From the sequence record OZ035773.1: DNA of 64,000 bases; one strand, written 5' to 3'. How positions within the stretch are numbered: the first letter of the stretch is position 1; the number at the start of each line of letters is the position of its first letter. This stretch comes from Justusliebigvirus VEcB. The notes under the pieces were generated by a model, which worked only from the letters and a program-made list of their open reading frames with translations, was not told the DNA's origin and did not search any database. A program made the position numbers and the translations under genes. Shown piece by piece: positions 1 through 64,000 of the stretch.

Positions 1-59
1 CAAGTTCAGTAAAACTGCAATCCGTGCCGCTATGGTTGGAATGTAAAGGAGACATAAAA

Positions 60-140
60 ATGAAACATCGTTCGACCTATCTGACAAAACGTTTTAGCTT
101 AGATCATAAATTAGGCTATTACGGAAGAAATAGAAAATAA
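60..140 (+). CDS. small hypothetical protein (26 aa)
   Basis: ATG at 60 preceded by AAGGAG (46-51); below track size cutoff. Confidence 0.25.
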   Translation: MKHRSTYLTKRFSLDHKLGYYGRNRK

Positions 141-141
141 T

Positions 142-169
142 TTGACAACGTTTAAAATTAGTGTAAGAT
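142..169 (+). promoter_or_regulatory. sigma70-like promoter (TTGACA 142-147, TAAGAT 164-169)
   Basis: near-consensus -35, 16 nt spacer, -10-like hexamer; directly upstream of stem-loop and gene. Confidence 0.45.
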
Positions 170-180
170 GTATCACGTAG

Positions 181-201
181 GGCGGGAAATGGTTTCCCGC
201 C
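181..201 (+). promoter_or_regulatory. conserved 5' stem-loop ggcgggaaatggtttcccgcc
   Basis: perfect 9 bp stem; identical copy at 1061 and 4895, near-identical at 3369. Confidence 0.6.
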
Positions 202-223
202 AAATCAAAGAAAGGTTATCATT

Positions 224-451
224 ATGGCTATCGTTATTGTTCGCGTATCCGGTACGGTTGGGATCTCCCAGGTAGTAGCAGTTATCACCGAGAAGAAAGG
301 GGATGATCTTCACTCCTCCTTGAATAGCTGGGCGGTCGCTAACTTTGGGCAATGGTCGAGCGTTGAGTACATCGAAGCCTACCAGGTGCCAACGATTAGC
401 CTAACCGATCTAAATGTTGATCGCTTGTTGTGCCTGGATGGATTAAACTAA
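224..451 (+). CDS. hypothetical protein (75 aa)
   Basis: six-frame ORF downstream of promoter and stem-loop. Confidence 0.5.
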   Translation: MAIVIVRVSGTVGISQVVAVITEKKGDDLHSSLNSWAVANFGQWSSVEYIEAYQVPTISLTDLNVDRLLCLDGLN

Positions 452-459
452 AAATAATC

Positions 460-487
460 TTGACAAGATAACTAAAATCAGTAAAAT
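460..487 (+). promoter_or_regulatory. sigma70-like promoter (TTGACA 460-465, TAAAAT 482-487)
   Basis: consensus -35, 16 nt spacer, -10-like. Confidence 0.45.
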
Positions 488-497
488 GTAATGCATA

Positions 498-517
498 GGG
501 CGGCAATAGTGCCGCCC
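498..517 (+). promoter_or_regulatory. 5' stem-loop variant gggcggcaatagtgccgccc
   Basis: GC-rich hairpin between promoter and start codon. Confidence 0.55.
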
Positions 518-538
518 CTAGTGAGAGAGATTATCAAA

Positions 539-754
539 ATGGCTAATATCCGCACCTTGTTAAAAAATGCAAAGCAAGTTTTATTTTCAGATGACGAATA
601 TTTTAATAAAGATATTACAGGCGTGAAAAATCTTAAAGATGTGAAAGATGTGATAGGTATTCGCGGATCTTTACGTAAAGGTGACACATACGGTAACAAG
701 GTGCAATATAAATTAGATCAGTTTTATGATTTTACTTTGACAATTATTTCATAA
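539..754 (+). CDS. hypothetical protein (72 aa)
   Basis: track ORF 491..754 trimmed to in-frame ATG after the hairpin. Confidence 0.45.
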   Translation: MANIRTLLKNAKQVLFSDDEYFNKDITGVKNLKDVKDVIGIRGSLRKGDTYGNKVQYKLDQFYDFTLTIIS

Positions 755-799
755 AACTACTTGCAAACCTGGTAAAATAAAGTAAACTATATTCATTAA

Positions 800-821
800 G
801 GCGGTGGAATAGCCCACCGCC
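800..821 (+). promoter_or_regulatory. 5' stem-loop variant ggcggtggaatagcccaccgcc
   Basis: hairpin upstream of RBS and ATG at 845. Confidence 0.5.
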
Positions 822-844
822 TAACAAAGAGAAGAGGAAACATC

Positions 845-1015
845 ATGATCACTTTCGCTACCCGTGAAGCCGCTCGCAACGTTGCACGTAAAGTTAACGC
901 CGCCAACCTGGGCGCTACGCTTAAAGCCCCGGTGAAAGATGAATCAGGAAAATGGATCTTTCCTGGTCTGCGTCACGCTGATAAGCTGGGAACATTAACG
1001 TTAAAAAATAAATAA
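845..1015 (+). CDS. small hypothetical protein (56 aa), GC-rich codon usage
   Basis: ATG with GAGGAA RBS; absent from track (<60 aa); codons CTG/CGT/GCC atypical for this genome. Confidence 0.4.
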   Translation: MITFATREAARNVARKVNAANLGATLKAPVKDESGKWIFPGLRHADKLGTLTLKNK

Positions 1016-1060
1016 TATTCGCTTGACAGTAGCATCATTTATAAGTAAAGTAACAACAAC

Positions 1061-1081
1061 GGCGGGAAATGGTTTCCCGCC
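1061..1081 (+). promoter_or_regulatory. conserved 5' stem-loop ggcgggaaatggtttcccgcc
   Basis: identical to 181-201; TTGACA at 1023-1028 upstream. Confidence 0.6.
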
Positions 1082-1101
1082 ATCAATAAAGAGATAAGAT
1101 T

Positions 1102-1461
1102 ATGAAATCAGTAAAAGCAATTAAAACTTACATTGTGTCGGCTATTTCTTTTGATGGTACTACAACCGAAAAAGAAAAAATCACCGAACTGATGCGCCGT
1201 TTTAACTCTGAATACTGGTATCAATCTAATCGTGATCGTTATAATAACAATATGGTACAAGCTGTTAAAAGCTGGTTACAAGGTTTACCGTCAGACATCA
1301 ATATCGCTTTTAATTATAACGAGATCGATCAATTATTAATTGAATGGAAGTACATAAAAGAAACAAGCAAAGAAACAACCGTTACCCGTGAGCGGGAAAA
1401 TTATTGGTTATATATTGCAAGCATGATCGTAACTTTGGCAAAATATCATAACGTAGCGTAA
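1102..1461 (+). CDS. hypothetical protein (119 aa)
   Basis: six-frame ORF after promoter and stem-loop. Confidence 0.5.
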   Translation: MKSVKAIKTYIVSAISFDGTTTEKEKITELMRRFNSEYWYQSNRDRYNNNMVQAVKSWLQGLPSDINIAFNYNEIDQLLIEWKYIKETSKETTVTRERENYWLYIASMIVTLAKYHNVA

Positions 1462-1475
1462 TCGAGAGGAAAAAC

Positions 1476-1613
1476 ATGAACGCATCACAGCAGATCGAAA
1501 AATTCAACCGCAACAAAGCGCGTAAAGATTGGAACGAAGAGATCACCAAAAAAGGCGACAAGCGGAACAAAACAAAAAGAGATCGCAGCACAAAAAGATA
1601 CTGGAACGAATAA
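1476..1613 (+). CDS. small basic hypothetical protein (45 aa)
   Basis: ATG with GAGAGGA RBS; followed by terminator hairpin. Confidence 0.35.
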   Translation: MNASQQIEKFNRNKARKDWNEEITKKGDKRNKTKRDRSTKRYWNE

Positions 1614-1614
1614 C

Positions 1615-1642
1615 AAAAAAGGGCGCAATAAGCGCCCTTTTA
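1615..1642 (+). terminator. rho-independent terminator
   Basis: gggcgc-aataa-gcgccc hairpin followed by T run. Confidence 0.55.
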
Positions 1643-1731
1643 GCTTATATAGAGGCTTGTTACCCATAGGCAATGGTAACGCCAGGATAAGCCTATAAAC
1701 CACGTTAGACAGCTTTACAGGAGCTTTAAAA

Positions 1732-1914
1732 ATGAAATTAGAAGAAATAAGCAAGGCACTAGCCCAGGGGCAAAGGTTAAACGCCCGTTATCGTGATCAA
1801 TATGGCTTCATAACCAGCGGCGTGATCCTGGGGATTGAAGGCAATAAGATTTTTATTGACACGTTGAAAAACGTTGTATATAGTGACAATATAATCTCAA
1901 TAAAACATATATGA
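1732..1914 (+). CDS. hypothetical protein (60 aa)
   Basis: six-frame ORF, AGGAG upstream. Confidence 0.45.
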   Translation: MKLEEISKALAQGQRLNARYRDQYGFITSGVILGIEGNKIFIDTLKNVVYSDNIISIKHI

Positions 1915-2324
1915 GGCAAGAAATGAAAAAATTATTGATCGCTGGTTTAATCTCTTTTGGCATGGTTGGAACATCTAGCGCGGCGATATCCTCCACAGTA
2001 GCAGAATTAAGCGCCGTTGATGCAATGGAAAACGTCATGATCATTAATAATGCGATCCCCGATGAAATCATGGAGGATTCACACATGATCGCTTATGGTG
2101 CTGTTACACAACTAACGGCAAAAATAGATAAATCTATTGTTAATGGCTTAAATGAAGATGTACCATGTGAAATTATTACCAGTGTGCTGACTACTCAAAA
2201 TTTTACGCCGTGGCTAAAAAGTATTCAAAAGGTGCATAGTGCAGCCGCAGATCGTAGCAATGAAAAACTAGTGTCAGCACTTGCAACGTATACCCTGGCA
2301 AAATGCACTGAAATAAAAGATTGA
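1911..2324 (+). CDS. hypothetical secreted protein (signal-peptide-like N-terminus; alternative start 1923)
   Basis: KKLLIAGLISFGMVGTSSAA hydrophobic leader. Confidence 0.5.
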   Translation: MRQEMKKLLIAGLISFGMVGTSSAAISSTVAELSAVDAMENVMIINNAIPDEIMEDSHMIAYGAVTQLTAKIDKSIVNGLNEDVPCEIITSVLTTQNFTPWLKSIQKVHSAAADRSNEKLVSALATYTLAKCTEIKD

Positions 2325-2371
2325 CAACATAGAAAGCACGTTATAAGATACACACAACAAAGGAGAACTAC

Positions 2372-2674
2372 ATGAACGGCATAGCTAAAACGTTTTTTCT
2401 TTTTTCTGGTGTAAATGATCCATCAATAAAAGTCGATAGTGTAAAAGAAAACAATACTATCACCGCTAAATTGTTTCAAGATGAAACAAATAACGTGCTA
2501 ATCATTAATCTTAAAGAAATAACTAAAGGTTATTATACTATTGCTTACCATGCGATCTATCATGCTGGTACTAGCGAGGAAGTGCAAACAAGCAACAACG
2601 AAAGCGCGGCGCTACCTGGTGATCTGGTGCTGGGCGTTATCAGTTTAATTGTCAATGATTTTTTTAAGGAGTAA
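2372..2674 (+). CDS. hypothetical protein (100 aa)
   Basis: six-frame ORF with AAGGAG upstream; TTGACA at 2326. Confidence 0.5.
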   Translation: MNGIAKTFFLFSGVNDPSIKVDSVKENNTITAKLFQDETNNVLIINLKEITKGYYTIAYHAIYHAGTSEEVQTSNNESAALPGDLVLGVISLIVNDFFKE

Positions 2675-2678
2675 AACC

Positions 2679-2774
2679 ATGCCCTATTTACATTTATTTT
2701 TCGGGATCTTATTGTCAGGATCTTTTTTCTTCTGTATACTTGTTTCTATTGTAAACCACGTTTTAAGACATTAA
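2679..2774 (+). CDS. small hydrophobic peptide (31 aa)
   Basis: AAGGAG 7 nt upstream of ATG; single predicted TM helix; not in track. Confidence 0.3.
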   Translation: MPYLHLFFGILLSGSFFFCILVSIVNHVLRH

Positions 2775-2783
2775 GGAAACAGC

Positions 2784-2903
2784 ATGAAAATTATTCCCGT
2801 ACAATATAGCGTAATAAATCCAGCATACGAGGAAGGAAGGAAAACAAGCATGGCTTTATGTTATATTGCTACTATAGCCATGTTGTTATATATTGTGTTT
2901 TAA
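2784..2903 (+). CDS. small hydrophobic peptide (39 aa)
   Basis: AAGGAAAC RBS; hydrophobic C-terminus; not in track. Confidence 0.3.
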   Translation: MKIIPVQYSVINPAYEEGRKTSMALCYIATIAMLLYIVF

Positions 2904-3003
2904 TAGGTTTTATAGTTGTACGCTTTAAAGGCTTGACAATTTTTTGTTATGCTTTAAACTATATCTTGAAAACGGCAAAGGCCGCAAACAAAAGGGTAAA
3001 ATT

Positions 3004-3327
3004 ATGAAATCTGTGATCGGTGTTTATTTGGATAACTCTGATTTTTTCTATCATCGCGCTCGTTTCCTTGATGCGATTGAAATGATAGAATCAGGCTTTA
3101 AAGAGTATCGCCTTGCACATGATGACCTAGAAGCATTACAGGGCAATAGTGTTTTTACATTGCAAGCGAAAGCACTATGCAAAAGCCGGATCGACATTGC
3201 GAGCAAAAAGATAGAACGCGGCATGTCCTGGTTACGCACCGCAGAAATCAACATGGGGCAATGGTACGGCGAAAACTTAGAAAATAAACTCACTTTTGTA
3301 AATGTAGAAAATATTAAAGATTATTGA
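3004..3327 (+). CDS. hypothetical protein (107 aa)
   Basis: track ORF 2944..3327 trimmed to internal ATG because TTGACA 2933-2938 lies inside the longer ORF. Confidence 0.45.
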   Translation: MKSVIGVYLDNSDFFYHRARFLDAIEMIESGFKEYRLAHDDLEALQGNSVFTLQAKALCKSRIDIASKKIERGMSWLRTAEINMGQWYGENLENKLTFVNVENIKDY

Positions 3328-3356
3328 TTGACAGCACACCTGATAAGGAGTATATT
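3328..3356 (+). promoter_or_regulatory. sigma70-like promoter (TTGACA 3328-3333, TATATT 3351-3356)
   Basis: 17 nt spacer. Confidence 0.5.
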
Positions 3357-3368
3357 GTATCTCATAGA

Positions 3369-3389
3369 GCGGGGAAATGGTTTCCCCGC
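3369..3389 (+). promoter_or_regulatory. conserved 5' stem-loop gcggggaaatggtttccccgc
   Basis: one-base variant of the 181 element. Confidence 0.6.
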
Positions 3390-3409
3390 CTTAACAGAAG
3401 AGATAAGAT

Positions 3410-3694
3410 ATGAAGATCACAAAAGCACTTTCCAACTATGCAGCACGTCGCGGATTATGCTTATCCGTTGAAAACTTAGGGAAAGAAGATTTTTTGTGCT
3501 TTTGGGAGCTTGAGAATGATAATGAGTGGATCTTCTCTTATTCTATCTGCGAAGATCAAAACGGTTGTTTATTAACCTGGCGCGGTAATATCTATCTACC
3601 GGAAGAAATCAAAGAAGAATTGCCAGGCACGATCATGACTGAGAAACAGCTTAAGGAAGTGATTAATTTTGTAGGGCAAAACATTAAAAAATAA
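3410..3694 (+). CDS. hypothetical protein (94 aa)
   Basis: six-frame ORF after promoter and stem-loop. Confidence 0.5.
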   Translation: MKITKALSNYAARRGLCLSVENLGKEDFLCFWELENDNEWIFSYSICEDQNGCLLTWRGNIYLPEEIKEELPGTIMTEKQLKEVINFVGQNIKK

Positions 3695-3734
3695 TTTGAC
3701 ACTAGGCAAACAACGTAGTAAAGTTTATCACATA

Positions 3735-3753
3735 GGGCGGCAATAGTGCCGCT
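3735..3753 (+). promoter_or_regulatory. 5' stem-loop variant gggcggcaatagtgccgc
   Basis: same loop as 498 element; TTGACA at 3698. Confidence 0.5.
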
Positions 3754-3775
3754 CATAACAGAAGAGAAACAAATC

Positions 3776-3946
3776 ATGATCCCAACTATGTTTTATGTAT
3801 CGCGCAAAGGTCACAATATTTTTTGGTCTGAAGATTTAAATGAAGCCATGACGTTTGCCCGTGATCGTGTTGCTATTGGTGGCGTTAATATCACCGTAAC
3901 CGATGAAAACGGCATTGAATACTATAACGGCGACGATGAAGAGTAA
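3776..3946 (+). CDS. hypothetical protein (56 aa)
   Basis: track ORF 3746..3946 trimmed to ATG downstream of hairpin. Confidence 0.4.
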   Translation: MIPTMFYVSRKGHNIFWSEDLNEAMTFARDRVAIGGVNITVTDENGIEYYNGDDEE

Positions 3947-3953
3947 TTAATGA

Positions 3954-3974
3954 GGCGGGGGAGTATTCCCCGCC
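3954..3974 (+). promoter_or_regulatory. 5' stem-loop variant ggcggggg-agtatt-ccccgcc
   Basis: GC hairpin immediately upstream of next gene. Confidence 0.45.
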
Positions 3975-3993
3975 GTCAATAAAGAGGTAAATC

Positions 3994-4263
3994 ATGAAAA
4001 TATCTTTGGACGTTGCAATCAAGGCCATCGAATCCGGTTACACCCTGGTAAAAGATGATAAGGCTAAAATAGTGCATCATGTTAACAAGGAAACAGGCGA
4101 AAGCATGATCACATATAAAGCCGCCTACTTTCTCCAATCAGTAGCAGATCCGCGCGTACAGCGCCAGGTCACGGCGGCTATTGCTAAAAAATTATGTGCT
4201 TTACAGGGCACAAGTTTTAACGAGATCGCCCCGTGTTTTGACTGGTCGAGCTTGAAAAAATAG
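3994..4263 (+). CDS. hypothetical protein (89 aa)
   Basis: six-frame ORF. Confidence 0.5.
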   Translation: MKISLDVAIKAIESGYTLVKDDKAKIVHHVNKETGESMITYKAAYFLQSVADPRVQRQVTAAIAKKLCALQGTSFNEIAPCFDWSSLKK

Positions 4264-4302
4264 TTTGATAATACGCGGTTATCTGGTAAAGTGTACGACA
4301 TA

Positions 4303-4326
4303 GGGCGGGGCAATAAGGCAACGCCC
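4303..4326 (+). promoter_or_regulatory. 5' stem-loop variant
   Basis: gggcg...cgccc hairpin upstream of ATG 4346. Confidence 0.4.
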
Positions 4327-4345
4327 ATTAATGAGGGGTAGAATC

Positions 4346-4450
4346 ATGTTAGAGAAAATTTTCACGGTTGTAATAGTGGGCCTGGCGTTATCGGTTGGAT
4401 TGGTTGCAACTATGGCTAACATGATCCTATCTTCCCACGGTATCGGCTAA
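4346..4450 (+). CDS. small hydrophobic peptide (34 aa)
   Basis: ATG after hairpin; TM-like VVIVGLALSVGLVA; not in track. Confidence 0.3.
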   Translation: MLEKIFTVVIVGLALSVGLVATMANMILSSHGIG

Positions 4451-4464
4451 AAGAGAAACACAAC

Positions 4465-4851
4465 ATGAAAACAGAAATCATTATTGAAATCATCAACGGT
4501 TATAAAGAAGCCTTTATTTTTGCCGAACCAGCGACGGATCACAATGGGGAATATATTGAGAATCTAGACGATTATGATTTTTCTCCTAGCGCCCTGAAAC
4601 GTATTACCAGCGATGTGACCGCCTTTTGTGATGCCAATGATGCCGCTATCTCTGAGGCAATGAGCGACGGCGCTACAGCAAACCAGATCGGGAATGATTT
4701 ACATTTTACCAGTAACGGTCACGGCGTAGGTTTTTGGGATCGCCCTGAAATATACACTACTAACACCGCCAACCGTTTAACTGATGCAGCTAAATTAATG
4801 CCATTGGTGCATGCTTACATTGGTGAAGATAATTTGATTTATATTGACTAA
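4465..4851 (+). CDS. hypothetical protein (128 aa)
   Basis: six-frame ORF. Confidence 0.5.
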   Translation: MKTEIIIEIINGYKEAFIFAEPATDHNGEYIENLDDYDFSPSALKRITSDVTAFCDANDAAISEAMSDGATANQIGNDLHFTSNGHGVGFWDRPEIYTTNTANRLTDAAKLMPLVHAYIGEDNLIYID

Positions 4852-4856
4852 AAGTG

Positions 4857-4884
4857 TTGACACCGATCCCCAATATGTTATTAT
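4857..4884 (+). promoter_or_regulatory. sigma70-like promoter (TTGACA 4857-4862, TATTAT 4879-4884)
   Basis: 16 nt spacer. Confidence 0.5.
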
Positions 4885-4894
4885 TTACCACGTA

Positions 4895-4915
4895 GGCGGG
4901 AAATGGTTTCCCGCC
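4895..4915 (+). promoter_or_regulatory. conserved 5' stem-loop ggcgggaaatggtttcccgcc
   Basis: identical to 181 and 1061 copies. Confidence 0.6.
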
Positions 4916-4938
4916 AGGTAATCAAAAAGGTAAATACT

Positions 4939-5328
4939 ATGCGCAACCTGGTTTCTGTTTCTAACGTTGAAAAATTTCAATCCTTACAGGGTATCGTTAA
5001 CAACGTAGCGCCTTTTTTAGTAAACGGCTTGATCGCAAAGATGAAAAATAAACATCATGCGGCATGGTCTGCTTACTGCTTTGATAATGATGAAAAAGCG
5101 GCTGAAATGATGTTAGATATGCTGTTAGATAGTGTAGAAACATCTTTACCGGAAAACATCGCAGAAGAGATCACCTATCGTTATAATATGGCGATCACTT
5201 ACCAGGAGGTTGCGCAATTCAACATGATGGATGATGACGAACAACAGGATCAGGAAATGTTCTGGGAGTATGCGGATCGTCAATCAGCTTTTGATGAAAA
5301 ATTAGCGATGTATTATAACGAATATTAA
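4939..5328 (+). CDS. hypothetical protein (129 aa)
   Basis: track ORF 4903..5328 trimmed to ATG after hairpin. Confidence 0.5.
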   Translation: MRNLVSVSNVEKFQSLQGIVNNVAPFLVNGLIAKMKNKHHAAWSAYCFDNDEKAAEMMLDMLLDSVETSLPENIAEEITYRYNMAITYQEVAQFNMMDDDEQQDQEMFWEYADRQSAFDEKLAMYYNEY

Positions 5329-5345
5329 TACACGGTAAAAGAAAG

Positions 5346-5368
5346 GGGCGCACTAAGCGCCCTTTTTT
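5346..5368 (+). terminator. rho-independent terminator
   Basis: gggcgc-actaa-gcgccc followed by TTTTTT. Confidence 0.6.
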
Positions 5369-5515
5369 GTATTCTTTTTCACAATGGAAGCGACACGTAA
5401 AGAATAGGCGTAAAGGTGGCGTAAAACCATCTAAAACCGACTGTAACCGCTTAAACAAGGTAGGAATGATTAATCACCTTACCAGGATGAAAAAGCTGTT
5501 ATAAAGCTATCTAGG

Positions 5516-5812
5516 GTGTTTAAAGGTGACTTGGTTGAAGTTAGAACAACCGAAGGTTATAGCGACGATTATAAATGCGAGATTCATTTACACAACTGGT
5601 ACACGGGTAAAACTTATGCGCTGAATCATGCGTTTATCGGCAAGGTTGAATATAGAGAAATGATCGACGAAGAAACCGGGCAAGATTTTAGCGATCATGT
5701 TTATATTCGTTCAGAAACATTAGCCGAACGTTTGATCGAGAAAATGAAAGCAAAAAATAAAATTAATTTAGCTCATTGGATTGATATAACAAACGATCCA
5801 GCTTATAAGTAA
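5516..5812 (+). CDS. hypothetical protein (98 aa, GTG start per track)
   Basis: six-frame ORF; weak RBS. Confidence 0.4.
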   Translation: MFKGDLVEVRTTEGYSDDYKCEIHLHNWYTGKTYALNHAFIGKVEYREMIDEETGQDFSDHVYIRSETLAERLIEKMKAKNKINLAHWIDITNDPAYK

Positions 5813-5827
5813 ATAACATTTCATACC

Positions 5828-5852
5828 AGGGCGCTTATTGCGCCCTTTCTTT
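5828..5852 (+). terminator. rho-independent terminator
   Basis: agggcgc-ttattg-gcgccct followed by T-rich run. Confidence 0.55.
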
Positions 5853-6059
5853 TTACCTAAATAAAGATGATAGCTTTTACCTATCAAAAACGTTCACCGA
5901 AAAAAGTGAATAGATCGCGGTATCGAGCTAATCAAGGAGCAGATGAACAACCATACCATGAAGATCATAAGGCGTTTACAGCGTGTTTTAGACCGTTTAT
6001 TTTTAATTTCTTCATGCAACTATAGGACAAAAACAGTCTTTTTCTTGTCTTTCCTCTTA

Positions 6060-6076
6060 AATGATAATCATTCTTA
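6060..6076. repeat. palindromic repeat aatgataatcattctta (Fur-box-like)
   Basis: exact second copy at 6118-6134; related copies at 7042 and 7224. Confidence 0.6.
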
Positions 6077-6117
6077 TTTATAGCTGATTATTTATGCAAT
6101 AAACTGCATAATGCAAT

Positions 6118-6134
6118 AATGATAATCATTCTTA
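6118..6134. repeat. palindromic repeat aatgataatcattctta (Fur-box-like)
   Basis: exact copy of 6060-6076. Confidence 0.6.
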
Positions 6135-6524
6135 ACTTAAGACCATCTAACTTATAAAATAATAAGTTATCTAACTAAATTAAAGCTAATTATCTTACTT
6201 TTATTTATAACATACTGTTACTATCTTATTGATAACCTTATATTAAACAACAATAATCAATGTAAATCATTACTAAGCTAACTATAATCTATCTAACCAT
6301 TAAAACTATAACTATAATCTATCGAATTGTTGCACAAAGTAACTATTAAATTGTTAGTAACATTACTAAATAATTCACATCTTATCTATTTATGATCTAA
6401 TCTTTACCTCCCTATTTATTACCTAAATAACCATTTCATGTAGTAATCATTTCATACAATAACTATAACAAGAAATATAATTCGCAAGCGTATCATTAGC
6501 AGCCTATGCCGGACACATAGGCGG

Positions 6525-6670
6525 CTAATAATAACGCAACTACACCCCCCCACATAATAACTATCGCCGATAGTTATTATTTGTGTTTATGTAGCTTGCA
6601 ACAATTGCAAGCGCAACAATATACATGGTATATTGTATTCCCTTACATTGTTGCGGTGCGTTATTATTAG
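6525..6670. repeat. inverted-repeat-bounded palindrome cluster
   Basis: ctaataataacgcaac (6525-6540) matches reverse complement within gttgcggtgcgttattattag (6650-6670); internal palindromes at 6551-6581, 6596-6610, 6617-6635. Confidence 0.5.
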
Positions 6671-6733
6671 CTAATGTTTAGAACATTGGCTATAATATAA
6701 GCTGCATATAATAAGCTATACAATAATAAACAT

Positions 6734-6769
6734 AATGAATAATGACACTGAAATGAATAATGACACTGA
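6734..6769. repeat. perfect 18 bp tandem duplication aatgaataatgacactga x2
   Basis: read directly from sequence. Confidence 0.8.
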
Positions 6770-6909
6770 TGATCATAATGCGCCACCCTCCAGGGGCGCT
6801 ATGTGAACACAAAGAAATCTTTCTTGTCAAGAAAAATATCATCATTATTGCGCAAAATTATTTACATCTGAATAGATGATTTTTCATACTATTGCCCCCA
6901 TATAACTTA

Positions 6910-6968
6910 CTATTTGTTGCAATGTATTCCCCTATTTGTTGAGCATAGTTATAGCCTATTTGTTGAGC
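6910..6968. repeat. three direct copies of ctatttgttg(agc)
   Basis: copies at 6910, 6932, 6956. Confidence 0.65.
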
Positions 6969-7041
6969 CTACTTTCTTAAAAGCGCAATAAATCAGAATT
7001 ATCTTGATTTTTAGGTAGTTTTATAGTATAGAAAATATGCA

Positions 7042-7057
7042 AATGATAATCATTATC
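7042..7057. repeat. palindrome aatgataatcattatc (17/19 match to Fur-box consensus)
   Basis: compared by eye with GATAATGATAATCATTATC. Confidence 0.5.
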
Positions 7058-7261
7058 AGCTATCTTCCACGGGTGGCACTATTTCACACCAGATCATTTC
7101 ATTTGGCAAGGTGTAGATAGATGTTTAGACTTGCCAAGTTATTGATTTACTTAGAATTTATCTGTTTTGTTGTAAGTAGAGCCTTTTTTGCTCAGAAAAT
7201 AATCAAAAGTCTTATAAGTCATTGAATGATAATGCAAATGATAATTATTCTCATTGATATT

Positions 7262-7486
7262 TGAGGGGGACGGTCGGGAAAAATCGGGGGGCGCTGAAAA
7301 TCGCGTTAAGCACCTCTCGCAAGCGAGCAGTATTTTGCGGCAAGTTATTGATATTATTGACTTTACGCTTATGAAAAGGGGGTGTGTCGAAATAAATCGG
7401 GTATACCGGAAAATTTTTGTGGCATAGATATTTATTTGTCTATATTATGTACAAAGGGGTGTGTTAAAAATATTAGGTATATATAG
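7262..7486. repeat. three imperfect ~30 bp iteron-like direct repeats
   Basis: gggg-tgtgtcg-aaataaatcgggtata-like units at 7262-7296, 7375-7405, 7454-7484. Confidence 0.5.
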
Positions 7487-7627
7487 AATAATTGATAGGG
7501 AAATCCTATACTAATTCCTCCATTAATGATGTTTCTATGTTGCTGTTCTTGTAATAGATGAAAAGACGCTGTATGATGTGTGGCATGAAACGTAATCCTA
7601 CAACGTAATCTTATAAAGGAGTCTGAT

Positions 7628-7993
7628 ATGTGTGTTCCTCTTAGCAGTCCACTGCTGTTAGAATTTTACAAAGCATGGATGGAAGATCATTCCTCAATGC
7701 ATCGTGAGAATGTTGGTTTGTGTAATTGCCTTATGGATTACCTGGCAACCACTATGTCAAAGAAAAAACCTACGGAAGAAGATATAGAACATTTCAAGAT
7801 GGTTCGTAGCAAAACGCTGGAAGAGATGAAACTGCAATTCACGTGTGCTGGGCTATCCTCCTTCCTACCCTTTAATTATGATCTTCTGTGTTATGAAGAT
7901 GAAGGTAAGACACATTCTTGCCATACCAACCCAAAGAGATTGCAGTGGGTGAAAGACAGAATCGAAGATGCAAATAATGCTTGCATTGAATAA
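7628..7993 (+). CDS. hypothetical protein, paralog family A (copy 1)
   Basis: shares L-FY-W...GLC-CL-D-L...PFN...QWV-DRI motif with 9690 and 10968 ORFs. Confidence 0.55.
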   Translation: MCVPLSSPLLLEFYKAWMEDHSSMHRENVGLCNCLMDYLATTMSKKKPTEEDIEHFKMVRSKTLEEMKLQFTCAGLSSFLPFNYDLLCYEDEGKTHSCHTNPKRLQWVKDRIEDANNACIE

Positions 7994-8075
7994 AAATGTC
8001 TGTATAGTGGTTTGCATACCGCGCACGACGCGTTTCCATTTTCAATAAAATGTTAGCATTATGGGGAGGTAGAAA

Positions 8076-8537
8076 ATGAGACAACTATCTATACTGGAAG
8101 CACATGTGCAATGTGTTGCAGATTATGTCAAAGAACACTCAAGTTTGTTGGATGTAACCTGTGCAGTGCAAAATGATGTAGGTATTGTCTGTGTGCGACA
8201 TATCTTATCTGAAACTCGTTATGAAGTATTTCGTGCCAAGTTGTTTGGATGTGATCAAGTGCATGTAAACTTCTTGGATTCCAATTTTCGTTATGCTTTA
8301 AAAAATATTGAGGATTATCTTCCTTGCTCTCCGACCGGATATGTGATGATGGCAGCAAATGAAGTAACACCAAACAATAGTGAGCGGGAAACTTTGTTAC
8401 GGAAGAAAATACGCCAACTGCAAGTGTTGAATGAACTGAAAGAAGAGATTGAAAAAGAACTGAAAGAAGATTTTGGTATGCTTCCAAAAGACGCTTTGAA
8501 ATGGTTTGATGAACTAGGAGAGGAAAGTTATGAATAA
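8076..8537 (+). CDS. hypothetical protein, paralog family B (copy 1)
   Basis: H-SLL-V...V-H-LS-T-Y-VF motif shared with 14573 ORF. Confidence 0.55.
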   Translation: MRQLSILEAHVQCVADYVKEHSSLLDVTCAVQNDVGIVCVRHILSETRYEVFRAKLFGCDQVHVNFLDSNFRYALKNIEDYLPCSPTGYVMMAANEVTPNNSERETLLRKKIRQLQVLNELKEEIEKELKEDFGMLPKDALKWFDELGEESYE

Positions 8538-8706
8538 AGAAACTACTGTGTACTTAGTAACAAAGAATACCCCAGGCTGGAGCCAATGCAGCACTATACC
8601 TTACAAGATCTGTGCAACATTAGAACTAGCACAACGTGCAGAAGCAGAAGTGGATGCCATGCAATACAGCTATGGTGAAATCATTCCTTTTACTCTTGAA
8701 CAATAA
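8530..8706 (+). CDS. small hypothetical protein (58 aa)
   Basis: ATG overlapping upstream stop; not in track. Confidence 0.35.
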   Translation: MNKETTVYLVTKNTPGWSQCSTIPYKICATLELAQRAEAEVDAMQYSYGEIIPFTLEQ

Positions 8707-8717
8707 GGAGTTGTGTA

Positions 8718-9170
8718 ATGTTTGAAATTGGTAAAGTGTATCGTTTTAAGAACGAATCTTATATCCGTAAGTTTGCTAATGTGTCTGAGTTCAATAACAG
8801 GATTGCTTCTTTCTTAGGTGATTCCTATTTTCGTGTATTAGATATTGATGACTGGTATGGTGTCACTTCTTTGCAATCCTTAGCAGGAGAGCAAGAAATT
8901 ATCACTCAAAATGAAGGAGATTTTCTTCAGTGTTACACATTGCTTGTAGAGAGTGAGTTTGAATACTTTGTAGAAGTAGTAGAGGAAGCACCAAAAAGTA
9001 AGCATGAAGAGAAATACCTGCTTGTAGTGGATGGAGTTCCAATCGTGGAAACCATCTCCCGTGAGGAAGTTGAAAAAGAGGCAAAACGTTACAAGCTGGA
9101 TCGTACACAGAGTGTAGTTGAAGTCTATTCTCTTATTGGTGTTGCAGATGTTCATGTGAACATTGTATAA
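8718..9170 (+). CDS. hypothetical protein (150 aa)
   Basis: six-frame ORF with AAGGAG upstream. Confidence 0.5.
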   Translation: MFEIGKVYRFKNESYIRKFANVSEFNNRIASFLGDSYFRVLDIDDWYGVTSLQSLAGEQEIITQNEGDFLQCYTLLVESEFEYFVEVVEEAPKSKHEEKYLLVVDGVPIVETISREEVEKEAKRYKLDRTQSVVEVYSLIGVADVHVNIV

Positions 9171-9384
9171 TATGTGTAATGATAGATACATTCTTCGTGT
9201 ATCTGATAAGTCTCCTATGTTTGACTGGCGGGGCTGGTGGCTACTAGCTCCGATGCTAGGTCTGACTGACGTGGAAAAGGAGGCTTATGTGTATACAAAA
9301 GAAGAGATAGAAGATAGCCTTTATTTGACAGATAACATTAAGAATGGTATCTTTGAGTGTAAATTGAAAGGAGAGGAAGAATGA
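9163..9384 (+). CDS. hypothetical protein (73 aa)
   Basis: six-frame ORF; overlaps neighbours by a few nt. Confidence 0.45.
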   Translation: MYNMCNDRYILRVSDKSPMFDWRGWWLLAPMLGLTDVEKEAYVYTKEEIEDSLYLTDNIKNGIFECKLKGEEE

Positions 9385-9680
9385 CTGTTACAGAAAAACT
9401 GCGTTGTATTGCAAAGCAAAGCGGAGAAGGCTTATGGTTTCCTATTGATGAAGTTATTCAGGACTGTTATGATCAGGCTAAGACTGGCAAATACTCCAAA
9501 GCATTTAAACCATCTGTTTTCGGTTTGGATGATTATCCGACGAATGAACAAGCAAGGAAACGCCAAGTTGATTTGATTGATCTTGCTATGGAAGCACTAC
9601 GAGAGCGTGGACTTAGTAAGGTGTATGCTTTAAACACCAAAGAGGGTTTTGTAGATTCAGTGATCGTAGACTGGCATTAA
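9381..9680 (+). CDS. hypothetical protein (99 aa)
   Basis: six-frame ORF; start overlaps upstream stop. Confidence 0.5.
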   Translation: MTVTEKLRCIAKQSGEGLWFPIDEVIQDCYDQAKTGKYSKAFKPSVFGLDDYPTNEQARKRQVDLIDLAMEALRERGLSKVYALNTKEGFVDSVIVDWH

Positions 9681-9689
9681 GGAGCAGCC

Positions 9690-10058
9690 ATGCAAGAGAA
9701 TAATAAAGTGTGTAACATGAAAAGCAGCCCCTATTTGCTACAATTTTATGAGTGGTGGTTGGAACAAGAAGATACAAACTTTAGCAAAAAGCATTATGGT
9801 CTTTGCACGTGTCTTGTAGACTTCTTATACAACATTGCTTGGATAAAAGATGTTGAAAATGTATCAAAACTCCAATCCTCTGTACGAGAGGAAATGAAGG
9901 AACAATTTAAGAAAGCGGGTTTGAACCATTTACACCCATTTAATACAGATTTCTCACATTACTTTACGGAAACAGAGCTAGGCACTGCACACCTTAACAA
10001 AGAACGTGTACAATGGGTGATTGATCGTATTCGTGATATGGAGGAATATAATGGTTAA
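9690..10058 (+). CDS. hypothetical protein, paralog family A (copy 2)
   Basis: family A motif. Confidence 0.55.
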   Translation: MQENNKVCNMKSSPYLLQFYEWWLEQEDTNFSKKHYGLCTCLVDFLYNIAWIKDVENVSKLQSSVREEMKEQFKKAGLNHLHPFNTDFSHYFTETELGTAHLNKERVQWVIDRIRDMEEYNG

Positions 10059-10260
10059 GTTTAAAACCTTCTGTGCAATCACTGTTTGTCTTATTCTTGC
10101 ATACGTGTTATTCTCTGGTATCATTCGTTTAGGTGAGTATATGGCAAGAGAAGCTCGTGAAAGTGAAGCTAAAAAAGAACAGTGCATCGTGTTAAAGCAC
10201 CAAAGGGATGCTGAAAAATTTCTTGAACAGGATTGTGGGCGCTATGTGAATTATAATTAG
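10051..10260 (+). CDS. small membrane protein, paralog family C (copy 1)
   Basis: track ORF 10021..10260 trimmed to ATG after GGAGGA; TM helix plus KE-C-IVLKH motif shared with 15048 ORF. Confidence 0.5.
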   Translation: MVKFKTFCAITVCLILAYVLFSGIIRLGEYMAREARESEAKKEQCIVLKHQRDAEKFLEQDCGRYVNYN

Positions 10261-10269
10261 GAGGGAAGT

Positions 10270-10518
10270 ATGTTAGATATTTTTACCTTTGATCGTGTTG
10301 GTACACCGATTACCGAAGAAGAACGTACCAAAATTGAACAAGAATTGGATGCTTTACGTGCGTCTCTTACAGACACAGCCTCACTACAACGTGAAGCTGC
10401 ACATCTCACAGAGATCACTGGTATTCAGTGGAACACGGAGTGGGTTGTAATTACAATTGAAGCGGATATTTGGGGACATGAAGAGACGCTACGTACCGGA
10501 GTAGTAACGGTTTGGTGA
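10270..10518 (+). CDS. hypothetical protein (82 aa)
   Basis: six-frame ORF, GGAGGGA upstream. Confidence 0.5.
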   Translation: MLDIFTFDRVGTPITEEERTKIEQELDALRASLTDTASLQREAAHLTEITGIQWNTEWVVITIEADIWGHEETLRTGVVTVW

Positions 10519-10564
10519 TAGATGTTATTCTTTTGTGTTTCTTGATATATAAATAGGAGGGTTT

Positions 10565-10789
10565 ATGGTAAAACGTCTGGAATGGGATGCGTGTACTGCT
10601 CACGCTTGTCACTGTGATATTGTTGAAGATCCTAATGGAGAGATGGTGTATTATGAGGATTACGAAGCATTGCACAATGCTGTGATTGCTTTACTGGATG
10701 ATATTAGCTCACGCTATCCAGGACAACAATTCACGTGTCCACATATCCAACTATTAGCCGAACTTACGGAGTATCCAAGTGTTCCATAA
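10565..10789 (+). CDS. hypothetical protein, paralog family D (copy 1)
   Basis: CDIV-DP-G...DY motif shared with 15924 ORF. Confidence 0.5.
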   Translation: MVKRLEWDACTAHACHCDIVEDPNGEMVYYEDYEALHNAVIALLDDISSRYPGQQFTCPHIQLLAELTEYPSVP

Positions 10790-10967
10790 TATGGGTGTCC
10801 CTGAACAACTGCTCTTTATTGTAGGATTAGTAGGCTTATTGGCGGCTGGCGCTAAAGCCGCTTCTCACACGCATCACATAATGTTAAGATTTCTGTTCCT
10901 ACTCCCTTCTATCCTTGTATTATTAGTCATATTGATTGATAACATTTTTCACAATTAAGGAGAGGTT

Positions 10968-11552
10968 ATGAGTAAAATTATACCAAGCAGTTATGAATTA
11001 TTGCAGTTTTATGTATATTACTTAGACTGGGTTAATAGATCGAATGTTAAAGACAATGCGATGTTTAGTAAAAACATCTGTTTAACAGAAAGTATCTTCC
11101 GTTATTGGCACACAGGCAGAAAGTGTACACACAGTGAAGCTATGCGCATTGTAGGTGAATACCTGGAGCAATTGCAAAAAGCAGAACTTCCTGTCCTTCA
11201 CCCATTCAACGAATCTAAAGAAGAATTAGAACAAGAGTGTAGAGAAGGTAAGTGCCATTTAAATGAAAAACGTATCGAATGGGTGAGGCAACGTTTAGCC
11301 GATGCAGGGAATCCTCCTAGTGACTCTGACTATACGTGGTATGATGTAGAGGGTTTAGTTCAAGGTTTTGAGGCTTGTGCTATAGGTAATACCAACTTTG
11401 CCAAAGTTTTATGCGAGGTTTATGATCTGGCAGATAAAATCCGAAATCACGGATGGAAACAAGAGCATAAAGAATCATATGAACGCCTTGACAAGATTTT
11501 CAAACAGATCTATTCTAACCACAAAGAGATGTTCCAAATGGAGGATGTGTAA
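10968..11552 (+). CDS. hypothetical protein, paralog family A (copy 3, C-terminally extended)
   Basis: family A motif in N-terminal 120 aa. Confidence 0.55.
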   Translation: MSKIIPSSYELLQFYVYYLDWVNRSNVKDNAMFSKNICLTESIFRYWHTGRKCTHSEAMRIVGEYLEQLQKAELPVLHPFNESKEELEQECREGKCHLNEKRIEWVRQRLADAGNPPSDSDYTWYDVEGLVQGFEACAIGNTNFAKVLCEVYDLADKIRNHGWKQEHKESYERLDKIFKQIYSNHKEMFQMEDV

Positions 11553-12238
11553 TGAAAGAGATTATGTTTGAAGGGCATCGTTACGAAGTTCCAGACAATG
11601 CAAATTTCATGGCTCGTGATATCACTGGAGATGTGTTCTGGTTTGAAGATGAACCTGTGTTTTCTTCGAACAAACACTGGTTTTCACAACAATCTTCTTC
11701 GGAAAATATGACTTTTGGCTACGTAGAGCCTAAAGTGCGCTGCAAAGCAGCTTCTTCTTTGGTAGAAATTTCCCAAGATGATCAAGAAAATACTCCAGAT
11801 GTTGTTAGTGCACTACTGAAGTACATTGCAGAACTTGAGAAGAAAATTAAAGAAGCAGAAACTAAGGTGAAAGCACGATCAGCCATCATTGAAGCTATGT
11901 CTGAACGTATCTTAGAGCTAGAAGATTTGTGTGGAGAGGCTTATCAAGTGGTTGGTGCGCTGGCTTGTGAAGCACAAATGTTTGAAACTTCAGAACAAGT
12001 TTCACATATGTTAGATAATTTGAGTGAATGTAAAATGATTCATGATGATGTATTGCCATTTTGTTGCAATGTTAACAAAACAGAGCAAACACAAGATTCA
12101 GAAACAGTTTATGTTCCGCTAATGTGTGTTCCAGATCATCTAAAAGGTGTATTCTCTTGTAAATGGTCGCTGTTGAGCGTTACTAATTGTGGTGAAAACT
12201 ATTCTGCCAACATTGAATTGCTAAAACACGTTAAATAA
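11552..12238 (+). CDS. hypothetical protein (228 aa)
   Basis: six-frame ORF; start overlaps upstream stop. Confidence 0.5.
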   Translation: MKEIMFEGHRYEVPDNANFMARDITGDVFWFEDEPVFSSNKHWFSQQSSSENMTFGYVEPKVRCKAASSLVEISQDDQENTPDVVSALLKYIAELEKKIKEAETKVKARSAIIEAMSERILELEDLCGEAYQVVGALACEAQMFETSEQVSHMLDNLSECKMIHDDVLPFCCNVNKTEQTQDSETVYVPLMCVPDHLKGVFSCKWSLLSVTNCGENYSANIELLKHVK

Positions 12239-12248
12239 GGAGAGTAAT

Positions 12249-12653
12249 ATGTGGTCTGTTAAAATCAAATATAATGCGCAGTATTATGGTGGAAAGCCTT
12301 ACGAAGTTGTTATTTGTGACTGTATCTCTAAAGAAGTTGCACAGCTTTGTGGCGCTGGTGTTAGTGAAGCTATGAACAAAATGCATAACTCGACTGTGCG
12401 TTACCTGGATCAAGATATTCCAGAAGATGTAAATGACTATGCTTACGAAGTTATTTACAGTGAAGGTAAGAAGCTCTCTATTGAAGATGCACTTAAAGCA
12501 CTACCTGCTATGTGCAGCCCAACGCCAGAAGCAGTTAAAGAGGTTTTACCAGAATCCAACCCCGATGAATATGCTTCTATGGTTGCTTCAGATATGTGGA
12601 ATCTCTGTCGAGAAACTATGATTAAAAATCTTGTGGAAATGGCGCATGAGTAA
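12249..12653 (+). CDS. hypothetical protein (134 aa)
   Basis: six-frame ORF with AAGGAG upstream. Confidence 0.5.
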   Translation: MWSVKIKYNAQYYGGKPYEVVICDCISKEVAQLCGAGVSEAMNKMHNSTVRYLDQDIPEDVNDYAYEVIYSEGKKLSIEDALKALPAMCSPTPEAVKEVLPESNPDEYASMVASDMWNLCRETMIKNLVEMAHE

Positions 12654-12864
12654 AACACACTTTATACATCCGTTTGATCCAAAGAACAAGGCGGTTATAC
12701 ACCGCCGTTGGACTGAAACGCGCATTACAAAATGTCCTGTGCCAGCAGCACAGGAATATAACAAAACATATAAAGCAGAATTTGTGGAGTACACCTTTGT
12801 AAATAACAAAGGGAAGGAGGTTTATGTTCCAGAATACTGCCTTTGGATAAAATGGGAGGAATAA
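12646..12864 (+). CDS. hypothetical protein (72 aa)
   Basis: track ORF 12631..12864 trimmed to ATG overlapping upstream stop. Confidence 0.4.
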   Translation: MSKTHFIHPFDPKNKAVIHRRWTETRITKCPVPAAQEYNKTYKAEFVEYTFVNNKGKEVYVPEYCLWIKWEE

Positions 12865-13031
12865 TGCAAACATTTTTTATCGACAAGTTCAATAAAAGTA
12901 TGAACACGTGGATGGCAACATTCACTATGCAATTTGCGTCATTTAAAGAAGCTCAAGAATGGTGCGATCAACACAAGGATTTTGATTTTTACTATCAAGT
13001 TAATGCAAACCTTTCTCCAGAGGAGAAATAA
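12864..13031 (+). CDS. hypothetical protein (55 aa)
   Basis: track ORF 12843..13031 trimmed to ATG after GGGAGG. Confidence 0.4.
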   Translation: MQTFFIDKFNKSMNTWMATFTMQFASFKEAQEWCDQHKDFDFYYQVNANLSPEEK

Positions 13032-13032
13032 T

Positions 13033-13377
13033 ATGTTGGCTGATATTGAAATCCTTATGTACCGACAAGGTATGATCAAAATGTGGTTAGATTCTTTTAG
13101 CAACATATACTGCACAGTACGATCAGCAGACGAGCGTAAAACGCTTATTTTATCTGCTATTGTTGATAAACAACGTTTCTTCAAAGAAATTTTGCAAACA
13201 GGCTTCTCCGATGCAGGAGTAGAAATTGCAACTCTTAGTTTTGGGGTGCTGTCTTACTTGGAATCTGTTGTTTTATATGTCTTCTCTTTAGAGGAAGACT
13301 TGCAATTCGAAGCATTAAAACTTATCTTAGATGCTGCAATTGACATAGAACAAAATCGAATTGATTCTTTTGAATAA
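13033..13377 (+). CDS. hypothetical protein (114 aa)
   Basis: track ORF 12934..13377 trimmed to ATG after AGAGGAG. Confidence 0.45.
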   Translation: MLADIEILMYRQGMIKMWLDSFSNIYCTVRSADERKTLILSAIVDKQRFFKEILQTGFSDAGVEIATLSFGVLSYLESVVLYVFSLEEDLQFEALKLILDAAIDIEQNRIDSFE

Positions 13378-13392
13378 AATAAGGAGAAAACT

Positions 13393-13851
13393 ATGAAAGA
13401 GGTTAAACATTATCCACATGGTCGTAGTTTTGTAGCTGTATGGCATGTTCCTGCTCGTAATGAACTATTTTGTGCATCTTTTCATTACAAAGATGGACAA
13501 TATTTCACCTATGACGAGACGATGGATGATTTTATCCCAGAGTGCGATCATGGGTATACACCAATGTTCTTTAAACGTATGAAAGCTCGTTTCTTCGTTA
13601 CAGATGTTGATGGTGAACCTACTTGGCACATCGAAGAAGATTGGCAAGATTCTGTAGATATTAAAGAAGCCCCAGAATGGGCTACACTACTGGTACACGT
13701 CAAAACCCCTACTCTTGACGTTATGGCGTGGGTTAATCATGATGATACCCATTACCAATACATAAATGGTAGCACAGAGATTTCTGGTGAGATTATTGGT
13801 CGTTGGAAGCCTACGAATCAGGTTGCTATTGTCGGGTATAAGACAGTATAA
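13393..13851 (+). CDS. hypothetical protein (152 aa)
   Basis: six-frame ORF with AAGGAG upstream. Confidence 0.5.
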   Translation: MKEVKHYPHGRSFVAVWHVPARNELFCASFHYKDGQYFTYDETMDDFIPECDHGYTPMFFKRMKARFFVTDVDGEPTWHIEEDWQDSVDIKEAPEWATLLVHVKTPTLDVMAWVNHDDTHYQYINGSTEISGEIIGRWKPTNQVAIVGYKTV

Positions 13852-13852
13852 T

Positions 13853-14047
13853 ATGAAAAAGAGTGTAGATTGGGATGATTTATCCGATTTTGAAAAATGG
13901 TTTTTAGGTAGTGGTTGTTATGCAGATGGGGATCTCGAAAGAGATCCTTCTGGAAACTACACTATGCCATTAACCCAAGGTTTTTATGAGTGCTGGTGCG
14001 CAGCACAAAACAACGTACTGAATAAGGAGACAACACAATGCAATTAA
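13853..14047 (+). CDS. hypothetical protein (64 aa)
   Basis: track ORF 13766..14047 trimmed to ATG after upstream stop. Confidence 0.4.
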   Translation: MKKSVDWDDLSDFEKWFLGSGCYADGDLERDPSGNYTMPLTQGFYECWCAAQNNVLNKETTQCN

Positions 14048-14277
14048 ACATCGGACAACCAATTTTTGATGCAGATACTGGTCAATATGCAGTGATTGTT
14101 GCTCGTATGAGCGGTGATGACCTTATTGTTTCAGAACTACTCGGATCAGATCCGCAACTGCGCGTAGTATGTGACCTATATCTTCGAGACGAAAGTGATC
14201 GCATTGCACTGAAAGAAGATGGTATGCTCTACTATACCTGGACTAGAGATCCTGGGGTAACGGAGGTAGAGGTATAA
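14038..14277 (+). CDS. hypothetical protein (79 aa)
   Basis: six-frame ORF. Confidence 0.45.
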   Translation: MQLNIGQPIFDADTGQYAVIVARMSGDDLIVSELLGSDPQLRVVCDLYLRDESDRIALKEDGMLYYTWTRDPGVTEVEV

Positions 14278-14576
14278 TGGTAAGGAATAGGGGTTTACAT
14301 AAAAGAAGACACCTTACTTACTGGCATCGTAAAGTACATGAACCTGTATCAAAGAAAGAATGGCAATATCTGCCTTATGGGAAGGAGCGAAGAAAGTATC
14401 TGTTAGCTCATTTAAGGGTACATGGTTCTCTTCCTGTTAACAGTAAGTGGCAATTGCAAACAGCTTATGACGAAGATATGAAATATCTGTTAAAGAGAGG
14501 CATTATTTGCCTTGTTAAGATAGGGCGATGGAAATCTCGTCAATCTTATATCGTACTTAAACAGGAGAAACCATGA
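14277..14576 (+). CDS. hypothetical basic protein (99 aa), possibly nucleic-acid binding
   Basis: K/R/H-rich; no confident motif. Confidence 0.45.
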   Translation: MVRNRGLHKRRHLTYWHRKVHEPVSKKEWQYLPYGKERRKYLLAHLRVHGSLPVNSKWQLQTAYDEDMKYLLKRGIICLVKIGRWKSRQSYIVLKQEKP

Positions 14577-14824
14577 ATATCAAAGATGTTGTAGCATATG
14601 TAGAAGATGAAGTTAAAAACCATACAAGTTTACTGAAAGTAATGGTTGTGGTTAAAAATGGCATTGGACAAGTAAACGTACAACATGTCTTATCTGATAC
14701 TGTATATAATGTGTTTGAATGTAAAGACACACCTCATGGAGTACGTGTGGTGTATATTGATAACAATTTCAAAGAGTGTGTGAGACATACCTTAGAAAAT
14801 GAGCTAAGGATCACAATCTTATGA
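14573..14824 (+). CDS. hypothetical protein, paralog family B (copy 2)
   Basis: family B motif. Confidence 0.55.
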   Translation: MNIKDVVAYVEDEVKNHTSLLKVMVVVKNGIGQVNVQHVLSDTVYNVFECKDTPHGVRVVYIDNNFKECVRHTLENELRITIL

Positions 14825-14994
14825 GTTATTATGTTGTACCCTATGCCAATAAGTGGAGAGTAAGAGAAACTTGTTTTCTATTCTCCTGGTGGGCTACGTT
14901 CGGAGATGGTTGTGGAAATGATACAGGGAAGCCTGTAGAGTACGACACAAAAGAAGAATGTGAACAGTGGATAAAATTAACACAAAGATGTTGA
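14821..14994 (+). CDS. small Cys-rich hypothetical protein (57 aa)
   Basis: ATG overlapping upstream stop; not in track. Confidence 0.35.
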   Translation: MSYYVVPYANKWRVRETCFLFSWWATFGDGCGNDTGKPVEYDTKEECEQWIKLTQRC

Positions 14995-15047
14995 CACGAT
15001 CTTAACTTCTTGTTAGTATCAATGTGTACTAACGATAAGGAGGGTTT

Positions 15048-15272
15048 ATGAAGTCTGTAAACAAGTTGCAACAATTTTTGTTATCAACAGCAATCTTTTT
15101 GCTTTTGTTAATTGGTATTCTGTATGGTGCATCTAACTTATACAATCTACATAATGATGTAGAACAGAATAAAGAGAAGTGCATCATTCTAAAACACAAG
15201 AAACAAGCAGAAGATTTCTTAAAGAATAAGTGTTACAACTACATTGATTATGAGGAGACAAACAATGATTAA
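15048..15272 (+). CDS. small membrane protein, paralog family C (copy 2)
   Basis: TM helix plus KEKCIILKHKKQAEDFL motif. Confidence 0.5.
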   Translation: MKSVNKLQQFLLSTAIFLLLLIGILYGASNLYNLHNDVEQNKEKCIILKHKKQAEDFLKNKCYNYIDYEETNND

Positions 15273-15507
15273 AGAATTAGGTATGCGAGTATACAGTGAG
15301 TGGACTCCAAGCAATGGCCCAGGAGTTGTTGCAGCTAAATGTATCAATGGTCGTATTGAGTACCTGGAAGGGTATGAAGATAATGAAGAGTTAGTAGATT
15401 ATGCTAAATCTTTTATTGAAGATGATACAGACTTTATTGTATTATATGATACAGGAGAGTTAGAGTATGGATATGATGGAGATGGGGATATCTTTGAACT
15501 TCAATAA
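15265..15507 (+). CDS. hypothetical protein (80 aa)
   Basis: track ORF 15244..15507 trimmed to ATG after GAGGAG. Confidence 0.45.
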   Translation: MIKELGMRVYSEWTPSNGPGVVAAKCINGRIEYLEGYEDNEELVDYAKSFIEDDTDFIVLYDTGELEYGYDGDGDIFELQ

Positions 15508-15714
15508 GAGTAGTAAGTAAGGTATAAAGAGTATATAGTTAGTTATAGAGTTAGTAACATTACATATACTCTTTCTATGTATAACATGGAATATTCTCTA
15601 CCTCGCTATCGCTCGGTATATAAGATTAGGGTAGCATGTTTTTTACGAAAAGTAAAACTGTTTGTACCGATTGATAGCAGGTTTTTAATAGATTTTATCT
15701 ATGAGGAGTAGAAA

Positions 15715-15933
15715 GTGTACAAATTATATAAAGCAAAAGATAAGTTTACGGGTAATACATCTGGTTTCTATGTAACACCTCGGGGTGTTGCTGTGTTCGA
15801 TTGGATCTCCGGTACTCCAGATCGGGAAATGATCTCTCTTGTAAAACTGTCGGAACAAGAGTACACTTACGGTGACATTACAACATTCTATTCTCGTGCA
15901 GAAAATCCAAAACTGATTGCGGAGTGGGAATAA
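15715..15933 (+). CDS. hypothetical protein (72 aa)
   Basis: six-frame ORF, GTG start after GAGGAG. Confidence 0.45.
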   Translation: MYKLYKAKDKFTGNTSGFYVTPRGVAVFDWISGTPDREMISLVKLSEQEYTYGDITTFYSRAENPKLIAEWE

Positions 15934-16196
15934 TGGTTACACGATATGACTTAGAGGTGTACAGCCAAGGTGCTGCTGGTCAATGTGATATTGTACCAGA
16001 TCCAGAAGGGGATTATGTTCTTCTTGCTGATTACAATAAGCTAGAAGAAAGACTTCTGGCTGTGTATGCTAAAGAGAACAAAACAATCTGCCCTTATTGC
16101 AGTGGAATGGGTTGGGTAGTTGCAGATGTTGGACAAATGTATGAATGTGTGCCTTGTAAAACCACAGGATTTATTGAAAAGGATACTGACAAATGA
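15924..16196 (+). CDS. hypothetical protein, paralog family D (copy 2)
   Basis: CDIVPDPEG motif. Confidence 0.5.
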   Translation: MGIMVTRYDLEVYSQGAAGQCDIVPDPEGDYVLLADYNKLEERLLAVYAKENKTICPYCSGMGWVVADVGQMYECVPCKTTGFIEKDTDK

Positions 16197-16441
16197 CTGT
16201 AGCAGATAAAATGAGAGAACTGGCAGAAAACGCAGAACTTAACAAAGCAAAAGAGAGTTTACAAAACGTCTACGCGTATATTGAAAGAGCAGCTAAAGAT
16301 GGAGACAGAGAAGCTGCTATATACACGCTCTATCCAACTTTCGTAAAAGTTAGCTTGGATGCTGAAGGTTTTTCAACTTTTATTGATACAGAAACATCTC
16401 ATTACGATGAAAACTTTACTCGAATAGTTATTCGATGGTAA
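16193..16441 (+). CDS. hypothetical protein (82 aa)
   Basis: six-frame ORF. Confidence 0.45.
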   Translation: MTVADKMRELAENAELNKAKESLQNVYAYIERAAKDGDREAAIYTLYPTFVKVSLDAEGFSTFIDTETSHYDENFTRIVIRW

Positions 16442-16546
16442 ATTTCTGATATTTATGCGCCCTGGCTACCTGGGCGTAATAAATTCAGCTTATATTTGAT
16501 CCGCGCCTTCGGCGCTTAGGCAAAGCCACGCCACACAGGAGAGTTT

Positions 16547-16957
16547 ATGTTCAAATGGTTAAAAGAGTTTCTAACATCTTTGGCAGAACCTAAGCAAGAT
16601 GTTATTAAAAGCTCTATCACAGGAAAACCGCTTGTTATAGTTACAGGCGGCTTTGGTCATGGGTTTTCTCTTAAACAAACAGATATAGGTTTACAGGGAT
16701 CTTTGATTAGTTTTAGAATCACTCAATTAGGAGATAATAGACAAACAATCTTAGACCTTTTCAATGGGGAATTTGATGACTATTTATCCAAGAGTGGTAA
16801 AGAACGTCTGATCGAGCATATAAAACACCGCTATGAGCATGGTGGTTACTACTTAGATACAAAACGTAATGCACAAGGTGATCTTGACATAGTTCGTATA
16901 GCGTGGGATAATGAATTTAAAACTAAACTTGGTAAACTTCTGGAGGAGTTATGGTAA
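16547..16957 (+). CDS. hypothetical protein (136 aa)
   Basis: six-frame ORF with GGAGAG upstream. Confidence 0.5.
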   Translation: MFKWLKEFLTSLAEPKQDVIKSSITGKPLVIVTGGFGHGFSLKQTDIGLQGSLISFRITQLGDNRQTILDLFNGEFDDYLSKSGKERLIEHIKHRYEHGGYYLDTKRNAQGDLDIVRIAWDNEFKTKLGKLLEELW

Positions 16958-17133
16958 ATATTAAAACAGGTGATATTGTACGTCTTGCTAGTGAAGAAAT
17001 GTTAATGACTGTAATGGTATCTACCTACGATACTTGCGAAGTGGTGTGGTTTGATGTTAATGAACAACTACAGAAAGCTACATTTGATAAACGTATGCTT
17101 CGTAAAGTTGAAGAAGTGAAGGAGGAAGAATAA
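16951..17133 (+). CDS. hypothetical protein (60 aa)
   Basis: six-frame ORF. Confidence 0.4.
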   Translation: MVNIKTGDIVRLASEEMLMTVMVSTYDTCEVVWFDVNEQLQKATFDKRMLRKVEEVKEEE

Positions 17134-17134
17134 T

Positions 17135-17347
17135 ATGGGAATGTTGCTTCGTGTTTTTGTGTTTCTTATGTTCTGGATTATCGTTGGTAACGGTATTGTA
17201 TTTTTGATTTTTCCTGAAGTGATGACAGGTAATGAAAATAAGGCAGTGCCTTACATTATGCTTATCGGTTACGGTATTGGTACACTTGGACTACTGTTTG
17301 CTGATTGGTTGATCAATACTTTGTTCTCTAAGTACAGGAACAACTAA
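17135..17347 (+). CDS. small membrane protein (70 aa, two TM helices)
   Basis: hydrophobic composition. Confidence 0.45.
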   Translation: MGMLLRVFVFLMFWIIVGNGIVFLIFPEVMTGNENKAVPYIMLIGYGIGTLGLLFADWLINTLFSKYRNN

Positions 17348-17348
17348 T

Positions 17349-17621
17349 ATGTCGGAAAAATTACCTAACGTTTTCTTTTGTTTTGTAGATTGCGTTACAC
17401 AAGAAATTATAGTTGACGAAGAAGGTATGTTTACTTATTTTGCATCTGAAGAAGAGGCAAAACTATCAGCTATGAAGTGTATAAGCCAATTGTCAGTACC
17501 TGCTGTCAACAGGTTCGGTATTGCACAGGTGTATAAAACAGTAACAGAGTTTACACCAGATCGAAAACTAACTTTTCTTAACGTTCACTTTGTTTGTAAG
17601 TTTAGTGAACTACGACATTAA
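17349..17621 (+). CDS. hypothetical protein (90 aa)
   Basis: six-frame ORF. Confidence 0.45.
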   Translation: MSEKLPNVFFCFVDCVTQEIIVDEEGMFTYFASEEEAKLSAMKCISQLSVPAVNRFGIAQVYKTVTEFTPDRKLTFLNVHFVCKFSELRH

Positions 17622-17634
17622 ATCAGGAGTAAAA

Positions 17635-18234
17635 ATGAAAGAATATTGGAGTGGTGAGAAGGGCTTGCTAAAGTCAGGAATGCTTTTGCGAGTAAAGAAC
17701 ATGTTGATCACACAAGATTACATAATGCCTAATCCTGGAGCATTAGTAGAATTCCTTACTGCGCGAGATCAACCTGGGGTTGGTGAAATGTGGATTGTAA
17801 CGTGGATATCTCTCGATAGTAAATTACGCGTTGCTCCTATTGACCCAAAACACTTGGAATCTCCTTACGCCAGCATTGATTCTCGGATCATAGATTTGGC
17901 TAGAGTTTATAAGGCTAGGACTGGTGTAGAATTAGATGTAGAAATTTTAAATCAATGTATTGACTTCTTACCTGAAAAAGTGCATAATGCACAACAAGAA
18001 GATAGCGGTTTAGAAGTTATTCTTCTGAATGATGGGATGTTCTCTGGTCTGGCATCTGTAGATTTTCCAATAACATTAAGATTGTTACCTGGGGAATACG
18101 TACTGGATGACACTACTATTGCTATATCCTCTAAAATTTTAGAACTCATTCCAGGTGCAAGGTGTGTTGGTGATACATCTTCCTTGCTGTTTACTCTGAA
18201 TGAAGAAGCCATTATAGTTAAAAAGGAGAAGTAA
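17635..18234 (+). CDS. hypothetical protein (199 aa)
   Basis: track ORF 17590..18234 trimmed to ATG after AGGAG. Confidence 0.5.
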   Translation: MKEYWSGEKGLLKSGMLLRVKNMLITQDYIMPNPGALVEFLTARDQPGVGEMWIVTWISLDSKLRVAPIDPKHLESPYASIDSRIIDLARVYKARTGVELDVEILNQCIDFLPEKVHNAQQEDSGLEVILLNDGMFSGLASVDFPITLRLLPGEYVLDDTTIAISSKILELIPGARCVGDTSSLLFTLNEEAIIVKKEK

Positions 18235-18339
18235 ATGATGACGTTTATTGTTGGTGTTGTTGTTGGTTATTTTGGTCACAAGTATCAGGATGTTATCATC
18301 GCTAAAGTTGACGAAGTAATCGAAAAATTTAAACACTAA
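18235..18339 (+). CDS. small hydrophobic peptide (34 aa)
   Basis: AAAAGGAGAA RBS; not in track. Confidence 0.3.
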   Translation: MMTFIVGVVVGYFGHKYQDVIIAKVDEVIEKFKH

Positions 18340-18390
18340 TTTTCTAAAAGGCTGTACTATTGTGCAGCCTATCTTTCAAAGGAGAGTAAA

Positions 18391-18564
18391 ATGTTCAAAG
18401 ATACCAATTATAAATGTGTACATTGTGGTAAATCTTTTGGTGATCACAAAGCTAAAACATTCAATTGTCCACGAAAAGGGCGAGGTAGCTTTAAAGGTTT
18501 TAATCCATCTCACGTTTATTCTCCCAACTACGAGAAACCAGAAGAAGAAAAATTTGTAATCTGA
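18391..18564 (+). CDS. small zinc-ribbon-like protein (57 aa)
   Basis: CxxC...C-P cysteine pattern; GGAGAG RBS; not in track. Confidence 0.4.
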   Translation: MFKDTNYKCVHCGKSFGDHKAKTFNCPRKGRGSFKGFNPSHVYSPNYEKPEEEKFVI

Positions 18565-18573
18565 GGAGGCAAT

Positions 18574-18861
18574 ATGGAACTAGTGCAAGAAGTTTATGAA
18601 AAACTGAAAGAAGAGAATCTTGATTGGCCTGAACATGCTCTTATTGTCGTCAAAGATACTAATGGTGAAATAAAATTCTCAAGTGTAAGTGAAGATGATG
18701 TTGTTTTAAGTCCTACAGGATATTATATGAGAGGTGTTACGTGTCTATTCAACACCAAAGTGTATCCTGAAATTAAACTTAGTTACGGTGAACCTGATCA
18801 TCCAGAAATCGTTACACGTAATGAATATGAAAATTATTATTTTGCTCGTGAAAGCAAATAA
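18574..18861 (+). CDS. hypothetical protein (95 aa)
   Basis: six-frame ORF after GAGGAGG. Confidence 0.5.
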   Translation: MELVQEVYEKLKEENLDWPEHALIVVKDTNGEIKFSSVSEDDVVLSPTGYYMRGVTCLFNTKVYPEIKLSYGEPDHPEIVTRNEYENYYFARESK

Positions 18862-18869
18862 GGAAAACT

Positions 18870-19193
18870 ATGCAAAAAATAAACACTGGTTCTCGTCCTA
18901 AACAGAAGCAAACAAAAGCAAGGGTATCTTATGTTGACAACTCTTGTTATAATTTCAAAAATGTTAAAGAAGTTATCATTGATGAAAAAGAAGGTTTGAT
19001 TCACATTTCATCTGAACGTTTGAAAGGTAGTGTTACTCTTCGTGAGAATGTATCTATACCTATGAAAGTTGTGGCTACACTCTGTGTTGATAAACCAGAT
19101 GTTGTTAACTACTATGTGTTCCGTGATAGTTGTATTTCATTACATAATAAGATTTTTAAATCTTCGCACGTTAAAACAAAACACATTGTATAA
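18870..19193 (+). CDS. hypothetical protein (107 aa)
   Basis: six-frame ORF. Confidence 0.5.
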   Translation: MQKINTGSRPKQKQTKARVSYVDNSCYNFKNVKEVIIDEKEGLIHISSERLKGSVTLRENVSIPMKVVATLCVDKPDVVNYYVFRDSCISLHNKIFKSSHVKTKHIV

Positions 19194-19197
19194 CACA

Positions 19198-19220
19198 TAA
19201 ACCCGCTTCGGCGGGTTTTC
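19198..19220 (+). terminator. rho-independent terminator
   Basis: aaacccgc-ttcg-gcgggtttt. Confidence 0.6.
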
Positions 19221-19278
19221 TTGTATGTGTGTTCTTTATTTGTTATAAGTATTCTTAGCATAAACAATAGGAGGTATT

Positions 19279-19500
19279 ATGTCTGTAGTTGTAGAAGGTA
19301 GTATTGGTTTCTTAGTAGATAACCCTCACCCTTTCGTGGTTAAGGTTCATATTCAAGAAAAGGTAAGCAACAATACGTGGTTGTGCTTGTTAGATAGTAA
19401 GATACACTCTTATACAGAGGTTTATCTTCATACTTGGCAAATTGGTACGATAACAGCAGAGGATGAATTGATAATTGAATTATATGAACGAGATCTATAG
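19279..19500 (+). CDS. hypothetical protein (73 aa)
   Basis: six-frame ORF after AGGAGG. Confidence 0.5.
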   Translation: MSVVVEGSIGFLVDNPHPFVVKVHIQEKVSNNTWLCLLDSKIHSYTEVYLHTWQIGTITAEDELIIELYERDL

Positions 19501-19575
19501 ATGACTTTACTAGAGAGTATCGTAGTGTTAATCATCCTTATCATTGTTGTCATAGGATATTTTACAGAAGACTAA
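19501..19575 (+). CDS. small hydrophobic peptide (24 aa)
   Basis: ATG abutting upstream stop; very short, speculative. Confidence 0.2.
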   Translation: MTLLESIVVLIILIIVVIGYFTED

Positions 19576-19581
19576 AAATAA

Positions 19582-19611
19582 AGCCCCTAGAATCGCTTCT
19601 AGGGGCTTTTG
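19582..19611. terminator. bidirectional rho-independent terminator at strand switch
   Basis: agcccctag-loop-ctaggggct flanked by A and T runs. Confidence 0.6.
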
Positions 19612-19676
19612 TTTGCATTAGATAGGGAAACGTATTACTAAAATAAAAAATGCGTTAGAATGCGTTACAGGAGGTT

Positions 19677-19934
19677 TTAGGAATGCATAAAATCTTCTTC
19701 AGGGCAGGTTGAGAGATAAGAGATGCACGTTGGGACAACAACAACATTATCTTTAAGGTTTGCAACCAAGCCTTTTGTAATTCCAGCCACTGCCCCGTTA
19801 ATATCTGCTTGACGGATACCAAAACCTTGTTGTGCGGATAGATAACAAAATCCCTCACCTTTCTGTTGATTATTATTGAAGTAATAAACGTAGTGCATCA
19901 TAAAATGGTCTTTAACGATTTGTTCTGTGGTCAT
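19677..19934 (-). CDS. hypothetical protein (85 aa)
   Basis: six-frame ORF between two terminators. Confidence 0.45.
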   Translation of the reverse strand: MTTEQIVKDHFMMHYVYYFNNNQQKGEGFCYLSAQQGFGIRQADINGAVAGITKGLVANLKDNVVVVPTCISYLSTCPEEDFMHS

Positions 19935-19950
19935 AATATTCTCCTATAAG

Positions 19951-19974
19951 AAAAGGGGCTTTCGCCCCCTTGGT
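19951..19974 (-). terminator. rho-independent terminator ending the Sir2 operon
   Basis: ggggc-tttc-gcccc hairpin with flanking A/T runs. Confidence 0.55.
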
Positions 19975-19978
19975 TAAG

Positions 19979-20791
19979 TTATTTAGTCAAATGATCTTCT
20001 ATCATTTTTATGAAAGCAGGATTGCTAAAAGCATCTGCGGCCTTTTCTCGATAAACAAAAACTCCTCTATCTTCGTAAAGAAGAGTTTCTTCGTAATTAA
20101 TTCCTGGGTTAACAACAATCATTTTTGTACCCATACTAAGTGCAGGGAATAATTCCCAATTAAAATTGATAACTTGGTTTGAACATCCTACTACAACAAC
20201 CAAATCTTGCATGGTCAAAGTATCAAACAAGTGATCCATATCTGCATACAAAGGTGCAGCCTCACCAAAAAATACAACATTAGGCTTCACCCAGTTATAA
20301 TCATCTATGTTTATACTATTGTAACCAATGTCTACCAGTGTTTTGTAATCTCCAGGATGCATACGGTAAACTACTTCAGGAAGATATCCGTGCACGTGGA
20401 TAACAGAATCCCTGTCTACACCTGCTCGCTCTAGTAGATCATCAACGTTTGTTGTCAAGTTTACTACTTGGTTAGGATATTCCTTAAACCACTTTGCTAT
20501 TTGAATATGTGCAGCATTAGGTTGTACATCTTTAAGCTCAACACGTCTTTTGTTATAAAATTCGTGTGTTTTGGCATACAAATCCATACCGTTTTCGTCT
20601 ACACCACCAACCACTGGAAGATCTGGTGATGTTCTCACACGATAACCTGCTTGGAAAGCTCCAATATCGCAGATCTCTTCTAAATCCCATTCTTCCCATA
20701 GGGCACGACCACTATCTGTGTCTGTTCGGAATGTTCGAATCCCACTGTCTGCACTTAAACCAGCTCCACTAACAAAAATTACTCTTCGCAT
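19979..20791 (-). CDS. Sir2 (sirtuin) family protein
   Basis: GAGLSADSGIRTFR Rossmann motif, TTNVD, HVHG, FFGE, VVVGCS; no zinc-ribbon cysteines. Confidence 0.75.
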   Translation of the reverse strand: MRRVIFVSGAGLSADSGIRTFRTDTDSGRALWEEWDLEEICDIGAFQAGYRVRTSPDLPVVGGVDENGMDLYAKTHEFYNKRRVELKDVQPNAAHIQIAKWFKEYPNQVVNLTTNVDDLLERAGVDRDSVIHVHGYLPEVVYRMHPGDYKTLVDIGYNSINIDDYNWVKPNVVFFGEAAPLYADMDHLFDTLTMQDLVVVVGCSNQVINFNWELFPALSMGTKMIVVNPGINYEETLLYEDRGVFVYREKAADAFSNPAFIKMIEDHLTK

Positions 20792-21348
20792 TCAATATCC
20801 TCTTCGTAATCATCATCCCAAGAAGATGCGTCGTAACGCTCTTCCTCTTCGAAATCCCAATTAATTTCTACTCCAAAATCTAAAAACAATTTAACAATGT
20901 TTTCTGTAGAGTAGTATTTATCATAAGCATCAGCTAGTTCCCAATACTTGTCACTCAATTTTTTATATTTAGGATCATTATAGTCATAATCTACTTTATA
21001 ACCATAATCATACATCTCTTGTTCAGCTTTAAGCATAGCTTCTGGCGTAAGAAGATTAGGGAACGGACGATTTCTTTCTTTTAACTTAGAAACAATCCAG
21101 TTTGCAACATTTGCCACTTCACCATCTTGATTATCACCTAAACAACTTGCATAATCTCCATCTTCGTAAGTGCCTAAATCCCCACAGACTTCATGTACAA
21201 TAGATGAATACGATCCACACGTTTCACAATCTGAAAAAGTGTCTACTGTTGTAATATCAATAGATAAAACTGGTAAAGCCATAGCTTCTTTCACACAAGC
21301 CTCCTCATATAATAACATATCATCAAAACCCATATATCCTCCACACAA
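20779..21348 (-). CDS. highly acidic hypothetical protein (189 aa)
   Basis: D/E/Y-rich; stop overlaps Sir2 start by 13 nt. Confidence 0.5.
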   Translation of the reverse strand: MCGGYMGFDDMLLYEEACVKEAMALPVLSIDITTVDTFSDCETCGSYSSIVHEVCGDLGTYEDGDYASCLGDNQDGEVANVANWIVSKLKERNRPFPNLLTPEAMLKAEQEMYDYGYKVDYDYNDPKYKKLSDKYWELADAYDKYYSTENIVKLFLDFGVEINWDFEEEERYDASSWDDDYEEDIECEE

Positions 21349-21387
21349 ATAAAGCCCCTGATTGGGGCTTTGGTTAAGTTTTACGGA

Positions 21388-21996
21388 TTATACCAGACTT
21401 TTAAGGTACTTGTCAAGGGCTTCTTGATCACCTTGACAAACATAGCAACGGAAGTCTTGAGCAGAAGGTTCTTTGTCCTCGTCCCAATCCCAATAAACAG
21501 TACCTTTATAACGTGAACCTGGGAACTCGAAATATGCTGTATGAGTAATATGATGTGGGCCACCCCAAAACTGTGTAAAAGTAAATTGAGGATACGCTGC
21601 TTTAACTGTATTTTCAAACCAAGTTTTACGATCTAACGCTTCGTTTATAAAATAAGCATGGCGTTCCATTTCATCCCAGTTTTTCCAAACGCATTTTTCA
21701 TCCAGAGAAAAAACAAAATCTTCACTGTTGAATTCATCTGTATCTTCCAAAATATCATAATCATGTGCACTAGGTATCCACCATCCAGCTTCTAATAGTG
21801 CTTTCACGGGTACAAAACCTTTTTCAGCATATTGATCAAATTCTTTTACTCTACGTACAGTGCAGTATTCATCTTCACCACCAATGTCCAGTAGACAAGC
21901 ACCTTTGCGTCTTGCTGCAAGACCATGTGTATCAAAAACTACAACACTACCTTCACCATCTTCACGATCTACTTGATATGCAACTTTTTGAGTCAT
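21388..21996 (-). CDS. hypothetical protein (202 aa)
   Basis: six-frame ORF in same operon. Confidence 0.5.
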   Translation of the reverse strand: MTQKVAYQVDREDGEGSVVVFDTHGLAARRKGACLLDIGGEDEYCTVRRVKEFDQYAEKGFVPVKALLEAGWWIPSAHDYDILEDTDEFNSEDFVFSLDEKCVWKNWDEMERHAYFINEALDRKTWFENTVKAAYPQFTFTQFWGGPHHITHTAYFEFPGSRYKGTVYWDWDEDKEPSAQDFRCYVCQGDQEALDKYLKSLV

Positions 21997-21997
21997 A

Positions 21998-22135
21998 TTA
22001 CCCCCAATGTATATGGGAAATTAACCAAAAGATAAATTCCCAAAAACACCAACCAAGAAAAGTTAATGGAATTATAAAAGCTATCAGAGCAGTCTTCCAG
22101 CCTTTCCACAATGTTTCCACTATTCCTCCATACAT
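21998..22135 (-). CDS. small membrane protein (45 aa)
   Basis: manual translation; fills gap between methyltransferase and 202-aa gene; not in track. Confidence 0.3.
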   Translation of the reverse strand: MYGGIVETLWKGWKTALIAFIIPLTFLGWCFWEFIFWLISHIHWG

Positions 22136-23109
22136 TTAAGAATATGTGCAATGACAGGTATAGTCCAACCGTTACCTAACATCTTATATGCTTGTGTGTT
22201 ACTACTCACTTTAAAGTAATCATCTGGCACACCTTGCAAACGGCAACACTCTTTAACGGTTAACTTTCTATAATGTACGCCTTCACTCAATTTTTCAAAA
22301 GCATCTAAATATCTTCCAGGTGGAATGTAAGCTAATAGTACGTCTTTCGGCACAGTCGTGAGGCAACGAGTTTTTTCACTATCCTGAACTTCCAAACAAT
22401 GTACCAAACGATCAGTTTTAGATGTACTACGTTTGCCATTCTCATTAATTCTACGCCCATATATTGCTGCTGGATAAAAAACCAGTTGTCTGCGACTCTT
22501 TTCAAAATACTGTTCTATATTACCACCTTTGGCATAATTTGCATCTATGCAATAAGCCTTATCTCTGTCTACAATACTATCATCTTCAATGATATCTTGC
22601 AACACTTCATTGGTAATATCCCAAGGTTTTATTTCCCAGTTGCACCAGTATAAACGTTGTCTATTCTGTGCTGTGAAATCTGCGGAGTTAATGAATACGG
22701 GATCAACACCTAAGTAACTTGTGATCACGTTTTCCCACTCCACTTTCATCTTAACGTTTTCAAGCATGAACTTAACATTAGGGTTAAACTTTTTAATATG
22801 TTCAAGAATCTCAACATATTCGAAGAATAGCTTAGATCGCGGATCTTGAAAGTTCAAACCTTTACCGGAAGAAGAGAAGCCTTGACACGGACTACCACCT
22901 AACAAAAGATCAATTTCTCCCCACGGGATATCCCATTCTCTCCATTTTGTAACATCACCTAACTGAATAATATCTGGAAAATTTGCTTGGCTTTCAGCTA
23001 TGGCAAATTTGTCTAATTCTGAAGCATAATATGTATCTACTTCAATACCTGCACTTTTTAGCGCAAGCATTCCTCCTGACATACCATCAAAAAGACTTAA
23101 AATTTTCAT
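22120..23109 (-). CDS. DNA (cytosine-5)-methyltransferase
   Basis: FDGMSGG (motif I) and GGSPCQGFSSSG (PCQ catalytic motif). Confidence 0.85.
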   Translation of the reverse strand: MKILSLFDGMSGGMLALKSAGIEVDTYYASELDKFAIAESQANFPDIIQLGDVTKWREWDIPWGEIDLLLGGSPCQGFSSSGKGLNFQDPRSKLFFEYVEILEHIKKFNPNVKFMLENVKMKVEWENVITSYLGVDPVFINSADFTAQNRQRLYWCNWEIKPWDITNEVLQDIIEDDSIVDRDKAYCIDANYAKGGNIEQYFEKSRRQLVFYPAAIYGRRINENGKRSTSKTDRLVHCLEVQDSEKTRCLTTVPKDVLLAYIPPGRYLDAFEKLSEGVHYRKLTVKECCRLQGVPDDYFKVSSNTQAYKMLGNGWTIPVIAHILKCMEE

Positions 23110-23111
23110 TA

Positions 23112-23522
23112 TTACTTCTTCTCCTTAACACTAGCTGGTAATTCTGCCTTGAGGCAGAAGTTTAAACGGTAAGCCTCATTCTCATTTAAAAGTACAGATT
23201 CACACGATAACCAGAACAAGAGATCCTCAATACCAGGGCTGTTAAGCCAACAGTGCAGAAGAGAATGTTGTTCTATATCAATGTAATTTAGTAACAAGGC
23301 TTGTAAGGCGTAACTAGTTCCTGTCGTTTTTGCTTTTTCAAGGATGATATTGTGTTTACTAACAACTTTCTTCCTAAGACCAAACCATTTATTAACAACA
23401 ACAGTCTCTTCTTGTAGTTGTTTTCTTATTTTCTCACATTCTTTAACTACAATCTGCATCTTATCCACCGCTGATTGAAGTTGTTCTTTTGTTGGGTTTA
23501 CAAAATAATCACTATAATACAT
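23112..23522 (-). CDS. hypothetical protein (136 aa), first gene of operon
   Basis: six-frame ORF abutting methyltransferase start. Confidence 0.5.
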   Translation of the reverse strand: MYYSDYFVNPTKEQLQSAVDKMQIVVKECEKIRKQLQEETVVVNKWFGLRKKVVSKHNIILEKAKTTGTSYALQALLLNYIDIEQHSLLHCWLNSPGIEDLLFWLSCESVLLNENEAYRLNFCLKAELPASVKEKK

Positions 23523-23579
23523 GCTAAACTCCTCTTCTGTTTTTCTGTAGTTTATTCTAAAAAACTGGTGTTGTCAACA

Positions 23580-23601
23580 AAAAACCCGCCGAAGCGGGTT
23601 T
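23580..23601 (-). terminator. rho-independent terminator
   Basis: aacccgc-cgaa-gcgggtt; minus-strand TTGACA lies just downstream. Confidence 0.55.
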
Positions 23602-23604
23602 ATA

Positions 23605-23862
23605 TTATTCTACAGGAACTTCTTCACCAAGAGAAACTTCTAAACGAAATGCTTTACTTTCAATACATTCACTACCTTTTAGAAAATCAAATTGCACTAT
23701 AGACTGACTTAATAGAATAGATAGAATCACATCGCAATCTTCACTAGGAGCTAGATGTTTGTATTCTTCCTTCAAGGTAACATCATAAAAACATAAATCC
23801 CCTACTCCTAGTTCATCCCATCCTTCCCACGCATCTACAAAGTTAAACTCTAAACCTTTCAT
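23605..23862 (-). CDS. hypothetical protein (85 aa)
   Basis: six-frame ORF. Confidence 0.45.
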   Translation of the reverse strand: MKGLEFNFVDAWEGWDELGVGDLCFYDVTLKEEYKHLAPSEDCDVILSILLSQSIVQFDFLKGSECIESKAFRLEVSLGEEVPVE

Positions 23863-24383
23863 ACAACCTCCTCGTAATTGTTATTGTGTTTTACTGTCTC
23901 AACATACAATAAAGATTCCATCTGTAATACATTACCAGAAATAATAAATCCATAAGACATTTCAGATGTGTCTATATCATATGCCCCGTCTTCCGGTTTA
24001 GCAAAGTGTAAAACTATTTCATCTGGGTTTTCTTCATCCCATAGTTTAGAAATTTTCCGAACCAGGATGTTAGCTAAAATAGTTGACATTCGGGATAAAG
24101 CTGTATCCTCATATCTTTTAAAACCTAGCCAATAGAGGTTAAGAATTTCTACTTCTTCTTGTGTTAAGTTTTTGTCTAAAGTAATCAGATCTGTAGAGCA
24201 CGGCGTTTTTGTTGAACCTACTGTTACAAAACCTGGGGTGTTATGAAAAACAATCTTAACTTTATCACGTATAAAGTTTAAACCTTGTGCCTCAACTATA
24301 TATTGTATTGTAGGTACAATATCGTTTGTTACATCAATAAAACTATCTTTAATGACGCTTATATTATTTCTGGACAAGACCAT
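23859..24383 (-). CDS. hypothetical protein (174 aa)
   Basis: six-frame ORF. Confidence 0.5.
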   Translation of the reverse strand: MVLSRNNISVIKDSFIDVTNDIVPTIQYIVEAQGLNFIRDKVKIVFHNTPGFVTVGSTKTPCSTDLITLDKNLTQEEVEILNLYWLGFKRYEDTALSRMSTILANILVRKISKLWDEENPDEIVLHFAKPEDGAYDIDTSEMSYGFIISGNVLQMESLLYVETVKHNNNYEEVV

Positions 24384-25026
24384 TCTCCTCTAAAATAGGC
24401 TTAATAAATTCGAAAATTTGTTTTTTACTTTTACCTCGAATATTAAAACAAGGAACATTAAACTTTTTAGCCAACATCCAAGCTGTTCTTGTACCACCTA
24501 AAGGATCTCCATTTTTATCTGTGTTTGCACAAGCTAAAAGAAAACAAGATGGTTTTGGATTCTCAAGATCTTTTCCAAGAACTTGGTGGATATTTCTTTG
24601 ATGTAATTTTTTAGCACCTTGAGATAATCTGTCCCAAGCTGGATGCAATTCTTTTGCATATTGTAAGGTTAAAGCATAGTTTACACTATCTGGTCTGTCA
24701 AGAACAATAACCTCTCCCTCTATTTCATTACCTTTAAATGAGAGCCAAGGGATGTATATTTCTTTCTTTGTATTGTTCCCACTATCATATACCCCGCATT
24801 CAAATGCGGAATCTGCACCTTCTGCTTTACCAGATCGCAAAATGAACCATGTAGATAACCATTTTGCAACAGATACCATAGTATCCCATTCTTCGTCTGT
24901 AATATCTCTGCTACCAACACCTGTGTAGAATAAATCGCTCATGGTTTTCTCCTTAACAAGTAATATTGGGAGTAACAATTGGATTAACAATTGGAGTAAT
25001 AGGGTACGTAAACCAAGGGCTTCCAA
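24364..25026 (-). CDS. putative Rossmann-fold nucleotide-binding protein (SLOG/DprA-like); true start probably internal
   Basis: GVGSRD and SGKAEGADSAFECG glycine-rich motifs; weak call. Confidence 0.35.
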   Translation of the reverse strand: MEALGLRTLLLQLLIQLLLPILLVKEKTMSDLFYTGVGSRDITDEEWDTMVSVAKWLSTWFILRSGKAEGADSAFECGVYDSGNNTKKEIYIPWLSFKGNEIEGEVIVLDRPDSVNYALTLQYAKELHPAWDRLSQGAKKLHQRNIHQVLGKDLENPKPSCFLLACANTDKNGDPLGGTRTAWMLAKKFNVPCFNIRGKSKKQIFEFIKPILEENGLVQK

Positions 25027-25273
25027 TTTCCCAAGGATAATAAGGTCTACGAGGATCGTATGGAGGAGTTACTTCAGGCTTTTTCCAAATCTCCGCTAGT
25101 TGTTTCTTCCATTTATCCCTTGCTGTCTCATTATCTTCATCCAACTGTTCATCATTATCTTTTATTTCTGGTTTTGGAAATAAAAGCTCTTTGACTAACT
25201 CAACATCTTCCGTCTCAATAGTAGTTTCTTTCGTAAGTTCTCCTACTGTTTCTTTAATTGTGATTTTATACAT
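24953..25273 (-). CDS. hypothetical proline-rich protein (106 aa)
   Basis: six-frame ORF; overlaps neighbour so one start is wrong. Confidence 0.35.
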   Translation of the reverse strand: MYKITIKETVGELTKETTIETEDVELVKELLFPKPEIKDNDEQLDEDNETARDKWKKQLAEIWKKPEVTPPYDPRRPYYPWEIGSPWFTYPITPIVNPIVTPNITC

Positions 25274-26019
25274 TAGTCCTCCTCTAAAGTAGAATAAAAT
25301 TGTAACGTATTTGAATCATCAAAATATGCAAAGGTTAAATTACCATTGAAGCAAGATCCTGTGTCCATATATACCCTATTACTGCTAATCACAGGTTTAG
25401 GAACATAAGAATGTCCGTGAAATACATAATCTACTCCTGAAACCCTAGGAAGAAGAATCCCTTCAAGTGCGCAATCTATCATATCACGATCCCACATTAA
25501 AGATTCTGTGAATCGAGAAACTTGCTCTTTATTCATATTCAAACAAAATGGCAAAACTTCTGTCACTGGTAAATGTTCCAAAACTGAAGGATACCCACCG
25601 TGAATAAAGCCTAGTTTCATATTACGATAATTGACAACAAGTACAACAGGTAAATCTTCTAGCATCAAAGCAAGAGCAGTTGCACCCTCTTCTCCACACT
25701 CGTCTAGAACTGTATGGCCTCCGTTCTGAAACCAACATTCGTAATATCGTCTATCACCTTCTAGCAACCCTTTAATCATCATATCTTCATGATTTCCACG
25801 AATACCATAACGATTTAGCTTTCTGGTGAATTCAACAACACAACGAAAATTCTGCTTGCCGCGATCTGTAAGATCTCCTAAAGATACAACAACATCTTGA
25901 TCTCGGATACCTAAAGTATTAACACCTTTCTGGTACAAATCAAAACAACCATGTAAATCACCAATAATAAACAGGTCTTGATCATCTTTTACACTAATTT
26001 CTTGATATACTAGCATCAA
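25273..26019 (-). CDS. Ser/Thr protein phosphatase (lambda-type metallophosphatase)
   Basis: GDLHG, GDLTDRG, GNHE motifs. Confidence 0.8.
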   Translation of the reverse strand: MMLVYQEISVKDDQDLFIIGDLHGCFDLYQKGVNTLGIRDQDVVVSLGDLTDRGKQNFRCVVEFTRKLNRYGIRGNHEDMMIKGLLEGDRRYYECWFQNGGHTVLDECGEEGATALALMLEDLPVVLVVNYRNMKLGFIHGGYPSVLEHLPVTEVLPFCLNMNKEQVSRFTESLMWDRDMIDCALEGILLPRVSGVDYVFHGHSYVPKPVISSNRVYMDTGSCFNGNLTFAYFDDSNTLQFYSTLEED

Positions 26020-26342
26020 CTCTCCTCAAAATCCATAAGTATAAAGATATTAACTTTACCTTCTATATTATGTTCTACAACAAGGTCTGCAAATTCTTTG
26101 TAGGCTTTTTCTTCTATTTGTTCAATATGAGACGCTACATCTTTGTATATAGCGTCACCATCTACTTTAACAAGGAGGAATAGAGATCTCACTTCAATCT
26201 CTTTATTTTTACGGGGTAGAAAATCGACGGCTTCTTGTATACGCCAGCCGAGATACCCTGGAGTCCTTTGAATATCCTCCAAATGACTTTCTAAGATTTC
26301 CCTTCCTTTGTCTATTAAAGCCTGTTCTGTCGTTATTTTCAT
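26016..26342 (-). CDS. hypothetical protein (108 aa)
   Basis: six-frame ORF. Confidence 0.45.
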   Translation of the reverse strand: MKITTEQALIDKGREILESHLEDIQRTPGYLGWRIQEAVDFLPRKNKEIEVRSLFLLVKVDGDAIYKDVASHIEQIEEKAYKEFADLVVEHNIEGKVNIFILMDFEES

Positions 26343-26352
26343 CCCCTTCTCC

Positions 26353-26925
26353 TTAATGTGTTAATGAAACTGCATAACTAAACACAGGTTCAGATATTAC
26401 ATCGGCTACAGTAATAAAAACGTCCTCGTCTTGCGTTGTTTCTACACGACATACAGTTACACCATTTACCACGAATTCAACGCAATGTGGAATATCTTCA
26501 CAAACGAAGGTAGTGTAAGTAACACCCAAAGCATCATACAAAGATTTAACAGTGTTTGCAAGTGCCGCAGTTTCTTCTTTTTCTGAGACAATGAATGCTG
26601 TAACAATAAGATTGTTTGCATAGTTTAGACTGTCCTCTATAGCCAATGATTTACAAGGTAGTAATGCAAAATATTTACCTGGTTTAATCAGACCTGCTTC
26701 CCATTGATTCAAAATTGCCTGGGATGGTTTAGTAATATAAAATAGATTTTCACTTGGGTTATCAATATTACTTCTGGCGATACAACGTGAAGGATTATTA
26801 ATATCAAATACATGATCAAAATCTACACAAACAGGTAAACTGAAAGGTGTAAATTTTTTACCTAATAATCCTATGGCTGATAATATGTTTGCTGTGCTTA
26901 TCTTCCCGTTAAAAGCTAAACGCAT
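26353..26925 (-). CDS. hypothetical protein (190 aa)
   Basis: six-frame ORF. Confidence 0.5.
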   Translation of the reverse strand: MRLAFNGKISTANILSAIGLLGKKFTPFSLPVCVDFDHVFDINNPSRCIARSNIDNPSENLFYITKPSQAILNQWEAGLIKPGKYFALLPCKSLAIEDSLNYANNLIVTAFIVSEKEETAALANTVKSLYDALGVTYTTFVCEDIPHCVEFVVNGVTVCRVETTQDEDVFITVADVISEPVFSYAVSLTH

Positions 26926-26936
26926 ATTTAACTCCT

Positions 26937-27140
26937 TTAACTAGCGACCGTAACTTCCGAACTTTCTTCTTTCGTACTGTCTACGATATGCCTGGTGGCA
27001 ATATACGAGACTTGCCAGTTACCATCTGGTGTAGTCTCAATAAGTACCCTATCTACTTCGAGAAAATGCAAAAATTCAACCATCGCTCGCTTCGATAGGA
27101 ATTGTTTTTTAACAGTCTCCTCAAAAGATTGAACTGCCAT
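26937..27140 (-). CDS. hypothetical protein (67 aa)
   Basis: six-frame ORF. Confidence 0.4.
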   Translation of the reverse strand: MAVQSFEETVKKQFLSKRAMVEFLHFLEVDRVLIETTPDGNWQVSYIATRHIVDSTKEESSEVTVAS

Positions 27141-27149
27141 GTTTCCTCC

Positions 27150-27812
27150 TTATTTAATATTCAATTTTGCACAAAGACGTTGTACCGCTTTGGCATCGAA
27201 CAAACTCCCACGAATAGTTCTCTTTCCTGATTCATTCAGATGCTTTGCAATCGTCATATATGGCGTTTTACAAGCTCTGTATGCAACTAAAGAATCTTTT
27301 AAAGAAAGCGCAAACTCTCTTGAGCGTTTTGCTTCTTCCGTTTTCGTATAGTCTGTTCTTTTGTATTTAGGGTTTGCTGCACCAAGAAGCGTTCCCTTCG
27401 CTTTTGCTACCTTAAGGCTCTTCTTAACACGATCAGATATTGCACGAGCCTCTTCTTCTGCCAGAACTGCTAAAATATTTATTATCATATTTTCAGCGGA
27501 GGGCATAGTTGCTATTCGTACATTAATCATCTCTAACAAGGTTGCAACAGAAGCTGTGTTACGTCCAAGACGGTCAACCTTAGCAACAACAAGTGTAGCA
27601 CCTGTTTCTTTGCAAAGATTAACAGCTTTTACAAGCTCTCTACGTTGCTTCCAATCGCCTTTACCCGAATAAAACTCTGCAAAGCTACCTATAATAGTAT
27701 AATTTTCTTGTGAATCCAGGAAGCGTTGAATATCTGCTTCCTGTGATTCTATACCATACTGGTTGCCTTGTTGTTTCTTCTTAGAAAGTCGATGATATAG
27801 TACAAACTTCAT
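27150..27812 (-). CDS. serine recombinase (resolvase/invertase family)
   Basis: YHRLSKKKQQ catalytic-Ser region and VAKVDRLGRN motif; AGGAGG RBS. Confidence 0.8.
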   Translation of the reverse strand: MKFVLYHRLSKKKQQGNQYGIESQEADIQRFLDSQENYTIIGSFAEFYSGKGDWKQRRELVKAVNLCKETGATLVVAKVDRLGRNTASVATLLEMINVRIATMPSAENMIINILAVLAEEEARAISDRVKKSLKVAKAKGTLLGAANPKYKRTDYTKTEEAKRSREFALSLKDSLVAYRACKTPYMTIAKHLNESGKRTIRGSLFDAKAVQRLCAKLNIK

Positions 27813-27869
27813 AATACCCTCCTGTTCTGTTACAGGAAGTATGCACTACCTTAATGTTAAAGTCAACAG

Positions 27870-28085
27870 TTAAGTAGTGGTAATATCATCCTCTTGAATA
27901 CCAGGGTCAACTTCTGCAAAGATAGCCTCTACAGGAATTTCTTCACCTGCTATTCTAGAAAGAAGCACTGAACCAATAGCTTTTGCGTGTTCTTCGGATT
28001 CCGCATAAACATTAGTTCCTGTGTCTTTTTTCTTAGTTTCGTTAAAATATACCAGATAGTAATTGTATGCCATTATTCTTCCCAA
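27870..28085 (-). CDS. hypothetical protein (71 aa)
   Basis: six-frame ORF. Confidence 0.4.
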   Translation of the reverse strand: MGRIMAYNYYLVYFNETKKKDTGTNVYAESEEHAKAIGSVLLSRIAGEEIPVEAIFAEVDPGIQEDDITTT

Positions 28086-28324
28086 TCGTTGTTACGAGCA
28101 CTTTCAAGAACCTTGACAACTTCTGCATACTCTACAGCTAAACCAGCGCACACTTCAGCTTGTTTTGCAATTGCTTGTTTAAAGAACATAGCGATTGCAA
28201 CACTCTGTGTTGTGTGAATGTTATCTGCTTTAGTTGATACATGAAGATCAAAATCTTCTTCATCAAAGGTGAGTTCCATAGTAACAATAAATTTCTCGGT
28301 CATAAAAATGCTCCTCTTAAACAA
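28073..28324 (-). CDS. hypothetical protein (83 aa)
   Basis: six-frame ORF. Confidence 0.4.
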   Translation of the reverse strand: MFKRSIFMTEKFIVTMELTFDEEDFDLHVSTKADNIHTTQSVAIAMFFKQAIAKQAEVCAGLAVEYAEVVKVLESARNNDWEE

Positions 28325-28826
28325 AATAGAAAGGTTGAGTTAAACCCAGCCTGTTTTTTGGGTCGTAGACGTACCAAGCATATGCTGTCTTATCAGTACC
28401 ACCTGCAACAAAAGATGGTCGTTCAGAAAGAACAATCAAATTTGTTGGTGGATTCTGTTTATGGAACTCCCTTCGTTTAATAGACTCTAGGAACCCAAGA
28501 CGCAACAAGTATATGCAAACGTCTGCTTCTTTTAAGCTCTTTTGCAAGAACTCAAGTGCAAGTTTGAATGGGGGATTTGTGATTATAATATCCGGCTTAG
28601 TATGCCATTCGTGGTTAAAATAATCTTTCCCTTCTTCTAACTCACAATATTCTGATCCTTCTGGAAAATGTTGATAAATTGCAGCAGCAGCGCCTTTACA
28701 CGGTTCTGCAAAAATAAAACCTTCTTCTTTAAGGTTATTAAAATCTATTACACTAAATAATGCATTTATACATTTTTGTGGAGTAGGATAGTAATCAGTT
28801 GGTGGACGATCATACTTATTTGCCAC
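28317..28826 (-). CDS. DNA N6-adenine methyltransferase (small)
   Basis: TNPPF catalytic motif with upstream DYYPTP. Confidence 0.65.
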   Translation of the reverse strand: MANKYDRPPTDYYPTPQKCINALFSVIDFNNLKEEGFIFAEPCKGAAAAIYQHFPEGSEYCELEEGKDYFNHEWHTKPDIIITNPPFKLALEFLQKSLKEADVCIYLLRLGFLESIKRREFHKQNPPTNLIVLSERPSFVAGGTDKTAYAWYVYDPKNRLGLTQPFYFV

Positions 28827-29244
28827 TACTTAAAATCTCCTCTTTTGTGATTTCAGGGTCTTCTTCAAAAACCATAATATCTCTTAAGAACGTTAATTCT
28901 TCCATAGATACTGGTATTGTATCTTCTTCTGTTTTTCGTTTACATAAATCGTCAAGAAAGTTTTTAAAGTTTTCTGACAAATCGTAAAATTTCAACAGTT
29001 GATAATCACAGGAGGAGATCCTATCTAGTTCTAACATTCTTTCTAAGATATTTTCTGTGTTGCCGTACAACACACGAACTTCTCCGAAAGGGTTGACTGA
29101 ATATTGTGAAGTTCTGAACCATCCCTTTTTAGATACAGTGTAACGCTGTTCTGCTAAACTTTCAATAAAATTTTTAGCTCTTTTACAGTTTTGTTCTAAA
29201 GAGTAGTAGGCTTTTTCTACAAAGATTACAGGTACTGGTAACAT
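28816..29244 (-). CDS. hypothetical protein (142 aa)
   Basis: six-frame ORF. Confidence 0.5.
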   Translation of the reverse strand: MLPVPVIFVEKAYYSLEQNCKRAKNFIESLAEQRYTVSKKGWFRTSQYSVNPFGEVRVLYGNTENILERMLELDRISSCDYQLLKFYDLSENFKNFLDDLCKRKTEEDTIPVSMEELTFLRDIMVFEEDPEITKEEILSSGK

Positions 29245-29258
29245 ATCTCCTCCTAATA

Positions 29259-29277
29259 ACCCCCGTGAGGGGGTTTA
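29259..29277 (-). terminator. rho-independent terminator after HslV-like gene
   Basis: ccccc-gtga-ggggg plus T run. Confidence 0.5.
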
Positions 29278-29284
29278 TGTTAGA

Positions 29285-29938
29285 TTAATTATCAGAGGAT
29301 ACTTTATCAAGTTTTTCAGAGACTGTCAATACTTTTTCTTGTGATTCTTTCATTTCTGCTAAAATACTTTCAGCTTCATCACTATCAGGATCACCAGTCA
29401 ACAGCATACTAATTAGTTGCTCCTTGCTGAAGTTCAGAATATCTTCCGCTGTTAGCTCCAGTTGTTCTTCAATCTCTTCGACAAAAGTTTCACCGCCTGA
29501 AAAAGCATCTCGTAGTTTTGCAACTTCCATCGCTTCTTCTGGGGTTGCCCCAGCATCTAAAGCTGCTAAAGCAAAATCTGCCCCACTACCAACAGCATAG
29601 TAATCTTCAGTTAAAGGATATGCTCGCGTTGGATTATTACCCTCGTGCATATAAATTTTACCGTCTGGGTGAACAACCAATGCCACAAACTCTTCATCTT
29701 CTTTATCAGGATCTGACTGGATCACCAAACCTGGGATTGTCTCTTGTGCTGCCTGGCACTGTAAGTTTTGTTCGAACCAAGAAAAGAAAGTCAGGATAGA
29801 AGACAGACGTCCTGCACCACCAACAAGGTAATCCCCAATTTTACGCACTTTCTTAAAATTTAAAGTGTCTACTCGATTACCTACTGTTACTTTACCGTCA
29901 GATAGAATTTTGTTATGTGTTGCAATAATTGTTGTCAT
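29285..29938 (-). CDS. HslV-like Ntn-hydrolase peptidase with acidic C-terminal extension
   Basis: N-terminal MTTII (Thr nucleophile after Met), GGAGRLSSILTFF, YAVGSGADFALAALDAG align with HslV. Confidence 0.7.
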   Translation of the reverse strand: MTTIIATHNKILSDGKVTVGNRVDTLNFKKVRKIGDYLVGGAGRLSSILTFFSWFEQNLQCQAAQETIPGLVIQSDPDKEDEEFVALVVHPDGKIYMHEGNNPTRAYPLTEDYYAVGSGADFALAALDAGATPEEAMEVAKLRDAFSGGETFVEEIEEQLELTAEDILNFSKEQLISMLLTGDPDSDEAESILAEMKESQEKVLTVSEKLDKVSSDN

Positions 29939-30429
29939 TGTACTTCCTCCTGTAGTGTTTTAAGGACTGCTTTACCACCGCTTACATACTTACGGAGGTA
30001 ATCAATAGCTCTTAGTGTTTCTTTATCCACAAGAATTTTATTAGTTCTTGTCAATGGATGATTCAGTAAGTCACTGCAATTTCTTACTAACATAGATTTC
30101 TTGTGAAAGATACTGCTAAGAAAAAGAAGTTTAGAATCTTCTTCATCAATCAGGAGTAATTCTGAATTAGACCCAGCTACATTTATTATACACTCAAACA
30201 AGCCTTCTTGACTATCAGATAATTCCTGGTAATATTTAGTTAGCCAATCCTCTCCTTTTAACCAACTAAAAAACATCTGAACTTTTTGCAAAGTTGTCAT
30301 GTTCTCTAAACGAAGAGATATTTCTTTTTCAATCTTGTCAATATAAATCTGTCTAAACTCATTCGGCTTAACTAAGCCAGCTTGATAGCATTCATCAATA
30401 CCATTGCGATCAATCTCAATTAGCGTCAT
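29935..30429 (-). CDS. hypothetical protein (164 aa), translationally coupled to HslV-like gene
   Basis: 4 nt overlap with downstream gene. Confidence 0.5.
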   Translation of the reverse strand: MTLIEIDRNGIDECYQAGLVKPNEFRQIYIDKIEKEISLRLENMTTLQKVQMFFSWLKGEDWLTKYYQELSDSQEGLFECIINVAGSNSELLLIDEEDSKLLFLSSIFHKKSMLVRNCSDLLNHPLTRTNKILVDKETLRAIDYLRKYVSGGKAVLKTLQEEVQ

Positions 30430-30465
30430 TTAACCTCCATAATAGGCATCCTTGCCTTGTAATTA

Positions 30466-31218
30466 TTAATATACTTCCGTGATGAACTGAGACAAACGGG
30501 AACGTTGGTTATCAGCAGTTGTCATTTCAACATAACCAATAAAATCTACAATAGCTTCCCTTTCTCCTTCTTCGTTAATAGGAACAACACGATCTAACAA
30601 ATCACCTAACCCGTTAGCTCTTCGTTTAATTGCATATGTTTGATTAACATCGCCCATAATGACAATACGTGTATTAAGACCTGCTCGCTCAAGGAGAAGT
30701 TTTACTGTGTTTGGTGACATAAGTTGAACTTCATCAATAAGAATAATGCTGTTATCCCACGTAGCACCTAGTGCATAGTTCGGAATATTAAGTTCAATTT
30801 TGCCACTTGCAATATCGTTTTCCAATTTATTTGCAGTCATAAACTGTTGGAAAATTCTTTTAGTTGACTCGTAGTGTGCTGCTAGTTTATCAGTCTTATC
30901 TCCAGATAAGAAACCGATTTGGTCATCACCTACTTCTGTCGGGTTTTTAAGGAAAATCAACTTTCTGAAGTCACCAGCTTTAAGCATTTGCAATGCTTTC
31001 CATAGTGCTGTTGTCGTTTTTCCTGTTCCTGCTGGGGCATTAACAATGGTTAAATCATTCCAAACCATGCTTCTTACAATAGCTTCTTGATTCCCAACAG
31101 GGGTAAATTCATCAAGACGGTAATCATCATTTCCTACTGCTTTAGCCGCATAACGACTGGCACGTTTGTCATCATTGGCTGCTGATTGACGACGAGCCTT
31201 TGCGGTTTTATTTCCCAT
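30466..31218 (-). CDS. phoH: PhoH-like ATPase
   Basis: Walker A NAPAGTGKTT, Walker B ILIDEVQ, IMGDVNQ. Confidence 0.85.
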   Translation of the reverse strand: MGNKTAKARRQSAANDDKRASRYAAKAVGNDDYRLDEFTPVGNQEAIVRSMVWNDLTIVNAPAGTGKTTTALWKALQMLKAGDFRKLIFLKNPTEVGDDQIGFLSGDKTDKLAAHYESTKRIFQQFMTANKLENDIASGKIELNIPNYALGATWDNSIILIDEVQLMSPNTVKLLLERAGLNTRIVIMGDVNQTYAIKRRANGLGDLLDRVVPINEEGEREAIVDFIGYVEMTTADNQRSRLSQFITEVY

Positions 31219-31233
31219 GTTTGCACTCCTTAT

Positions 31234-31255
31234 AAAAGGGGCTTTCGCCCCTTTG
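31234..31255 (-). terminator. rho-independent terminator
   Basis: ggggc-tttc-gcccc plus T run. Confidence 0.55.
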
Positions 31256-31256
31256 T

Positions 31257-31757
31257 TTAGTTATAAGCGTCTAATGTTCCAGTTTTAAGCACCTGAATTA
31301 CACGCTCTGCGCGATTAGGCGTTTGGCGATACCATTTACTTTTACGTAAATTTATAGAGGCTTGAGTATAATATGAATTACTCACTAAAGTCAAGCTATT
31401 TTTGAAAGATTCTGCACCTTTCAATCCCATTTGAAATACCATATTAATAATAGCCATTTTACGATTAGGACTTACTTTATCGTAAATAGGAGATAATATG
31501 GTGCTTGAATGGATTTGTTGTATCGCTTTCTTTACGTCACTCTCAAAGATTCTTCTAGCTTCCGCTTCAGTAATAACTCCATTGGTTTTTCTACCTACTA
31601 AGTTATCAAGAATGCGTATAGCTTCTGCTTTATCTTTGAGTTTTGTCAGAAGGTGTCCAATACCAACTGTCCAATACCCTTCGGTATCAGGATATACAGT
31701 TAGCTTTAGTCCTTCATCAAAACGTAACATATCAAACACATCAACTACTTTAGCCAT
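31257..31757 (-). CDS. T4-type lysozyme (endolysin, glycoside hydrolase)
   Basis: FDMLRFDEGLKLTVYPDTEGYWTVGIGHL matches T4 lysozyme N-terminus. Confidence 0.85.
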   Translation of the reverse strand: MAKVVDVFDMLRFDEGLKLTVYPDTEGYWTVGIGHLLTKLKDKAEAIRILDNLVGRKTNGVITEAEARRIFESDVKKAIQQIHSSTILSPIYDKVSPNRKMAIINMVFQMGLKGAESFKNSLTLVSNSYYTQASINLRKSKWYRQTPNRAERVIQVLKTGTLDAYN

Positions 31758-31769
31758 GTTTTCCTTATA

Positions 31770-31913
31770 TTAGTCGCCCTCCCCATGATCTAGCTCTTGA
31801 AACAGTAGGTGTTCAGGAGACATTTCACGTTTAGGCTTCGTCTTTTTAGTTTGGGACTTAAGCTCTGTTGCCAAAGCACGAGAAAAGATCTTACGTTTCT
31901 GTTTACCTTTCAT
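31770..31913 (-). CDS. small basic hypothetical protein (47 aa)
   Basis: manual translation; not in track. Confidence 0.25.
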   Translation of the reverse strand: MKGKQKRKIFSRALATELKSQTKKTKPKREMSPEHLLFQELDHGEGD

Positions 31914-31917
31914 ATTG

Positions 31918-32184
31918 TTACTCCGCAATCTGAGCCATGAATTCACGTAGTTCAGAAAAACCTCCTACGTGGGTTAGCTGTTCACCATCTTCCACAAAAA
32001 TCTGAGGAAATGTGCGTGGTAGAACACCTGTTTTCTCTAAAACCAGATTCTGAATCTGATCTAAAGAATAGTCTTCATCTAAGGTAAGGTATTTAAAATC
32101 CTGTTCACGCTGTTCTAGTAGAATCTTAGCGTTAGTGCAGAAAGGACAATTTGGTTTACCGTAGATAATAAAATTCATTTTCAC
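31918..32184 (-). CDS. glutaredoxin (NrdC-like redoxin)
   Basis: CPFC active-site motif; 88 aa. Confidence 0.75.
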   Translation of the reverse strand: MKMNFIIYGKPNCPFCTNAKILLEQREQDFKYLTLDEDYSLDQIQNLVLEKTGVLPRTFPQIFVEDGEQLTHVGGFSELREFMAQIAE

Positions 32185-33011
32185 TCCTTGTTTAAAAGTA
32201 TAGTTAAAGTTCTTACAATACCGCTATCAACACTTCGCGGATTTAAAGTAGGATCTGTTTTTAAATAAGATGTTGCTGGTCTGACTGCTTTGGAATTATA
32301 GGTTGAAGCAGACACAGGATTAACTGTAACAGATAAATCTATAACAAGAAATATCTTACGTGCAAAATCATACCAAGAAATATAATCTGCACCTGCATAG
32401 TGTACAATTTTACTATTTACACCATCTTTTACAAGTTTAAAAATTGTTTCTGCAAGATCAGGTGCATAAGTAGGACATGACAAATGATCACATACTACAT
32501 TAAATTCTTTTTGACCACCGTTGTAGCGTTCCAACATAGTTTTCAAAAAGTTATGTCCAAATTCACTATAAACAGAAGCTGTTCTGATAATAAGTGCTGT
32601 AGGACAAACTGTTTGTACTAAAGTTTCACCTAATTGTTTACTGTAACCGTAGGTGTTCAAGGGGTTTGTTTTACTATCTTCTGTGCCAGCAACATGCCCA
32701 TCAAAAACATAGTCTGTTGAAATATGTACAAACTGTATCAGTAAATCATTACATGCTTTGGCAATGTTTGTTGCACCGTATGCATTAACATTTATACAGG
32801 TGTTAACATCTTCTTCAGCTTTATCTACTGCCGTGTAAGCCGCACAATTCACAACAACATCAGGCACATGCTGTACAAGACTATTCATAACATCTTTAAA
32901 GTTGGTAATGTCTACATCACTTGCTTCAATCAAAATAACATCTTCGGGCGCAACTTTTGCCAAAGACTGTCCTAATTGACCTTTTGAACCAAAGATTAAA
33001 AATTTTGTCAA
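32181..33011 (-). CDS. rmlD: dTDP-4-dehydrorhamnose reductase
   Basis: N-terminal GxxGQLG Rossmann motif; YTAVD; operon position. Confidence 0.8.
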   Translation of the reverse strand: MTKFLIFGSKGQLGQSLAKVAPEDVILIEASDVDITNFKDVMNSLVQHVPDVVVNCAAYTAVDKAEEDVNTCINVNAYGATNIAKACNDLLIQFVHISTDYVFDGHVAGTEDSKTNPLNTYGYSKQLGETLVQTVCPTALIIRTASVYSEFGHNFLKTMLERYNGGQKEFNVVCDHLSCPTYAPDLAETIFKLVKDGVNSKIVHYAGADYISWYDFARKIFLVIDLSVTVNPVSASTYNSKAVRPATSYLKTDPTLNPRSVDSGIVRTLTILLNKE

Positions 33012-33562
33012 AATATGATCTCCTTTAGTGTTTTGGCTTGCTGATCTTTTTGTGACAAGATAGGTTTAAAATTAATATCATTAAAGATTAAATCAAAACC
33101 CCAATCAATATTGATATCTGGATCATTCCACGCAAGACTACACTCTGAAGTCGGATCGTAATATTCTGTACATTTATATTCAAAATCAGCAATGTCACTA
33201 ATCACAACAAAGCCATGAGCGAAACCAGGAGGAATCCAAAATTGTGTTTTATTCTTTTCAGATAAGAGAACACCTACCCATTCTCCAAATGTTGGACTAC
33301 CAACTCTAATATCCACAGCAACATCATAAACTTCACCACGAACACAACGTACTAACTTCCCTTGTGGGTTTTTCTTTTGAAAATGAAGCCCACGTAGAAC
33401 TCCTCGGATAGAACGTGAATGGTTATCTTGGACAAAGTTTTGTTTACCTATGTATTGATCATATAAAGCCTGATTAAAACTTTCTAAGAAAAAACCACGT
33501 TCATCTCCGTAAACGTCTGGTTGAATGATCAACAAATCTTCGATTTTTGTTGCTTGAATCAT
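33008..33562 (-). CDS. rmlC: dTDP-4-dehydrorhamnose 3,5-epimerase
   Basis: cupin-type RGLHFQ region; size and operon position. Confidence 0.8.
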   Translation of the reverse strand: MIQATKIEDLLIIQPDVYGDERGFFLESFNQALYDQYIGKQNFVQDNHSRSIRGVLRGLHFQKKNPQGKLVRCVRGEVYDVAVDIRVGSPTFGEWVGVLLSEKNKTQFWIPPGFAHGFVVISDIADFEYKCTEYYDPTSECSLAWNDPDINIDWGFDLIFNDINFKPILSQKDQQAKTLKEIIF

Positions 33563-33574
33563 TTAATCTCCCCT

Positions 33575-34444
33575 TTATTTTAATTTAAGTAAATACTTGC
33601 CGTAGTCTGTTTTACTTAAAACCTCTCCAGAACTTTTTACAGAATCTAAAGTAATCCATTCATTTTTAAAAGCAATCTCTTCTAGGCATGCAACCTTCAT
33701 ACCTTGTTGCTTTTCTATTGCATGAACAAATTGAGATGCTTCCATAAGACTTTCATGTGTTCCTGTATCCAGCCAAGTGAAACCTCTTCCTAGCTTACAG
33801 ACACGTAAAGCCTTTTCTTTCCAGTACATCTCATTTATATCTGTGATCTCTAACTCTCCTCTAGCAGAAGGCTTAACGCTTTTAGCTTTCTGTATAACAG
33901 AATTATCGTAAAAGTACAAGCCTGTAATTGCATAGTTGCTTTTTGGTGCTTTTGGTTTTTCTTCAATACTTACCACTGTACCTTCAGAATCAAACTCAAC
34001 AACACCAAATCTTTCAGGATCATTTACGTGATACCCAAAAATATTAGCTCCACCATTCTTTTCAATATGTTCTTTAGCAGAATCTAAAATGCTACCAAAA
34101 CTCTGACCAAAGAATAAATTATCACCTAGCACAAGTGCTACAGAATCTTCACCAATAAAGTTCTCACCAATAATAAACGCTTCTGCTAAACCTTTTGGGC
34201 TATCCTGTATTGCATACTGTAGGGAAATACCAAAAGAAGAACCGTCACCTAGAAGATTTACAAAATTAATTTGATCTTCTGGTGTTGTAATTATTAGTAT
34301 TTCCCTAATTCCAGAAAGCATTAGGACAGAGAGTGGATAATAAATCATAGGTTTATCGTAAATTGGTAATAGTTGTTTACTAACCCCTTTAGTAACTGGG
34401 TAAAGTCTTGTTCCACTACCACCTGCTAAGATAATACCTTTCAT
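33575..34444 (-). CDS. rmlA: glucose-1-phosphate thymidylyltransferase
   Basis: [16 protein letters not shown] signature. Confidence 0.85.
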
Positions 34445-34452
34445 ACTCCTCC

Positions 34453-35442
34453 TTAAACTTTATTTTCCCACCACTCTTTGTTATCTACATACCAATCAAT
34501 GGTTGAATAAAGTTTTTCTTCAAATGTGCCTTTAGCTTTCCACCCTAATTCCTTTTCAATCTTATAAGGATTCACTTCATATCTTAGATCATGCCCAGGC
34601 CTATCTGTAACCATCTCAATGAGGCTACAAGCATCTGTTTCAGATGGATATACCGCATCCATATAATCACAAATCATATAGATTACATCAATATTAGTTC
34701 TAGGGTTTCTGCTCCCAATATTATATGTTTCTCCAGATTTGCCTTTAGTTACTACTAGGTGTAATGCTTCTGCGTGATCGTCAACGTATAGCCAGTCTCT
34801 TACTTGAAGACCATTGCCATAAACAGGGATTGGTTTATTCATTAAGATATTTGTTATCGTCTTAGGTATTAGTTTTTCTGGATGATGATACGCTCCAAAA
34901 TTATTTGAACAATTTGTTATAACTGTCGGAATACCATAAGTACGATGCCACGCTCTTACCAAATGATCGCTTGCAGCTTTAGATGCGGCATATGGACTAC
35001 TTGGTTTATAAGGATTCTGTTCTGTAAACGGATAATCCCCTTCTTCCATATCACCATACACTTCATCTGTTGAAATATGATGAAACATTTTAAGATTTGA
35101 TTTATCTCCCATTAAACGAACAGCTTCTAGAAGATTAAATGTTCCAACGATATTTGAATTTATAAAAACACTCGGTGATGCTATTGAATTATCTACGTGA
35201 CTTTCTGCTGCAAGATGCATTATATAATCTGGGTTAACATCTGCCACAATCTTAGCAGTTAACTGAGCATTTGTCAAGTCAACACGACAAAACTTTACAT
35301 TAGGTGTTTCTGATAAATTTCTAGGGTCTGAAGCGTAACCCCATTTATCTATAACGTAAATATCATTCTTAGTATTTTTAGCCAGGAAACGAACTACTGC
35401 ACTTCCAATAAAACCTAAACCACCTGTTACTAAGTATTTCAT
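34453..35442 (-). CDS. rmlB: dTDP-glucose 4,6-dehydratase
   Basis: TGGLGFIGS Rossmann motif; YAASK catalytic motif. Confidence 0.85.
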
Positions 35443-35636
35443 TTAGTCTCCTTCCAATTATTCCCTTCAGTAAAAATAATACCTTCATAAAACAACCATC
35501 TGGAACCTTTTTCAACAGGAACAGGAATCTCTTCTTCAGTAAAGTTATAAACCTCTCTAGCATCTTCTAAAAGTGATGCAAATGTTTTTGGACTTACTGT
35601 TACGCGAGGAGCATTGATCAGTTGATCTAGCATCAT
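35439..35636 (-). CDS. hypothetical protein (66 aa)
   Basis: track ORF 35439..35729 trimmed to internal ATG with AGGAGG RBS. Confidence 0.4.
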   Translation of the reverse strand: MMLDQLINAPRVTVSPKTFASLLEDAREVYNFTEEEIPVPVEKGSRWLFYEGIIFTEGNNWKETK

Positions 35637-35649
35637 TCTACTATCCTCC

Positions 35650-35976
35650 TTACCAAACGTGTTGAGAAATAATAGTTTCCGTTTCAATGTTATATTTTTC
35701 AAGAAGTTGTGCATAGGCTTCTTTTGCATTCTTATTTAGTTGCTCAAGATCTACAGCTACACTTCCTTCGCCACCTTCTAAATAAATCCCATATATGCAA
35801 TAAGATGCATCAGCGTCATAGAAAGGTGAGATACGGCTTAAATCAAGACCTTCTTGTAAGAACCAATTAAAATCTCCATCAAATTCTTCTTCAATTCTAG
35901 GATCTTCTCCTACAGCCTCTTCCCATTTATTAAAAGGTGCGCCCTGTAACATACGCCATTCAATATTAGTTCCCAT
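35650..35976 (-). CDS. hypothetical acidic protein (108 aa)
   Basis: six-frame ORF. Confidence 0.45.
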   Translation of the reverse strand: MGTNIEWRMLQGAPFNKWEEAVGEDPRIEEEFDGDFNWFLQEGLDLSRISPFYDADASYCIYGIYLEGGEGSVAVDLEQLNKNAKEAYAQLLEKYNIETETIISQHVW

Positions 35977-36112
35977 TATCTTCCTCCTCTTCTTTTTCTT
36001 CCGTGTGAACGAAGCCTAAACCGTTACAATTCCAACACGGAATAAATTGTTCCATACTAACAATAAAATTCCCAGTACCACCGCAGATAGGACAAATACT
36101 TACATCGTCCAT
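35969..36112 (-). CDS. small zinc-ribbon protein (47 aa)
   Basis: CPICGG...CWNC by manual translation; not in track. Confidence 0.35.
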
Positions 36113-36114
36113 TA

Positions 36115-36321
36115 TTAAAGCTCCTCAATCTTTTCTAACATCTGTTTTAACTCATTCTCTGTTAATAGAATTTCTGTGATACCATCATAAGTTTCTACCA
36201 TCAGAGTAAAACATTTCTCTCCATCTGAACATACAAAAGCACCACCTTCCTCTTCTGTTAAGTCAGAATTAATATCTACATCAACAAAATCAATCATCTT
36301 TTTCTCCTTTGATAATTTCAA
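36115..36321 (-). CDS. hypothetical protein (68 aa)
   Basis: six-frame ORF. Confidence 0.4.
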   Translation of the reverse strand: MKLSKEKKMIDFVDVDINSDLTEEEGGAFVCSDGEKCFTLMVETYDGITEILLTENELKQMLEKIEEL

Positions 36322-36508
36322 ACTTGGCTACACCATTAACTATAATATGACCGCAAGACAGAACTCCTAGCCAATGATCACCATTCTTTTTTAAACGTTT
36401 ACCGTAAACATCACAGAAACCATTCTGTAATTCGGAAGCCTCGTAAGAGGCTCCCTTTTCGAAAACGTCTTTGAAGTCAGAAATTAATCCAACACAAAGT
36501 AGTTTCAT
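36290..36508 (-). CDS. hypothetical protein (72 aa)
   Basis: six-frame ORF. Confidence 0.4.
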   Translation of the reverse strand: MKLLCVGLISDFKDVFEKGASYEASELQNGFCDVYGKRLKKNGDHWLGVLSCGHIIVNGVAKFEIIKGEKDD

Positions 36509-37593
36509 TAGAAGTCTAACTCCTCGTCATCACTTACATCTTTATTTGCTGAATTCAGTTTGTAAGCTGTAATTTGGATCTCCTGTGCTGCTGCTTGAAT
36601 TTGATCTGGATTTAACCAAACATCCATCCAAGGCAGTGGACTTTTCTTCGGTGCACGGAATTTGTGTTTCATTTTCAGTCTGCGATAGATAGGCGCAGCA
36701 TTGAAGTAAACCCAAAGTTTGAACAACTCTGCGTTACCACCAACGATAATCCTTCCTTCACTAAACAGATAGTCACACCAATCTTCCTCTTGTCCAACTA
36801 CCGTGTCAAGAATTTCTGTCAGAACGTCGATATTATCTTCGTATACTTTTCTCCAGACAGGATCTTTCAGCAGTGCATCAATAATAGCATAATCCATTTT
36901 AACGTGCAATAGTTCATCCAACATAATTTTTTGAATGAGTTTAGCTGCACCTACAAACAGTTGCTGCTCTGCTAAGGCAAATGTTGCAGCAAAAGATGAT
37001 ATGAATTGAATGCCTTCCAGACCGATAAGTGCAATCATTCCTTTCAGAATCAGTAGACGAAGGTTATCATCCTTCTCAATCAGACCTAGAGCATATTTAT
37101 GTCCTGCCTCTGCCAGATCACTCATTATCTCTTCAACTATACCCATCCTCTGGAAGATTCTTTCGTTCTCCATAATCTGATCGATAACTTCATTTGGATT
37201 AGGGATACACTGACGAATAATTTCAGAATATGTCAAAGCGTGTAAAACTTCCATTTCTGATTGCTTCATCATCATTGCACATGCTTCGTTGTTGCTTAAA
37301 AATGGTGCAAACAAAGTGATGATTGATTTAGCAAGTGAATCATTTTCCCATTGGAAAGATAGGTTTTTGATCATAACATCATAGTTGCTTTTAGAACAAG
37401 CTACGAAATCTTTTCGTGTCTGATCTAAGTTTACTTCGTTTTCATCCCAATCTTGCTGTTTTTGTAGTTTGTACAGACGATGCATTTCTGGGTATGTTAC
37501 ATTAATAGAATCAAAAATACCTAACTGTTCTCCCAAAAACACAGGGTAGAAACCTTCTTTGTAAGTGTCGTTGTATAAGTTAATTGCTGCCAT
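36508..37593 (-). CDS. nrdB: ribonucleotide reductase small (beta) subunit
   Basis: ferritin-like helices with conserved E/H; position next to nrdA. Confidence 0.85.
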   Translation of the reverse strand: MAAINLYNDTYKEGFYPVFLGEQLGIFDSINVTYPEMHRLYKLQKQQDWDENEVNLDQTRKDFVACSKSNYDVMIKNLSFQWENDSLAKSIITLFAPFLSNNEACAMMMKQSEMEVLHALTYSEIIRQCIPNPNEVIDQIMENERIFQRMGIVEEIMSDLAEAGHKYALGLIEKDDNLRLLILKGMIALIGLEGIQFISSFAATFALAEQQLFVGAAKLIQKIMLDELLHVKMDYAIIDALLKDPVWRKVYEDNIDVLTEILDTVVGQEEDWCDYLFSEGRIIVGGNAELFKLWVYFNAAPIYRRLKMKHKFRAPKKSPLPWMDVWLNPDQIQAAAQEIQITAYKLNSANKDVSDDEELDF

Positions 37594-37990
37594 TTAAATC
37601 CTCCACAATATCGCACATTGCTTTTATTGTATCAATGTGTTCTCTCTCCATACCATGCTCTATGTAAGCCTTCTCTAATGCGTCCCATACACTCTTTGTG
37701 AGTAGTACAGTAACCTCTCCCTCATACCTTGCCCTGGTTAAAGCATACCAGGTAGCTACGGGATCATTGGAAGCCCATATTTCAACACTGGAAAATTGAA
37801 AACCTGCAATATAATGGCAACACCAATCGAATGTAAAATCTTTACTATCTACCAGTGTATAATTTCCCCAGCGTCTTTGTGGTGTTGCCCCAGGTAATAC
37901 AACTAATGTAGGCATATTCCTCCTTAAGAAAGGGGGACAAAGCCCCCTAGTTTCATTACATCTTACAAGCCTCACAACCGGATTCTTCAT
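37580..37990 (-). CDS. hypothetical protein between nrdA and nrdB (start uncertain)
   Basis: six-frame ORF overlapping nrdA 3' end. Confidence 0.35.
   Translation of the reverse strand: MKNPVVRLVRCNETRGLCPPFLRRNMPTLVVLPGATPQRRWGNYTLVDSKDFTFDWCCHYIAGFQFSSVEIWASNDPVATWYALTRARYEGEVTVLLTKSVWDALEKAYIEHGMEREHIDTIKAMCDIVEDLNGSN
37931..37948 (-). terminator. hairpin (possible attenuator)
   Basis: aggggg-acaaagc-ccccct. Confidence 0.3.
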
Positions 37991-40217
37991 CCTCTTGAGC
38001 GAGTGAGGTTGCCGATTTTGTTCTGCTATTTAGATAGTACAAAGATTTACCACCAAGTTTTGCAAACTGAAGAATATATTGCATTTCTGATTTAATGGAT
38101 AAACGACCACCTTCCATCTTAGAATAGTCAATCCACTTATCACATGATGCACCTTGATCTAAGAATTTAGTCAACAGTCCATATGCTTCAGCCATATCTT
38201 TATCTGGCGTATCCCAAGCCGATTGGTAAATATCTTTTAGTTTATCGTAGTCTGGCACAATAAACAGAACATTACCCTTTTGGCTTTGTTTATAAACTAT
38301 AGTATCACGTACAGGATACACAGAGTTAGTCGTATTACTTACAAGACTACTGGACTCATTTGGAGCAATAGCTGCTAATACGCTATTTCGGATACCACCT
38401 TGTGCAATGATATCTTGTCGTAAACCTTCCCAATCCATTTTAAGTTTAAAATTGCCAATATCGTCTACAGCTTTAGCGTAGGTGTCAATAGGCAACCATC
38501 CTTCAGGCCATTTGGTTTTATGCATCCATTCTGCATTACCTTTCTCTTTTGCCAAACGAAGAGAAGCTCTTGCTAACCAATAATAATGTCTTTCTGCTAA
38601 TTCGTGAATTAGTTTTTTGCCGTAAGGATCTGAATAAGTAACAAAATTACTTGCCAGATAATGTGCAAGGTTTGTAATACCTACACCGATAGATCTACGT
38701 GCTTTAGCAGTGATTTCGTTATGTTTAAACGGATACTGCATTGTTTCAATAACATTATCAATAGTTAGAACGGTATAATATGCAACATCTTCATATTCTT
38801 CTGGTGTAACACGACCAGCTACAATAGAAGACAGGAAGCATAATGCCAACTCTTGATCTTCTGTATTCTCACCTGTGAAAAGATCAGTCATATTGTGAAA
38901 TGCTTTCGTAGGTAAGAAAATTTCTTGGCACAAGTTTGACTGGTAAATAACATCCTTAAACGGAGTATGCTTATTAGCATTATCCGCAAAGAACATATAA
39001 ATACGTCCTGTCTCTGCTCTTTGTGTAATAATTTCTGCCAGAAGATCTCGTGCTTTTACAAACTTCTTCTTAATTCGTTTGCGACTAACTTTTTCATATA
39101 CTTCTTCAAACTCTTCCTCGCTTTTATAAAGCGCCTCATAGAGTTCTGGTGCTTCGTCATAACTGACTAGCATCCAATCTTTACCTTTTGCTGCACGGCG
39201 CAGGAAAGCATTGTTTACTACAATAGAGTAATCAAGTTTATCTACTCGTTTTTCACTAACAGTAGTTGGGTTTTTCAAACGTACCAGATCTTCAAAATCA
39301 GGTTCTAGTATTGTAAACGTTACCGTTGCACTTCCACCACGACTTGCTTGTTTTGATGCTCCAACACTTGTTTCCATCCATTTCAGATATGGTAAAAGAC
39401 CACCGTGAACGATACGGTTGTTCTTAACACCTTGTCCTGTAGCACGGGTTTGGAGGTTAACACCAATACCTGCATTATTCAATGTATATTCATGAGCAAG
39501 ATAGTTAGCAATTGCTAAAGATTCTGCTGTATCATCTGCTCTAAACAGACAACAAGAAGCACTACCTTTAATCTTAGTACGCAACGTTGTTAAATAAGGC
39601 GATGGTAAATTAATCTTAAGATCACTTACGTAGGTATATAGACGTTTAATGTCTTCTACTCTGCGATCTTTTGGTTGAATTTCCATTACCTTCATTGCTA
39701 CACCAATGAATAAAAACTGTGGTGATTCAAAAACAACATTATTGATCGCATCTTTCACAAGATACTTATCAACCATCTGGCGCAGTACGGAATAACCATA
39801 AGTTAGGTTTTTATCGTGATTGACAATTTTACCAATCTCAATAATTTCTTCTTCTGTATAATCCATCTTCCCCCAATAGCCTTTACTTACAGACATATTG
39901 TAGAAATCCAGGAGGGAGGGGATATTGTGATATCCCCCATGAGCCTGTTTATAGATCATACCAAGAAGTAACCGACCTGCCATATCACTATATGCCTGAT
40001 CTTTCTTATCAATACATGCTGCTATCATAGCTTTATGTAAATCACGAGTAGGCACACCGTCGTAACAACGTTTAACAGCTTCGAGTTCAATTTCAGACCA
40101 ATTTAATTTACCAGCAGCAAACTCTGACCATTTACGAAGTTTTTCTGGATTAAATTCTTCTTTCTTGCCGTTTGTTTTTGTTACATAACGGATAGATTTG
40201 CTTAGATACTGAGTCAC
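37956..40217 (-). CDS. nrdA: ribonucleotide reductase large (alpha) subunit
   Basis: 753 aa; N-terminal ATP-cone-like region, conserved cysteines, C-terminal CxxC. Confidence 0.9.
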   Translation of the reverse strand: MTQYLSKSIRYVTKTNGKKEEFNPEKLRKWSEFAAGKLNWSEIELEAVKRCYDGVPTRDLHKAMIAACIDKKDQAYSDMAGRLLLGMIYKQAHGGYHNIPSLLDFYNMSVSKGYWGKMDYTEEEIIEIGKIVNHDKNLTYGYSVLRQMVDKYLVKDAINNVVFESPQFLFIGVAMKVMEIQPKDRRVEDIKRLYTYVSDLKINLPSPYLTTLRTKIKGSASCCLFRADDTAESLAIANYLAHEYTLNNAGIGVNLQTRATGQGVKNNRIVHGGLLPYLKWMETSVGASKQASRGGSATVTFTILEPDFEDLVRLKNPTTVSEKRVDKLDYSIVVNNAFLRRAAKGKDWMLVSYDEAPELYEALYKSEEEFEEVYEKVSRKRIKKKFVKARDLLAEIITQRAETGRIYMFFADNANKHTPFKDVIYQSNLCQEIFLPTKAFHNMTDLFTGENTEDQELALCFLSSIVAGRVTPEEYEDVAYYTVLTIDNVIETMQYPFKHNEITAKARRSIGVGITNLAHYLASNFVTYSDPYGKKLIHELAERHYYWLARASLRLAKEKGNAEWMHKTKWPEGWLPIDTYAKAVDDIGNFKLKMDWEGLRQDIIAQGGIRNSVLAAIAPNESSSLVSNTTNSVYPVRDTIVYKQSQKGNVLFIVPDYDKLKDIYQSAWDTPDKDMAEAYGLLTKFLDQGASCDKWIDYSKMEGGRLSIKSEMQYILQFAKLGGKSLYYLNSRTKSATSLAQEDEESGCEACKM

Positions 40218-40228
40218 TTCCTCTCCTA

Positions 40229-40489
40229 TTAATTGTGCATGTTTAGAACATCTACATCATAACCGCCACGCATCTCATTATATAAGCCATTTGCGTATAG
40301 AAAACCTTCAAAATGATCTATACCTTCAAAACCTTTTGCCTTTGCTTTGCGGTCTGCTTCTTGTCTTTTTGGGGATAATCTTTTAGATGTATCAAGAATA
40401 ACTGTTACATTGCAACCTAATGTTTCATCAAAATAGACTTCAATTTCACAGCCTTCATATTTATTACTTTCTGTCATTTGGCCTCTCAA
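40229..40489 (-). CDS. hypothetical protein (86 aa)
   Basis: six-frame ORF. Confidence 0.45.
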   Translation of the reverse strand: MRGQMTESNKYEGCEIEVYFDETLGCNVTVILDTSKRLSPKRQEADRKAKAKGFEGIDHFEGFLYANGLYNEMRGGYDVDVLNMHN

Positions 40490-40900
40490 TTAGAATTCAG
40501 AATCATCATCTCGTGATGGATCATGTTCATTTCCGAAGTCTTCCATTTTGATATGAGAGCTACCCCAACCTGTAAAATCTTCTTCTCCAAAGTGCAAAAT
40601 ATCTACACCTTGATAGATTCGCTTATATTTATAGTCTTGTCGAACTGGGAAAGTATACAATGTAGTATTTGCAAACACCACACGTCGATTGTTGTTACTA
40701 CGAATATTAACACCACGTTCTACTGTATAATGTCCATCGGTAGACATACCAAGCATTACTAATGCTGCTCGCAATGTAGTGTTATGATACTCGTGAGGAA
40801 TTTTTCCTCCGTGTTTTTTAGCCATTTCTTTCCAGATCGGTGTAGCCTTAATGGTAGACATACTTACGGTCGCCCAAATGGTTGTATTAATTAGTGACAT
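40490..40900 (-). CDS. hypothetical protein (136 aa)
   Basis: six-frame ORF. Confidence 0.45.
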   Translation of the reverse strand: MSLINTTIWATVSMSTIKATPIWKEMAKKHGGKIPHEYHNTTLRAALVMLGMSTDGHYTVERGVNIRSNNNRRVVFANTTLYTFPVRQDYKYKRIYQGVDILHFGEEDFTGWGSSHIKMEDFGNEHDPSRDDDSEF

Positions 40901-40998
40901 AAATTCTCCTTCTCTCTTTTTAAGGAGAGCTACGCTCTCCTAACGTTAGCCTATACTACACGAATCTCAATTAAAAGTCAACTATAATTTTAAGTTGA

Positions 40999-41970
40999 TC
41001 ACCATTTTGTATGGTTAGTCAAAAGTTGACGATGTTGAATCCAACCACAGAAGTTTCCACTCCACAAACGATGTTTACGATCCATATGTGTAATACCTTC
41101 TTCCCAAGAGGTAGGGAACGGAGGAATATTAATACCACCTTTCTGTTGTTTTAATCCTGACAAATCCATTTCTTTCATTGGCGTTGCCTGGTGTTCAAAC
41201 GGAGATGCATGTACCTTTTGTCCAGACAGCAAACGAGAATAGATATCCAATGCTTTATCTTTGGTATCATTCAATTTACGATAACTTACCTGAGCGCAAC
41301 AAGAAGCTGAAATAGCTTTTGCTTCCTCTTCTGTCAACATTTTCTCGTTGGAGAAGGTTTCACCCAAGAAATAACGGATCATACCAGTTTCTGGATCTCG
41401 ATCACGATTAACGTAAGGTGTATGCCATTCCCCTGGGAAAAGAAGATATGGTTCAGAAGATTCATACAGTTTTTTAATTTCTTTAGCAAGAGCCTCAATA
41501 GTAGGATCTGCATCAGCATCTACGCGCAACCACAAGAAGTTTTCTAGCTCTGTAGTGGTTACTACAGTCTTCATACGCTGGAATGGTTCTAGTAGGCGGT
41601 TTGCAACCTGTTTATGATAACCAGCAAGGGCAAACTCTTCTGCAAAACGTGCAGCACTTAGCGCAGCCAAGTCCCACCATTCTTTTGCAGTGTAACCTGC
41701 ATCAATCAGGGCATCGTGATCTGTGCCTTTATCTTGCATACCTGGTTGGTTAGCACCAAAACGATAAGGACGTGCTGGAGATTGCCGTACCATTTCAATT
41801 AGAGTTTTAACAGGGATAGCTCGACTTGATGCGGCATTACGAGAAAACAAACGATGCGTCATCAATTCAGAGTGAATGATTCGAGGATATTCAAGTTCAA
41901 AGGTAACAATATCCTTACCTTCAGATGTTTGAGAGTGTGCAATAATTTTTGCTGAAATAGAGTTTGTCAT
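40999..41970 (-). CDS. thyX: flavin-dependent thymidylate synthase
   Basis: ThyX signature region HRLFSRNAASSRAIP. Confidence 0.8.
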   Translation of the reverse strand: MTNSISAKIIAHSQTSEGKDIVTFELEYPRIIHSELMTHRLFSRNAASSRAIPVKTLIEMVRQSPARPYRFGANQPGMQDKGTDHDALIDAGYTAKEWWDLAALSAARFAEEFALAGYHKQVANRLLEPFQRMKTVVTTTELENFLWLRVDADADPTIEALAKEIKKLYESSEPYLLFPGEWHTPYVNRDRDPETGMIRYFLGETFSNEKMLTEEEAKAISASCCAQVSYRKLNDTKDKALDIYSRLLSGQKVHASPFEHQATPMKEMDLSGLKQQKGGINIPPFPTSWEEGITHMDRKHRLWSGNFCGWIQHRQLLTNHTKW

Positions 41971-41979
41971 TATTTCTCC

Positions 41980-42684
41980 TTAAGGTAGTAAAATACTTTC
42001 AATTTCTTCCCACTGATTATCTAAACCAGTGATAATTACATTAGGAAGTTTCTTTAACTCTTCCAAGTATGGATCTTCGTAAATAGTGTTGAAATATATT
42101 TTCAACGTTTCATCTGGAAATAGGACAAGATTTTCAGCCCTATCGTCAATAGTTACGTCGCAAGGTAATAAGTATTTTTCTTTTGTTGCGAAAAAGCCAT
42201 TACCAGATGTTCTACTAAAGTCCACTCTATCTAAAGATCGTGTTACGTGTCTATATTTAGAACTAAGGTGTCCACCCTTAGTGTGGCTTGCTATAGATAT
42301 ATTAGCTCCATTTGCAATTATACGATGAACAACATCTGTACTATTAGGTACTACTCCCATAGTATCATATAGATGTTGGTTATCCCAAAAAGAGTAAGGA
42401 TCTACACCAAATTGCTTTTTAAAATCAGGAAAATATTTCGTAATATCATAATGCACAGTCTTATGTGCCTTATCAAATTTGATATTAGATCTACTTACCG
42501 CATTTAACCAACTCAACCATTCTACATCGGCAGGAGCTATTACTAAATCCCAATCACATACTAGACGCATTATTTCTCCTGTTATAACATTTTCTACACA
42601 TTGTTTCGTAAATATCTTCTCCTCCAATAACAATCTGTTCTTTAGAGTCGATAAGTCTAGCATTGAAAATAGCTTTTCTTCCAC
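41980..42684 (-). CDS. putative HAD-family 5'(3')-deoxyribonucleotidase (start probably internal)
   Basis: DVTIDDRAEN motif; overlaps tk 5' region. Confidence 0.4.
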   Translation of the reverse strand: MEEKLFSMLDLSTLKNRLLLEEKIFTKQCVENVITGEIMRLVCDWDLVIAPADVEWLSWLNAVSRSNIKFDKAHKTVHYDITKYFPDFKKQFGVDPYSFWDNQHLYDTMGVVPNSTDVVHRIIANGANISIASHTKGGHLSSKYRHVTRSLDRVDFSRTSGNGFFATKEKYLLPCDVTIDDRAENLVLFPDETLKIYFNTIYEDPYLEELKKLPNVIITGLDNQWEEIESILLP

Positions 42685-43117
42685 ATTTACAAATGCTTTT
42701 CAATTCTGTAATTGAATCTGCTATGGCTAATAACCGTTCAGAACCTTCAAACAATTCTGTAGCAAAATCTGTTTTAAGCCCATAACAGAATACAGGAATA
42801 TCGTAATTATCTACCACATCTCCAAGAATGTCAACCATATCTTTAGTTAGGAATTGTGATTCGTCCACAAACACTGCATCTACTGGATTTTCTTTAAGTT
42901 GTGTATAAATTTCCAGCATATCTTCTTTTGTTTTAACTGGTTTTGCTTCCTCTTTAATACCTATCCTAGAAGCAATAGCACAACCAGACCTGGTATCTAA
43001 AGCTGAAGTTAAAAGAAGAACTTTCATATTTCTTTCTTTATAGTTCCAAGCTGTTTGTAGCAGATGTGTGCTTTTACCACTGTTCATCGGACTATATCGG
43101 AAATAAAGTTTAGCCAT
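42554..43117 (-). CDS. tdk: thymidine kinase
   Basis: P-loop YSPMNSGKST; C-terminal Cys cluster. Confidence 0.85.
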   Translation of the reverse strand: MAKLYFRYSPMNSGKSTHLLQTAWNYKERNMKVLLLTSALDTRSGCAIASRIGIKEEAKPVKTKEDMLEIYTQLKENPVDAVFVDESQFLTKDMVDILGDVVDNYDIPVFCYGLKTDFATELFEGSERLLAIADSITELKSICKCGRKAIFNARLIDSKEQIVIGGEDIYETMCRKCYNRRNNASSM

Positions 43118-43162
43118 ATTTTCTCCTCTAACGCTCCCATTTGTGGGAGCGATAATACTTTA

Positions 43163-43738
43163 TTATTTCTCTTCGTCAAGAAGAATTTTTACTATTTGTT
43201 TTCTTCGCTTACTTACTGTACTTTCTGGTGAAATTCCGCGCTTCGTTAGCCAATTTTTATCCTTTTTAGACTGGCATAAAGCTATCGCTTCCTTCTCCGC
43301 TTTTGCTTCCCTGAATGTCATATCGTGCTTGTCAGCGTAAGCTAGGGTAGCGTTACACTGCTTACAAACTACACGCAGGTCGTCTTCTGTTACGTACAAT
43401 AAGCGTAAAACAAAACTTGGAATATCTTCATAACAGGTTAATGTACCTGCTGCATTAATATGGTCTACTTGAAAGTCTTTCATACCTCCTGTATGTCCAC
43501 ACAATTCACATTTACAATTCCAAACCTGTTTCGGTTTGCCTGTTTTCTTATCTAAGACTATATTTCCATCTTTATCCAATCTATCAGCTTTAAATCGTAC
43601 AGATTGGATCTTTTTTATCTTATTCGGGTGTCTCACCCATGCTTTCCTTAAGCAACCCCTTAAATACGTATAAAAGGCTGCTTGAGTTTTCCAAGGTGTT
43701 CCATCTCCCCAAATAACTTTAGGTTCTTTATTTTCCAA
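43163..43738 (-). CDS. HNH endonuclease (putative homing endonuclease)
   Basis: CELCGH...DHINAAG...CKQCN. Confidence 0.7.
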   Translation of the reverse strand: MENKEPKVIWGDGTPWKTQAAFYTYLRGCLRKAWVRHPNKIKKIQSVRFKADRLDKDGNIVLDKKTGKPKQVWNCKCELCGHTGGMKDFQVDHINAAGTLTCYEDIPSFVLRLLYVTEDDLRVVCKQCNATLAYADKHDMTFREAKAEKEAIALCQSKKDKNWLTKRGISPESTVSKRRKQIVKILLDEEK

Positions 43739-43922
43739 TAGTGCTCACCTTTTTAGCTACATAATCTCCTGGTGGAATGTTATATTTAAAGAAAAGCATA
43801 CGGTCTAAACCAGCCTTACACATGTTTTCTGGGATTGTGATTGTATATAAGAGTTTATCTCCACGTTTATTGTATATTTTATATACTTCACCCTCTCCGT
43901 ATTGTTTACCGTGAGAAGCCAT
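43728..43922 (-). CDS. hypothetical protein (64 aa)
   Basis: six-frame ORF. Confidence 0.4.
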   Translation of the reverse strand: MASHGKQYGEGEVYKIYNKRGDKLLYTITIPENMCKAGLDRMLFFKYNIPPGDYVAKKVSTIGK

Positions 43923-44307
43923 CTACGCTCTCCTTCAATGTTTCAATAGCATCTGCTGCTTCAATATACTTACCTTTGTACATTGCTTTTAAAGCCTTAC
44001 GAACAAGATCATCATCTGTGTATAAATCAATTAGCTGATTAGCTAACTCAATTTTTACAGGATTTTTTAAGTTAGGGTAGGCTTCATACAACATATTGTA
44101 ATACTTATCACTTAATTCTTTTTCAATATGAATAACGTGAATCGCTTTGTTTAGGTTGATCACACGATCACCTTTGTTTCGACAAGCATACTTAGCTAAC
44201 TTAGTGAAACAAGGAGTTGCACCAATTAGATATGCAAGTTCCAAAGGTTGCATACGCATACGTTTGTAGTGATCACCATCAATTTGAATATCCAGTGCTG
44301 TAGTCAT
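43906..44307 (-). CDS. hypothetical protein (133 aa)
   Basis: six-frame ORF. Confidence 0.45.
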   Translation of the reverse strand: MTTALDIQIDGDHYKRMRMQPLELAYLIGATPCFTKLAKYACRNKGDRVINLNKAIHVIHIEKELSDKYYNMLYEAYPNLKNPVKIELANQLIDLYTDDDLVRKALKAMYKGKYIEAADAIETLKESVDGFSR

Positions 44308-44322
44308 AAATCCTCCAAAAAT

Positions 44323-44347
44323 AAAGGGGCTTTCGCCCCTTTTTATT
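44323..44347 (-). terminator. rho-independent terminator
   Basis: ggggc-tttc-gcccc plus TTTTT. Confidence 0.55.
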
Positions 44348-45308
44348 AAATTCCAATAACAGTATTTACACGCTTCTCTTTGCTACGCAAATTAACACGT
44401 CCACGAGACAGGCTATTACATGATGTGCATCTTAGCACTTGGAATGTACTAACCGCTGTTGTGTAAACCTTACCAGGAACAACTTCAAGGTGCTCTTTAC
44501 CGCAACGAGGACAACGAAGTTTTTCATCGTCATAGAATGCAGATACGTTAGGATGTTGTGGAATCCATGCACGAAGTTTGATGTAAAGATCTCTAAGAGA
44601 AACAACATCACCATCATTGTATGTTTGCATACGGAAGAAGGCATGTCTATCTCCTTCACAACATGCTTTCCACAAAGGAAAACCTTCATTATCAAGTTTA
44701 AAGTTTTCTGTATCAAAATACAAACACATTTCTTTAAGCGCATTAGAAGGTAGTGCAAACTGCTTCTTAGCTGCCTTGAGTGTATCAATTACAACATAAT
44801 GTGATGGTGGCTCCATACCGTGAAAAGCAAAACGTTGGTTAATATAAGCCTTATCAAACTTAATACCGTTGTGCGCGATCACAATATCTGCATCGTCAAG
44901 CAAGTGCCAGAGATCTTGACATAATTCCCAATCATCTGTATGATCTATGTCAAACAAAGGGTAATTGCTAAGGTTCTTACCTTCTACTTCCCCTGTTTCT
45001 AAATCAGCAGATGAATAGGAAAGCAAGTAACCTCGACGAATAACTTGTTCAGGTGCAATAAAGGCTTTGAAACGTGAGAAGCTATACACAATCTCCGGTG
45101 CTGTCTCTACGTCAATAATTTTAATTACTGGCCCACCTTTATCTTGCGGAGCACCACGATGTGGTGAATTTACACGAGCTAAGTAATCATTTACTGTGCT
45201 CTTCTTAGTAGAACTTCCCAACACCTCTTGTGCAATCTTACGCGAAGAATAACCTTGTGCTTTCATAGATACAATCAAGGCTTTCTGTTCGTCTGTTAAT
45301 TTACTCAA
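44346..45308 (-). CDS. DEDD-type 3'-5' exonuclease with N-terminal HTH and C-terminal zinc ribbon
   Basis: IIDVETAP, HNGIKFDKAY, YNDGDVV motifs. Confidence 0.65.
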   Translation of the reverse strand: MSKLTDEQKALIVSMKAQGYSSRKIAQEVLGSSTKKSTVNDYLARVNSPHRGAPQDKGGPVIKIIDVETAPEIVYSFSRFKAFIAPEQVIRRGYLLSYSSADLETGEVEGKNLSNYPLFDIDHTDDWELCQDLWHLLDDADIVIAHNGIKFDKAYINQRFAFHGMEPPSHYVVIDTLKAAKKQFALPSNALKEMCLYFDTENFKLDNEGFPLWKACCEGDRHAFFRMQTYNDGDVVSLRDLYIKLRAWIPQHPNVSAFYDDEKLRCPRCGKEHLEVVPGKVYTTAVSTFQVLRCTSCNSLSRGRVNLRSKEKRVNTVIGI

Positions 45309-46339
45309 TGTTCCTCCTGCTCTGAAATATATGCTTGTAGCATACTTTCAAAAGTTGTTTCATCATTCGCCCAACGTTTCATATATACCAACTGAAAAAT
45401 TGTCTCTATCCATTCATCAGTTGTCATTTCTACTTCTTCACCATCCCAAGAAGTAAATTTAACGCCATCTGGGAACCATTCATAATACTGATCTTTAACT
45501 GTCTGAAAAAGTTCAGCCTGTGTTTTACATTTGGAAATAAGATTAAAGCAAGTAATATCTCCAAATTTAACATCGAAATCTTGGTAAGGTCGAATACTGT
45601 CTGTCTTATCGCCCATTAGCATTTGATAAGCTAACCAGTAACTACCCCAACCCTTAACTTCTTTTTTCTTACCTTTTTCTACGATCCAGATATCACCGAT
45701 AGATTCATCAATCAGAATAACACAAGGATTTTTATAAACACCATCCTCTTTATAAAAATTAAAGAGTAAACTTGGTGTGTGTAAGCTATCTTTGTCGATA
45801 GATGCTACAATATGAGAAAACTTACCAGTTTCCTTGTAGGCTTTATACCCTGCATATCCATAGATTTCTAAAGCATCATCTGCCTCAATACCAGTAACAA
45901 CGTCACCGTTATGTTTTTCAACTAGATAATCTTTAGTATCTGATAATTGGATTGGTCTTAAATCTGATCGTTCTGATTTATATTCTTTTGGCATTTTGAA
46001 AGAATGCCGGAAGGTTTTTCCTACCCCGATGACACCGCAATACTTTTGAAGTTTTAGGTGATCCACCATCTGGGTTATTTTTGTCTTTGCAGCTTGAAAC
46101 GTAAAAGAAATATTCTCTGGGACTATTTGAACATCTTTTATTTCAAAATCTTCCTTGGAGAACAACTTCTTACCAGCAGCTTCGCGTTGCGCGTTAAGTG
46201 CTCCTAACCATCCTCCAATATTTTTTGAAGATTTACCCCAAAAATCTGTTCTTGTTTCAAACTCTTTTACATTACCGGAAGCCTTGTGTACAGCGTGGAT
46301 TTTTCTTTGTTCTAAAGCTGAAGACGCTTGGAACGCCAC
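45305..46339 (-). CDS. 5'-3' exonuclease / RNase H (FEN family)
   Basis: GIEADDALEIYG resembles G-x-EADD FEN motif. Confidence 0.55.
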   Translation of the reverse strand: MAFQASSALEQRKIHAVHKASGNVKEFETRTDFWGKSSKNIGGWLGALNAQREAAGKKLFSKEDFEIKDVQIVPENISFTFQAAKTKITQMVDHLKLQKYCGVIGVGKTFRHSFKMPKEYKSERSDLRPIQLSDTKDYLVEKHNGDVVTGIEADDALEIYGYAGYKAYKETGKFSHIVASIDKDSLHTPSLLFNFYKEDGVYKNPCVILIDESIGDIWIVEKGKKKEVKGWGSYWLAYQMLMGDKTDSIRPYQDFDVKFGDITCFNLISKCKTQAELFQTVKDQYYEWFPDGVKFTSWDGEEVEMTTDEWIETIFQLVYMKRWANDETTFESMLQAYISEQEEH

Positions 46340-46431
46340 TTGATCGTAGTCTATTGCAAGAATTGTGTTCTCGTCAACATATTTGTGCAGGTCTTCCGGT
46401 TGGATTAAAATGTAACCGCTAATATTACCTC

Positions 46432-46644
46432 CTATTCATCATCTGAACTCTCTGTTGAGAATGTTCGTGTGTAGGGACACTGACGACTTGCAGAAACCTC
46501 TATAACCTTGTCGTACATACCGTTAGAGTAAAAACAGTATTTTGTACTTCCAGAAACTTGTTCTCCAGAATTAATTAAAGTTATTTGACCAGCATAAGAA
46601 TAAGAACTGATTACTAAAAGTAAACCGACAAGAAGTTTTTTCAT
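46432..46644 (-). CDS. small secreted/periplasmic protein (70 aa)
   Basis: signal-peptide-like MKKLLVGLLLVISSYSYA, two Cys. Confidence 0.5.
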   Translation of the reverse strand: MKKLLVGLLLVISSYSYAGQITLINSGEQVSGSTKYCFYSNGMYDKVIEVSASRQCPYTRTFSTESSDDE

Positions 46645-46719
46645 TGGTGTGTCTCCTTAAAAGCCCACCTAACTAAGTAGGTAGGCATATTAACACATAT
46701 TAAATTAGTAAGTCAAGTA

Positions 46720-47604
46720 TTATTTTTGAATAGTTGACTTAATAAGGTCTTGCATAATACCACGGATTTCATTAAAGCACAGAAGGACAGATGCTTCAAA
46801 AGATCCTTCTTCGTCGTTAAAGTATTTAGGGAATTTAATGCCACTTAACTTAAATTCTTTATCAACAATAAAGTTAACGAAACCGTCATATTCCAGACCA
46901 ATGGCAACAACGTGCTTACCATCTTCCATAAGTTCTACTGCACGAGATTCGTAAAGGGATTCTTTACTCCATACAACCACACCTTCAGAATCTTCAAGTT
47001 TAATATAATTACCAAGGGTCAGTCGTTCAGCCTCATGTTCTTCTAAGATGGTATCGAAACCTTTAATAATGGCTTCTTCGTGTACACTAAACGGCAGGAC
47101 TGGGAAAGTACCCAACACCTCACGAAGAAACACAGCAATATCTTCACTAATTTTCTTAGTACCATTAAGAACGTAGGTAATACTGTTTTCAGTGTCTACA
47201 ACAACATAGTTATAGAAATCATCTGCCTCTGTTTCTGGGAGCAGAGAAAACACGATATCAGCCTCAATTGCTTTTTTACTTTCTTTGTCCAGGAAGAATT
47301 CTTTAGTAGGATTTGCAGCAATAAACTCTTGTTCCATCTCTTTGAGTTTTTCATTAAGAATGCGTTTAACTTTTTTCTTGTTAACTTTCTTAACAGATTG
47401 CCCTACTTTAATAACCTCTAAACCAGAGAACACTTTTACATAGGAACCATCATCTTCAAAACGAACAAGACCAATGGTATGTGCTTGTTGACCCTGTGCC
47501 ACAACAAAATCCAGCGGTTTGTCTGTTACTGTGTTCAGTGCGGAAATAGACAGACCATCACCAGAAATCAGGGTTACGCAAGATTTGAAATTTTTAGCAA
47601 ACAT
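46720..47604 (-). CDS. hypothetical protein (294 aa)
   Basis: six-frame ORF. Confidence 0.5.
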   Translation of the reverse strand: MFAKNFKSCVTLISGDGLSISALNTVTDKPLDFVVAQGQQAHTIGLVRFEDDGSYVKVFSGLEVIKVGQSVKKVNKKKVKRILNEKLKEMEQEFIAANPTKEFFLDKESKKAIEADIVFSLLPETEADDFYNYVVVDTENSITYVLNGTKKISEDIAVFLREVLGTFPVLPFSVHEEAIIKGFDTILEEHEAERLTLGNYIKLEDSEGVVVWSKESLYESRAVELMEDGKHVVAIGLEYDGFVNFIVDKEFKLSGIKFPKYFNDEEGSFEASVLLCFNEIRGIMQDLIKSTIQK

Positions 47605-47614
47605 AGTTTTCTCC

Positions 47615-47893
47615 TCAAATAATAACTACAAAATATTTTACACCATCATATTCGACAATATGATCAGGATATTTAAATCCTTTATAAGATTTACCAAACA
47701 GACTAACAGCCTCATTAGCTTTGTTTTGCGGATTACTCAGCCACTGTTCTTCTGTGTAAAACTTAAACTCTGTTCTCTTACCTTCTTTTTCTAAACCAAC
47801 AATTTCCTGTGTGATATCTTCAATACCTGCATTCTTCAAGGATTTGATTACCTGACGCAAACCGTGTTTAAAGATATCTTCTGCTGTTAACAT
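47615..47893 (-). CDS. hypothetical protein (92 aa)
   Basis: six-frame ORF. Confidence 0.45.
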   Translation of the reverse strand: MLTAEDIFKHGLRQVIKSLKNAGIEDITQEIVGLEKEGKRTEFKFYTEEQWLSNPQNKANEAVSLFGKSYKGFKYPDHIVEYDGVKYFVVII

Positions 47894-47906
47894 AATACCT
47901 CCAATA

Positions 47907-47925
47907 AGCCCCCGAAGGGGCTTTA
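47907..47925 (-). terminator. rho-independent terminator
   Basis: agcccc-cgaa-ggggct plus T run. Confidence 0.5.
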
Positions 47926-47929
47926 TTTC

Positions 47930-48652
47930 TTAAGCAATGATTGCTGCGATATTAGGTTTAACAAAGGTAGATGGTTTCATAATTTTACCTTTGTCATCAA
48001 AGAATACGTACACCTTTTGAACTTCGTTATATACAGCATGTACCCCAGTATAAGAACCTTCTGCACGATCTTTGCTTCGCATCTCGATAGCATCGCACTC
48101 TTTTTCAAGAGCTTCAATAATATCCTTAGTTTCCCAAATAGCCAGGAGTTGCTTCTTGGTAGGATACTTGGACTCATTGCTATTCAACACTTCACGCATA
48201 ACCTTCTTCTCGTTATAAACAGAACGCACCAAAGTATCTCGTGCCATACGGGTAAGTGTAAGAGACATTAAGGCAAATTGCAAGTCATTTTCTACCATTT
48301 TATCAAATTCAATGATAACATCGTAAATGTTTTCTGCCAGAACATCTCCTGTCGGCATTTCCAGAGCTTTATCAACACCTTCTTTACCAAAGAACATAAA
48401 TGCCAGATAGGATGCTACCACAAAAATATCTGCTGCTGCATCAAGTAATTCAACGTGATCATTTTCCTGTGCTGCTGCTTGAAACTCTTTAAGTTCTTCT
48501 CGTACAAAAGAAAGTTGAGCTTCAAACATCTCTTGAGTAAATTCTGGGGTTACTCCACCGCGTGCCTTAGCATTCCAAGCAGCAATTTGATCGGCAGCTT
48601 TGATAAAGAAGCTATTGTCCACTTTTACTTGTTTGAAAAAATTCTCGATCAT
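47930..48652 (-). CDS. MazG-like nucleoside triphosphate pyrophosphohydrolase (possible dCTPase/dUTPase-like)
   Basis: E-E...LLDAAADIFVV all-alpha NTP-PPase motif. Confidence 0.55.
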   Translation of the reverse strand: MIENFFKQVKVDNSFFIKAADQIAAWNAKARGGVTPEFTQEMFEAQLSFVREELKEFQAAAQENDHVELLDAAADIFVVASYLAFMFFGKEGVDKALEMPTGDVLAENIYDVIIEFDKMVENDLQFALMSLTLTRMARDTLVRSVYNEKKVMREVLNSNESKYPTKKQLLAIWETKDIIEALEKECDAIEMRSKDRAEGSYTGVHAVYNEVQKVYVFFDDKGKIMKPSTFVKPNIAAIIA

Positions 48653-48661
48653 TGTTTCTCC

Positions 48662-48868
48662 TTATTTAAAATATTGTTCTAACAAAACACTAATGCGAAC
48701 TACCGATTCGCCCATATACGCCCCAGCACAGAGGAAAACAACAAATCTACAAAAATTGCAGTACCATTTGTCCACTGGAAACGAGGCTAACATTATAATT
48801 GCAATAGCAATTAACATCATAAGAACTGTTACTAATACCATATTACCTCTTACTCTGCTGGTTCCCAA
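48662..48868 (-). CDS. small membrane protein (68 aa)
   Basis: hydrophobic VLVTVLMMLIAIAIIML. Confidence 0.4.
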   Translation of the reverse strand: MGTSRVRGNMVLVTVLMMLIAIAIIMLASFPVDKWYCNFCRFVVFLCAGAYMGESVVRISVLLEQYFK

Positions 48869-50013
48869 GTACCTGGAATCATCTTACGTAAACGGACACC
48901 TGTTGGTTTCGTAGGTATTCCACCATCGGAAAACTCTTCATACTCAATCTCAACAAATTTACCAATTAACATTTCGGCATTTTCTGCTTTACGATAGTTA
49001 ATGGTTTCATCTGAATCCTTACGCATCAGGAATTCGACTACTTTACCATTTTCCATCTCGCCTGTCAATACCCCGTCACCATTTTTATCACGCTTTGCGC
49101 TTACCACTTTAACTTCAAGCGTCTGACGTGGTTTACGTTTAATAACATCATAAGAACGTTTATCAAACTCGTAAACACCTTGTGCGTTACGATACACCAC
49201 ACCTTCCGCTTTCTCACGTAGAGCTTTTGCATAGAAAGCATCAAACTGTTCTTGGTTTTCAATGTACTCTGTATGTACTACACAAATAAGTTCATCTAAA
49301 CCTTTATCTTCAACAACGTCTTTTAGAGCAGCCAAAACTTCAACCCTCTTCTCAAATGGTACAGATGGCACAGGAACATCATATACATAGTATTTAAGAA
49401 GCGGAGTGTTAGCATTATGCTTTTTCCACGCACTATTAATTTGTTGAAGGCTAAGGACACCCAAACCAGCAAAAACTTCACCGTCAAGAGGATGACCAAC
49501 TACTTCTTTAATGAAGGTTGGAATTTCTTTCCAGTGAGGTGGAAGTTTATATACTTCCCCAGCTTTAGATAAACATTCACCTTGCATGTTAATCATTGAA
49601 CGTAGACCATTCAATTTATATTGTGCATAACCTGGGAACAAAACACGATCAGCATAATCTTTATAATCCTGACATTTCATGGGTGTGGAAGGAACATGGT
49701 TTTCAGCTTCCTCTTTTGTTTTATAATACCCATTCTTAAGTTGTTTTGTCCATTTGGCAAGAGCTTCTATTTCAGCTTGTTCTTCTGCTGTTGTTTCATT
49801 TGAGCGACCAATATTTTTAGGTTCTGCTGTATAAGATTTGCTAGTAATCTTTCCACCTAATTGACCATGAGCAACAGTTACAACACTACCTTCGGTATAG
49901 ACTGACCACTGTTTAATTTTACCTGTAGAAGTTTTACCATACAATGTAGGATTAGTTTGTTTCATCTTTAACCTCCAGTTGAGAAAGAACCCATTTAGCC
50001 ATTTCAATTTCAC
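48850..50013 (-). CDS. ATP-dependent DNA ligase (start may be internal)
   Basis: YKLNGLR adenylation motif K-x-N-G-x-R; nucleotidyltransferase plus OB-domain size. Confidence 0.75.
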   Translation of the reverse strand: MKLKWLNGFFLNWRLKMKQTNPTLYGKTSTGKIKQWSVYTEGSVVTVAHGQLGGKITSKSYTAEPKNIGRSNETTAEEQAEIEALAKWTKQLKNGYYKTKEEAENHVPSTPMKCQDYKDYADRVLFPGYAQYKLNGLRSMINMQGECLSKAGEVYKLPPHWKEIPTFIKEVVGHPLDGEVFAGLGVLSLQQINSAWKKHNANTPLLKYYVYDVPVPSVPFEKRVEVLAALKDVVEDKGLDELICVVHTEYIENQEQFDAFYAKALREKAEGVVYRNAQGVYEFDKRSYDVIKRKPRQTLEVKVVSAKRDKNGDGVLTGEMENGKVVEFLMRKDSDETINYRKAENAEMLIGKFVEIEYEEFSDGGIPTKPTGVRLRKMIPGTWEPAE

Positions 50014-50155
50014 CGTGTAGTCTGCCTAGTTCATAGGCATCATCAATATTACCACCAGTGTAATCATCCACCATAAAGTAAGGATCTTCACTACTGTTAG
50101 GCGCGTTTGCAATTCTCGTTAGTTCTTCAATAAATGTCATAGTTAACCTTACCAA
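49952..50155 (-). CDS. hypothetical protein (67 aa)
   Basis: six-frame ORF. Confidence 0.4.
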   Translation of the reverse strand: MVRLTMTFIEELTRIANAPNSSEDPYFMVDDYTGGNIDDAYELGRLHGEIEMAKWVLSQLEVKDETN

Positions 50156-50373
50156 TTATACACAAGAGTTTGAATTTCTTCCATCAAGTCTTCAAGATCT
50201 GTATCAACATATTCAGAAGATGTTGCCATAAAGTATGTAATCATTGTGAACCCTTCAGAAGAAAGGGCATCAAGAATATCATTAAACATATCTTCCATTT
50301 CAGTATTCTCACCAAACGAGAATAACATTTGTTGATCTTCGCTTACACCTTTAACATAGATAGCTGTACTCAT
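50149..50373 (-). CDS. hypothetical acidic protein (74 aa)
   Basis: six-frame ORF. Confidence 0.4.
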   Translation of the reverse strand: MSTAIYVKGVSEDQQMLFSFGENTEMEDMFNDILDALSSEGFTMITYFMATSSEYVDTDLEDLMEEIQTLVYNW

Positions 50374-50376
50374 ATA

Positions 50377-50697
50377 TTAATCCTTAAGACGTTCATTTAA
50401 ATCTGCAATAACATCACCTAAATCTTCACATTCCAGTGTTAATTCTGAAACTTGTCCACTCAAATAACAAACTTCTTCATTTAGATCTGAAATAATGTTT
50501 TCTAATGAATCTACTTGGTCATCATATGAACGTTTTGTTTCTTCAAGGTCTTCCATAAGACTATCAATCAAATGCAGCAAAGATAAGATATAGCCGTCTC
50601 CTGTCTCGTTCCTCCACTCACTTCCGTAGCGATAAATAATAATTTCACCATTATCGACTACTGTAAAATACTTACCTTCACCAGAATAAATTTCCAT
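50377..50697 (-). CDS. hypothetical protein (106 aa)
   Basis: six-frame ORF. Confidence 0.45.
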   Translation of the reverse strand: MEIYSGEGKYFTVVDNGEIIIYRYGSEWRNETGDGYILSLLHLIDSLMEDLEETKRSYDDQVDSLENIISDLNEEVCYLSGQVSELTLECEDLGDVIADLNERLKD

Positions 50698-50706
50698 ACA
50701 CTCTCC

Positions 50707-51111
50707 TTATTGTAGCTTAAGTGAACTGCGAAGACGTTTTTCTTGCTGATCACGAATATGTTGTGGAACCTCATGAATTGAATCGTTACCGTGCCTATTC
50801 TCCACAACTAAAGAAATAACTTGATAACCAAACTCTTCAGCAAGAGTTAAATAAGGTTTAAGTTCTTTTTCTGTAGTAGAGGTATTAGAAACAATAATCT
50901 TTTCAACACCATACTGCATATATTTTTGTACTTTGACACGACACCATTGGTGTGCTTTATGGATATTCTCTTGTTTCCACTCATACACACCATCTTCAGT
51001 GTAGTGGTATTGATCTGCCTCACAAATAGGCCAATGATTTTCAGAGATAATTTCTGCTACTGTAGATTTACCTGCACCTGAAACACCACGTAAAATGATA
51101 AGTTGTTTCAT
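50707..51111 (-). CDS. P-loop kinase (polynucleotide 5'-kinase-like)
   Basis: Walker A GVSGAGKST; size and position next to ligase and phosphoesterase. Confidence 0.55.
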   Translation of the reverse strand: MKQLIILRGVSGAGKSTVAEIISENHWPICEADQYHYTEDGVYEWKQENIHKAHQWCRVKVQKYMQYGVEKIIVSNTSTTEKELKPYLTLAEEFGYQVISLVVENRHGNDSIHEVPQHIRDQQEKRLRSSLKLQ

Positions 51112-52044
51112 TTAGCCTCCAAAGAAGTTTTCTATTTCTTTACGTCGCTCTTGTGGATCGAGAGTAGCCCATTGAGCCTTCGTAAATTTATTTCGAAGCC
51201 ATTCTAGCAAAGTATAATATTCTTCGTCAACAATTTGTTTAGCATTGTTTGGGTTGTCCCAAATCATATCCCACTTCTTATTGCCACCACGCATAAGGAA
51301 TTTCTTAGCAAGATAGTATGGTGACTTAATCTTTAAGAGTAAGTTAAACGGATAGTTTGTTTCACGAACAACAAAGCCTTCGTGTCTACAATGTTTAGAC
51401 ATTTCAACAACATCTGAAAATTTAATCATCGGATAAACTTCAGGACGTTTAAATTTTGTAATAGATGCAATCCCATCAAGAACACCTTCAGGTAACATGA
51501 AACTTGTCCCATCAAGATTTTGAATTCTTGCTCCAATTAAGTATGCGCCTGGTTCTTCTTCGACAATATGTGGATCAGAAGGATCACAGATTTCAAAAAG
51601 AAAAGTTGCTTTTGCACTTTCTGTCCACTTAATGAAATACTCTATATCGTCACACTCGGAAACAATACGGTTCTTTGCCATAATTGCGAAATCTGATTCT
51701 AGGCTCCCTGTTGTTGATACAACAAGTTTCCCTTTGTACACACCTACAGATGCCATAAAACCGTTTACTTTACGGGCAGCATCTACAATTTCGTCTGCTG
51801 GAAGATCTGTACCATTTTCAAAACGATTAAAGATTTTAGTAAAAGGCCAAATAACAACATTGTCTTCTGAGTCAACAACCAACCCACGACAATCTAAAAG
51901 TCGTTTGTCAACGTTCCACAAGTTATCCCAGAATACATTGTTTTTGTATTTAAGTACAGCAAGACCAGCATACTCTCCAGATTTAACTTCTTTTTTATGC
52001 ACTAAACCTTTTGCAATCAGGTCATCACAATTGAACTTAGCCAC
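51112..52044 (-). CDS. RNA ligase (T4 Rnl1-like)
   Basis: LLDCRGLVV resembles T4 Rnl1 ALECRGIMF; KVNG nucleotidyltransferase motif I; EGFVVRE. Confidence 0.55.
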   Translation of the reverse strand: MAKFNCDDLIAKGLVHKKEVKSGEYAGLAVLKYKNNVFWDNLWNVDKRLLDCRGLVVDSEDNVVIWPFTKIFNRFENGTDLPADEIVDAARKVNGFMASVGVYKGKLVVSTTGSLESDFAIMAKNRIVSECDDIEYFIKWTESAKATFLFEICDPSDPHIVEEEPGAYLIGARIQNLDGTSFMLPEGVLDGIASITKFKRPEVYPMIKFSDVVEMSKHCRHEGFVVRETNYPFNLLLKIKSPYYLAKKFLMRGGNKKWDMIWDNPNNAKQIVDEEYYTLLEWLRNKFTKAQWATLDPQERRKEIENFFGG

Positions 52045-52045
52045 C

Positions 52046-52597
52046 TTAATCTCCTTTGATTATCTTATGATGATCTACAACAATAATATCACGCTTATCC
52101 ATAATAGAGATGATTTCGTCAAAATGCAAGATTTTCCCGTGTGCATCCCAACCAACATCCAACATTTTCCCATACAAATGATCAGGGAATGATCCGTGAG
52201 AGTGTCCGTGTAGCATGATTGATCCATGCCCTTGTTTATTCCAGGCAGCCATAGGGTAATGACTTAAGACGAAGAACAGCTTCTTATATTTCACTTCGTC
52301 ATAATACACAACTTCTCCATACTCTGCAAGCATTTTTCGGTGTTTGCTATAATCGTGATTACCAACAATAAACGTAATATCACCTTGCAAACGACAAGCA
52401 ATTTTACGTGTATCTTCTTCGGTTCCGAAACAGAAGTCCCCAAGATGGTACATCTTTACTCCTGGTGTTGTGGCACATTTATTCCATGCTTCGATCAGTG
52501 CTTCTGTCATATGCTCCATATCTTCCCACGGGCGATATTCAGGAGCAAACTCTCGGATACGTTTGTGCATAAAATGCAAATCACTTGTAATAAACAT
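52046..52597 (-). CDS. calcineurin-like metallophosphoesterase
   Basis: DLHF, GDFCFG, GNHD motifs. Confidence 0.7.
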   Translation of the reverse strand: MFITSDLHFMHKRIREFAPEYRPWEDMEHMTEALIEAWNKCATTPGVKMYHLGDFCFGTEEDTRKIACRLQGDITFIVGNHDYSKHRKMLAEYGEVVYYDEVKYKKLFFVLSHYPMAAWNKQGHGSIMLHGHSHGSFPDHLYGKMLDVGWDAHGKILHFDEIISIMDKRDIIVVDHHKIIKGD

Positions 52598-52959
52598 TAG
52601 TATAATCCCTCGCTGAATAGTTCACTGTTGTGACCATTTCTTTCGTAGTTAATTTGTTTGGCGTTATCTGCAATGATATAAGCATCTTTGCGACTCCACC
52701 AGTTATAATACTGATCAATAAACCCTTGATTATCAGGTAAGCAAAACAGTTTATCAATCAATCCTGCATCTTTTAAAACATTAAGTTGTGCAGATAGTAC
52801 AGGATTTGCATGCCTAACACAAGGAATAATTAACTCTTCGCCATTATTGAGAATATACTTGTTCGCAGCGCAGACTATAACACGTTGAGCATAGTGATCC
52901 TCACCAATCCAAGTAAGAGGTTGGTAACAAATATCATGTTGATTAGTAGCGCACATCAA
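52597..52959 (-). CDS. hypothetical protein (120 aa)
   Basis: six-frame ORF. Confidence 0.45.
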   Translation of the reverse strand: MMCATNQHDICYQPLTWIGEDHYAQRVIVCAANKYILNNGEELIIPCVRHANPVLSAQLNVLKDAGLIDKLFCLPDNQGFIDQYYNWWSRKDAYIIADNAKQINYERNGHNSELFSEGLY

Positions 52960-53113
52960 TTTTCTCCATACTCTTTTAATCTATCAGCGAAAAACTGTAA
53001 TCAGGAAGTAAAAGATCATTACTCGTATCGCTACAGTTTTCTTCCTCTTTATAGATAAAATGCCCTTCATCCTCTTCTTGCTCTGACCAAACTGAGTAAT
53101 GCATAATACCTAC

Positions 53114-53488
53114 TTAATAGTTAACACGTTTAATTTCAACACCATAGGATGCAATAAAATTTTCCTTAGCTAACATATATTTACTAGCAGCAGAAGGATT
53201 TGATGTATGAACATAGATAGTTTTAAGAGCATCCCATTCACCTGCGTACAACATACATTCTACATCTAAGAACGCATGATAGCCTTCTTGATCTTCTCCA
53301 AGATCATTATCGAAGTGTATTTCTGAGATATTATTGAAATTATCTTCATCTGAAACAAAAGATGACCAATCCCCAAAAGATTTTAACCAAATGGCATCCT
53401 CATAACCATAATCTTTAGGATCTCTTAAATCGTCTAACCAAAGAATTTTAGCCACTATCAACCCCCTTCCTGTTTCTCTTCTTTCCAA
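53114..53488 (-). CDS. hypothetical protein (124 aa)
   Basis: six-frame ORF. Confidence 0.45.
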   Translation of the reverse strand: MERRETGRGLIVAKILWLDDLRDPKDYGYEDAIWLKSFGDWSSFVSDEDNFNNISEIHFDNDLGEDQEGYHAFLDVECMLYAGEWDALKTIYVHTSNPSAASKYMLAKENFIASYGVEIKRVNY

Positions 53489-53649
53489 GTTTTACCTTTA
53501 TCTACCAATTGCTTAGAAACAGCAAATCTTTCTCCATTGACATAAAACAGATAAAGAATAAAGGATTTTCCTATAGTTACAGTATCTACCACTTCTACAC
53601 GCTTTACACCTTGCATGTATTTGGCTTTACCTGAATAAATAAGGAACAT
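53458..53649 (-). CDS. hypothetical protein (63 aa)
   Basis: six-frame ORF. Confidence 0.35.
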   Translation of the reverse strand: MFLIYSGKAKYMQGVKRVEVVDTVTIGKSFILYLFYVNGERFAVSKQLVDKGKTWKEEKQEGG

Positions 53650-53927
53650 TATTTATTCCTTTTGTTGTTGATCACATCTAAAGCTGTATAAGGTTTGTTT
53701 GTACCGCTGTATTCAAGAATAATTGGTGCATGTTCATAGACAAACTCAAAAGTACCATACACAGAATCTGCAACTGAAATAAGCATTTCAGTGCCTTCAT
53801 CGTTCTTAATTAATGAAAACCTTGCCCCTGGTTTATTGAGCACTTCATATTTCTTACCTACTGTCAGCAAACCTGAATACCATTCATTTTGCACAACAGA
53901 CAAACACTTCAGGTAGGTTTTTCTCAT
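53649..53927 (-). CDS. hypothetical protein (92 aa)
   Basis: six-frame ORF. Confidence 0.45.
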   Translation of the reverse strand: MRKTYLKCLSVVQNEWYSGLLTVGKKYEVLNKPGARFSLIKNDEGTEMLISVADSVYGTFEFVYEHAPIILEYSGTNKPYTALDVINNKRNK

Positions 53928-54265
53928 TTCTTTTTGCTCCTTCTTTTAGGCTTCTCGTATAAACCTAACACAGCCGATTCTTTTGCGCAAATAGGAACTG
54001 ACTTCATCCCTCGTTTTTTAGCTTCTGGTAGATTCAAAACCCACCAACCAAACCAATACAATTCATCTTCTGTGAAAGGATCTGCCATAGGATCTGCATC
54101 ACGTTCTTCAAATTTAGCAAGAGCTTCTTCTATCTTTTCTATTGGAGTATCAAAGACAAAAGCCTCTGTGTCAAATTTTTGTTTCTTAGGAGCGGCCTTT
54201 GCCGCCCCATCTTTAGATGCGTGCTTTGTTACGGATCGCTTCTTCGGTGTTTTCGCCATCAACAA
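53924..54265 (-). CDS. hypothetical protein with basic termini (113 aa)
   Basis: K-rich N and C termini. Confidence 0.45.
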   Translation of the reverse strand: MLMAKTPKKRSVTKHASKDGAAKAAPKKQKFDTEAFVFDTPIEKIEEALAKFEERDADPMADPFTEDELYWFGWWVLNLPEAKKRGMKSVPICAKESAVLGLYEKPKRRSKKK

Positions 54266-54452
54266 CCTCCATACGGTGTAAGAAATCTTGCTGGAATCGC
54301 CAATACTGTTGACCAGTCCTTACATCTTCGTAGATCACAACAGGATCAAACACTTTAGATACACCCGCTGGTTTAGGAAAACCAACTACACGATATAAAC
54401 CACCTTTGCTAATACAAGAATATGTTACATCAGTTAAAATTTCTTTTTTCAT
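54213..54452 (-). CDS. hypothetical protein (79 aa)
   Basis: six-frame ORF. Confidence 0.4.
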   Translation of the reverse strand: MKKEILTDVTYSCISKGGLYRVVGFPKPAGVSKVFDPVVIYEDVRTGQQYWRFQQDFLHRMEVVDGENTEEAIRNKARI

Positions 54453-54646
54453 TTTTTAATAAACTCCAAAACAGGTACGTGATCAGCAGTCAAAGTTACA
54501 CAATTGTAACTTACCTTTTCAACTTCAGAGAATGCTTCAACCCAAAGCAAGAAATTCTCTTTAGCTTCTTCATAATTCAATGTTGACTTAACAACATGAA
54601 ACTCACCAAGAATTACTCTATAGATTGTTTGCATAGTTTGATTCAT
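54449..54646 (-). CDS. hypothetical protein (65 aa)
   Basis: six-frame ORF. Confidence 0.4.
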   Translation of the reverse strand: MNQTMQTIYRVILGEFHVVKSTLNYEEAKENFLLWVEAFSEVEKVSYNCVTLTADHVPVLEFIKK

Positions 54647-54712
54647 TTATTTTTCCTTTGTTTAGAATGTGTTAAACAATCGCAAATGCTTGTGACGCAC
54701 TTTGTGATCCCA

Positions 54713-55081
54713 CTAATTAACGTCAGCACTATGATTGTTGAGAGTATAGGATACTCCATCGCCCAAGTCAACATGAATCTCAACTCCTAACTGTCTTTCT
54801 AATGGTAAACGTTTTGAGAATTGATAATTACAAAGTTTGCAATCTAAGTCAAGCAACTCATGTTTGCTTAAACCTGGAATGATAACTTTGCTTCCCACTG
54901 TCCACTCAATACCTTCAAAGTTATCTCTTCTTTTCAAAATGTCAAGTAAGAAGATGATTTGTTGCCATTCCGTAGACAAGTCTTCTTCATAGAACGCAGA
55001 ACAAAAAGTTTTATCATCGTAGAAAGCATACATTATGCCTCCATCTACTGTTTCACTTCTAACGTACCGTGTGACCCTCAT
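54713..55081 (-). CDS. hypothetical protein (122 aa)
   Basis: six-frame ORF with GGAGGG RBS. Confidence 0.45.
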   Translation of the reverse strand: MRVTRYVRSETVDGGIMYAFYDDKTFCSAFYEEDLSTEWQQIIFLLDILKRRDNFEGIEWTVGSKVIIPGLSKHELLDLDCKLCNYQFSKRLPLERQLGVEIHVDLGDGVSYTLNNHSADVN

Positions 55082-55492
55082 TATTCCCTCCTGTATGGCT
55101 CTGTAACGAGCTAATAGCCTCTAAGATATGCAATCACCTTACCTCACAGTAAAACTCGTTACAATCGTTTTTAGGAGGTTTAGGTTGTACTTAAAAATAA
55201 TCCAAAAAGGTGTTGACAAACGCAAAAAAGTATGCTACCCTAACCCCCGAAAAACGCCGAGCGCAGCGAGGGGGGGTGTTATCTAATCTTGTGATACATG
55301 ATCTAACAGACAACTGAGTAGTCTACATATAGCACTATGTTATGTCTATAATACTAACATACATGCTCTATACTAACAATAGATTCTTTATTAATTTTAT
55401 TATTAATTAAATAATAAATATCTATTGACTTTAGATCTATCTGTATGTAGAGTAGAGAACATAAAGTCCTAACTCAACTAAGGAGATAAACA

Positions 55493-56386
55493 ATGAAAGT
55501 TAGTATTCTACATGGTGTTGACTGTTATGTTACTGATGTAGACGTTAAAGTCTTTACATTCTCTGGTGGAGAACAACATGTTCAACTAGATACGAATCTA
55601 TCAGGTTTCAATCATGCTACAGACAGAATCTTACTTACTTTAGAAGTAAGATCTGCTAAAGACTTGATGACTTTGGTTATGATTAAGAATGCATTGGACA
55701 ATATGCTATATCATAAACCATATTGTGTCGATTTGCTCATGTTGTATGTGCCATATGCACGACAAGACAGAGTGTGTGAGCCTGGGGAAGCATTCGGAGT
55801 TAAAGCCTTTGCTTCTATAATTAATTCATTAAATTTCTCACGTGTTATCGTTGCTGATCCACATAGTGATGTTACTCCAGCAGTGTTTGACAGACTCTGT
55901 GTAATACCTCAAGAAGAGATTGCTTACGAAACTTTAAAGTGGAAGTTACGTATGGAGAATTTTGCTCTTGTTAGTCCTGATGGTGGTGCTCTTAAGAAAA
56001 TATTTAAATTATCTAAGAAAATGTCTTTAGATGTGTTCTGTGCAGAGAAGGTTAGAGATACTGCAACAGGTGCTATTGTTCGTACAGACATTTCTGTACA
56101 GGATTTCAATAAGCGTAACCTGATGATCGTAGATGATATCTGTGACGGCGGTAGAACTTTTATTGAATTGGCTAAAGTGCTACGTGCTCGTAACGCAGGT
56201 AAGATTGAGTTATATGTTACACACGGTATCTTTTCTAAAGGTCTTAAAGAGTTAAGTGAGCACTTTGACTGCATTCATTCTCTTAATGTGTGGGAAGATA
56301 ACATCCAAGAAGATTCCGGTGTTCTTGTTAAGAATCAGTCAGATTTGCAACAACAAATTGTATCTCCATACGTGTGGAATTTTTAA
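55493..56386 (+). CDS. ribose-phosphate pyrophosphokinase-like protein (Prs/Adps-type)
   Basis: PRPP-binding loop LMIVDDICDGGRTF; Prs-like fold. Confidence 0.8.
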   Translation: MKVSILHGVDCYVTDVDVKVFTFSGGEQHVQLDTNLSGFNHATDRILLTLEVRSAKDLMTLVMIKNALDNMLYHKPYCVDLLMLYVPYARQDRVCEPGEAFGVKAFASIINSLNFSRVIVADPHSDVTPAVFDRLCVIPQEEIAYETLKWKLRMENFALVSPDGGALKKIFKLSKKMSLDVFCAEKVRDTATGAIVRTDISVQDFNKRNLMIVDDICDGGRTFIELAKVLRARNAGKIELYVTHGIFSKGLKELSEHFDCIHSLNVWEDNIQEDSGVLVKNQSDLQQQIVSPYVWNF

Positions 56387-56396
56387 ATAATAAGTG

Positions 56397-56431
56397 TTGA
56401 CAACAGGGAGTATGCTTAGTAAGATACTCCC
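56397..56431 (+). promoter_or_regulatory. sigma70-like promoter overlapping stem-loop
   Basis: TTGACA 56397-56402, TAAGAT 56420-56425; hairpin gggagtat...atactccc 56406-56431. Confidence 0.45.
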
Positions 56432-56457
56432 ACACTAACAAACAAGGAGACATAACT

Positions 56458-63696: not shown

Positions 63697-63931
63697 GCAG
63701 TGTAAAGCTGTAGCAACACAACAAATAAAAGCCCCTGATTCTGTCAGTATGGAAAAACCATCTACCCCTGTTTTATATACCCCTAATCAAATAAAGAAAG
63801 GAGTTACAAGATCAGAGGTAGTTGATAATCAAACTTTAAACAACGCTTTGTGGGAAAAAGATAGGATAAAACTTATCAGTTTACAAAACTATATTAAAAC
63901 ATTACAAAGTGAAGGAATAATTTCTAATTAG
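63602..63931 (+). CDS. o-spanin-like lipoprotein, overlapping i-spanin in another frame
   Basis: lipobox-like LALMMTGC after hydrophobic leader. Confidence 0.5.
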   Translation: MRKHLLALCLVLALMMTGCASSTTASQPLLIEQCKAVATQQIKAPDSVSMEKPSTPVLYTPNQIKKGVTRSEVVDNQTLNNALWEKDRIKLISLQNYIKTLQSEGIISN

Positions 63932-63939
63932 GAGGAGAT

Positions 63940-64000
63940 GTGGCAAGGAAACCTGTCAAACAATCTTTTGAAAATGTAGATATTGAAGTTAAAGCCCAAC
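63940..64000 (+). CDS. partial hypothetical ORF (5' end only; GTG start?)
   Basis: AGGAGG at 63930; runs to window edge. Confidence 0.2.
   Translation, partial: MARKPVKQSFENVDIEVKAQ

Follow-up and report, generated by a model that had tools for sequence, protein, structure and literature searches.

The conserved serine recombinase of the phi92-like phages, referred to here as gp053, is a real and intact protein that is catalytically competent as far as its sequence can tell, and we tentatively read it as an early accessory resolvase-type recombinase acting at one site per phage genome copy, a reading to which we assign a probability of about 40%. The gene was analysed within a 64,000-nucleotide window of Justusliebigvirus VEcB (OZ035773.1), and the source phage is a strictly lytic, phi92-like myovirus of E. 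coli in the genus Justusliebigvirus. The protein is 99.1–99.5% identical to the corresponding gene products of phi92-like phages and is already in database annotation: RefSeq names phi92 gp053 a "DNA invertase," and the best PHROG match carries the same name (PHROG 125; 1.5e-31), with PHROG 95 "integrase" matching as well (4e-25). The enzyme is ordinary in kind, and its family is well known. The literature searched, which did not include the original phi92 genome paper (PMC3457257), contained no discussion, biochemistry, or genetics of gp053. Features of the locus are collected in Table 1.

Table 1. Features of the gp053 locus, in window coordinates.
Feature	Position	Strand	Remarks
Serine recombinase CDS	27150..27812	-	220 aa plus stop; orthologue of phi92 gp053 (YP_009012384)
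Catalytic domain and helix alpha-E	27384..27812	-	Residues 1–143; Y6, R8, S10, Q24, E46, G50, R57, D80-R81-L82-G-R84, E121, R128
Putative four-helix DNA-binding domain	27153..27383	-	Residues 144–220; helices 155–170, 172–180, 185–194, 207–216
Ribosome-binding site AGGAGG	27818..27823	-	5 nt before ATG; annotated in phi92 as "rbs motif AGGAG" at the same place
Putative sigma-70-type promoter TTGACT-17 nt-CATACT	27838..27866	-	In the 57-bp gap upstream of gp053; scan score 9/12, by itself at chance level given the local AT-richness
Weak dyad CACTAC-N24-GTAGTG	27844..27879	-	Overlaps the putative promoter; candidate operator or recombination site only; 9/12 arm matches

A preliminary description of the locus had recognized a small serine recombinase with the catalytic serine region and a DRLGR motif in a virulent phage, and this identification stands: the open reading frame is complete, PF00239 is matched with E = 1.7e-21 as the sole Pfam domain at E ≤ 0.01, and S10, the predicted nucleophile, is conserved together with the D80-R81-L82-G-R84 motif. 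In an alignment of 27 homologues with 31–99% identity (alignment A2), Y6, R8, S10, Q24, E46, G50, R57, D80, R81, L82, R84, E121, and R128 are invariant or at least 90% conserved. The description had named the absence of the catalytic serine or arginines from an alignment as grounds for dropping the assignment, and in these homologues the residues are intact. An AlphaFold2 (AF2) model (pLDDT 89) adopts the serine recombinase fold, so that both the profile and the catalytic alpha/beta fold of the superfamily are present. The catalytic domain begins at residue 2, ahead of a C-terminal DNA-binding domain; an IS607-family serine transposase, which has the reverse domain order, was ruled out, there being no MerR-like HTH ahead of the catalytic domain.

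Within the superfamily, gp053 combines traits of small and large members. Tn3/gamma-delta resolvase, Sin, and beta share its catalytic fold and residue set (equivalents of R8, S10, R45, D67-R68-x-x-R71, and E118/E124 in gamma-delta numbering, mapped by reading motifs), are of similar size (about 200 aa), and have the same succession of N-terminal catalytic domain, helix E, and small helical DNA-binding domain, with remote sequence similarity to gp053 (E of 1e-5 to 1e-3). Unlike these resolvases, gp053 has, like large serine recombinases, an additional segment, Q14–Y19, that separates the serine motif from the following conserved Q, and its C-terminus is not of the HTH_7 type. The best structural matches of the model are large serine integrases, which align over 143–157 residues, compared with 93–108 for the small resolvases. 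Assignment to a curated NCBIfam subfamily was rejected, as no profile came near its own cut-off: the "master DNA invertase" Mpi aligns over nearly the full length with 32 bits against a cut-off of 272, and CcrB aligns over residues 4–212 with 35 bits against a cut-off of 900.

The C-terminal domain is modelled with pLDDT 86–96 beyond a flexible linker (145–160) and comprises four helices instead of the three of a Hin-like HTH_7-type domain. The domain looks like the initial part of the "recombinase domain" found in large serine recombinases. PF07508 is absent from the window protein itself, and its orthologues give sub-threshold, partial matches to it (profile positions 14–51 of 102, E of 9e-4 to 0.03). 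A Pfam search with the C-terminal 76 aa alone returned nothing at E ≤ 1, and the domain alone had 7 matches in all among 1.8 billion representatives. Its evolution outpaces that of the catalytic domain (61% versus 88% identity to Klebsiella phage FKP3), and its identity between phages of different hosts falls from 61% to 19%.

The structural matches and PHROG 95 would suit an integrase for occasional lysogeny or a plasmid-like carrier state, which we nevertheless consider extremely improbable. Serine integrases have a full recombinase domain (PF07508), a zinc ribbon, a coiled coil, and a length above about 400 aa; gp053, with its 220 aa, has no zinc ribbon, coiled coil, or full PF07508. Bxb1, phiC31, TP901-1, SPbeta SprA, and CcrB are more than twice its size, and what gp053 misses is the remaining recombinase domain along with the zinc ribbon and coiled coil, which control directionality in the large enzymes. 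A sensitive blastn search with the 3.5 kb at 26000–29500 gave no match in 5,426 complete Escherichia coli genomes (20,395 chromosome and plasmid records), and no attP/attB pair or prophage was found in this search. The phi92 annotation contains no repressor or lysogeny module at positions 1–50000, and phi92-like phages are consistently described as lytic.

In 55/55 Justusliebigvirus records the gene occupies one and the same position, with at least 98.6% amino acid identity and no presence/absence polymorphism, and the 7-kb region around it is covered completely and in a single piece in every one of them. Homologues with 51–78% identity occur in related genera (78.5% in the Klebsiella relatives, about 57% in Phapecoctavirus, every matched record of which carries the gene), and others are found in lytic phages of Shewanella and Vibrio. 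With a dN/dS of about 0.07 against FKP3 and a catalytic-domain pN of 0.087, these comparisons place gp053 under strong purifying selection. Such data bear on the possibility that the gene is selfish or semi-autonomous, kept by its own recombination without benefit to the phage, or is the leftover of such a gene. The position does differ between genera (about 19.5 kb in a minus-strand block in phi92 versus about 10 kb in a plus-strand block in Phapecoctavirus), catalytic modules have been exchanged between lineages, and the small open reading frames (ORFs) flanking gp053 are conserved only among close relatives. The copy in Schickermooser is disrupted by at least 6 small deletions, all in the first 300 nt and with clean flanks, although these frameshifts may be local assembly errors, and this phage was still isolated as a plaque-former. 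Against selfishness stand the fixed position and near-identity across Justusliebigvirus, the purifying selection, the lack of terminal inverted repeats, transposase, or target duplications, and a gene order common to Shewanella phage 1/4 (see below), and we regard this explanation as quite unlikely. The preliminary description had entertained a mobile-element remnant while seeing no transposon ends or attachment site; the latter observations were borne out, and the remnant is disfavoured by the same absence of transposase and terminal repeats, by the universal presence of the gene in the Justusliebigvirus and Phapecoctavirus records matched, and by its low dN/dS and retained catalytic residues. 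As a separate observation that counts against the resolvase-type reading, the shifted gene position between genera also fits a semi-autonomous gene.

Klebsiella phage 05F01 is particularly informative. Its locus is orthologous, with a gp54 homologue upstream and a Ser/Thr phosphatase gene downstream. The N-terminal domain of its recombinase is 54% identical to the Gin/Hin-like class of Vibrio phage PWH3a-P1 and 28–31% identical to the phi92 class, whereas its C-terminal domain is 57–61% identical to phi92/FKP3 and 22% identical to PWH3a-P1. Judged by these identities, one lineage has swapped its catalytic module and kept its DNA-binding module, and the substituted domain is foreign and equally intact. 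Because a different catalytic domain thus sits on the same C-terminal domain, the comparison indicates that selection probably acts on catalysis at a conserved target.

To what extent the target can be found in the phage genome was examined from several directions. Among inverted and direct repeats at 20000–35000, only pairs of 18–28 nt at 70–90% identity were detected, at chance level, and no inverted pair lies within 7 kb on either side of gp053, in agreement with the earlier remark that no hix/gix-like inverted repeats are apparent. Self-blast of the complete 148-kb relative alia (98% identical), evaluated against 10 Markov-3 nulls, gave 46 pairs at 36 bits or more compared with 0–6 expected, all of them promoter-plus-leader-hairpin repeats, members of three terminator families, or RBS/start regions; the inverted pairs above the null across this genome are exclusively transcription terminators, with no recombination-site pair. 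One inverted pair, at about 19.2 and 23.6 kb of the window, outlined a candidate invertible segment 3.5 kb from gp053 and was rejected, being the terminator AAACCCGCtccgGCGGGTTTT oriented with its operons. Window positions 24000–55000 are colinear and in one piece in about 55 isolates (shorter only where records start or end inside), positions 1–25000 match relatives on one strand, and there are no minus-strand high-scoring pairs against alia or phi92; these isolates are represented by consensus assemblies, in which population-level heterogeneity is invisible. Of the two grounds for refutation in the preliminary description, the lack of recombination sites or variants came true, as neither was detected, but the loss of catalytic residues did not.

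These results weigh most directly on the explanation implied by the database names, a DNA invertase that flips a phage segment, for example, host-range genes, between inverted sites, like Gin, Cin, and Hin. These enzymes belong to the same superfamily and are phage-encoded in Mu and P1, gp053 is weakly similar to Gin (E of about 8e-4), and the PHROG 125 match, the nearly full-length (if far sub-threshold) Mpi alignment, and the Gin-like catalytic domain of the 05F01 and Vibrio-phage versions (E = 3e-21 to Gin) point the same way, as do the several tail fibre and spike genes of phi92-like phages. Invertible segments such as G of Mu and C of P1 are normally found in both orientations, whereas the approximately 55 isolates, sequenced independently, are colinear. 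Unlike Gin, Hin, Cin, and Pin, gp053 has another DNA-binding domain, without HTH_7, and comes without inverted crossover sites, an invertible segment, or orientation variants. Moreover, the tail fibres of phi92 are reported to be co-expressed on one virion and not switched (PMC8594841). The inversion switch suggested in the preliminary description is accordingly decidedly unlikely, and a tail-fibre inversion switch, an integrase, and transposon debris are all disfavoured.

A single site per replicon suffices for a resolvase, and finding no repeated site pair is consistent with this. The res or six type of site has 4–6 half-sites in about 90–130 bp beside the gene; a scan for clustered half-sites found none beside gp053, although degenerate sites could escape scans of this kind. 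Two places alone had half-site clusters above the null, the terminal region, which is AT-rich, and an array resembling Fur boxes. The palindrome of this array was rejected as a recombination site, since it has an odd centre (13 bp) and fits the Fur consensus of the host. The window has no excess of stringent crossover-like dyads, and the 343-bp terminal repeat has none.

Our best guess is a resolvase-type enzyme because the closest non-phage relatives adjoin Rep and ParA genes. The nearest full-length relatives outside phages (34–36% identity over 96–100% coverage, C-terminal domain included) are encoded next to genes for Rep and ParA/partition functions, on plasmids of 7–19 kb that are non-mobilizable and belong to unrelated bacteria, including Phaeobacter piscinae pP18_i and a 19-kb plasmid of Spirosoma rhododendri; a relative on a 6.4-kb Synechococcus plasmid has no annotated Rep or Par genes. 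A Rep/Par neighbourhood is the usual place for multimer-resolution recombinases. The plasmid proteins are annotated as "recombinase family protein" only and are uncharacterised, so that their suggested role as multimer resolvases comes from position and functional transfer to gp053 is by context alone. Resolution of replication or packaging multimers, one of the roles floated in the preliminary description, therefore survives as the best option on the strength of these relatives, with the missing res-like site weighing against it.

In the resolvase-type reading, gp053 would be transcribed early from its own host-type promoter. With its S10 nucleophile and an R8/R57/R81/R84 pocket, the N-terminal domain would break both DNA strands in a concerted manner and exchange them by subunit rotation, as is usual in this family, and the fast-evolving four-helix C-terminal domain would recognize a DNA site particular to each lineage. 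Its substrate would be a single site occurring once per genome, of which direct repeats arise when phage DNA replicates or forms concatemers or when homologous recombination joins molecules; recombination between these repeats would yield unit-length or circular templates early in infection. Its role would be accessory, conferring a fitness gain while allowing plaque formation without it, in line with the isolation of Schickermooser as a plaque-former despite its disrupted copy. We infer early expression, the type of reaction, its substrate, and the dispensability of gp053 from the comparisons described here. The proposed reaction, deletion between direct repeats with one site per replicon, is that of Tn3/gamma-delta resolvase, Sin, and beta; unlike these, gp053 has no multi-subsite res that we could find, and its replicon is a lytic phage. 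The gene is not carried by a transposon or plasmid but by a lytic phage with direct terminal repeats and phage early genes as neighbours.

A functional analogue is Cre/loxP of P1, which has one site per genome, cyclises terminally redundant incoming DNA, and resolves multimers; Cre is a tyrosine recombinase of a temperate phage, whereas gp053 is a serine recombinase of a lytic one. The phi92-like genomes have direct terminal repeats of 342–343 bp, and, unlike in the P1 system, the repeat of the present phage yielded no dyad site, which weakens the case for a Cre/lox-like cyclisation site inside it. Separately, a concatemer-packaging phage has no obvious need for resolution, which speaks against the resolvase-type reading, and we know of no virulent phage that uses a serine resolvase for concatemer resolution.

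The lack of a convincing site in the phage genome could also mean that the target lies elsewhere, with gp053 acting in trans on the host chromosome, a plasmid, a prophage, or a rival phage by inversion, deletion, or breakage in the service of takeover, anti-defence, or competition. The gene stands among early genes of host-takeover type, and the divergence of the C-terminal domain (61% to 19%) would fit the tracking of host-specific sequences. Still, we know of no lytic phage with a recombinase directed against the DNA of its host, and we consider this explanation unlikely. Host serine recombinases, PinQ for example, are known to influence phage infection (PMC12529663), which lends it some plausibility, whereas phi92-like phages have a very broad host range, spanning E. 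coli and Salmonella (PMC8594841), and a strain-variable host site would therefore be an unreliable target.

Upstream of gp053, a TTGAC(A/T)-17/18-(-10) layout was recognized by eye at the equivalent position in FKP3, phAPEC8, 05F01, and Shewanella phage 1/4, so that a promoter-like site lies within a conserved upstream gap of 50–70 bp in five lineages; it is a putative early promoter for the host RNA polymerase. The dyad in the 57-bp gap has an estimated chance probability of about 0.3 and is not significant, and its left arm coincides with the last codons of gp54. Among dyads near the gene in the five lineages, only that of Shewanella phage 1/4 (11/12 arm matches) goes beyond chance, at about 0.003. 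The "ACTAC...TAGT" dyads were rejected as a conserved site because their spacings vary (24, 14, and 8 nt) and coding sequence makes up the left arm. The shortness of this gap, its chance-level dyad, and the missing res-like site are further observations at odds with the resolvase-type reading. Dyads that overlap the promoter in several lineages would accord with a sequence-specific DNA-binding regulator, for instance, a repressor of its own or other early promoters with vestigial catalysis, all the more as Tn3/gamma-delta TnpR resolvases double as repressors. However, the catalytic residues are all conserved down to 31% identity, the catalytic half is the more conserved one, and in 05F01 the catalytic domain was replaced by an intact foreign one instead of being lost, making pure regulation very unlikely.

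In a broader and, on balance, doubtful reading, strictly lytic phages with direct terminal repeats (the phi92-like and phAPEC8-like phages, the Shewanella sea-ice phages, and large Vibrio phages, in which the catalytic module is swapped) would share a catalytically active serine recombinase as a conserved early gene, and this enzyme would perform a new step of the lytic cycle. Either incoming or replicating DNA, linear or concatemeric, would be turned into unit circles in a site-specific manner, or the DNA of the host or of a competitor would be rearranged or broken at chosen targets. If so, the 05F01 chimera would show phages re-tooling such enzymes, with one catalytic module replacing another while the DNA-recognition module stays fixed. 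This natural swap, in which the DNA-binding domain is constant, cleanly illustrates the modularity exploited in chimeric recombinases, and gp053 could become a small orthogonal recombinase tool if its target site were found. phi92-like and phAPEC8-like phages are also popular candidates for phage therapy and biocontrol, and automated screens treat "integrase/recombinase" genes as flags of a temperate lifestyle; the conservation of gp053 in strictly lytic phages with no sign of integration should help to interpret such flags.

Finally, gp053 sits in an early/DNA-metabolism block with PhoH, DprA-like, and methyltransferase genes, joined in Shewanella phage 1/4 by a ligase gene. The downstream small ORF gp52 was rejected as a conserved accessory factor, since its conservation ends with phi92/FKP3. 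The DprA-like gene was likewise rejected as an obligate partner, as it occurs in 1,249 phage records compared with 161 for the recombinase and is non-adjacent in Phapecoctavirus. The order PhoH ... recombinase ... DprA-like is common to the phi92-like phages and the distant Shewanella phage 1/4.

The recombinase gene, the ortholog of phi92 gp053, is carried by a phi92-like E. coli myovirus of the genus Justusliebigvirus (subfamily Stephanstirmvirinae), and its coordinates and 220-aa length are as the preliminary description gave them; it has an ATG start, and a 57-bp noncoding gap lies on its 5' side. Residues 4–141 match the resolvase N-terminal domain (Pfam PF00239, E = 1.7e-21), the PHROGs class is "DNA invertase" (1.5e-31), with "integrase" a weaker match, and the solved structures related by sequence, all remote (E = 1e-5 to 1e-3), are those of Sin, the Tn3 and gamma-delta resolvases, and Gin. 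A search of 5.8 billion proteins retrieved 83 homologs, nearly all of 216–248 aa. In an alignment of 27 homologs, with identity down to 31%, residues Y6, R8, S10, Q24, E46, G50, R57, D80, R81, L82, R84, E121, R128, and G140 were invariant or at least 90% conserved. Judged from the alignment, these correspond to the full catalytic set of the serine recombinase family, including the serine region (S10) and DRLGR motif (D80-R81-L82, R84) recognized earlier. Since both fold and catalytic residues are in place, the protein belongs to the serine recombinase superfamily, a well-known enzyme family.

Features of the window and of the phages compared with it (window coordinates unless another sequence is named)
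Feature	Position	Strand	Remarks
Recombinase ORF	27150..27812	-	ATG start, 220 codons
AGGAGG ribosome-binding site	upstream of recombinase ORF	-	strong
phi92 gp051 counterpart	26353-26925	-	two genes downstream of recombinase
Repeat class 1 (OZ035770)	upstream of ~eight small genes		promoter and leader hairpin GGCGGGAAAtggTTTCCCGCC
Repeat class 2 (OZ035770)			three intrinsic terminator families
Repeat class 3 (OZ035770)			ribosome-binding-site/start regions
Intrinsic terminator AAAGGGGCTTTCGCCCCTTT	~19961, 31235-31254, ~44332; OZ035770 32.36 kb, 43.71 kb		five identical copies genome-wide
Terminator AAACCCGCTCCGGCGGGTTTT	~19221, ~23602		three copies
Terminator AAAGCCCCTAGAAtcgcTTCTAGGGGCTTT	19580-19609		
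Direct terminal repeat	6966-7308		343 bp
AT-rich noncoding stretch	~6026-7627		1.6 kb, no long ORF; GC 0.288 for 6001-7000
CTATTTGTTG	6911, 6932, 6956		three spaced copies, abutting terminal-repeat boundary
AATGAATAATGACACTGA	6734-6769		18-mer, two tandem copies
AATGATAATCATT	6060-6072, 6118-6130, 7042-7054, 7237-7249		four copies (<=1 mismatch) in noncoding genome end, last two in terminal repeat
AATGATAATCATT array	OZ035770 80196-80300		five further copies, dense; ~4 kb left of window start
Structured element	6502-6672		~300-460 bp left of terminal repeat
Promoter-leader cassette	~170-5830; OZ035770 81244-91143	+	before ~eight small genes near right genome end
ORF left in Schickermooser recombinase locus	1621-2046 of sequence compared		141 aa
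PWH3a-P1 recombinase	5001-5702 of stretch read		

None of the 55 Justusliebigvirus records lacks the gene (≥98.6% aa identity), and the 7 kb around it match 55 phage records at 97.7–99% identity, each as one unbroken piece. Identity is 78.5% in the Klebsiella clade and ~57% in Phapecoctavirus, and further homologs occur in Shewanella sea-ice phages and in Vibrio, Cellulophaga, and other phages. Relative to Klebsiella phage FKP3, dN/dS is ~0.07, with dS saturated, and the catalytic half (pN 0.087) is far more constrained than the C-terminal half (0.30). By these sequence measures the gene is real, intact, and under selection; the idea that it might be the remnant of a mobile element is disfavored, since the conserved catalytic set, the low dN/dS, and the unbroken occurrence do not describe a decaying relic.

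Database annotation already places the existence and family of the gene on record: the depositors of phi92 labeled gp053 [quoted passage not shown] and RefSeq "DNA invertase," and no discussion of its role was found in the literature searched. The RefSeq name is without support from the present evidence. The preliminary description, which had proposed an inversion switch among other roles, had seen no hix/gix-like repeats by eye, and a search extending 7 kb in both directions from the gene likewise returned no meaningful repeats. The complete 148-kb genome of a 98%-identical relative, phage alia (OZ035770), was assembled and compared with itself, with ten composition-matched random genomes as the null. 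This yielded 46 repeat pairs of ≥36 bits, against 0–6 in the random genomes, all of them transcription or translation signals in three classes, and no pair of recombination sites. All significant inverted repeats of the genome are explained by intrinsic terminator families. One inverted pair 3.5 kb from the recombinase (~19.2 and ~23.6 kb), considered as the ends of an invertible segment, was rejected as an intrinsic terminator. Virtually every isolate was colinear with regions 24000–31000 and 30001–55000, each matched without a break, 1–25000 matched on one strand, and local blastn of the window against OZ035770 and against phi92 1–50000 gave no minus-strand matches at all. The different fibers of phi92 are reported to occur side by side on the same virion (PMC8594841). 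With no inverted sites found and the isolates colinear, the hallmarks of a Gin/Hin-type switch were not seen and the proposed switch is not borne out; the comparison being one of consensus assemblies, low-frequency inversion within a population is possible.

Other known systems fit no better. DNA invertases have the inverted sites, invertible segment, and HTH_7 domain that the gp053-type recombinase lacks, and large serine integrases are more than twice its size and carry extra domains. The protein has neither zinc ribbon nor coiled coil, and a partial, sub-threshold match to the integrase "recombinase domain" appeared only in orthologs. No prophage was found: none of 5,426 complete E. coli genomes matched the 3.5 kb around the gene, even at blastn sensitivity. 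IS607 transposases have the opposite domain order, and, set against the transposon resolvases, neither a transposon nor a res site was found. The lack of transposon ends remarked on earlier was confirmed, with no terminal inverted repeat and no transposase near the gene, and close relatives show no presence/absence polymorphism. No NCBIfam model came near its cut-off, the best (CcrB, Mpi, YneB, and XisF) scoring 18–35 bits against cut-offs of 175–900. The gp053 type is best described as an uncharacterized branch: a short recombinase with a large serine recombinase-like N-terminal motif and a truncated recombinase-domain-like DNA-binding module. There is some room for a semi-autonomous gene. 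Its position varies by genus (~19.5 kb from the left end in a minus-strand block in phi92, ~10 kb in a plus-strand block in Phapecoctavirus), although the PhoH ... recombinase ... DprA-like order recurs in the distantly related Shewanella phage 1/4. Its copy in phage Schickermooser carries six or more small deletions (19 gap columns), all in the first 300 nt and with clean flanks; either the gene is truly inactivated in an isolate that is still viable, or the assembly is locally faulty.

At the orthologous locus of Klebsiella phage 05F01 (Stephanstirmvirinae), a recombinase gene is flanked by a gp54 homolog upstream and by a small ORF and a Ser/Thr phosphatase gene downstream. Its catalytic domain is of another class (Gin match, E = 3e-21), 54% identical to that of Vibrio phage PWH3a-P1 and only 28–31% to those of phi92, FKP3, phAPEC8, and Shewanella, which are 45–88% identical to one another. 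The C-terminal domain, a putative DNA-binding module that has four helices in the window protein, has the opposite pattern (57–61% identity to phi92/FKP3, 22% to PWH3a-P1), with the junction at the hinge that follows helix E (KG-x-L-x-G). The original catalytic module has thus been exchanged for a foreign one, with the DNA-recognition module kept, and we read the swap as selection for catalysis at a particular DNA target, which argues against a purely regulatory protein and against a functionless gene. Why strictly lytic phages would keep an active site-specific recombinase is the question that the gene raises, and this natural swap adds to it. Among ordinary orthologs, the C-terminal domain is 61%, 40%, and 19% identical, versus 88%, 68%, and 50% for the catalytic half, and searched alone it matched only 7 proteins among 1.8 billion representatives, which suggests a lineage-specific recognition domain whose target need not be conserved between genera.

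Two stand-alone 77-aa proteins consist of the C-terminal domain only (62% and 47% identical to recombinase residues 143–219), and the ORF left in Schickermooser is similar; these are either gene-calling fragments or products of recombinase genes that became truncated or frameshifted in other phages. A second class of recombinases, 220–233 aa long and pairing a Gin/Hin-like catalytic domain with a C-terminal domain of broadly the same kind, occurs among small hypothetical genes in PWH3a-P1 and ~20 other Vibrio phage records (129–140 kb). Since this class is conserved in many big Vibrio phages, small serine recombinases recur in large phages with no annotated lysogeny functions in the stretch read.

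The closest full-length nonphage relatives (34–36% identity over 96–100% of the length, C-terminal domain included) are plasmid "recombinase family proteins." On 7.3-kb Phaeobacter and 19-kb Spirosoma plasmids they adjoin replication initiator and ParA/partition genes, the usual place of multimer-resolution recombinases; the context on a 6.4-kb Synechococcus plasmid is uninformative. A resolvase requires only one site per replicon, so the missing repeated sites are compatible with such an activity. In five lineages, the 50–70 bp gap before the gene contains TTGAC(A/T)-17/18-(-10), read by eye (a scan alone is at chance level), and this promoter-like arrangement suggests early transcription by host RNA polymerase. 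Our preferred reading, with a probability of roughly 0.4, is a resolvase-type recombinase that would be made early, as an accessory function, and would act on one site per genome in replicating or incoming phage DNA; the step from an active recombinase with a conserved target to a resolvase on phage DNA is one that we infer. Searches for the site itself came up empty. A promoter-overlapping dyad upstream of the gene, CACTAC-N24-GTAGTG, is at chance level (~0.3), only its Shewanella counterpart being significant; no cluster of res-like half-sites adjoins the gene, and crossover-like dyads are not enriched, with none in the terminal repeat. A phage that packages concatemers also has no obvious need for resolution, which counts against a resolvase. 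The multimer-resolution role suggested earlier thus gains from the plasmid relatives and the one-site logic and loses from the missing site. A target outside the phage genome, in the host, a plasmid, or a competitor, is a serious rival, if an unlikely one.

Phi92-like genomes carry direct terminal repeats of 342–343 bp, and the annotated 343-bp repeat of phi92 and of Salmonella phage UAB_1 aligns inside the AT-rich stretch, placing the physical genome end within the window. The CTATTTGTTG copies and the AATGAATAATGACACTGA tandem are possible terminase or replication signals. AATGATAATCATT gave 7 strand-hits against 0.36 expected, a count reached in 0 of 100 shuffles, and nearly perfectly matches the E. 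coli Fur-box consensus, GATAATGATAATCATTATC; this likeness suggests that the ends of a lytic phage genome are under Fur/iron-responsive control or titrate Fur. The structured noncoding element comprises a 7-bp hairpin and then a 15-bp perfect closing stem around further hairpins (RNA MFE -67.3 kcal/mol, z = -7.5). In Phapecoctavirus, Klebsiella, and Citrobacter relatives, whose proteins are ~57% identical, the element keeps ~80% identity; it has compensatory double changes at 9 of 43 consensus pairs (in only 4 sequences) and no counterpart in Rfam. Candidate roles are those of an ncRNA, a replication origin, or a packaging signal, as RNA or DNA on either strand. The cassette runs from a TTGACA-17-TATAGT promoter through ATCACATAGG and hairpin GGCGGGAAAtggTTTCCCGCC (or variant GGGCGGCAATAGTGCCGC) to a ribosome-binding site and ATG, and looks like an early-promoter family with a conserved 5'-leader stem-loop, possibly serving mRNA stabilization or processing.

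Some database labels also deserve caution. The gp051 product, named "histidyl tRNA synthetase" by PHROGs and RefSeq, has only 190 aa and no Pfam match at E ≤ 0.01, which makes that name doubtful. Four records labeled "Campylobacter phage" (A150, A145, C3, and A110a; MG065639, MG065645, MG065656, and MG065689; stated host C. jejuni) share 97.8% identity with E. coli phi92-like phages in the regions compared, and "Acinetobacter phage vB_AbaM_ABPW7" (OP562383) matches the recombinase gene just as the Phapecoctavirus records from E. coli do, with equal aa identity (57.3%) and E-value; contamination or misassignment may lie behind these host labels.

Follow-up and report, generated by a model that had tools for sequence, protein, structure and literature searches.

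With somewhat better than even confidence, we interpret the 217-aa protein encoded at positions 29285-29938 on the minus strand as a putatively active, accessory and non-structural threonine protease, which belongs to a phage branch of the proteasome/HslV family and for which the PhoH-like ATPase encoded nearby is most likely not the unfoldase. The window, i.e., the whole stretch of 64,000 nucleotides analyzed, represents a phi92-like E. coli myovirus and matches phage PaulScherrer at 99.6%. The three-gene unit proposed in an earlier note on this DNA was recovered at the coordinates given there as three co-directional ORFs, all located on the minus strand: phoH (30466-31218; 250 aa, a PhoH-family P-loop ATPase corresponding to phi92 gp060), a gene for an all-alpha orphan protein of 164 aa (29935-30429; phi92 gp059) and the gene for the HslV/proteasome-beta-like Ntn threonine peptidase (phi92 gp058). 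The first two genes are separated by 36 nt, while the spacing between the second and the third is -4 nt. Here, the stop codon of the 164-aa gene and the start codon of the HslV-like gene overlap as ATGA (29935-29938) with GGAGG upstream (junction GGAGGAAGTACAATGACAACA), which bears out the coupling that had been suggested for the two genes.

The proteasome/HslV fold and all catalytic residues of the 217-aa protein were confirmed. The HslV homology claimed before was affirmed by profile matches, PDB chains and the predicted fold: the ORF marginally passed the threshold of PF00227 (24.4 bits, cut-off 22.4; E=2.6e-5), matched phrog_1040 'peptidase HslV family' with E=1.5e-62 and hit HslV chains in the PDB with E-values as low as 2.4e-7. 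Over 127 residues, its identity with E. coli HslV amounts to 29%, and its closest solved relatives by sequence and by structure are HslV (ClpQ) proteins with 22-28% identity. HslV, the peptidase of bacterial HslUV, is built as a dodecamer from two hexameric rings. The AF2 model, which was calculated for a single chain, reached a pLDDT of 82.9 and displays the alpha-beta-beta-alpha Ntn sandwich. Using this model, Foldseek retrieved 928 matches at E<=0.001, headed by HslV, 20S beta and BPH (E about 1e-9 to 1e-10). Equivalents of the active-site set of the superfamily (N-terminal Thr, Asp17, Lys33, Gly47, Ser129-type) are all present, as are those of the HslV residues Thr1, Asp17, Lys33, Gly45 and Ser124-Gly. 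The earlier note had pointed to an N-terminal Thr and a GSG region and had made its reading dependent on conservation of the catalytic Thr, Lys and Asp. The protein indeed starts with MTT and contains G117-S118-G119, and Thr2, Asp14, Lys30 and Gly117/Gly119 are invariant across the homologues. Gly43 and Ser118 are invariant in alignment A1 and nearly invariant in alignment A3, and the motif RDxxSGG (residues 143-149) is conserved. Every family member begins with MTT or MTC. Methionine aminopeptidase removes the initiator Met before Thr. Since Thr directly follows the initiator Met (start and Thr2 codons at 29933-29938, minus strand), the protease needs no propeptide, and Thr2 is predicted from the sequence to become the N-terminal nucleophile after Met removal.

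The 217-aa protein is, however, not an orthologous HslV. With the NCBIfam HslV equivalogs NF003964 and TIGR03692 it scored only 34.5 and 32.2 bits, compared to cut-offs of 137 and 157.75. Helix H2 falls into a gap when the protein is aligned with E. coli HslV, and in the AF2 model a single helix (residues 45-67) is followed by a coil (68-84). Instead of the short pore loop of HslV, the phage protein has a 17-residue acidic loop (IPGLVIQSDPDKEDEEF, residues 68-84; 29687-29737, minus strand) containing six D/E and one K/R. Its catalytic core comprises residues 1-155, to which an acidic helical C-terminal extension (residues 156-217) is attached. This tail (62 aa; 17 D/E versus 5 K/R, pI 4.05) extends past the end of E. 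coli HslV in the alignment, in agreement with the acidic extension of about 60 aa that had been described as absent from bacterial HslV.

This gene had been known before: GenBank labels identical proteins "putative 20S proteasome" or "peptidase HslV family" (PHROG 1040), the gene occurs in 166 phage records with homologues on phage-sized contigs, and a computational study of 2021 compiled proteasome homologues from phages. The PPH and RPC clusters of that study are group I proteasome homologues from Caudovirales phages and host prophage regions, whose hallmark is the lack of helix H2 (Fuchs, Alva, Lupas et al. 2021, PMC8665760); WP_042125023.1 (PPH) and WP_140207863 (RPC) are the reference sequences. 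The phage protein likewise is group I, phage-encoded and free of a propeptide, possesses a compact core without H2 and, like RPC, carries a C-terminal extension. PPH has been described as about 140 residues long and RPC was listed only for proteobacteria, not for phages (PMC8665760), whereas our protein consists of a core of about 155 residues plus the tail; it is likened to PPH/RPC by description. As Fuchs et al. (2021) use these terms, it would be a PPH/RPC-like, non-structural and accessory protease. The PhoH context and the exchange for ClpP reported below are not described in that study (PMC8665760). Our literature search on members of the HslV-like family disclosed genome annotations and one computational survey only, and no paper was found linking phi92 to the proteasome or treating PhoH-ClpP or PhoH-HslV as a module.

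BPH, the beta-proteobacterial proteasome homologue (PDB 5ovs/5ovt), gave TM-scores of 0.46-0.54 with the phage protein, compared to 0.54-0.70 for HslV. BPH comes from bacteria rather than phages and assembles into heptameric double rings; it retains helices H1 and H2, of which the latter is missing in the phage protein. It has been reported to be a proteasome-family Thr protease, apparently free of an unfoldase, with a long acidic loop lining the pore (PMC8665760). The acidic loop that replaces H2 and the short pore loop in the phage protein would, as in the unfoldase-independent BPH, argue against canonical docking of HslU.

No HslU AAA+ partner had been noticed in the window, and tblastn across it found no homologues of HslU, ClpX or Lon (for HslU none at E<=10). 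HslU-like genes are essentially absent from the phi92-type phage lineage: only four Escherichia-phage records had an HslU-like match, compared to 107 with an HslV-like gene, and phage HslU-like genes reside chiefly in jumbo Erwinia and Salmonella phages. The host E. coli has HslU of its own, though, and the phage protease rings might use or titrate host HslU or another AAA+ protein, by which host proteolysis would be redirected or blocked. That the closest solved relatives are HslV proteins fits this idea, and ClpP-type counterparts could likewise borrow host ClpX or ClpA. Nevertheless, we regard such hijacking as unlikely. Helix H2, which judging from HslUV structures belongs to the HslU-facing apical surface, has given way to the acidic loop, and the HslV equivalog scores lie far under their cut-offs. 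Moreover, Lys28 of HslV contacts the C-terminus of HslU in HslUV structures, while the corresponding position in the HslV-like protein is a non-conserved Thr/Leu.

The assignment of the gene at 30466-31218 to the P-loop PhoH-like ATPases, also made earlier, was substantiated by matches to PF02562 (E=1.4e-35), phrog_170 (E=2.6e-62) and PDB 3b85 (E=1.6e-14) and by the Walker A (AGTGKT) and Walker B (IILIDE) motifs; its N-terminal ~45 residues are basic. The score with the NCBIfam PhoH equivalog (73.8 bits) was under the cut-off of 380, and that of the PhoH2 equivalog was not reached either. Secondary Pfam and NCBIfam matches were of the SF1-helicase type (AAA_30, AAA_19, UvrD, RecD, Cas3), not Clp/Hsl AAA+, and tblastn with HslU, ClpX and Lon gave no match to phoH. 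Judged by these comparisons, the window PhoH is not a member of the AAA+ unfoldase class. In the literature, PhoH is classed as an SF1-related RNA helicase/ATPase, and models of the PhoH domain show a hexameric ring around a central pore. In PhoH2, a hexameric PhoH ring is coupled to a degradative PIN RNase ring, an arrangement analogous in architecture to a ring translocase that delivers into a degradative chamber. The window PhoH shares the PF02562 core and both Walker motifs with PhoH2/YbeZ but has no PIN or KH domain, and the known substrates of this family are RNA, not protein. Most likely, PhoH is a nucleic-acid-dependent ATPase with a role of its own rather than the unfoldase of the protease, to which it is genomically linked and with which it probably shares the infection phase.

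The survey of co-occurrence recommended in the earlier note yielded a real signal, as each of the 28 long-form HslV-like loci had phoH upstream in the same orientation. With lineages sampled by hand for PhoH and ClpP-like proteins, PhoH was found 5' of an HslV-type or ClpP-type protease in about 11 lineages altogether. The order within the early/nucleotide-metabolism region is RNR, glutaredoxin, lysozyme, phoH, the protease slot, and a methyltransferase or ligase. In ICP1, Vibrio phage F99 and the rV5-like and PVP-SE1-like phages, the slot 3' of phoH is filled by a ClpP-type serine protease; the same syntenic position was determined in Murica, KE22, F99 and ChuuTotoro. The ICP1 slot protein contains a ClpP domain (PF00574, E=1.4e-11) and matches phrog_1827 with E=8.6e-75. 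These phage ClpP-like 'ATP-dependent proteases' (phrog_1827/5410: ICP1, Murica gp110, F99_0185) also lack a neighboring cognate ATPase except for PhoH. They differ from the HslV-like proteins by the Ser-His ClpP/crotonase fold in place of the Ntn Thr fold, and their loci lack the 164-aa gene. Sharing of the slot suggests that the job to be done is that of a chambered protease whose catalytic core is interchangeable.

This exchange also bears on the question whether the 217-aa protein is a chambered protease at all. Its Ntn site might act as a ligase or transpeptidase like connectase, as a specific amidohydrolase or in single-turnover processing. The proteasome-like superfamily does include the ligase connectase and many homologues predicted to lack stacked rings, and loss of H2 together with the long tail might preclude assembly of double rings. 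We consider this very unlikely, because the replacement in situ by members of the ClpP family, in which Ser and His are invariant, suggests that selection acts on generic proteolysis, and because the full set of proteasome-type residues including RDxxSGG is conserved. Even closer to refutation is a function as prohead protease in capsid maturation. The ClpP fold is common among head-maturation proteases, and the ICP1 protein additionally showed weaker matches to head-protease PHROGs, but the best PHROG matches were non-structural 'ATP-dependent protease' families. The gene is part of the early/nucleotide-metabolism block at a large distance from the structural genes, is deleted in the isolate VEcB, and Barba phages carry a separate peptidase among their portal and capsid genes. 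Ntn-type head proteases are not known.

The linkage of phoH to both protease types raises the alternative, a generalized form of the proteolytic module hypothesized in the earlier note, that PhoH is a nucleotide-driven partner or regulator of phage non-structural chambered proteases of the HslV or ClpP type, which together would constitute a non-canonical ATP-dependent protease. A hexameric ring ATPase would dock on the protease and gate or feed it, possibly by coupling remodeling of RNA or RNPs to proteolysis; the shared C-terminal tail may provide the coupling, an SF1-like ring may replace AAA+, and the substrates may be proteins bound to RNA or DNA. Apart from the upstream position in all long-form loci, this alternative draws on the persistence of the linkage after the non-orthologous swap to a ClpP-type core (ICP1, F99, Vequintavirinae) and on close contacts of the two genes: in Otagovirus phiPsa347 phoH and clpP share 8 overlapping nt, in Barbavirus they adjoin, in Shewanella phage 1/4 they are separated by a 71-nt gap, and in the siphovirus P26059A they are consecutive ORFs. 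Furthermore, the modeled hexameric PhoH ring with its pore matches the hexamer symmetry of HslV-type proteases, a cognate AAA+ partner is missing from all of these phages, and the three genes were lost together in VEcB.

Several data speak against this alternative, which we hold to be doubtful. PhoH resembles SF1 helicases and behaves biochemically as an RNA helicase/ATPase, a group without precedent for unfolding of proteins. It occurs in 2,483 phage records, while HslV-like genes were counted in 166 and ClpP-like genes, head proteases included, in 1,184. The steadiest neighbors of PhoH are RNR and lysozyme genes, regardless of whether a protease is present, and in the samples of cyanophages, Kuttervirus and T5-like phages PhoH lies beside RNR genes with no protease nearby. 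Conversely, a protease without PhoH was detected in five lineages (Pakpunavirus, N4-like VBP47, T5-like PSTCR5, CP220 and a lineage with an HslV-like protein of 182 aa). Between phoH and the protease gene, zero to six unrelated genes intervene, HNH endonuclease genes among them. PhoH subtype and protease type assort independently (18% identity between the PhoH proteins of F99 and 1.193.O), and the PhoH of Otagovirus contains a non-canonical P-loop (GTSKT). In addition, most positive lineages have a larger syntenic block in common and thus might not count as independent. The complementary charges of the acidic tail and the basic N-terminus of PhoH were dismissed as specific evidence, since the same basic N-terminus exists on PhoH proteins without a protease neighbor.

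In T5-like PSTCR5, the gene 5' of clpP was considered as an unannotated phoH but turned out to encode a dNMP kinase. The recurrent adjacency of phoH, including the 8-nt overlap in Otagovirus, could mean that PhoH plays a greater role for the protease than our preferred explanation allows. The gene family was known before, its surroundings are informative, and a function of PhoH as its unfoldase is hypothetical. If PhoH does drive or gate the proteases, a new architecture of ATP-dependent proteases would emerge. Its recurrent position just 5' of them gives phage PhoH, a widespread 'auxiliary' or marker gene, a concrete candidate partner.

The tail is shared across the two folds. Its motif 1 (LELTAEDILNFSKEQLISMLLTG, residues 160-182; 29393-29461, minus strand), in which E173 and L175 are nearly invariant, is common to the HslV-type relatives and the tail of the ICP1 ClpP-type protease. 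The ClpP-type proteases of both ICP1 and F99 possess a C-terminal tail homologous to that of the HslV-type proteins: hhalign of the ICP1 tail against the motif-1 profile gave a probability of 81% (E=1.2e-5), a further hhalign comparison 87.6%, and BLASTP of ICP1 ClpP residues 176-326 against residues 152-276 of the qdvp001 HslV-like protein E=5e-7. The tails of the F99 ClpP-type protein and of 1.193.O are 62% identical over the last 34 residues (E=4e-10). The phi92-type tail has only motif 1 in common with ClpP-type tails, and its match to Vequintavirinae tails was weak (hhalign 17%). The domain at the end of the tails, absent from phi92, is possibly HeH/Rho_N-like by sequence; a Rho_N match was obtained for one sequence only and below the cut-off (E=4e-4), and a profile search of PDB sequences gave no match for this domain. 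According to our preferred reading, motif 1 and the possible end domain would recruit a partner or a substrate or determine the location of the protease. As HslU and ClpX docking mechanisms differ, a common tail on HslV-type and ClpP-type cores indicates a partner common to both, which argues against the use of host unfoldases. The replacement in situ by ClpP-type proteases that bear this tail indicates that the task is a generic one for a chambered protease, with the tail providing direction.

The 164-aa gene remains co-linear down to 32-40% identity. A BFVD search with the protein yielded a single remote match (TM about 0.6) of no named identity, and its HMM found no match in the ClpP-type loci or the distant HslV-type loci examined. 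Positional counterparts in Vibrio and Aeromonas phages were rejected as homologues (nothing by BLASTP, 0.1% by hhalign). For the most divergent homologues (P0164-P0166), scans of IMG/VR did not disclose a contig. The translationally coupled orphan might be an accessory specific to the lineage, for instance an assembly factor, a regulator or an adaptor.

Phage VEcB carries a 1.1-kb in-frame deletion at an 8-bp microhomology, which removes the C-terminal part of PhoH, the 164-aa gene and residues 1-62 of the HslV-like protein. The module of the three genes would accordingly be dispensable for propagation, if VEcB is viable as its status of a deposited isolate implies. PADLOC did not assign a defense or anti-defense match to the HslV-like protease, the 164-aa protein or the 142-aa protein encoded downstream. 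Should PhoH not drive the protease, the enzyme with its tail would still be a candidate effector in host takeover or counter-defense. With a lineage represented in the BASEL collection (PaulScherrer), the natural deletion mutant VEcB and small soluble proteins, the system is tractable.

The earlier note had also described the locus as an operon bounded by terminators at 31234 and 29259. Hairpins do exist at both sites, but they do not qualify as rho-independent terminators, and the proposed boundaries could not be established. The hairpin between the lysozyme gene and phoH (AAAGGGGC-GAAA-GCCCCTTT; 31235-31254, minus strand) has an 8-bp stem and a GAAA loop (-14.0 kcal/mol) and is directly followed by the phoH RBS, while the one between the HslV-like gene and the 142-aa gene (AACCCCC-TCAC-GGGGGTT; 29258-29275, minus strand) has a 7-bp stem (-13.7 kcal/mol). 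Neither is followed by a U-tract on the minus strand, where the tails read TTATAAGG and ATTAGGAGG. A terminator scan reported the 31235 hairpin on the plus strand only and did not list the 29259 hairpin at all, and its total equaled the expectation from shuffled sequences (4 versus 4.1). Another small hairpin of 5 bp (30444-30457, minus strand; -6.1 kcal/mol) separates phoH from the 164-aa gene within the operon that had been proposed. The gap of 38 nt 5' of phoH is occupied by the hairpin and the RBS only, so that transcription must read through the hairpin; no space is left for a promoter 5' of phoH. The nearest upstream intergenic site of the TTGACT type is located near 40981. Promoter prediction was uninformative for delimiting the transcription unit, since consensus matches were not enriched relative to shuffled sequences (32 versus 23.0, sd 5.1; 50 versus 54.7, sd 7.0). 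Probably, the three genes are transcribed within a longer leftward unit, and the hairpins may be read-through, attenuating or RNA-stabilizing elements rather than operon boundaries. Similar GC-rich hairpins recur along the leftward gene block at 21349, 23523, 37594, 42685, 44308 and 47894, and the one near 44308 (stem-loop 44323-44342) has the same GGGGCGAAAGCCCC core as the hairpin in front of phoH.

The three open reading frames described in the earlier note were all recovered on the minus strand of the window at the coordinates claimed there. The product of phoH (30466-31218) matches PF02562 (E=1.4e-35) and contains the Walker A and Walker B motifs AGTGKT and IILIDE. The 164-aa gene (29935-30429) is coupled to the HslV-like gene (29285-29938) through the stop/start overlap ATGA, with GGAGG upstream. 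As reported before, the window encodes no HslU; tblastn did not reveal any HslU, ClpX or Lon homologue within it. Genes for a T4-type lysozyme (31257-31757) and a glutaredoxin (31918-32184) lie directly upstream of phoH, next to an RmlD gene (32181-33011; PF04321, E=1.5e-73). The rest of the dTDP-rhamnose pathway (RmlC, RmlA and RmlB equivalents) is annotated further upstream in the phi92 record. Downstream of the module a serine recombinase/resolvase (27150-27812; PF00239, E=1.7e-21) and a DNA methyltransferase (28317-28826; phrog_799) are encoded. The same kind of methyltransferase also follows a ClpP-type protease in the phages Murica, KE22, ChuuTotoro and Barba33A.

A nucleotide search with the region 28800-31800 yielded 55 matching records of Justusliebigvirus (Stephanstirmvirinae), all with at least 95% identity. 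Escherichia phage PaulScherrer was the closest (99.6%), followed by the remaining listed records including phi92 (98.5-99.4%). The phi92 counterparts of phoH, the 164-aa ORF and the HslV-like ORF are gp060, gp059 and gp058, respectively. Since gp058 was labelled "putative 20S proteaseome" in the original phi92 record and its protein is termed "peptidase HslV family" by RefSeq and PHROG-based annotation, the three-gene observation is correct, yet not new.

The assignment of the 217-aa protein to the HslV/proteasome type and the conservation of its catalytic residues were confirmed by profile searches and alignments. The protein exceeded the Pfam Proteasome threshold only slightly (24.4 bits, threshold 22.4) and matched phrog_1040 with E=1.5e-62 and PDB HslV chains with E=2.4e-7 at best. 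In alignments with 23 homologues (19-98% identity), no substitution occurs at Met1-Thr2, Asp14, Lys30, Gly117 or Gly119 and few if any at Gly43 and Ser118, and the motif RDxxSGG is conserved; these residues align to HslV Thr1, Asp17, Lys33, Gly45 and Ser124. Methionine aminopeptidase removes an initiator Met preceding Thr. As Thr directly follows Met1, this enzyme should expose the predicted nucleophile without autoprocessing. An AlphaFold2 model (pLDDT 82.9) disclosed an Ntn sandwich, whose top Foldseek matches were HslV, archaeal and eukaryotic 20S beta subunits and BPH. The acidic C-terminal extension was likewise verified: residues 156-217 reach beyond the end of E. coli HslV, contain 17 D/E versus 5 K/R (pI 4.05) and are predicted to form three helices.

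The protein is not an orthologous HslV, as its scores with the two NCBIfam HslV equivalog models (34.5 and 32.2 bits) stay far below the respective cut-offs (137 and 157.75). At the site of the helix H2 and the short pore loop of HslV, the model of the window protein has an acidic coil of 17 residues (IPGLVIQSDPDKEDEEF), preceded by a single long helix (45-67). Among proteasome homologues, Fuchs et al. (PMC8665760) name the phage-associated PPH and the related RPC, which carries a C-terminal extension, as the sole groups without H2; both were defined in that study. The window protein agrees with this published description, on which the comparison was based, and it is a member of a catalogued phage branch of the proteasome family known from sequence. 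HslU-like genes were found in four Escherichia-phage records, compared with 107 harboring an HslV-like gene. Phage HslU-like genes mainly occur in jumbo Erwinia and Salmonella phages; the ATPases of the Erwinia phages AH06, Ea35-70, Caitlin and others and of Salmonella jumbo phages are 33-44% identical to E. coli HslU. Aeromonas phage 4L372D contains two tandem phrog_1040 genes (comparison locus L004, 3432-3983 and 4001-4885), a short 183-aa form starting with MTC, in which GCG replaces GSG, and a long 294-aa form. By analogy with alpha and beta subunits, the two products may form a hetero-oligomer.

To survey co-occurrence, as the earlier note had proposed, we inspected 28 loci encoding long-form HslV-like proteins. 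They belong to Stephanstirmvirinae, Klebsiella phages KP13-16, the Vibrio phages qdvp001/VnaP and 1.193.O, Aeromonas Plateaulakevirus and Shewanella phage 1/4. In every one of them phoH was located upstream on the same strand, at distances from 71-84 nt up to about 2.9 kb, and between the two genes zero to six unrelated genes were found, an HNH endonuclease gene among them. Synteny extends over the whole block around them (RNR, glutaredoxin, lysozyme, phoH, protease, methyltransferase/ligase/DprA); therefore, shared ancestry alone could explain the linkage.

Outside this lineage, the closest PhoH is encoded by Vibrio phage ICP1 (46% identity), which has the same gene block. In the position downstream of phoH, however, ICP1 encodes a protein of 326 aa that contains a true ClpP domain (L037, 13590-14570; PF00574, E=1.4e-11; phrog_1827, E=8.6e-75). 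The C-terminal 150 residues of this protein align to the entire C-terminal extension of the qdvp001 HslV-like protein (BLASTP E=5e-7), and the last 35 residues gave an hhalign probability of 87.6%. The ClpP-type protein of Vibrio phage F99 (L040, 4974-5900) and the HslV-type protein of 1.193.O are 62% identical over the last 34 residues (E=4e-10). The first conserved tail motif, at residues 160-182 of the window protein (LELTAEDILNFSKEQLISMLLTG) matched the ICP1 ClpP tail with an hhalign probability of 81% (E=1.2e-5). ClpP-type proteases occupy the same position in rV5-like Murica (L038, 4845-5894), PVP-SE1-like KE22 (L039, 4902-5822) and Serratia phage ChuuTotoro (L049, 6108-6971), where the next gene is the methyltransferase lying downstream in phi92; their tails match the window-protein motif weakly (hhalign 17%).

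As judged from these alignments, two unrelated chambered-protease cores have been exchanged in situ in ICP1 and F99, while the common tail was retained. In our view, no other observation speaks as strongly for a protease function of the HslV-like protein and for the tail being its specificity or partner determinant. Missing from the phi92-type protein is the terminal domain of the related tails, for which profile searches gave a single sub-threshold match to Rho_N (HeH-like) and nothing else. The exchange with its shared tail and the recurrent, though not universal, site downstream of phoH constitute the most useful new information from the analysis.

The 164-aa protein was modelled confidently as an all-alpha fold (pLDDT 93.2, pTM 0.84) and belongs to a small family with only 13 clusters at 50% identity among 1.84 billion representatives. 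Down to 32-40% identity (L007, L026 and L027), its gene directly precedes the HslV-like gene; it was not found in more distant HslV-type loci or in any ClpP-type locus examined. The protein is thus probably a lineage-specific accessory of the protease. A cryptic proteasome subunit was rejected by hhalign (probability 3%).

The genomic association of phoH with protease genes is real, and the mechanistic idea of the earlier note, a proteolytic module of PhoH and the protease, has become more concrete. The linkage persists through the core swap, phoH and clpP overlap by 8 nt in Pseudomonas phage phiPsa347 (Otagovirus; L041, 3693-5058), phoH adjoins the protease gene in Barbavirus and Shewanella phage 1/4, and in siphovirus P26059A ORF116 and ORF117 encode ClpP and PhoH (PMC5964084). 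Since another peptidase is encoded among the head genes of the Barba phages (PMC6715854), their PhoH-adjacent ClpP is probably not the head protease. Moreover, the PhoH domain has been modelled as a hexameric ring (PMC7390352), whose symmetry would be compatible with HslV-type rings. Yet PhoH is related to SF1 helicases and acts as an RNA helicase (PMC7824862, PMC7390352), not as an AAA+ unfoldase; it often occurs in the absence of a protease, and such proteases are also found in phages without PhoH. Phage records comprise 2,483 PhoH, 166 HslV-like and 1,184 ClpP-like entries, the last figure including head proteases. In a T4-like cyanophage, a Kuttervirus and a T5-like phage, the neighbours of phoH are RNR or lysozyme genes, and a protease gene is missing from the vicinity. 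ClpP-type genes without phoH are present in Pakpunavirus, N4-like VBP47, T5-like PSTCR5 (a dNMP kinase gene precedes it there) and CP220. The HslV-like proteins of another subgroup, which is separate and abundant, measure ~182 aa (P0117-P0155), contain an insertion after H1 and lack the tail; in metagenomic phage contigs of ~80-100 kb (L029-L033) their genes come directly after one for a CHAP/PG-binding endolysin, and phoH is absent from the adjoining 8 kb. PhoH subtype and protease type also assort independently, the PhoH proteins of F99 and 1.193.O being 18% identical, and the basic PhoH N-terminus is general, occurring in PhoH proteins without a protease link too. A common machine, which conflicts with the known biology of PhoH, is therefore in our opinion improbable, and the association may largely stem from a shared ancestral early-gene block. 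The phiPsa347 PhoH has the non-canonical P-loop GTSKT instead of GTGKT. In Campylobacter phage CP220 (L050, 3887-7033) the gene after the ClpP-like one is not phoH but encodes a P-loop protein of 728 aa whose C-terminal domain is of the helicase type. Here, too, a protease gene neighbours an NTPase gene, but the NTPase is a different one.

The earlier note had described the module as an operon bounded by terminators. Both flanking hairpins exist (31235-31254, -14.0 kcal/mol; 29258-29275, -13.7 kcal/mol), but neither has a U-tract on the transcribed strand, and the boundaries could not be upheld. A terminator scan reported one of them solely on the opposite strand and missed the other, its total equalling the shuffle expectation. 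A third hairpin (30444-30457) lies inside the proposed operon, and similar GC-rich hairpins occupy many intergenic gaps of the leftward block of ~57 genes. The core AAAGGGGC-GAAA-GCCCCTTT occurs twice in these gaps (31235-31254 and 44323-44342), and other GC-rich tetraloop hairpins were found at 21349, 23523, 37594, 42685 and 47894. T-runs or TTGAC-type promoters follow only some of the hairpins. Promoter-like matches were not enriched over shuffles. Since the 38-nt gap preceding phoH holds just a hairpin and the RBS, phoH would have to be transcribed by read-through. The module genes thus probably belong to a longer transcription unit, in which the hairpins may act as attenuators or RNA-stabilising elements.

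Phage VEcB (MT932211; L034, 2665-3468) carries a deletion of ~1.1 kb corresponding to ~29753-30873 of the window. At an 8-bp microhomology (GCAGCACA), codon 115 of phoH is thereby fused in frame with codon 63 of the HslV-like gene, and the C-terminal part of PhoH, the whole 164-aa gene and the protease residues Thr, Asp and Lys are lost. The resulting fusion of PhoH residues 1-115 and HslV-like residues 63-217 is labelled as a single 267-aa hypothetical protein in GenBank and 'PhoH-like protein domain-containing' in UniRef. As the phage carrying this deletion was deposited as an isolate, propagation evidently does not require the module; the deletion also argues strongly against a role in head maturation. 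Some GenBank records that match this E. coli phage lineage bear a Campylobacter jejuni label; for example, MG065639 ('Campylobacter phage A150') is 98.5% identical to the 3-kb region of the window, and MG065656 ('Campylobacter phage C3') encodes an HslV-like protein 99.1% identical to that of the window. Host mislabelling or contamination is the likely cause.

Follow-up and report, generated by a model that had tools for sequence, protein, structure and literature searches.

Four successive ORFs in the DNA of Justusliebigvirus VEcB, a phi92-like E. coli phage, raise the question of what a strictly lytic coliphage with a very broad host range does with an activated sugar of its own making. The ORFs, rmlB, rmlA, rmlC, and rmlD, lie on the minus strand at positions 32181–35442 of a 64,000-nucleotide stretch (OZ035773.1), analyzed here at its full length and referred to as the window. 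The gene content itself is ordinary, since the rml pathway of these phages was already known from annotations in more than 50 GenBank records and from print: Olsen (2020) described it and proposed DNA modification, Maffei (2021, PMC8594841) mentioned it, and a 2024 iScience paper discussed it as well. A literature search found no published phenotype for the rml genes.

Locus Organization

The window shares ~98–99% DNA identity with more than 50 GenBank records of Justusliebigvirus and thus represents one more isolate of this genus, with nothing substantive that separates its cassette from those of its relatives. Relative to the EmilieFrey record, the window runs past the end and resumes at the beginning; an apparent repeat of 734 bp was rejected as an artifact. 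The rml genes (Table 1) are grouped with the nucleotide-metabolism genes thyX, tk, nrdAB, and grx. The flanks are those given in the first-pass annotation, nrdB on one side and the genes of glutaredoxin and lysozyme on the other, with four or five small ORFs (35439–36508) intervening between nrdB and rmlB. The four rml ORFs contain neither frameshifts nor internal stops, and each is preceded by a Shine-Dalgarno sequence, which is GGAGA for rmlB (ATG start) and AAGGAGG for rmlA. Spacers of 8 and 12 nt separate rmlB from rmlA and rmlA from rmlC, respectively, whereas rmlC and rmlD, as well as rmlD and grx, overlap by 4 nt. A scan of the locus for promoters and terminators gave scores no better than those of shuffled sequence.

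Table 1. Positions of the rml genes and their flanking genes in the window.
Feature	Product	Position	Strand	Remarks
nrdB		36508–37593		Flank
rmlB	dTDP-glucose 4,6-dehydratase	34453–35442	-	329 aa; first gene of the cassette
rmlA	Glucose-1-phosphate thymidylyltransferase	33575–34444	-	289 aa
rmlC	dTDP-4-dehydrorhamnose 3,5-epimerase	33008–33562	-	184 aa
rmlD	dTDP-4-dehydrorhamnose reductase	32181–33011	-	276 aa; TTG start
grx	Glutaredoxin	31918–32184		Flank
Lysozyme gene	T4-type lysozyme	31257–31757		Flank

Identity of the Four Enzymes

Families were assigned with NCBIfam equivalog models and their curated bit-score cut-offs, which all four proteins exceed, and all four align near full length with orthologs of known structure. 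RmlB (TIGR01181, 443 bits against a cut-off of 365) aligns over residues 1–327 with RmlB of S. enterica (1G1A, E=6e-117) and retains in this alignment the motifs GGxGFIGS, STDEVYG, and YxxxK (YAASK), corresponding to an extended SDR 4,6-dehydratase with the GxxGxxG motif, the Thr-Asp-Glu triad, and YxxxK. RmlA (TIGR01207, 473 bits against 361) aligns over residues 2–288 with its S. enterica counterpart (1IIM, E=5e-125), with GGSGTRL kept. It belongs to the short, RfbA-like enzymes, having the GGxGTRL loop as well as an allosteric site for dTDP-rhamnose in which Glu256, the residue that mediates feedback inhibition by dTDP-rhamnose (PMC12773781), is conserved. Residue 146 of RmlA is a phenylalanine; its interpretation as the engineered "hyperactive" Y146F variant was rejected, since Phe occurs naturally at this position in 60 of 62 bacterial homologs.

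RmlC (TIGR01221, 260 bits against 156) aligns with its S. enterica counterpart (1DZR, E=6e-64) across the catalytic contexts RGLHFQ, GKLVRC, and F-Y-K (FEYK). It is thus a 3,5-epimerase of the cupin type in which His, Lys, and Tyr of the catalytic site are retained. RmlD exceeds its equivalog cut-off (TIGR01214, 254 bits against 224) but scores only 140 bits with the enterobacterial RfbD model PRK09987, for which the cut-off is 308. Its best relatives of known structure are those from B. anthracis (3SC6, 5e-44) and C. acetobutylicum (1VL0), whereas the match to the S. enterica enzyme (1KBZ) reaches only 3e-35, placing the phage protein nearer to Gram-positive-type enzymes than to enterobacterial RfbD. 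Alignment with 3SC6 preserves GxxGxxG (GSKGQLG), STDYVF, and YxxxK (YGYSK), the motifs of an NAD(P)H-dependent 4-ketoreductase. The first-pass annotation had described rmlBACD as a complete route, and the scores and motifs bear this out; the cassette almost certainly encodes a complete working pathway from glucose-1-phosphate and dTTP to dTDP-L-rhamnose.

The bacterial RmlA/B/C/D pathways, encoded by rfbBDAC at the O-antigen loci in E. coli and Salmonella and by rmlBACD in other proteobacteria, comprise the same four families and agree with the phage in their catalytic motifs and in the allosteric Glu256 of RmlA; the B-A-C-D gene order is also found in the closest bacterial loci, those of Tatumella, Ewingella, Marinomonas, and Moritella. 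What distinguishes the phage genes is their presence in a strictly lytic phage, within a nucleotide-metabolism module instead of a polysaccharide locus, where, unlike in bacterial loci, they adjoin no glycosyltransferase (GT), flippase, or polymerase.

Ancestry, Distribution, and Selection

Codon usage of the rml genes falls within the range of the phage (RSCU r of 0.74–0.80, compared with 0.78 ± 0.08 in other genes), while their GC3 is somewhat low, ~1 to 1.6 SD under the window mean. The closest bacterial homologs of RmlC are 56–64% identical to it, its homologs from Phapecoctavirus are 62–63% identical, and no Rml protein exceeds ~64–68% identity with any bacterial homolog sampled. The rml/rff DNA of E. 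coli is ~65% identical and has the order BDAC, as opposed to the phage order BACD. In phAPEC8 the arrangement is identical to that of VEcB (thyX-nrdA-nrdB-small ORFs-rmlBACD-grx-lysozyme-phoH). Because codon usage is in the phage range, RmlC is no more than 64% identical to bacterial homologs, the E. coli DNA is only ~65% identical and differently ordered, and phAPEC8 has the cassette in the same position, the sequence data indicate no recent insertion from a host, in agreement with what the first-pass annotation had proposed on the basis of phage-like codons.

All four ORFs are intact and in the same position in more than 130 genomes belonging to at least two genera. Other Stephanstirmvirinae with the same cassette include phi92, EmilieFrey (Bas61), KMB37, and alia, as well as phAPEC8 and other members of Phapecoctavirus. 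By this comparison of sequences, the cassette is ancestral within the subfamily Stephanstirmvirinae and a real feature of the subfamily as a whole. Relative to KMB37, the four genes together differ by 30 synonymous and 2 non-synonymous substitutions (18 and 0, respectively, in rmlB). Within the genus dN/dS does not exceed 0.11; in the comparison with phAPEC8 the ORFs are likewise intact, with dS saturated. These values indicate that the rml genes are under strong purifying selection.

As to the hosts, each of the 5,426 complete E. coli genomes searched matches the rml genes at least once (rffG/rffH). The median number of matching places per genome is two, which implies that not every strain of this species carries a complete rfb-type rml locus.

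Glycosyltransferases of Related Phages

No GT had been recognized in the window by the first-pass annotation, and tblastn searches of the window with the four GTs of related phages agree, giving E values of at least 0.14. The same annotation had left the acceptor open; a clue to it is a conserved four-gene GT cluster that relatives carry outside the window. In EmilieFrey the cluster (bas61_0046–0049) adjoins a primase/helicase gene and is located ~70 kb from the rml cassette. VEcB itself would be expected to possess it, judging from its relatives, ~98–99% identical across the window region, and from the presence of the cluster in essentially all Justusliebigvirus records.

All four proteins match GT families of PHROG (E values between 1e-79 and 1e-149), while their matches to Pfam GT families are weak. 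Two are paralogous GT-B enzymes resembling GT4, one is a minimal GT-A enzyme bearing a DDD motif, and the remaining one is another GT. Membrane segments are absent from all four, of which three are net acidic. The AF2 models have high confidence (pLDDT 88 and 94) and show GT-A and GT4-like GT-B folds, for which fold searches returned only generic GT-A and GT4 matches (TM ≤ 0.65), so no acceptor can be assigned from these models. The best TM-scores of the GT-B model include GtfC and Gtf3, which extend protein O-glycans, and its GT4 matches also include the lipid-linked or small-molecule enzymes PglA, MshA, and BshA. Outside the clade, phage homologs of the GT-A protein are confined to GTs of cluster-F mycobacteriophages. 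A Burkholderia homolog adjoins an invasin-type adhesin gene, and a gene for a Hydrolase_2 cell-wall hydrolase lies ~750 bp from the phage GT cluster.

Co-distribution was counted in 50,697 phage records as the number of records with ≥95% identity plus the number with 60–80% identity, and amounted to 54+77 for RmlC, 53+74 for GT 0046, 55+71 for GT 0048, and 54+77 for GT 0049. In these counts the distribution of the GT cluster matches that of rml across ~130 phage genomes, a co-distribution that, lying inside one clade, reflects shared ancestry rather than independent co-occurrence. On a distant phage contig, where the GT-B protein is 39% identical, an RmlB-like NDP-hexose 4,6-dehydratase is encoded inside the GT cluster, which is likewise located beside genes for primase/helicase and PolA; this neighborhood provides an independent link between the two gene sets.

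Comparison with Known Glycosylation Systems

The systems of hmC glucosylation in T-even phages and of TET-associated glycosylation, which leads from 5mC through 5hmC to glycosyl-5hmC, share with the phi92-like phages soluble GT-A and GT-B enzymes encoded near replication genes, as well as a C5-cytosine methyltransferase. They differ in drawing on UDP-sugars of the host, where the phi92-like phage produces a dTDP-sugar itself, and in their base-modifying enzymes: among the phi92-like phage proteins scanned, neither a dCMP/dUMP hydroxymethylase nor a TET/JBP dioxygenase turned up, and the match to TAGT is below the threshold. Soluble GTs encoded in groups of two to four outside the structural regions also occur in the mycobacteriophages Che8, Corndog, and Myrna, and Che8, of cluster F, is reported to glycosylate its capsid and tail tube (Freeman et al. 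2023, as cited by others). The EmilieFrey protein bas61_0048 is homologous to the GT-A domain of Llij gp96 (E=9e-13) and to ~65 other cluster-F GTs. Pairwise BLASTP of bas61_0048 against Che8 gp108 and gp110, and of bas61_0049 against gp109, gave no significant similarity; direct homology to the Che8 virion-glycosylation genes was rejected on these tests, leaving the indirect link through cluster F. This result lowers the claim of membership in that group, while an analogous function is as possible as before. A further difference is that mycobacteriophages take their nucleotide sugars from the host, and the phi92-like phage encodes the donor pathway.

A complete virus-encoded, host-independent 6-deoxyhexose route accompanied by GTs is present in giant viruses, for example Mimivirus, in which a UDP-L-rhamnose pathway feeds glycosylation of the fibrils, although there the carrier is UDP rather than dTDP, the epimerase/reductase is bifunctional, and the host is a eukaryote. 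The viral structures that best match the GT-A model include a GT of Bandra megavirus.

Possible Acceptors of Rhamnose

The rml genes are probably co-transcribed with the neighboring nucleotide-metabolism genes, presumably in early or mid infection, and the cassette would guarantee the donor dTDP-L-rhamnose in any host. Such a guarantee would be useful because all E. coli possess rffH and rffG, which encode paralogs of RmlA and RmlB for the enterobacterial common antigen (ECA), but rmlC and rmlD only together with an O-antigen locus of the rhamnose type. The donor would supply the four soluble GTs of the phage, and that the pathway feeds this cluster seems to us probable; the GTs would then assemble a rhamnose-containing glycan on an acceptor other than bulk DNA. 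Our preferred reading, that a phage-made donor sugar serves the phage's own GTs and a non-DNA acceptor, possibly virion proteins, is put forward tentatively. Retention of Glu256 in RmlA speaks for a regulated flux, while the homology of the GT-A protein to cluster-F GTs, the GtfC and Gtf3 folds, the adhesin neighbor in Burkholderia, and the soluble, mostly acidic character of the GTs hint at proteins or virions. A virion protein as the acceptor is nevertheless doubtful, and the full proposition, that virion proteins of phi92-like and phAPEC8-like coliphages bear a rhamnose oligosaccharide built by the four GTs from phage-made dTDP-L-rhamnose, must be called rather unlikely as it stands; the literature search found no report of glycosylated phi92-type virions. 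The position of the GT cluster beside replication genes, typical also of DNA-modifying GTs, was counted against the preferred reading.

Rhamnose might instead be placed on a modified base of phage DNA, perhaps sparsely or sequence-specifically, so that general restriction resistance would not follow. The gene neighborhoods would suit this: rml is surrounded by nucleotide-metabolism genes, and the GT cluster has genes for primase/helicase and DNA polymerase beside it, as is common for DNA-modifying GTs. The same proposal could draw on the Dcm-like C5-cytosine methyltransferase of the phage and on bas61_0048, which matches the TET-associated GT family PF20691 with 23.3 bits (under the cut-off of 27.5, over 60 residues only) and a PHROG of the T-even beta-glucosyl-HMC-alpha-glucosyltransferase below the threshold (E=5e-5), and has an R...DDD...ED pattern resembling the published motif R...DDD...EDY/F. 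However, the search revealed no means of making a base that could be glycosylated. The phage has a thymidylate synthase of the ThyX (Thy1) family, not a ThyA-type hydroxymethylase, and recognizable TET/JBP, 2OG-oxygenase, and ThyA domains, and with them any recognizable enzyme for a hydroxylated base, were absent from the methyltransferase neighbors and the 20 largest unannotated EmilieFrey proteins (≥ ~170 aa). One EmilieFrey protein, bas61_0054, has a sub-threshold cupin match (E=0.0024). Close relatives are sensitive to restriction: the phi92-like BASEL phages were "exceptionally susceptible" to RM systems (Maffei 2021, PMC8594841), and phi92-like phages were restricted ~1e7-fold by BREX and fell outside the group sensitive to BrxU, a nuclease for modified cytosine (Picton 2021, PMC8565348). 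Published HMM mining of DNA GT-A enzymes lists no Stephanstirmvirinae genome, the T4 alpha- and beta-glucosyltransferases (AGT, BGT) are absent from the top 50 matches of the GT-B model, and the net acidity of three of the four GTs also speaks against DNA. The recent literature found on DNA modification mentions neither phi92-like phages nor rhamnose, and no nucleoside analysis of these phages was found in the literature. Bulk modification of DNA is thus disfavored and now looks unlikely, rhamnose on a DNA base in any form seems improbable, and base modification, listed first among the candidates of the first-pass annotation, has become the least favored.

The envelope of the host is an unlikely target as well, somewhat better founded than DNA. 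Here the GTs would modify LPS core, O-antigen, ECA, or Und-PP intermediates with dTDP-rhamnose, in order to block superinfection, to free progeny from debris, or to sequester Und-P and so weaken the wall before lysis. Surface glycans are recognized and degraded by the many tail fibers of these phages (Maffei 2021, PMC8594841; the Eryne paper). The top structural matches of the GT-B model include the Und-PP-linked or wall-polymer enzymes PglA and TarM, the GT-A model weakly matches WrtF, TarP, and RmlT, the Hydrolase_2 gene is close by, and the solubility of the GTs is compatible with this role, peripheral lipid-carrier GTs also having no membrane segments. Weighing against it, in a strictly lytic phage new LPS or ECA cannot displace the existing surface in one infection cycle. 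Moreover, the annotation of EmilieFrey contains no flippase, polymerase, ligase, or initiating phosphoglycosyltransferase, and the O-antigen modifiers known from phages, which are of the gtrABC type, belong to temperate phages and reside in the membrane, unlike the soluble GTs considered here. Diversion of the ECA precursor dTDP-4-keto-6-deoxyglucose, ECA having been proposed as the receptor (Maffei 2021, PMC8594841), was rejected, as later work identified the NGR glycan and not ECA as the target of Justusliebigvirus on K-12, and as diversion would need just RmlC and RmlD.

A purely metabolic role, by buffering or draining the pools of dTTP and glucose-1-phosphate or by boosting host dTDP-sugars, would accord with the placement of the cassette among thyX, tk, nrdAB, and grx and with the observation that, in E. 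coli, dysregulation of RmlA disturbs the dTTP pools along with cell division and the synthesis of O-antigen (PMC12773781). It is very improbable nonetheless: draining the pools needs RmlA alone, yet purifying selection maintains all four genes in two genera; feedback inhibition through Glu256 limits the flux unless dTDP-rhamnose is consumed; and four co-inherited GTs are an obvious consumer. Finally, the absence of a published phenotype and the lowered GC3 would be compatible with a decaying or neutral passenger cassette (moron) that has no role in the phage, a notion that can hardly be held and is effectively refuted by the conservation data, namely the intact ORFs, low dN/dS, and conserved catalytic residues.

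Implications

The Stephanstirmvirinae are among the most frequently isolated phages of E. coli and are in development for therapy. The present analysis narrows the options for the acceptor and names the four-GT cluster as the probable partner of the rml genes, which makes the question directly testable by knockouts and mass spectrometry. If rhamnose were found on host envelopes, a new takeover strategy of lytic phages would be at hand, and if on DNA, a base modification of a new kind, one that leaves the phage open to restriction. Should the virions themselves carry rhamnose, the preferred reading would present the first virion glycosylation among phages that infect Gram-negative bacteria, and no phage known so far would have brought a donor-sugar pathway for that purpose. 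Rhamnose on the virion may then affect immunogenicity, stability, and host range, and would be relevant to phage therapy through shielding from antibodies and stability in the gut.

The rmlBACD cassette and its genomic setting

The four genes of the rmlBACD cassette are consecutive open reading frames on the minus strand that coincide exactly with the interval 32181–35442 proposed in the first-pass annotation, and the flanking genes named there, nrdB on one side and glutaredoxin and lysozyme on the other, were also located. Each product exceeds the curated NCBIfam equivalog cut-off of its family, has a concordant Pfam assignment, and can be aligned with a solved ortholog along nearly all of its sequence, the nucleotide-binding and catalytic motifs of RmlA, RmlB, RmlC, and RmlD being kept. 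Since each defining feature tested at the sequence level was found, the cassette belongs fully, as a predicted enzyme set, to the RmlABCD pathway.

All four rml genes are preceded by a Shine-Dalgarno sequence. They are separated by spacers of 8 and 12 nt and by a 4-nt overlap between rmlC and rmlD, with another 4-nt overlap between rmlD and the downstream glutaredoxin gene. A simple promoter and terminator scan of the cassette gave no signal above chance, and no terminator-like site was found on the coding strand within it. Such a compact unit, with no internal terminator-like site on that strand, is likely to be co-transcribed with nrd and grx on either side. The phage phAPEC8 (Phapecoctavirus) has a comparable block of four small open reading frames at the same position between nrdB and rmlB, so this block appears to travel with the cassette.

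RmlD is the odd one out of the four proteins: on the enterobacterial RfbD model, for which the cut-off is 308 bits, it reaches only 140. It is nearer to the solved RmlD proteins of Bacillus, Clostridium, and Streptococcus (including GacA, 4WPG) than to RmlD of S. enterica, and E. coli rfbD has no DNA-level match to the rmlD of the cassette. The cassette may be of mosaic origin, or its RmlD may be of the monomeric type.

Table. Positions of the genes discussed, in the window or in the relative EmilieFrey (MZ501063)
Feature	Sequence	Position	Strand	Length (aa)	Assignment
Sirtuin (SIR2) family protein	window	19979–20791	minus		annotation in relatives
Dcm-like C5-cytosine methyltransferase	window	22120–23109	minus		annotation in relatives
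N6-adenine methyltransferase	window	28317–28826	minus		annotation in relatives
HslV/proteasome-like protein	window	29285–29938	minus		annotation in relatives
PhoH-like ATPase	window	30466–31218	minus		annotation in relatives
T4-type lysozyme	window	31257–31757			flank of cassette
Glutaredoxin	window	31918–32184			flank of cassette
rmlD (TTG start)	window	32181–33011	minus	276	TIGR01214, 254 bits (cut-off 224); 3SC6, E=5e-44
rmlC	window	33008–33562	minus	184	TIGR01221, 260 bits (cut-off 156); 1DZR, E=6e-64
rmlA	window	33575–34444	minus	289	TIGR01207, 473 bits (cut-off 361); 1IIM, E=5e-125
rmlB	window	34453–35442	minus	329	TIGR01181, 443 bits (cut-off 365); 1G1A, E=6e-117
Small ORFs (4 or 5), between nrdB and rmlB	window	35439–36508	minus	~48–108	function not assigned
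nrdB	window	36508–37593			flank of cassette
bas61_0254–0255	window	~55500–58200	plus		phosphoribosylpyrophosphate synthetase and nicotinamide phosphoribosyltransferase, adjacent (annotation)
16 tRNA genes	window	58938–62135	plus		Met x3, Leu x2, Ser x2, Lys, Tyr, Asn, Thr, Gly, Gln, Pro, Phe, Ile
bas61_0046–0049	MZ501063	44,552–47,728			four adjacent glycosyltransferase-like genes
bas61_0054	MZ501063	49079–49684		201	Cupin_3, sub-threshold, E=0.0024
Ter-like set	MZ501063	~50400–59100			vWA-TerF-like, TelA, TerC, then macrodomain, phosphoribosyltransferase, HAD-like

Identity, origin, and selection

More than 50 phi92-like E. coli phages in GenBank (Justusliebigvirus, Stephanstirmvirinae) match the cassette region at 98–99% identity, with vB-Eco-KMB37 as the top match, and the window corresponds to positions 82,118 to 146,666, continuing to 736, of EmilieFrey (Bas61). 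The cassette is already known, since the four genes are annotated in most of these GenBank records and the pathway has been discussed in print by Olsen et al. (2020), described as "a putative dTDP glycosylation machinery" by Maffei et al. (2021), and taken up again as a "rhamnose modification" in a 2024 iScience paper; the same cassette is thus on record, both as annotation and in print, for the phi92-like as well as the phAPEC8-like phages. A literature search yielded no paper establishing the function of this cassette. Five database entries that bear the name "Campylobacter phage" (host C. jejuni; MG065645, MG065650, and MG065656 among them) are 95–99% identical across the rml genes and the glycosyltransferase genes described below, and are probably mis-assigned E. 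coli phages or contaminants. Similar doubts attach to the "Serratia" and "Pseudomonas" labels of near-identical genomes.

The view that the cassette is not a recent host insertion, initially based on codon usage matching that of the phage, holds. When their codon usage is correlated with that of all other window genes taken together, the rml genes give r = 0.74–0.80, versus 0.78 ± 0.08 for typical phage genes; their GC3, 0.20–0.23 versus 0.29 ± 0.06, is somewhat low and within range. The closest RmlC proteins in a search of one genome per species (185,579 species) are only 56–64% identical and come from scattered taxa, including Marinomonas, Serratia, Symbiopectobacterium, Psychrobacter, and Fibrobacter. 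The rfb/rff genes of E. coli share ~65% DNA identity with the cassette, with coverage never reaching 80% of it, and are ordered B-D-A-C, whereas the phage order is B-A-C-D, which also occurs in several of the bacterial loci most similar to the cassette. In phAPEC8 the order thyX-nrdA-nrdB-small ORFs-rmlBACD-grx-lysozyme-phoH places the cassette, with proteins 55–72% identical, at the same location; it is therefore older than the divergence of these genera. Differences in the rml genes amount to 30 synonymous and 2 non-synonymous changes relative to KMB37, and 36 and 7, respectively, relative to EmilieFrey (dN/dS ≤0.11); selection is strongly purifying.

A glycosyltransferase cluster outside the window

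The first-pass annotation recognized no glycosyltransferase (GT). This stands for the window, as the matching regions of KMB37 and EmilieFrey have no annotated GT and tblastn of bas61_0046–0049 against the window returned nothing (E ≥ 0.14), although not for the genome, as EmilieFrey carries these four adjacent GT-like genes elsewhere, next to primase/helicase and DNA polymerase genes on the same strand. Two of them, 0046 and 0047, are paralogs (40% identical) with Glyco_trans_1-type matches and are GT4-like GT-B proteins; 0048 is a minimal GT-A protein of 228 residues with an invariant FDDD motif, and 0049 matches a PHROG glycosyltransferase family. All four lack membrane segments, and all but one are net acidic. 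Confident AlphaFold models were available for both folds. The GT-A family model (pLDDT 88) has only weak best matches among solved structures (TM ≤ 0.48), to STIV A197, the fucosyltransferase WrtF, TarP, RmlT, and collagen GTs, whereas the best matches of the GT-B model (pLDDT 94) are GT4 enzymes (TM up to 0.65), namely GlgM, BshA, PglA, MshA, GtfC/Gtf3, SdgB, and TarM.

The cluster is kept in all Justusliebigvirus and Phapecoctavirus-like genomes examined. Among 50,697 phage records, counted at ≥95% identity and at 60–80% identity, its distribution (53 + 74 for 0046, 55 + 71 for 0048, and 54 + 77 for 0049) is nearly identical to that of RmlC (54 + 77), which is suggestive rather than independent evidence because of co-inheritance within one clade. 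A more independent link between rml-type and GT genes is seen in a distant relative, the metagenomic phage contig SRR10036067_145492, whose GT-B is only 39% identical. Its positions 3825–7869 encode, in order, an 0049-like GT, an RmlB-like NDP-hexose 4,6-dehydratase, an 0048-like GT-A, a GT-B, primase/helicase, and PolA. The dehydratase, 31% identical to RmlB of the window and with TIGR01181 as its top family, under the cut-off, lies between GT genes, thus placing a 6-deoxyhexose enzyme within the GT cluster. From relatives ~98–99% identical across the window region we infer that the phage studied here also has this cluster, the probable consumer of dTDP-rhamnose. Two genes past the cluster, bas61_0054 could be a sugar-nucleotide isomerase/epimerase or a small dioxygenase; in the latter case it would bear on the question of DNA modification.

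The acceptor of the sugar

Attachment of rhamnose to a base of the phage DNA was the lead candidate of the first-pass annotation and now appears improbable, the least likely of those that it listed, although a sparse or non-protective modification may occur. The GT genes do adjoin replication genes, 0048 has an R...DDD...ED pattern resembling a published motif, and there is a sub-threshold match to TET-associated GTs (23.3 bits versus 27.5). However, no pathway to a base that could accept a sugar was found, with ThyX (Thy1) rather than a ThyA-type hydroxymethylase as the thymidylate synthase. Also weighing against DNA, no TET/JBP or other 2OG-dioxygenase domain was detected among the genes around the Dcm-like methyltransferase or among the 20 largest EmilieFrey proteins that lack an annotation (~170 residues or more). 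As this search yielded no precursor-base enzyme, the phage does not match T-even or TET-type DNA glycosylation in the defining features that were tested. Maffei et al. (2021) describe the phi92-like phages of the BASEL collection, EmilieFrey among them, as "exceptionally susceptible" to RM systems. The Durham phages Pau (Paula) and PATM, which belong to Justusliebigvirus and are both among our database matches, are restricted ~1e7-fold by BREX and are not among the phages sensitive to BrxU, which is of the GmrSD type and cuts DNA bearing a wide range of cytosine modifications (PMC8565348); both properties argue against modified DNA. Furthermore, an HMM-mined list of DNA-glycosylating GT-A enzymes (2023 bioRxiv preprint) includes no Stephanstirmvirinae, and the T4 glucosyltransferases are not in the top 50 matches of the GT-B model.

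Remodelling of the host envelope is plausible, in view of the PglA- and TarM-like structural matches, a cell-wall hydrolase gene near the GT cluster, and the dominance of surface glycans in the biology of these phages, but the EmilieFrey annotation lists no flippase, polymerase, or ligase, and one lytic cycle leaves little time to change the surface. Weak hints toward a protein acceptor come from the presence of GtfC and Gtf3, which extend the glycans of serine-rich-repeat proteins, among the best GT-B TM-scores, from a Burkholderia GT homolog adjoining an invasin-type adhesin, from the solubility of all four GTs, and from the strictly lytic lifestyle of the phage. Outside the clade, the sole phage homologs of 0048 are ~66 GTs of cluster-F mycobacteriophages (e.g., Llij gp96, E=9e-13). 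Capsid and tail-tube proteins of another cluster-F phage, Che8, are reportedly glycosylated by phage GTs (Freeman 2023, as described in citing papers). Direct homology to the Che8 enzymes was rejected, and the link is indirect, because the coliphage GTs have no detectable similarity to gp108, gp109, or gp110; they are not members of that system at the sequence level, although they may work alike.

Having weighed this evidence, with DNA disfavored and envelope and protein compared, we tentatively adopt a reading, held at somewhat under even confidence, in which the cassette would supply the donor sugar to the phage's own GT cluster, and these GTs would act on a non-DNA acceptor, most likely a virion protein. 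The virion step taken specifically is the more doubtful part.

Carriage of the whole pathway

Each of the 5,426 complete E. coli genomes has at least one match to the cassette, owing to rffG/rffH in the ECA locus. The median number of matching places in a genome is two, of which the second is an rfb-type locus. Not every host can therefore be relied on for a complete pathway that includes rmlC and rmlD, and a phage needing dTDP-rhamnose in any host would have to bring at least these two genes. Carrying all four would also free donor supply from host regulation. The phage RmlA retains Glu256 of the allosteric site, mutation of which abolishes feedback control in the S. enterica enzyme (PMC12773781); flux is thus probably product-limited, which fits biosynthetic supply better than draining of dTTP.

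Other genes of the window and of EmilieFrey

The bas61_0254–0255 pair presumably resembles NARP1, a two-enzyme phage pathway of NAD+ reconstitution. NARP1 counters NAD-depleting defences. The tRNA array has two more genes than are annotated in EmilieFrey. The Ter-like set of EmilieFrey, which lies beyond the window and in which all genes except the last three are annotated as hypothetical, resembles bacterial clusters associated with tellurite resistance, predicted makers of a nucleoside-like metabolite.

Significance

To the published descriptions of the cassette, the present analysis adds the explicit pairing of the rml genes with a conserved four-GT cluster, neighborhood evidence found in a distant phage contig, a set of combined arguments against bulk DNA modification, and a host-independence rationale for the complete pathway. 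Glycosylated coliphage virions, if true, would be notable.
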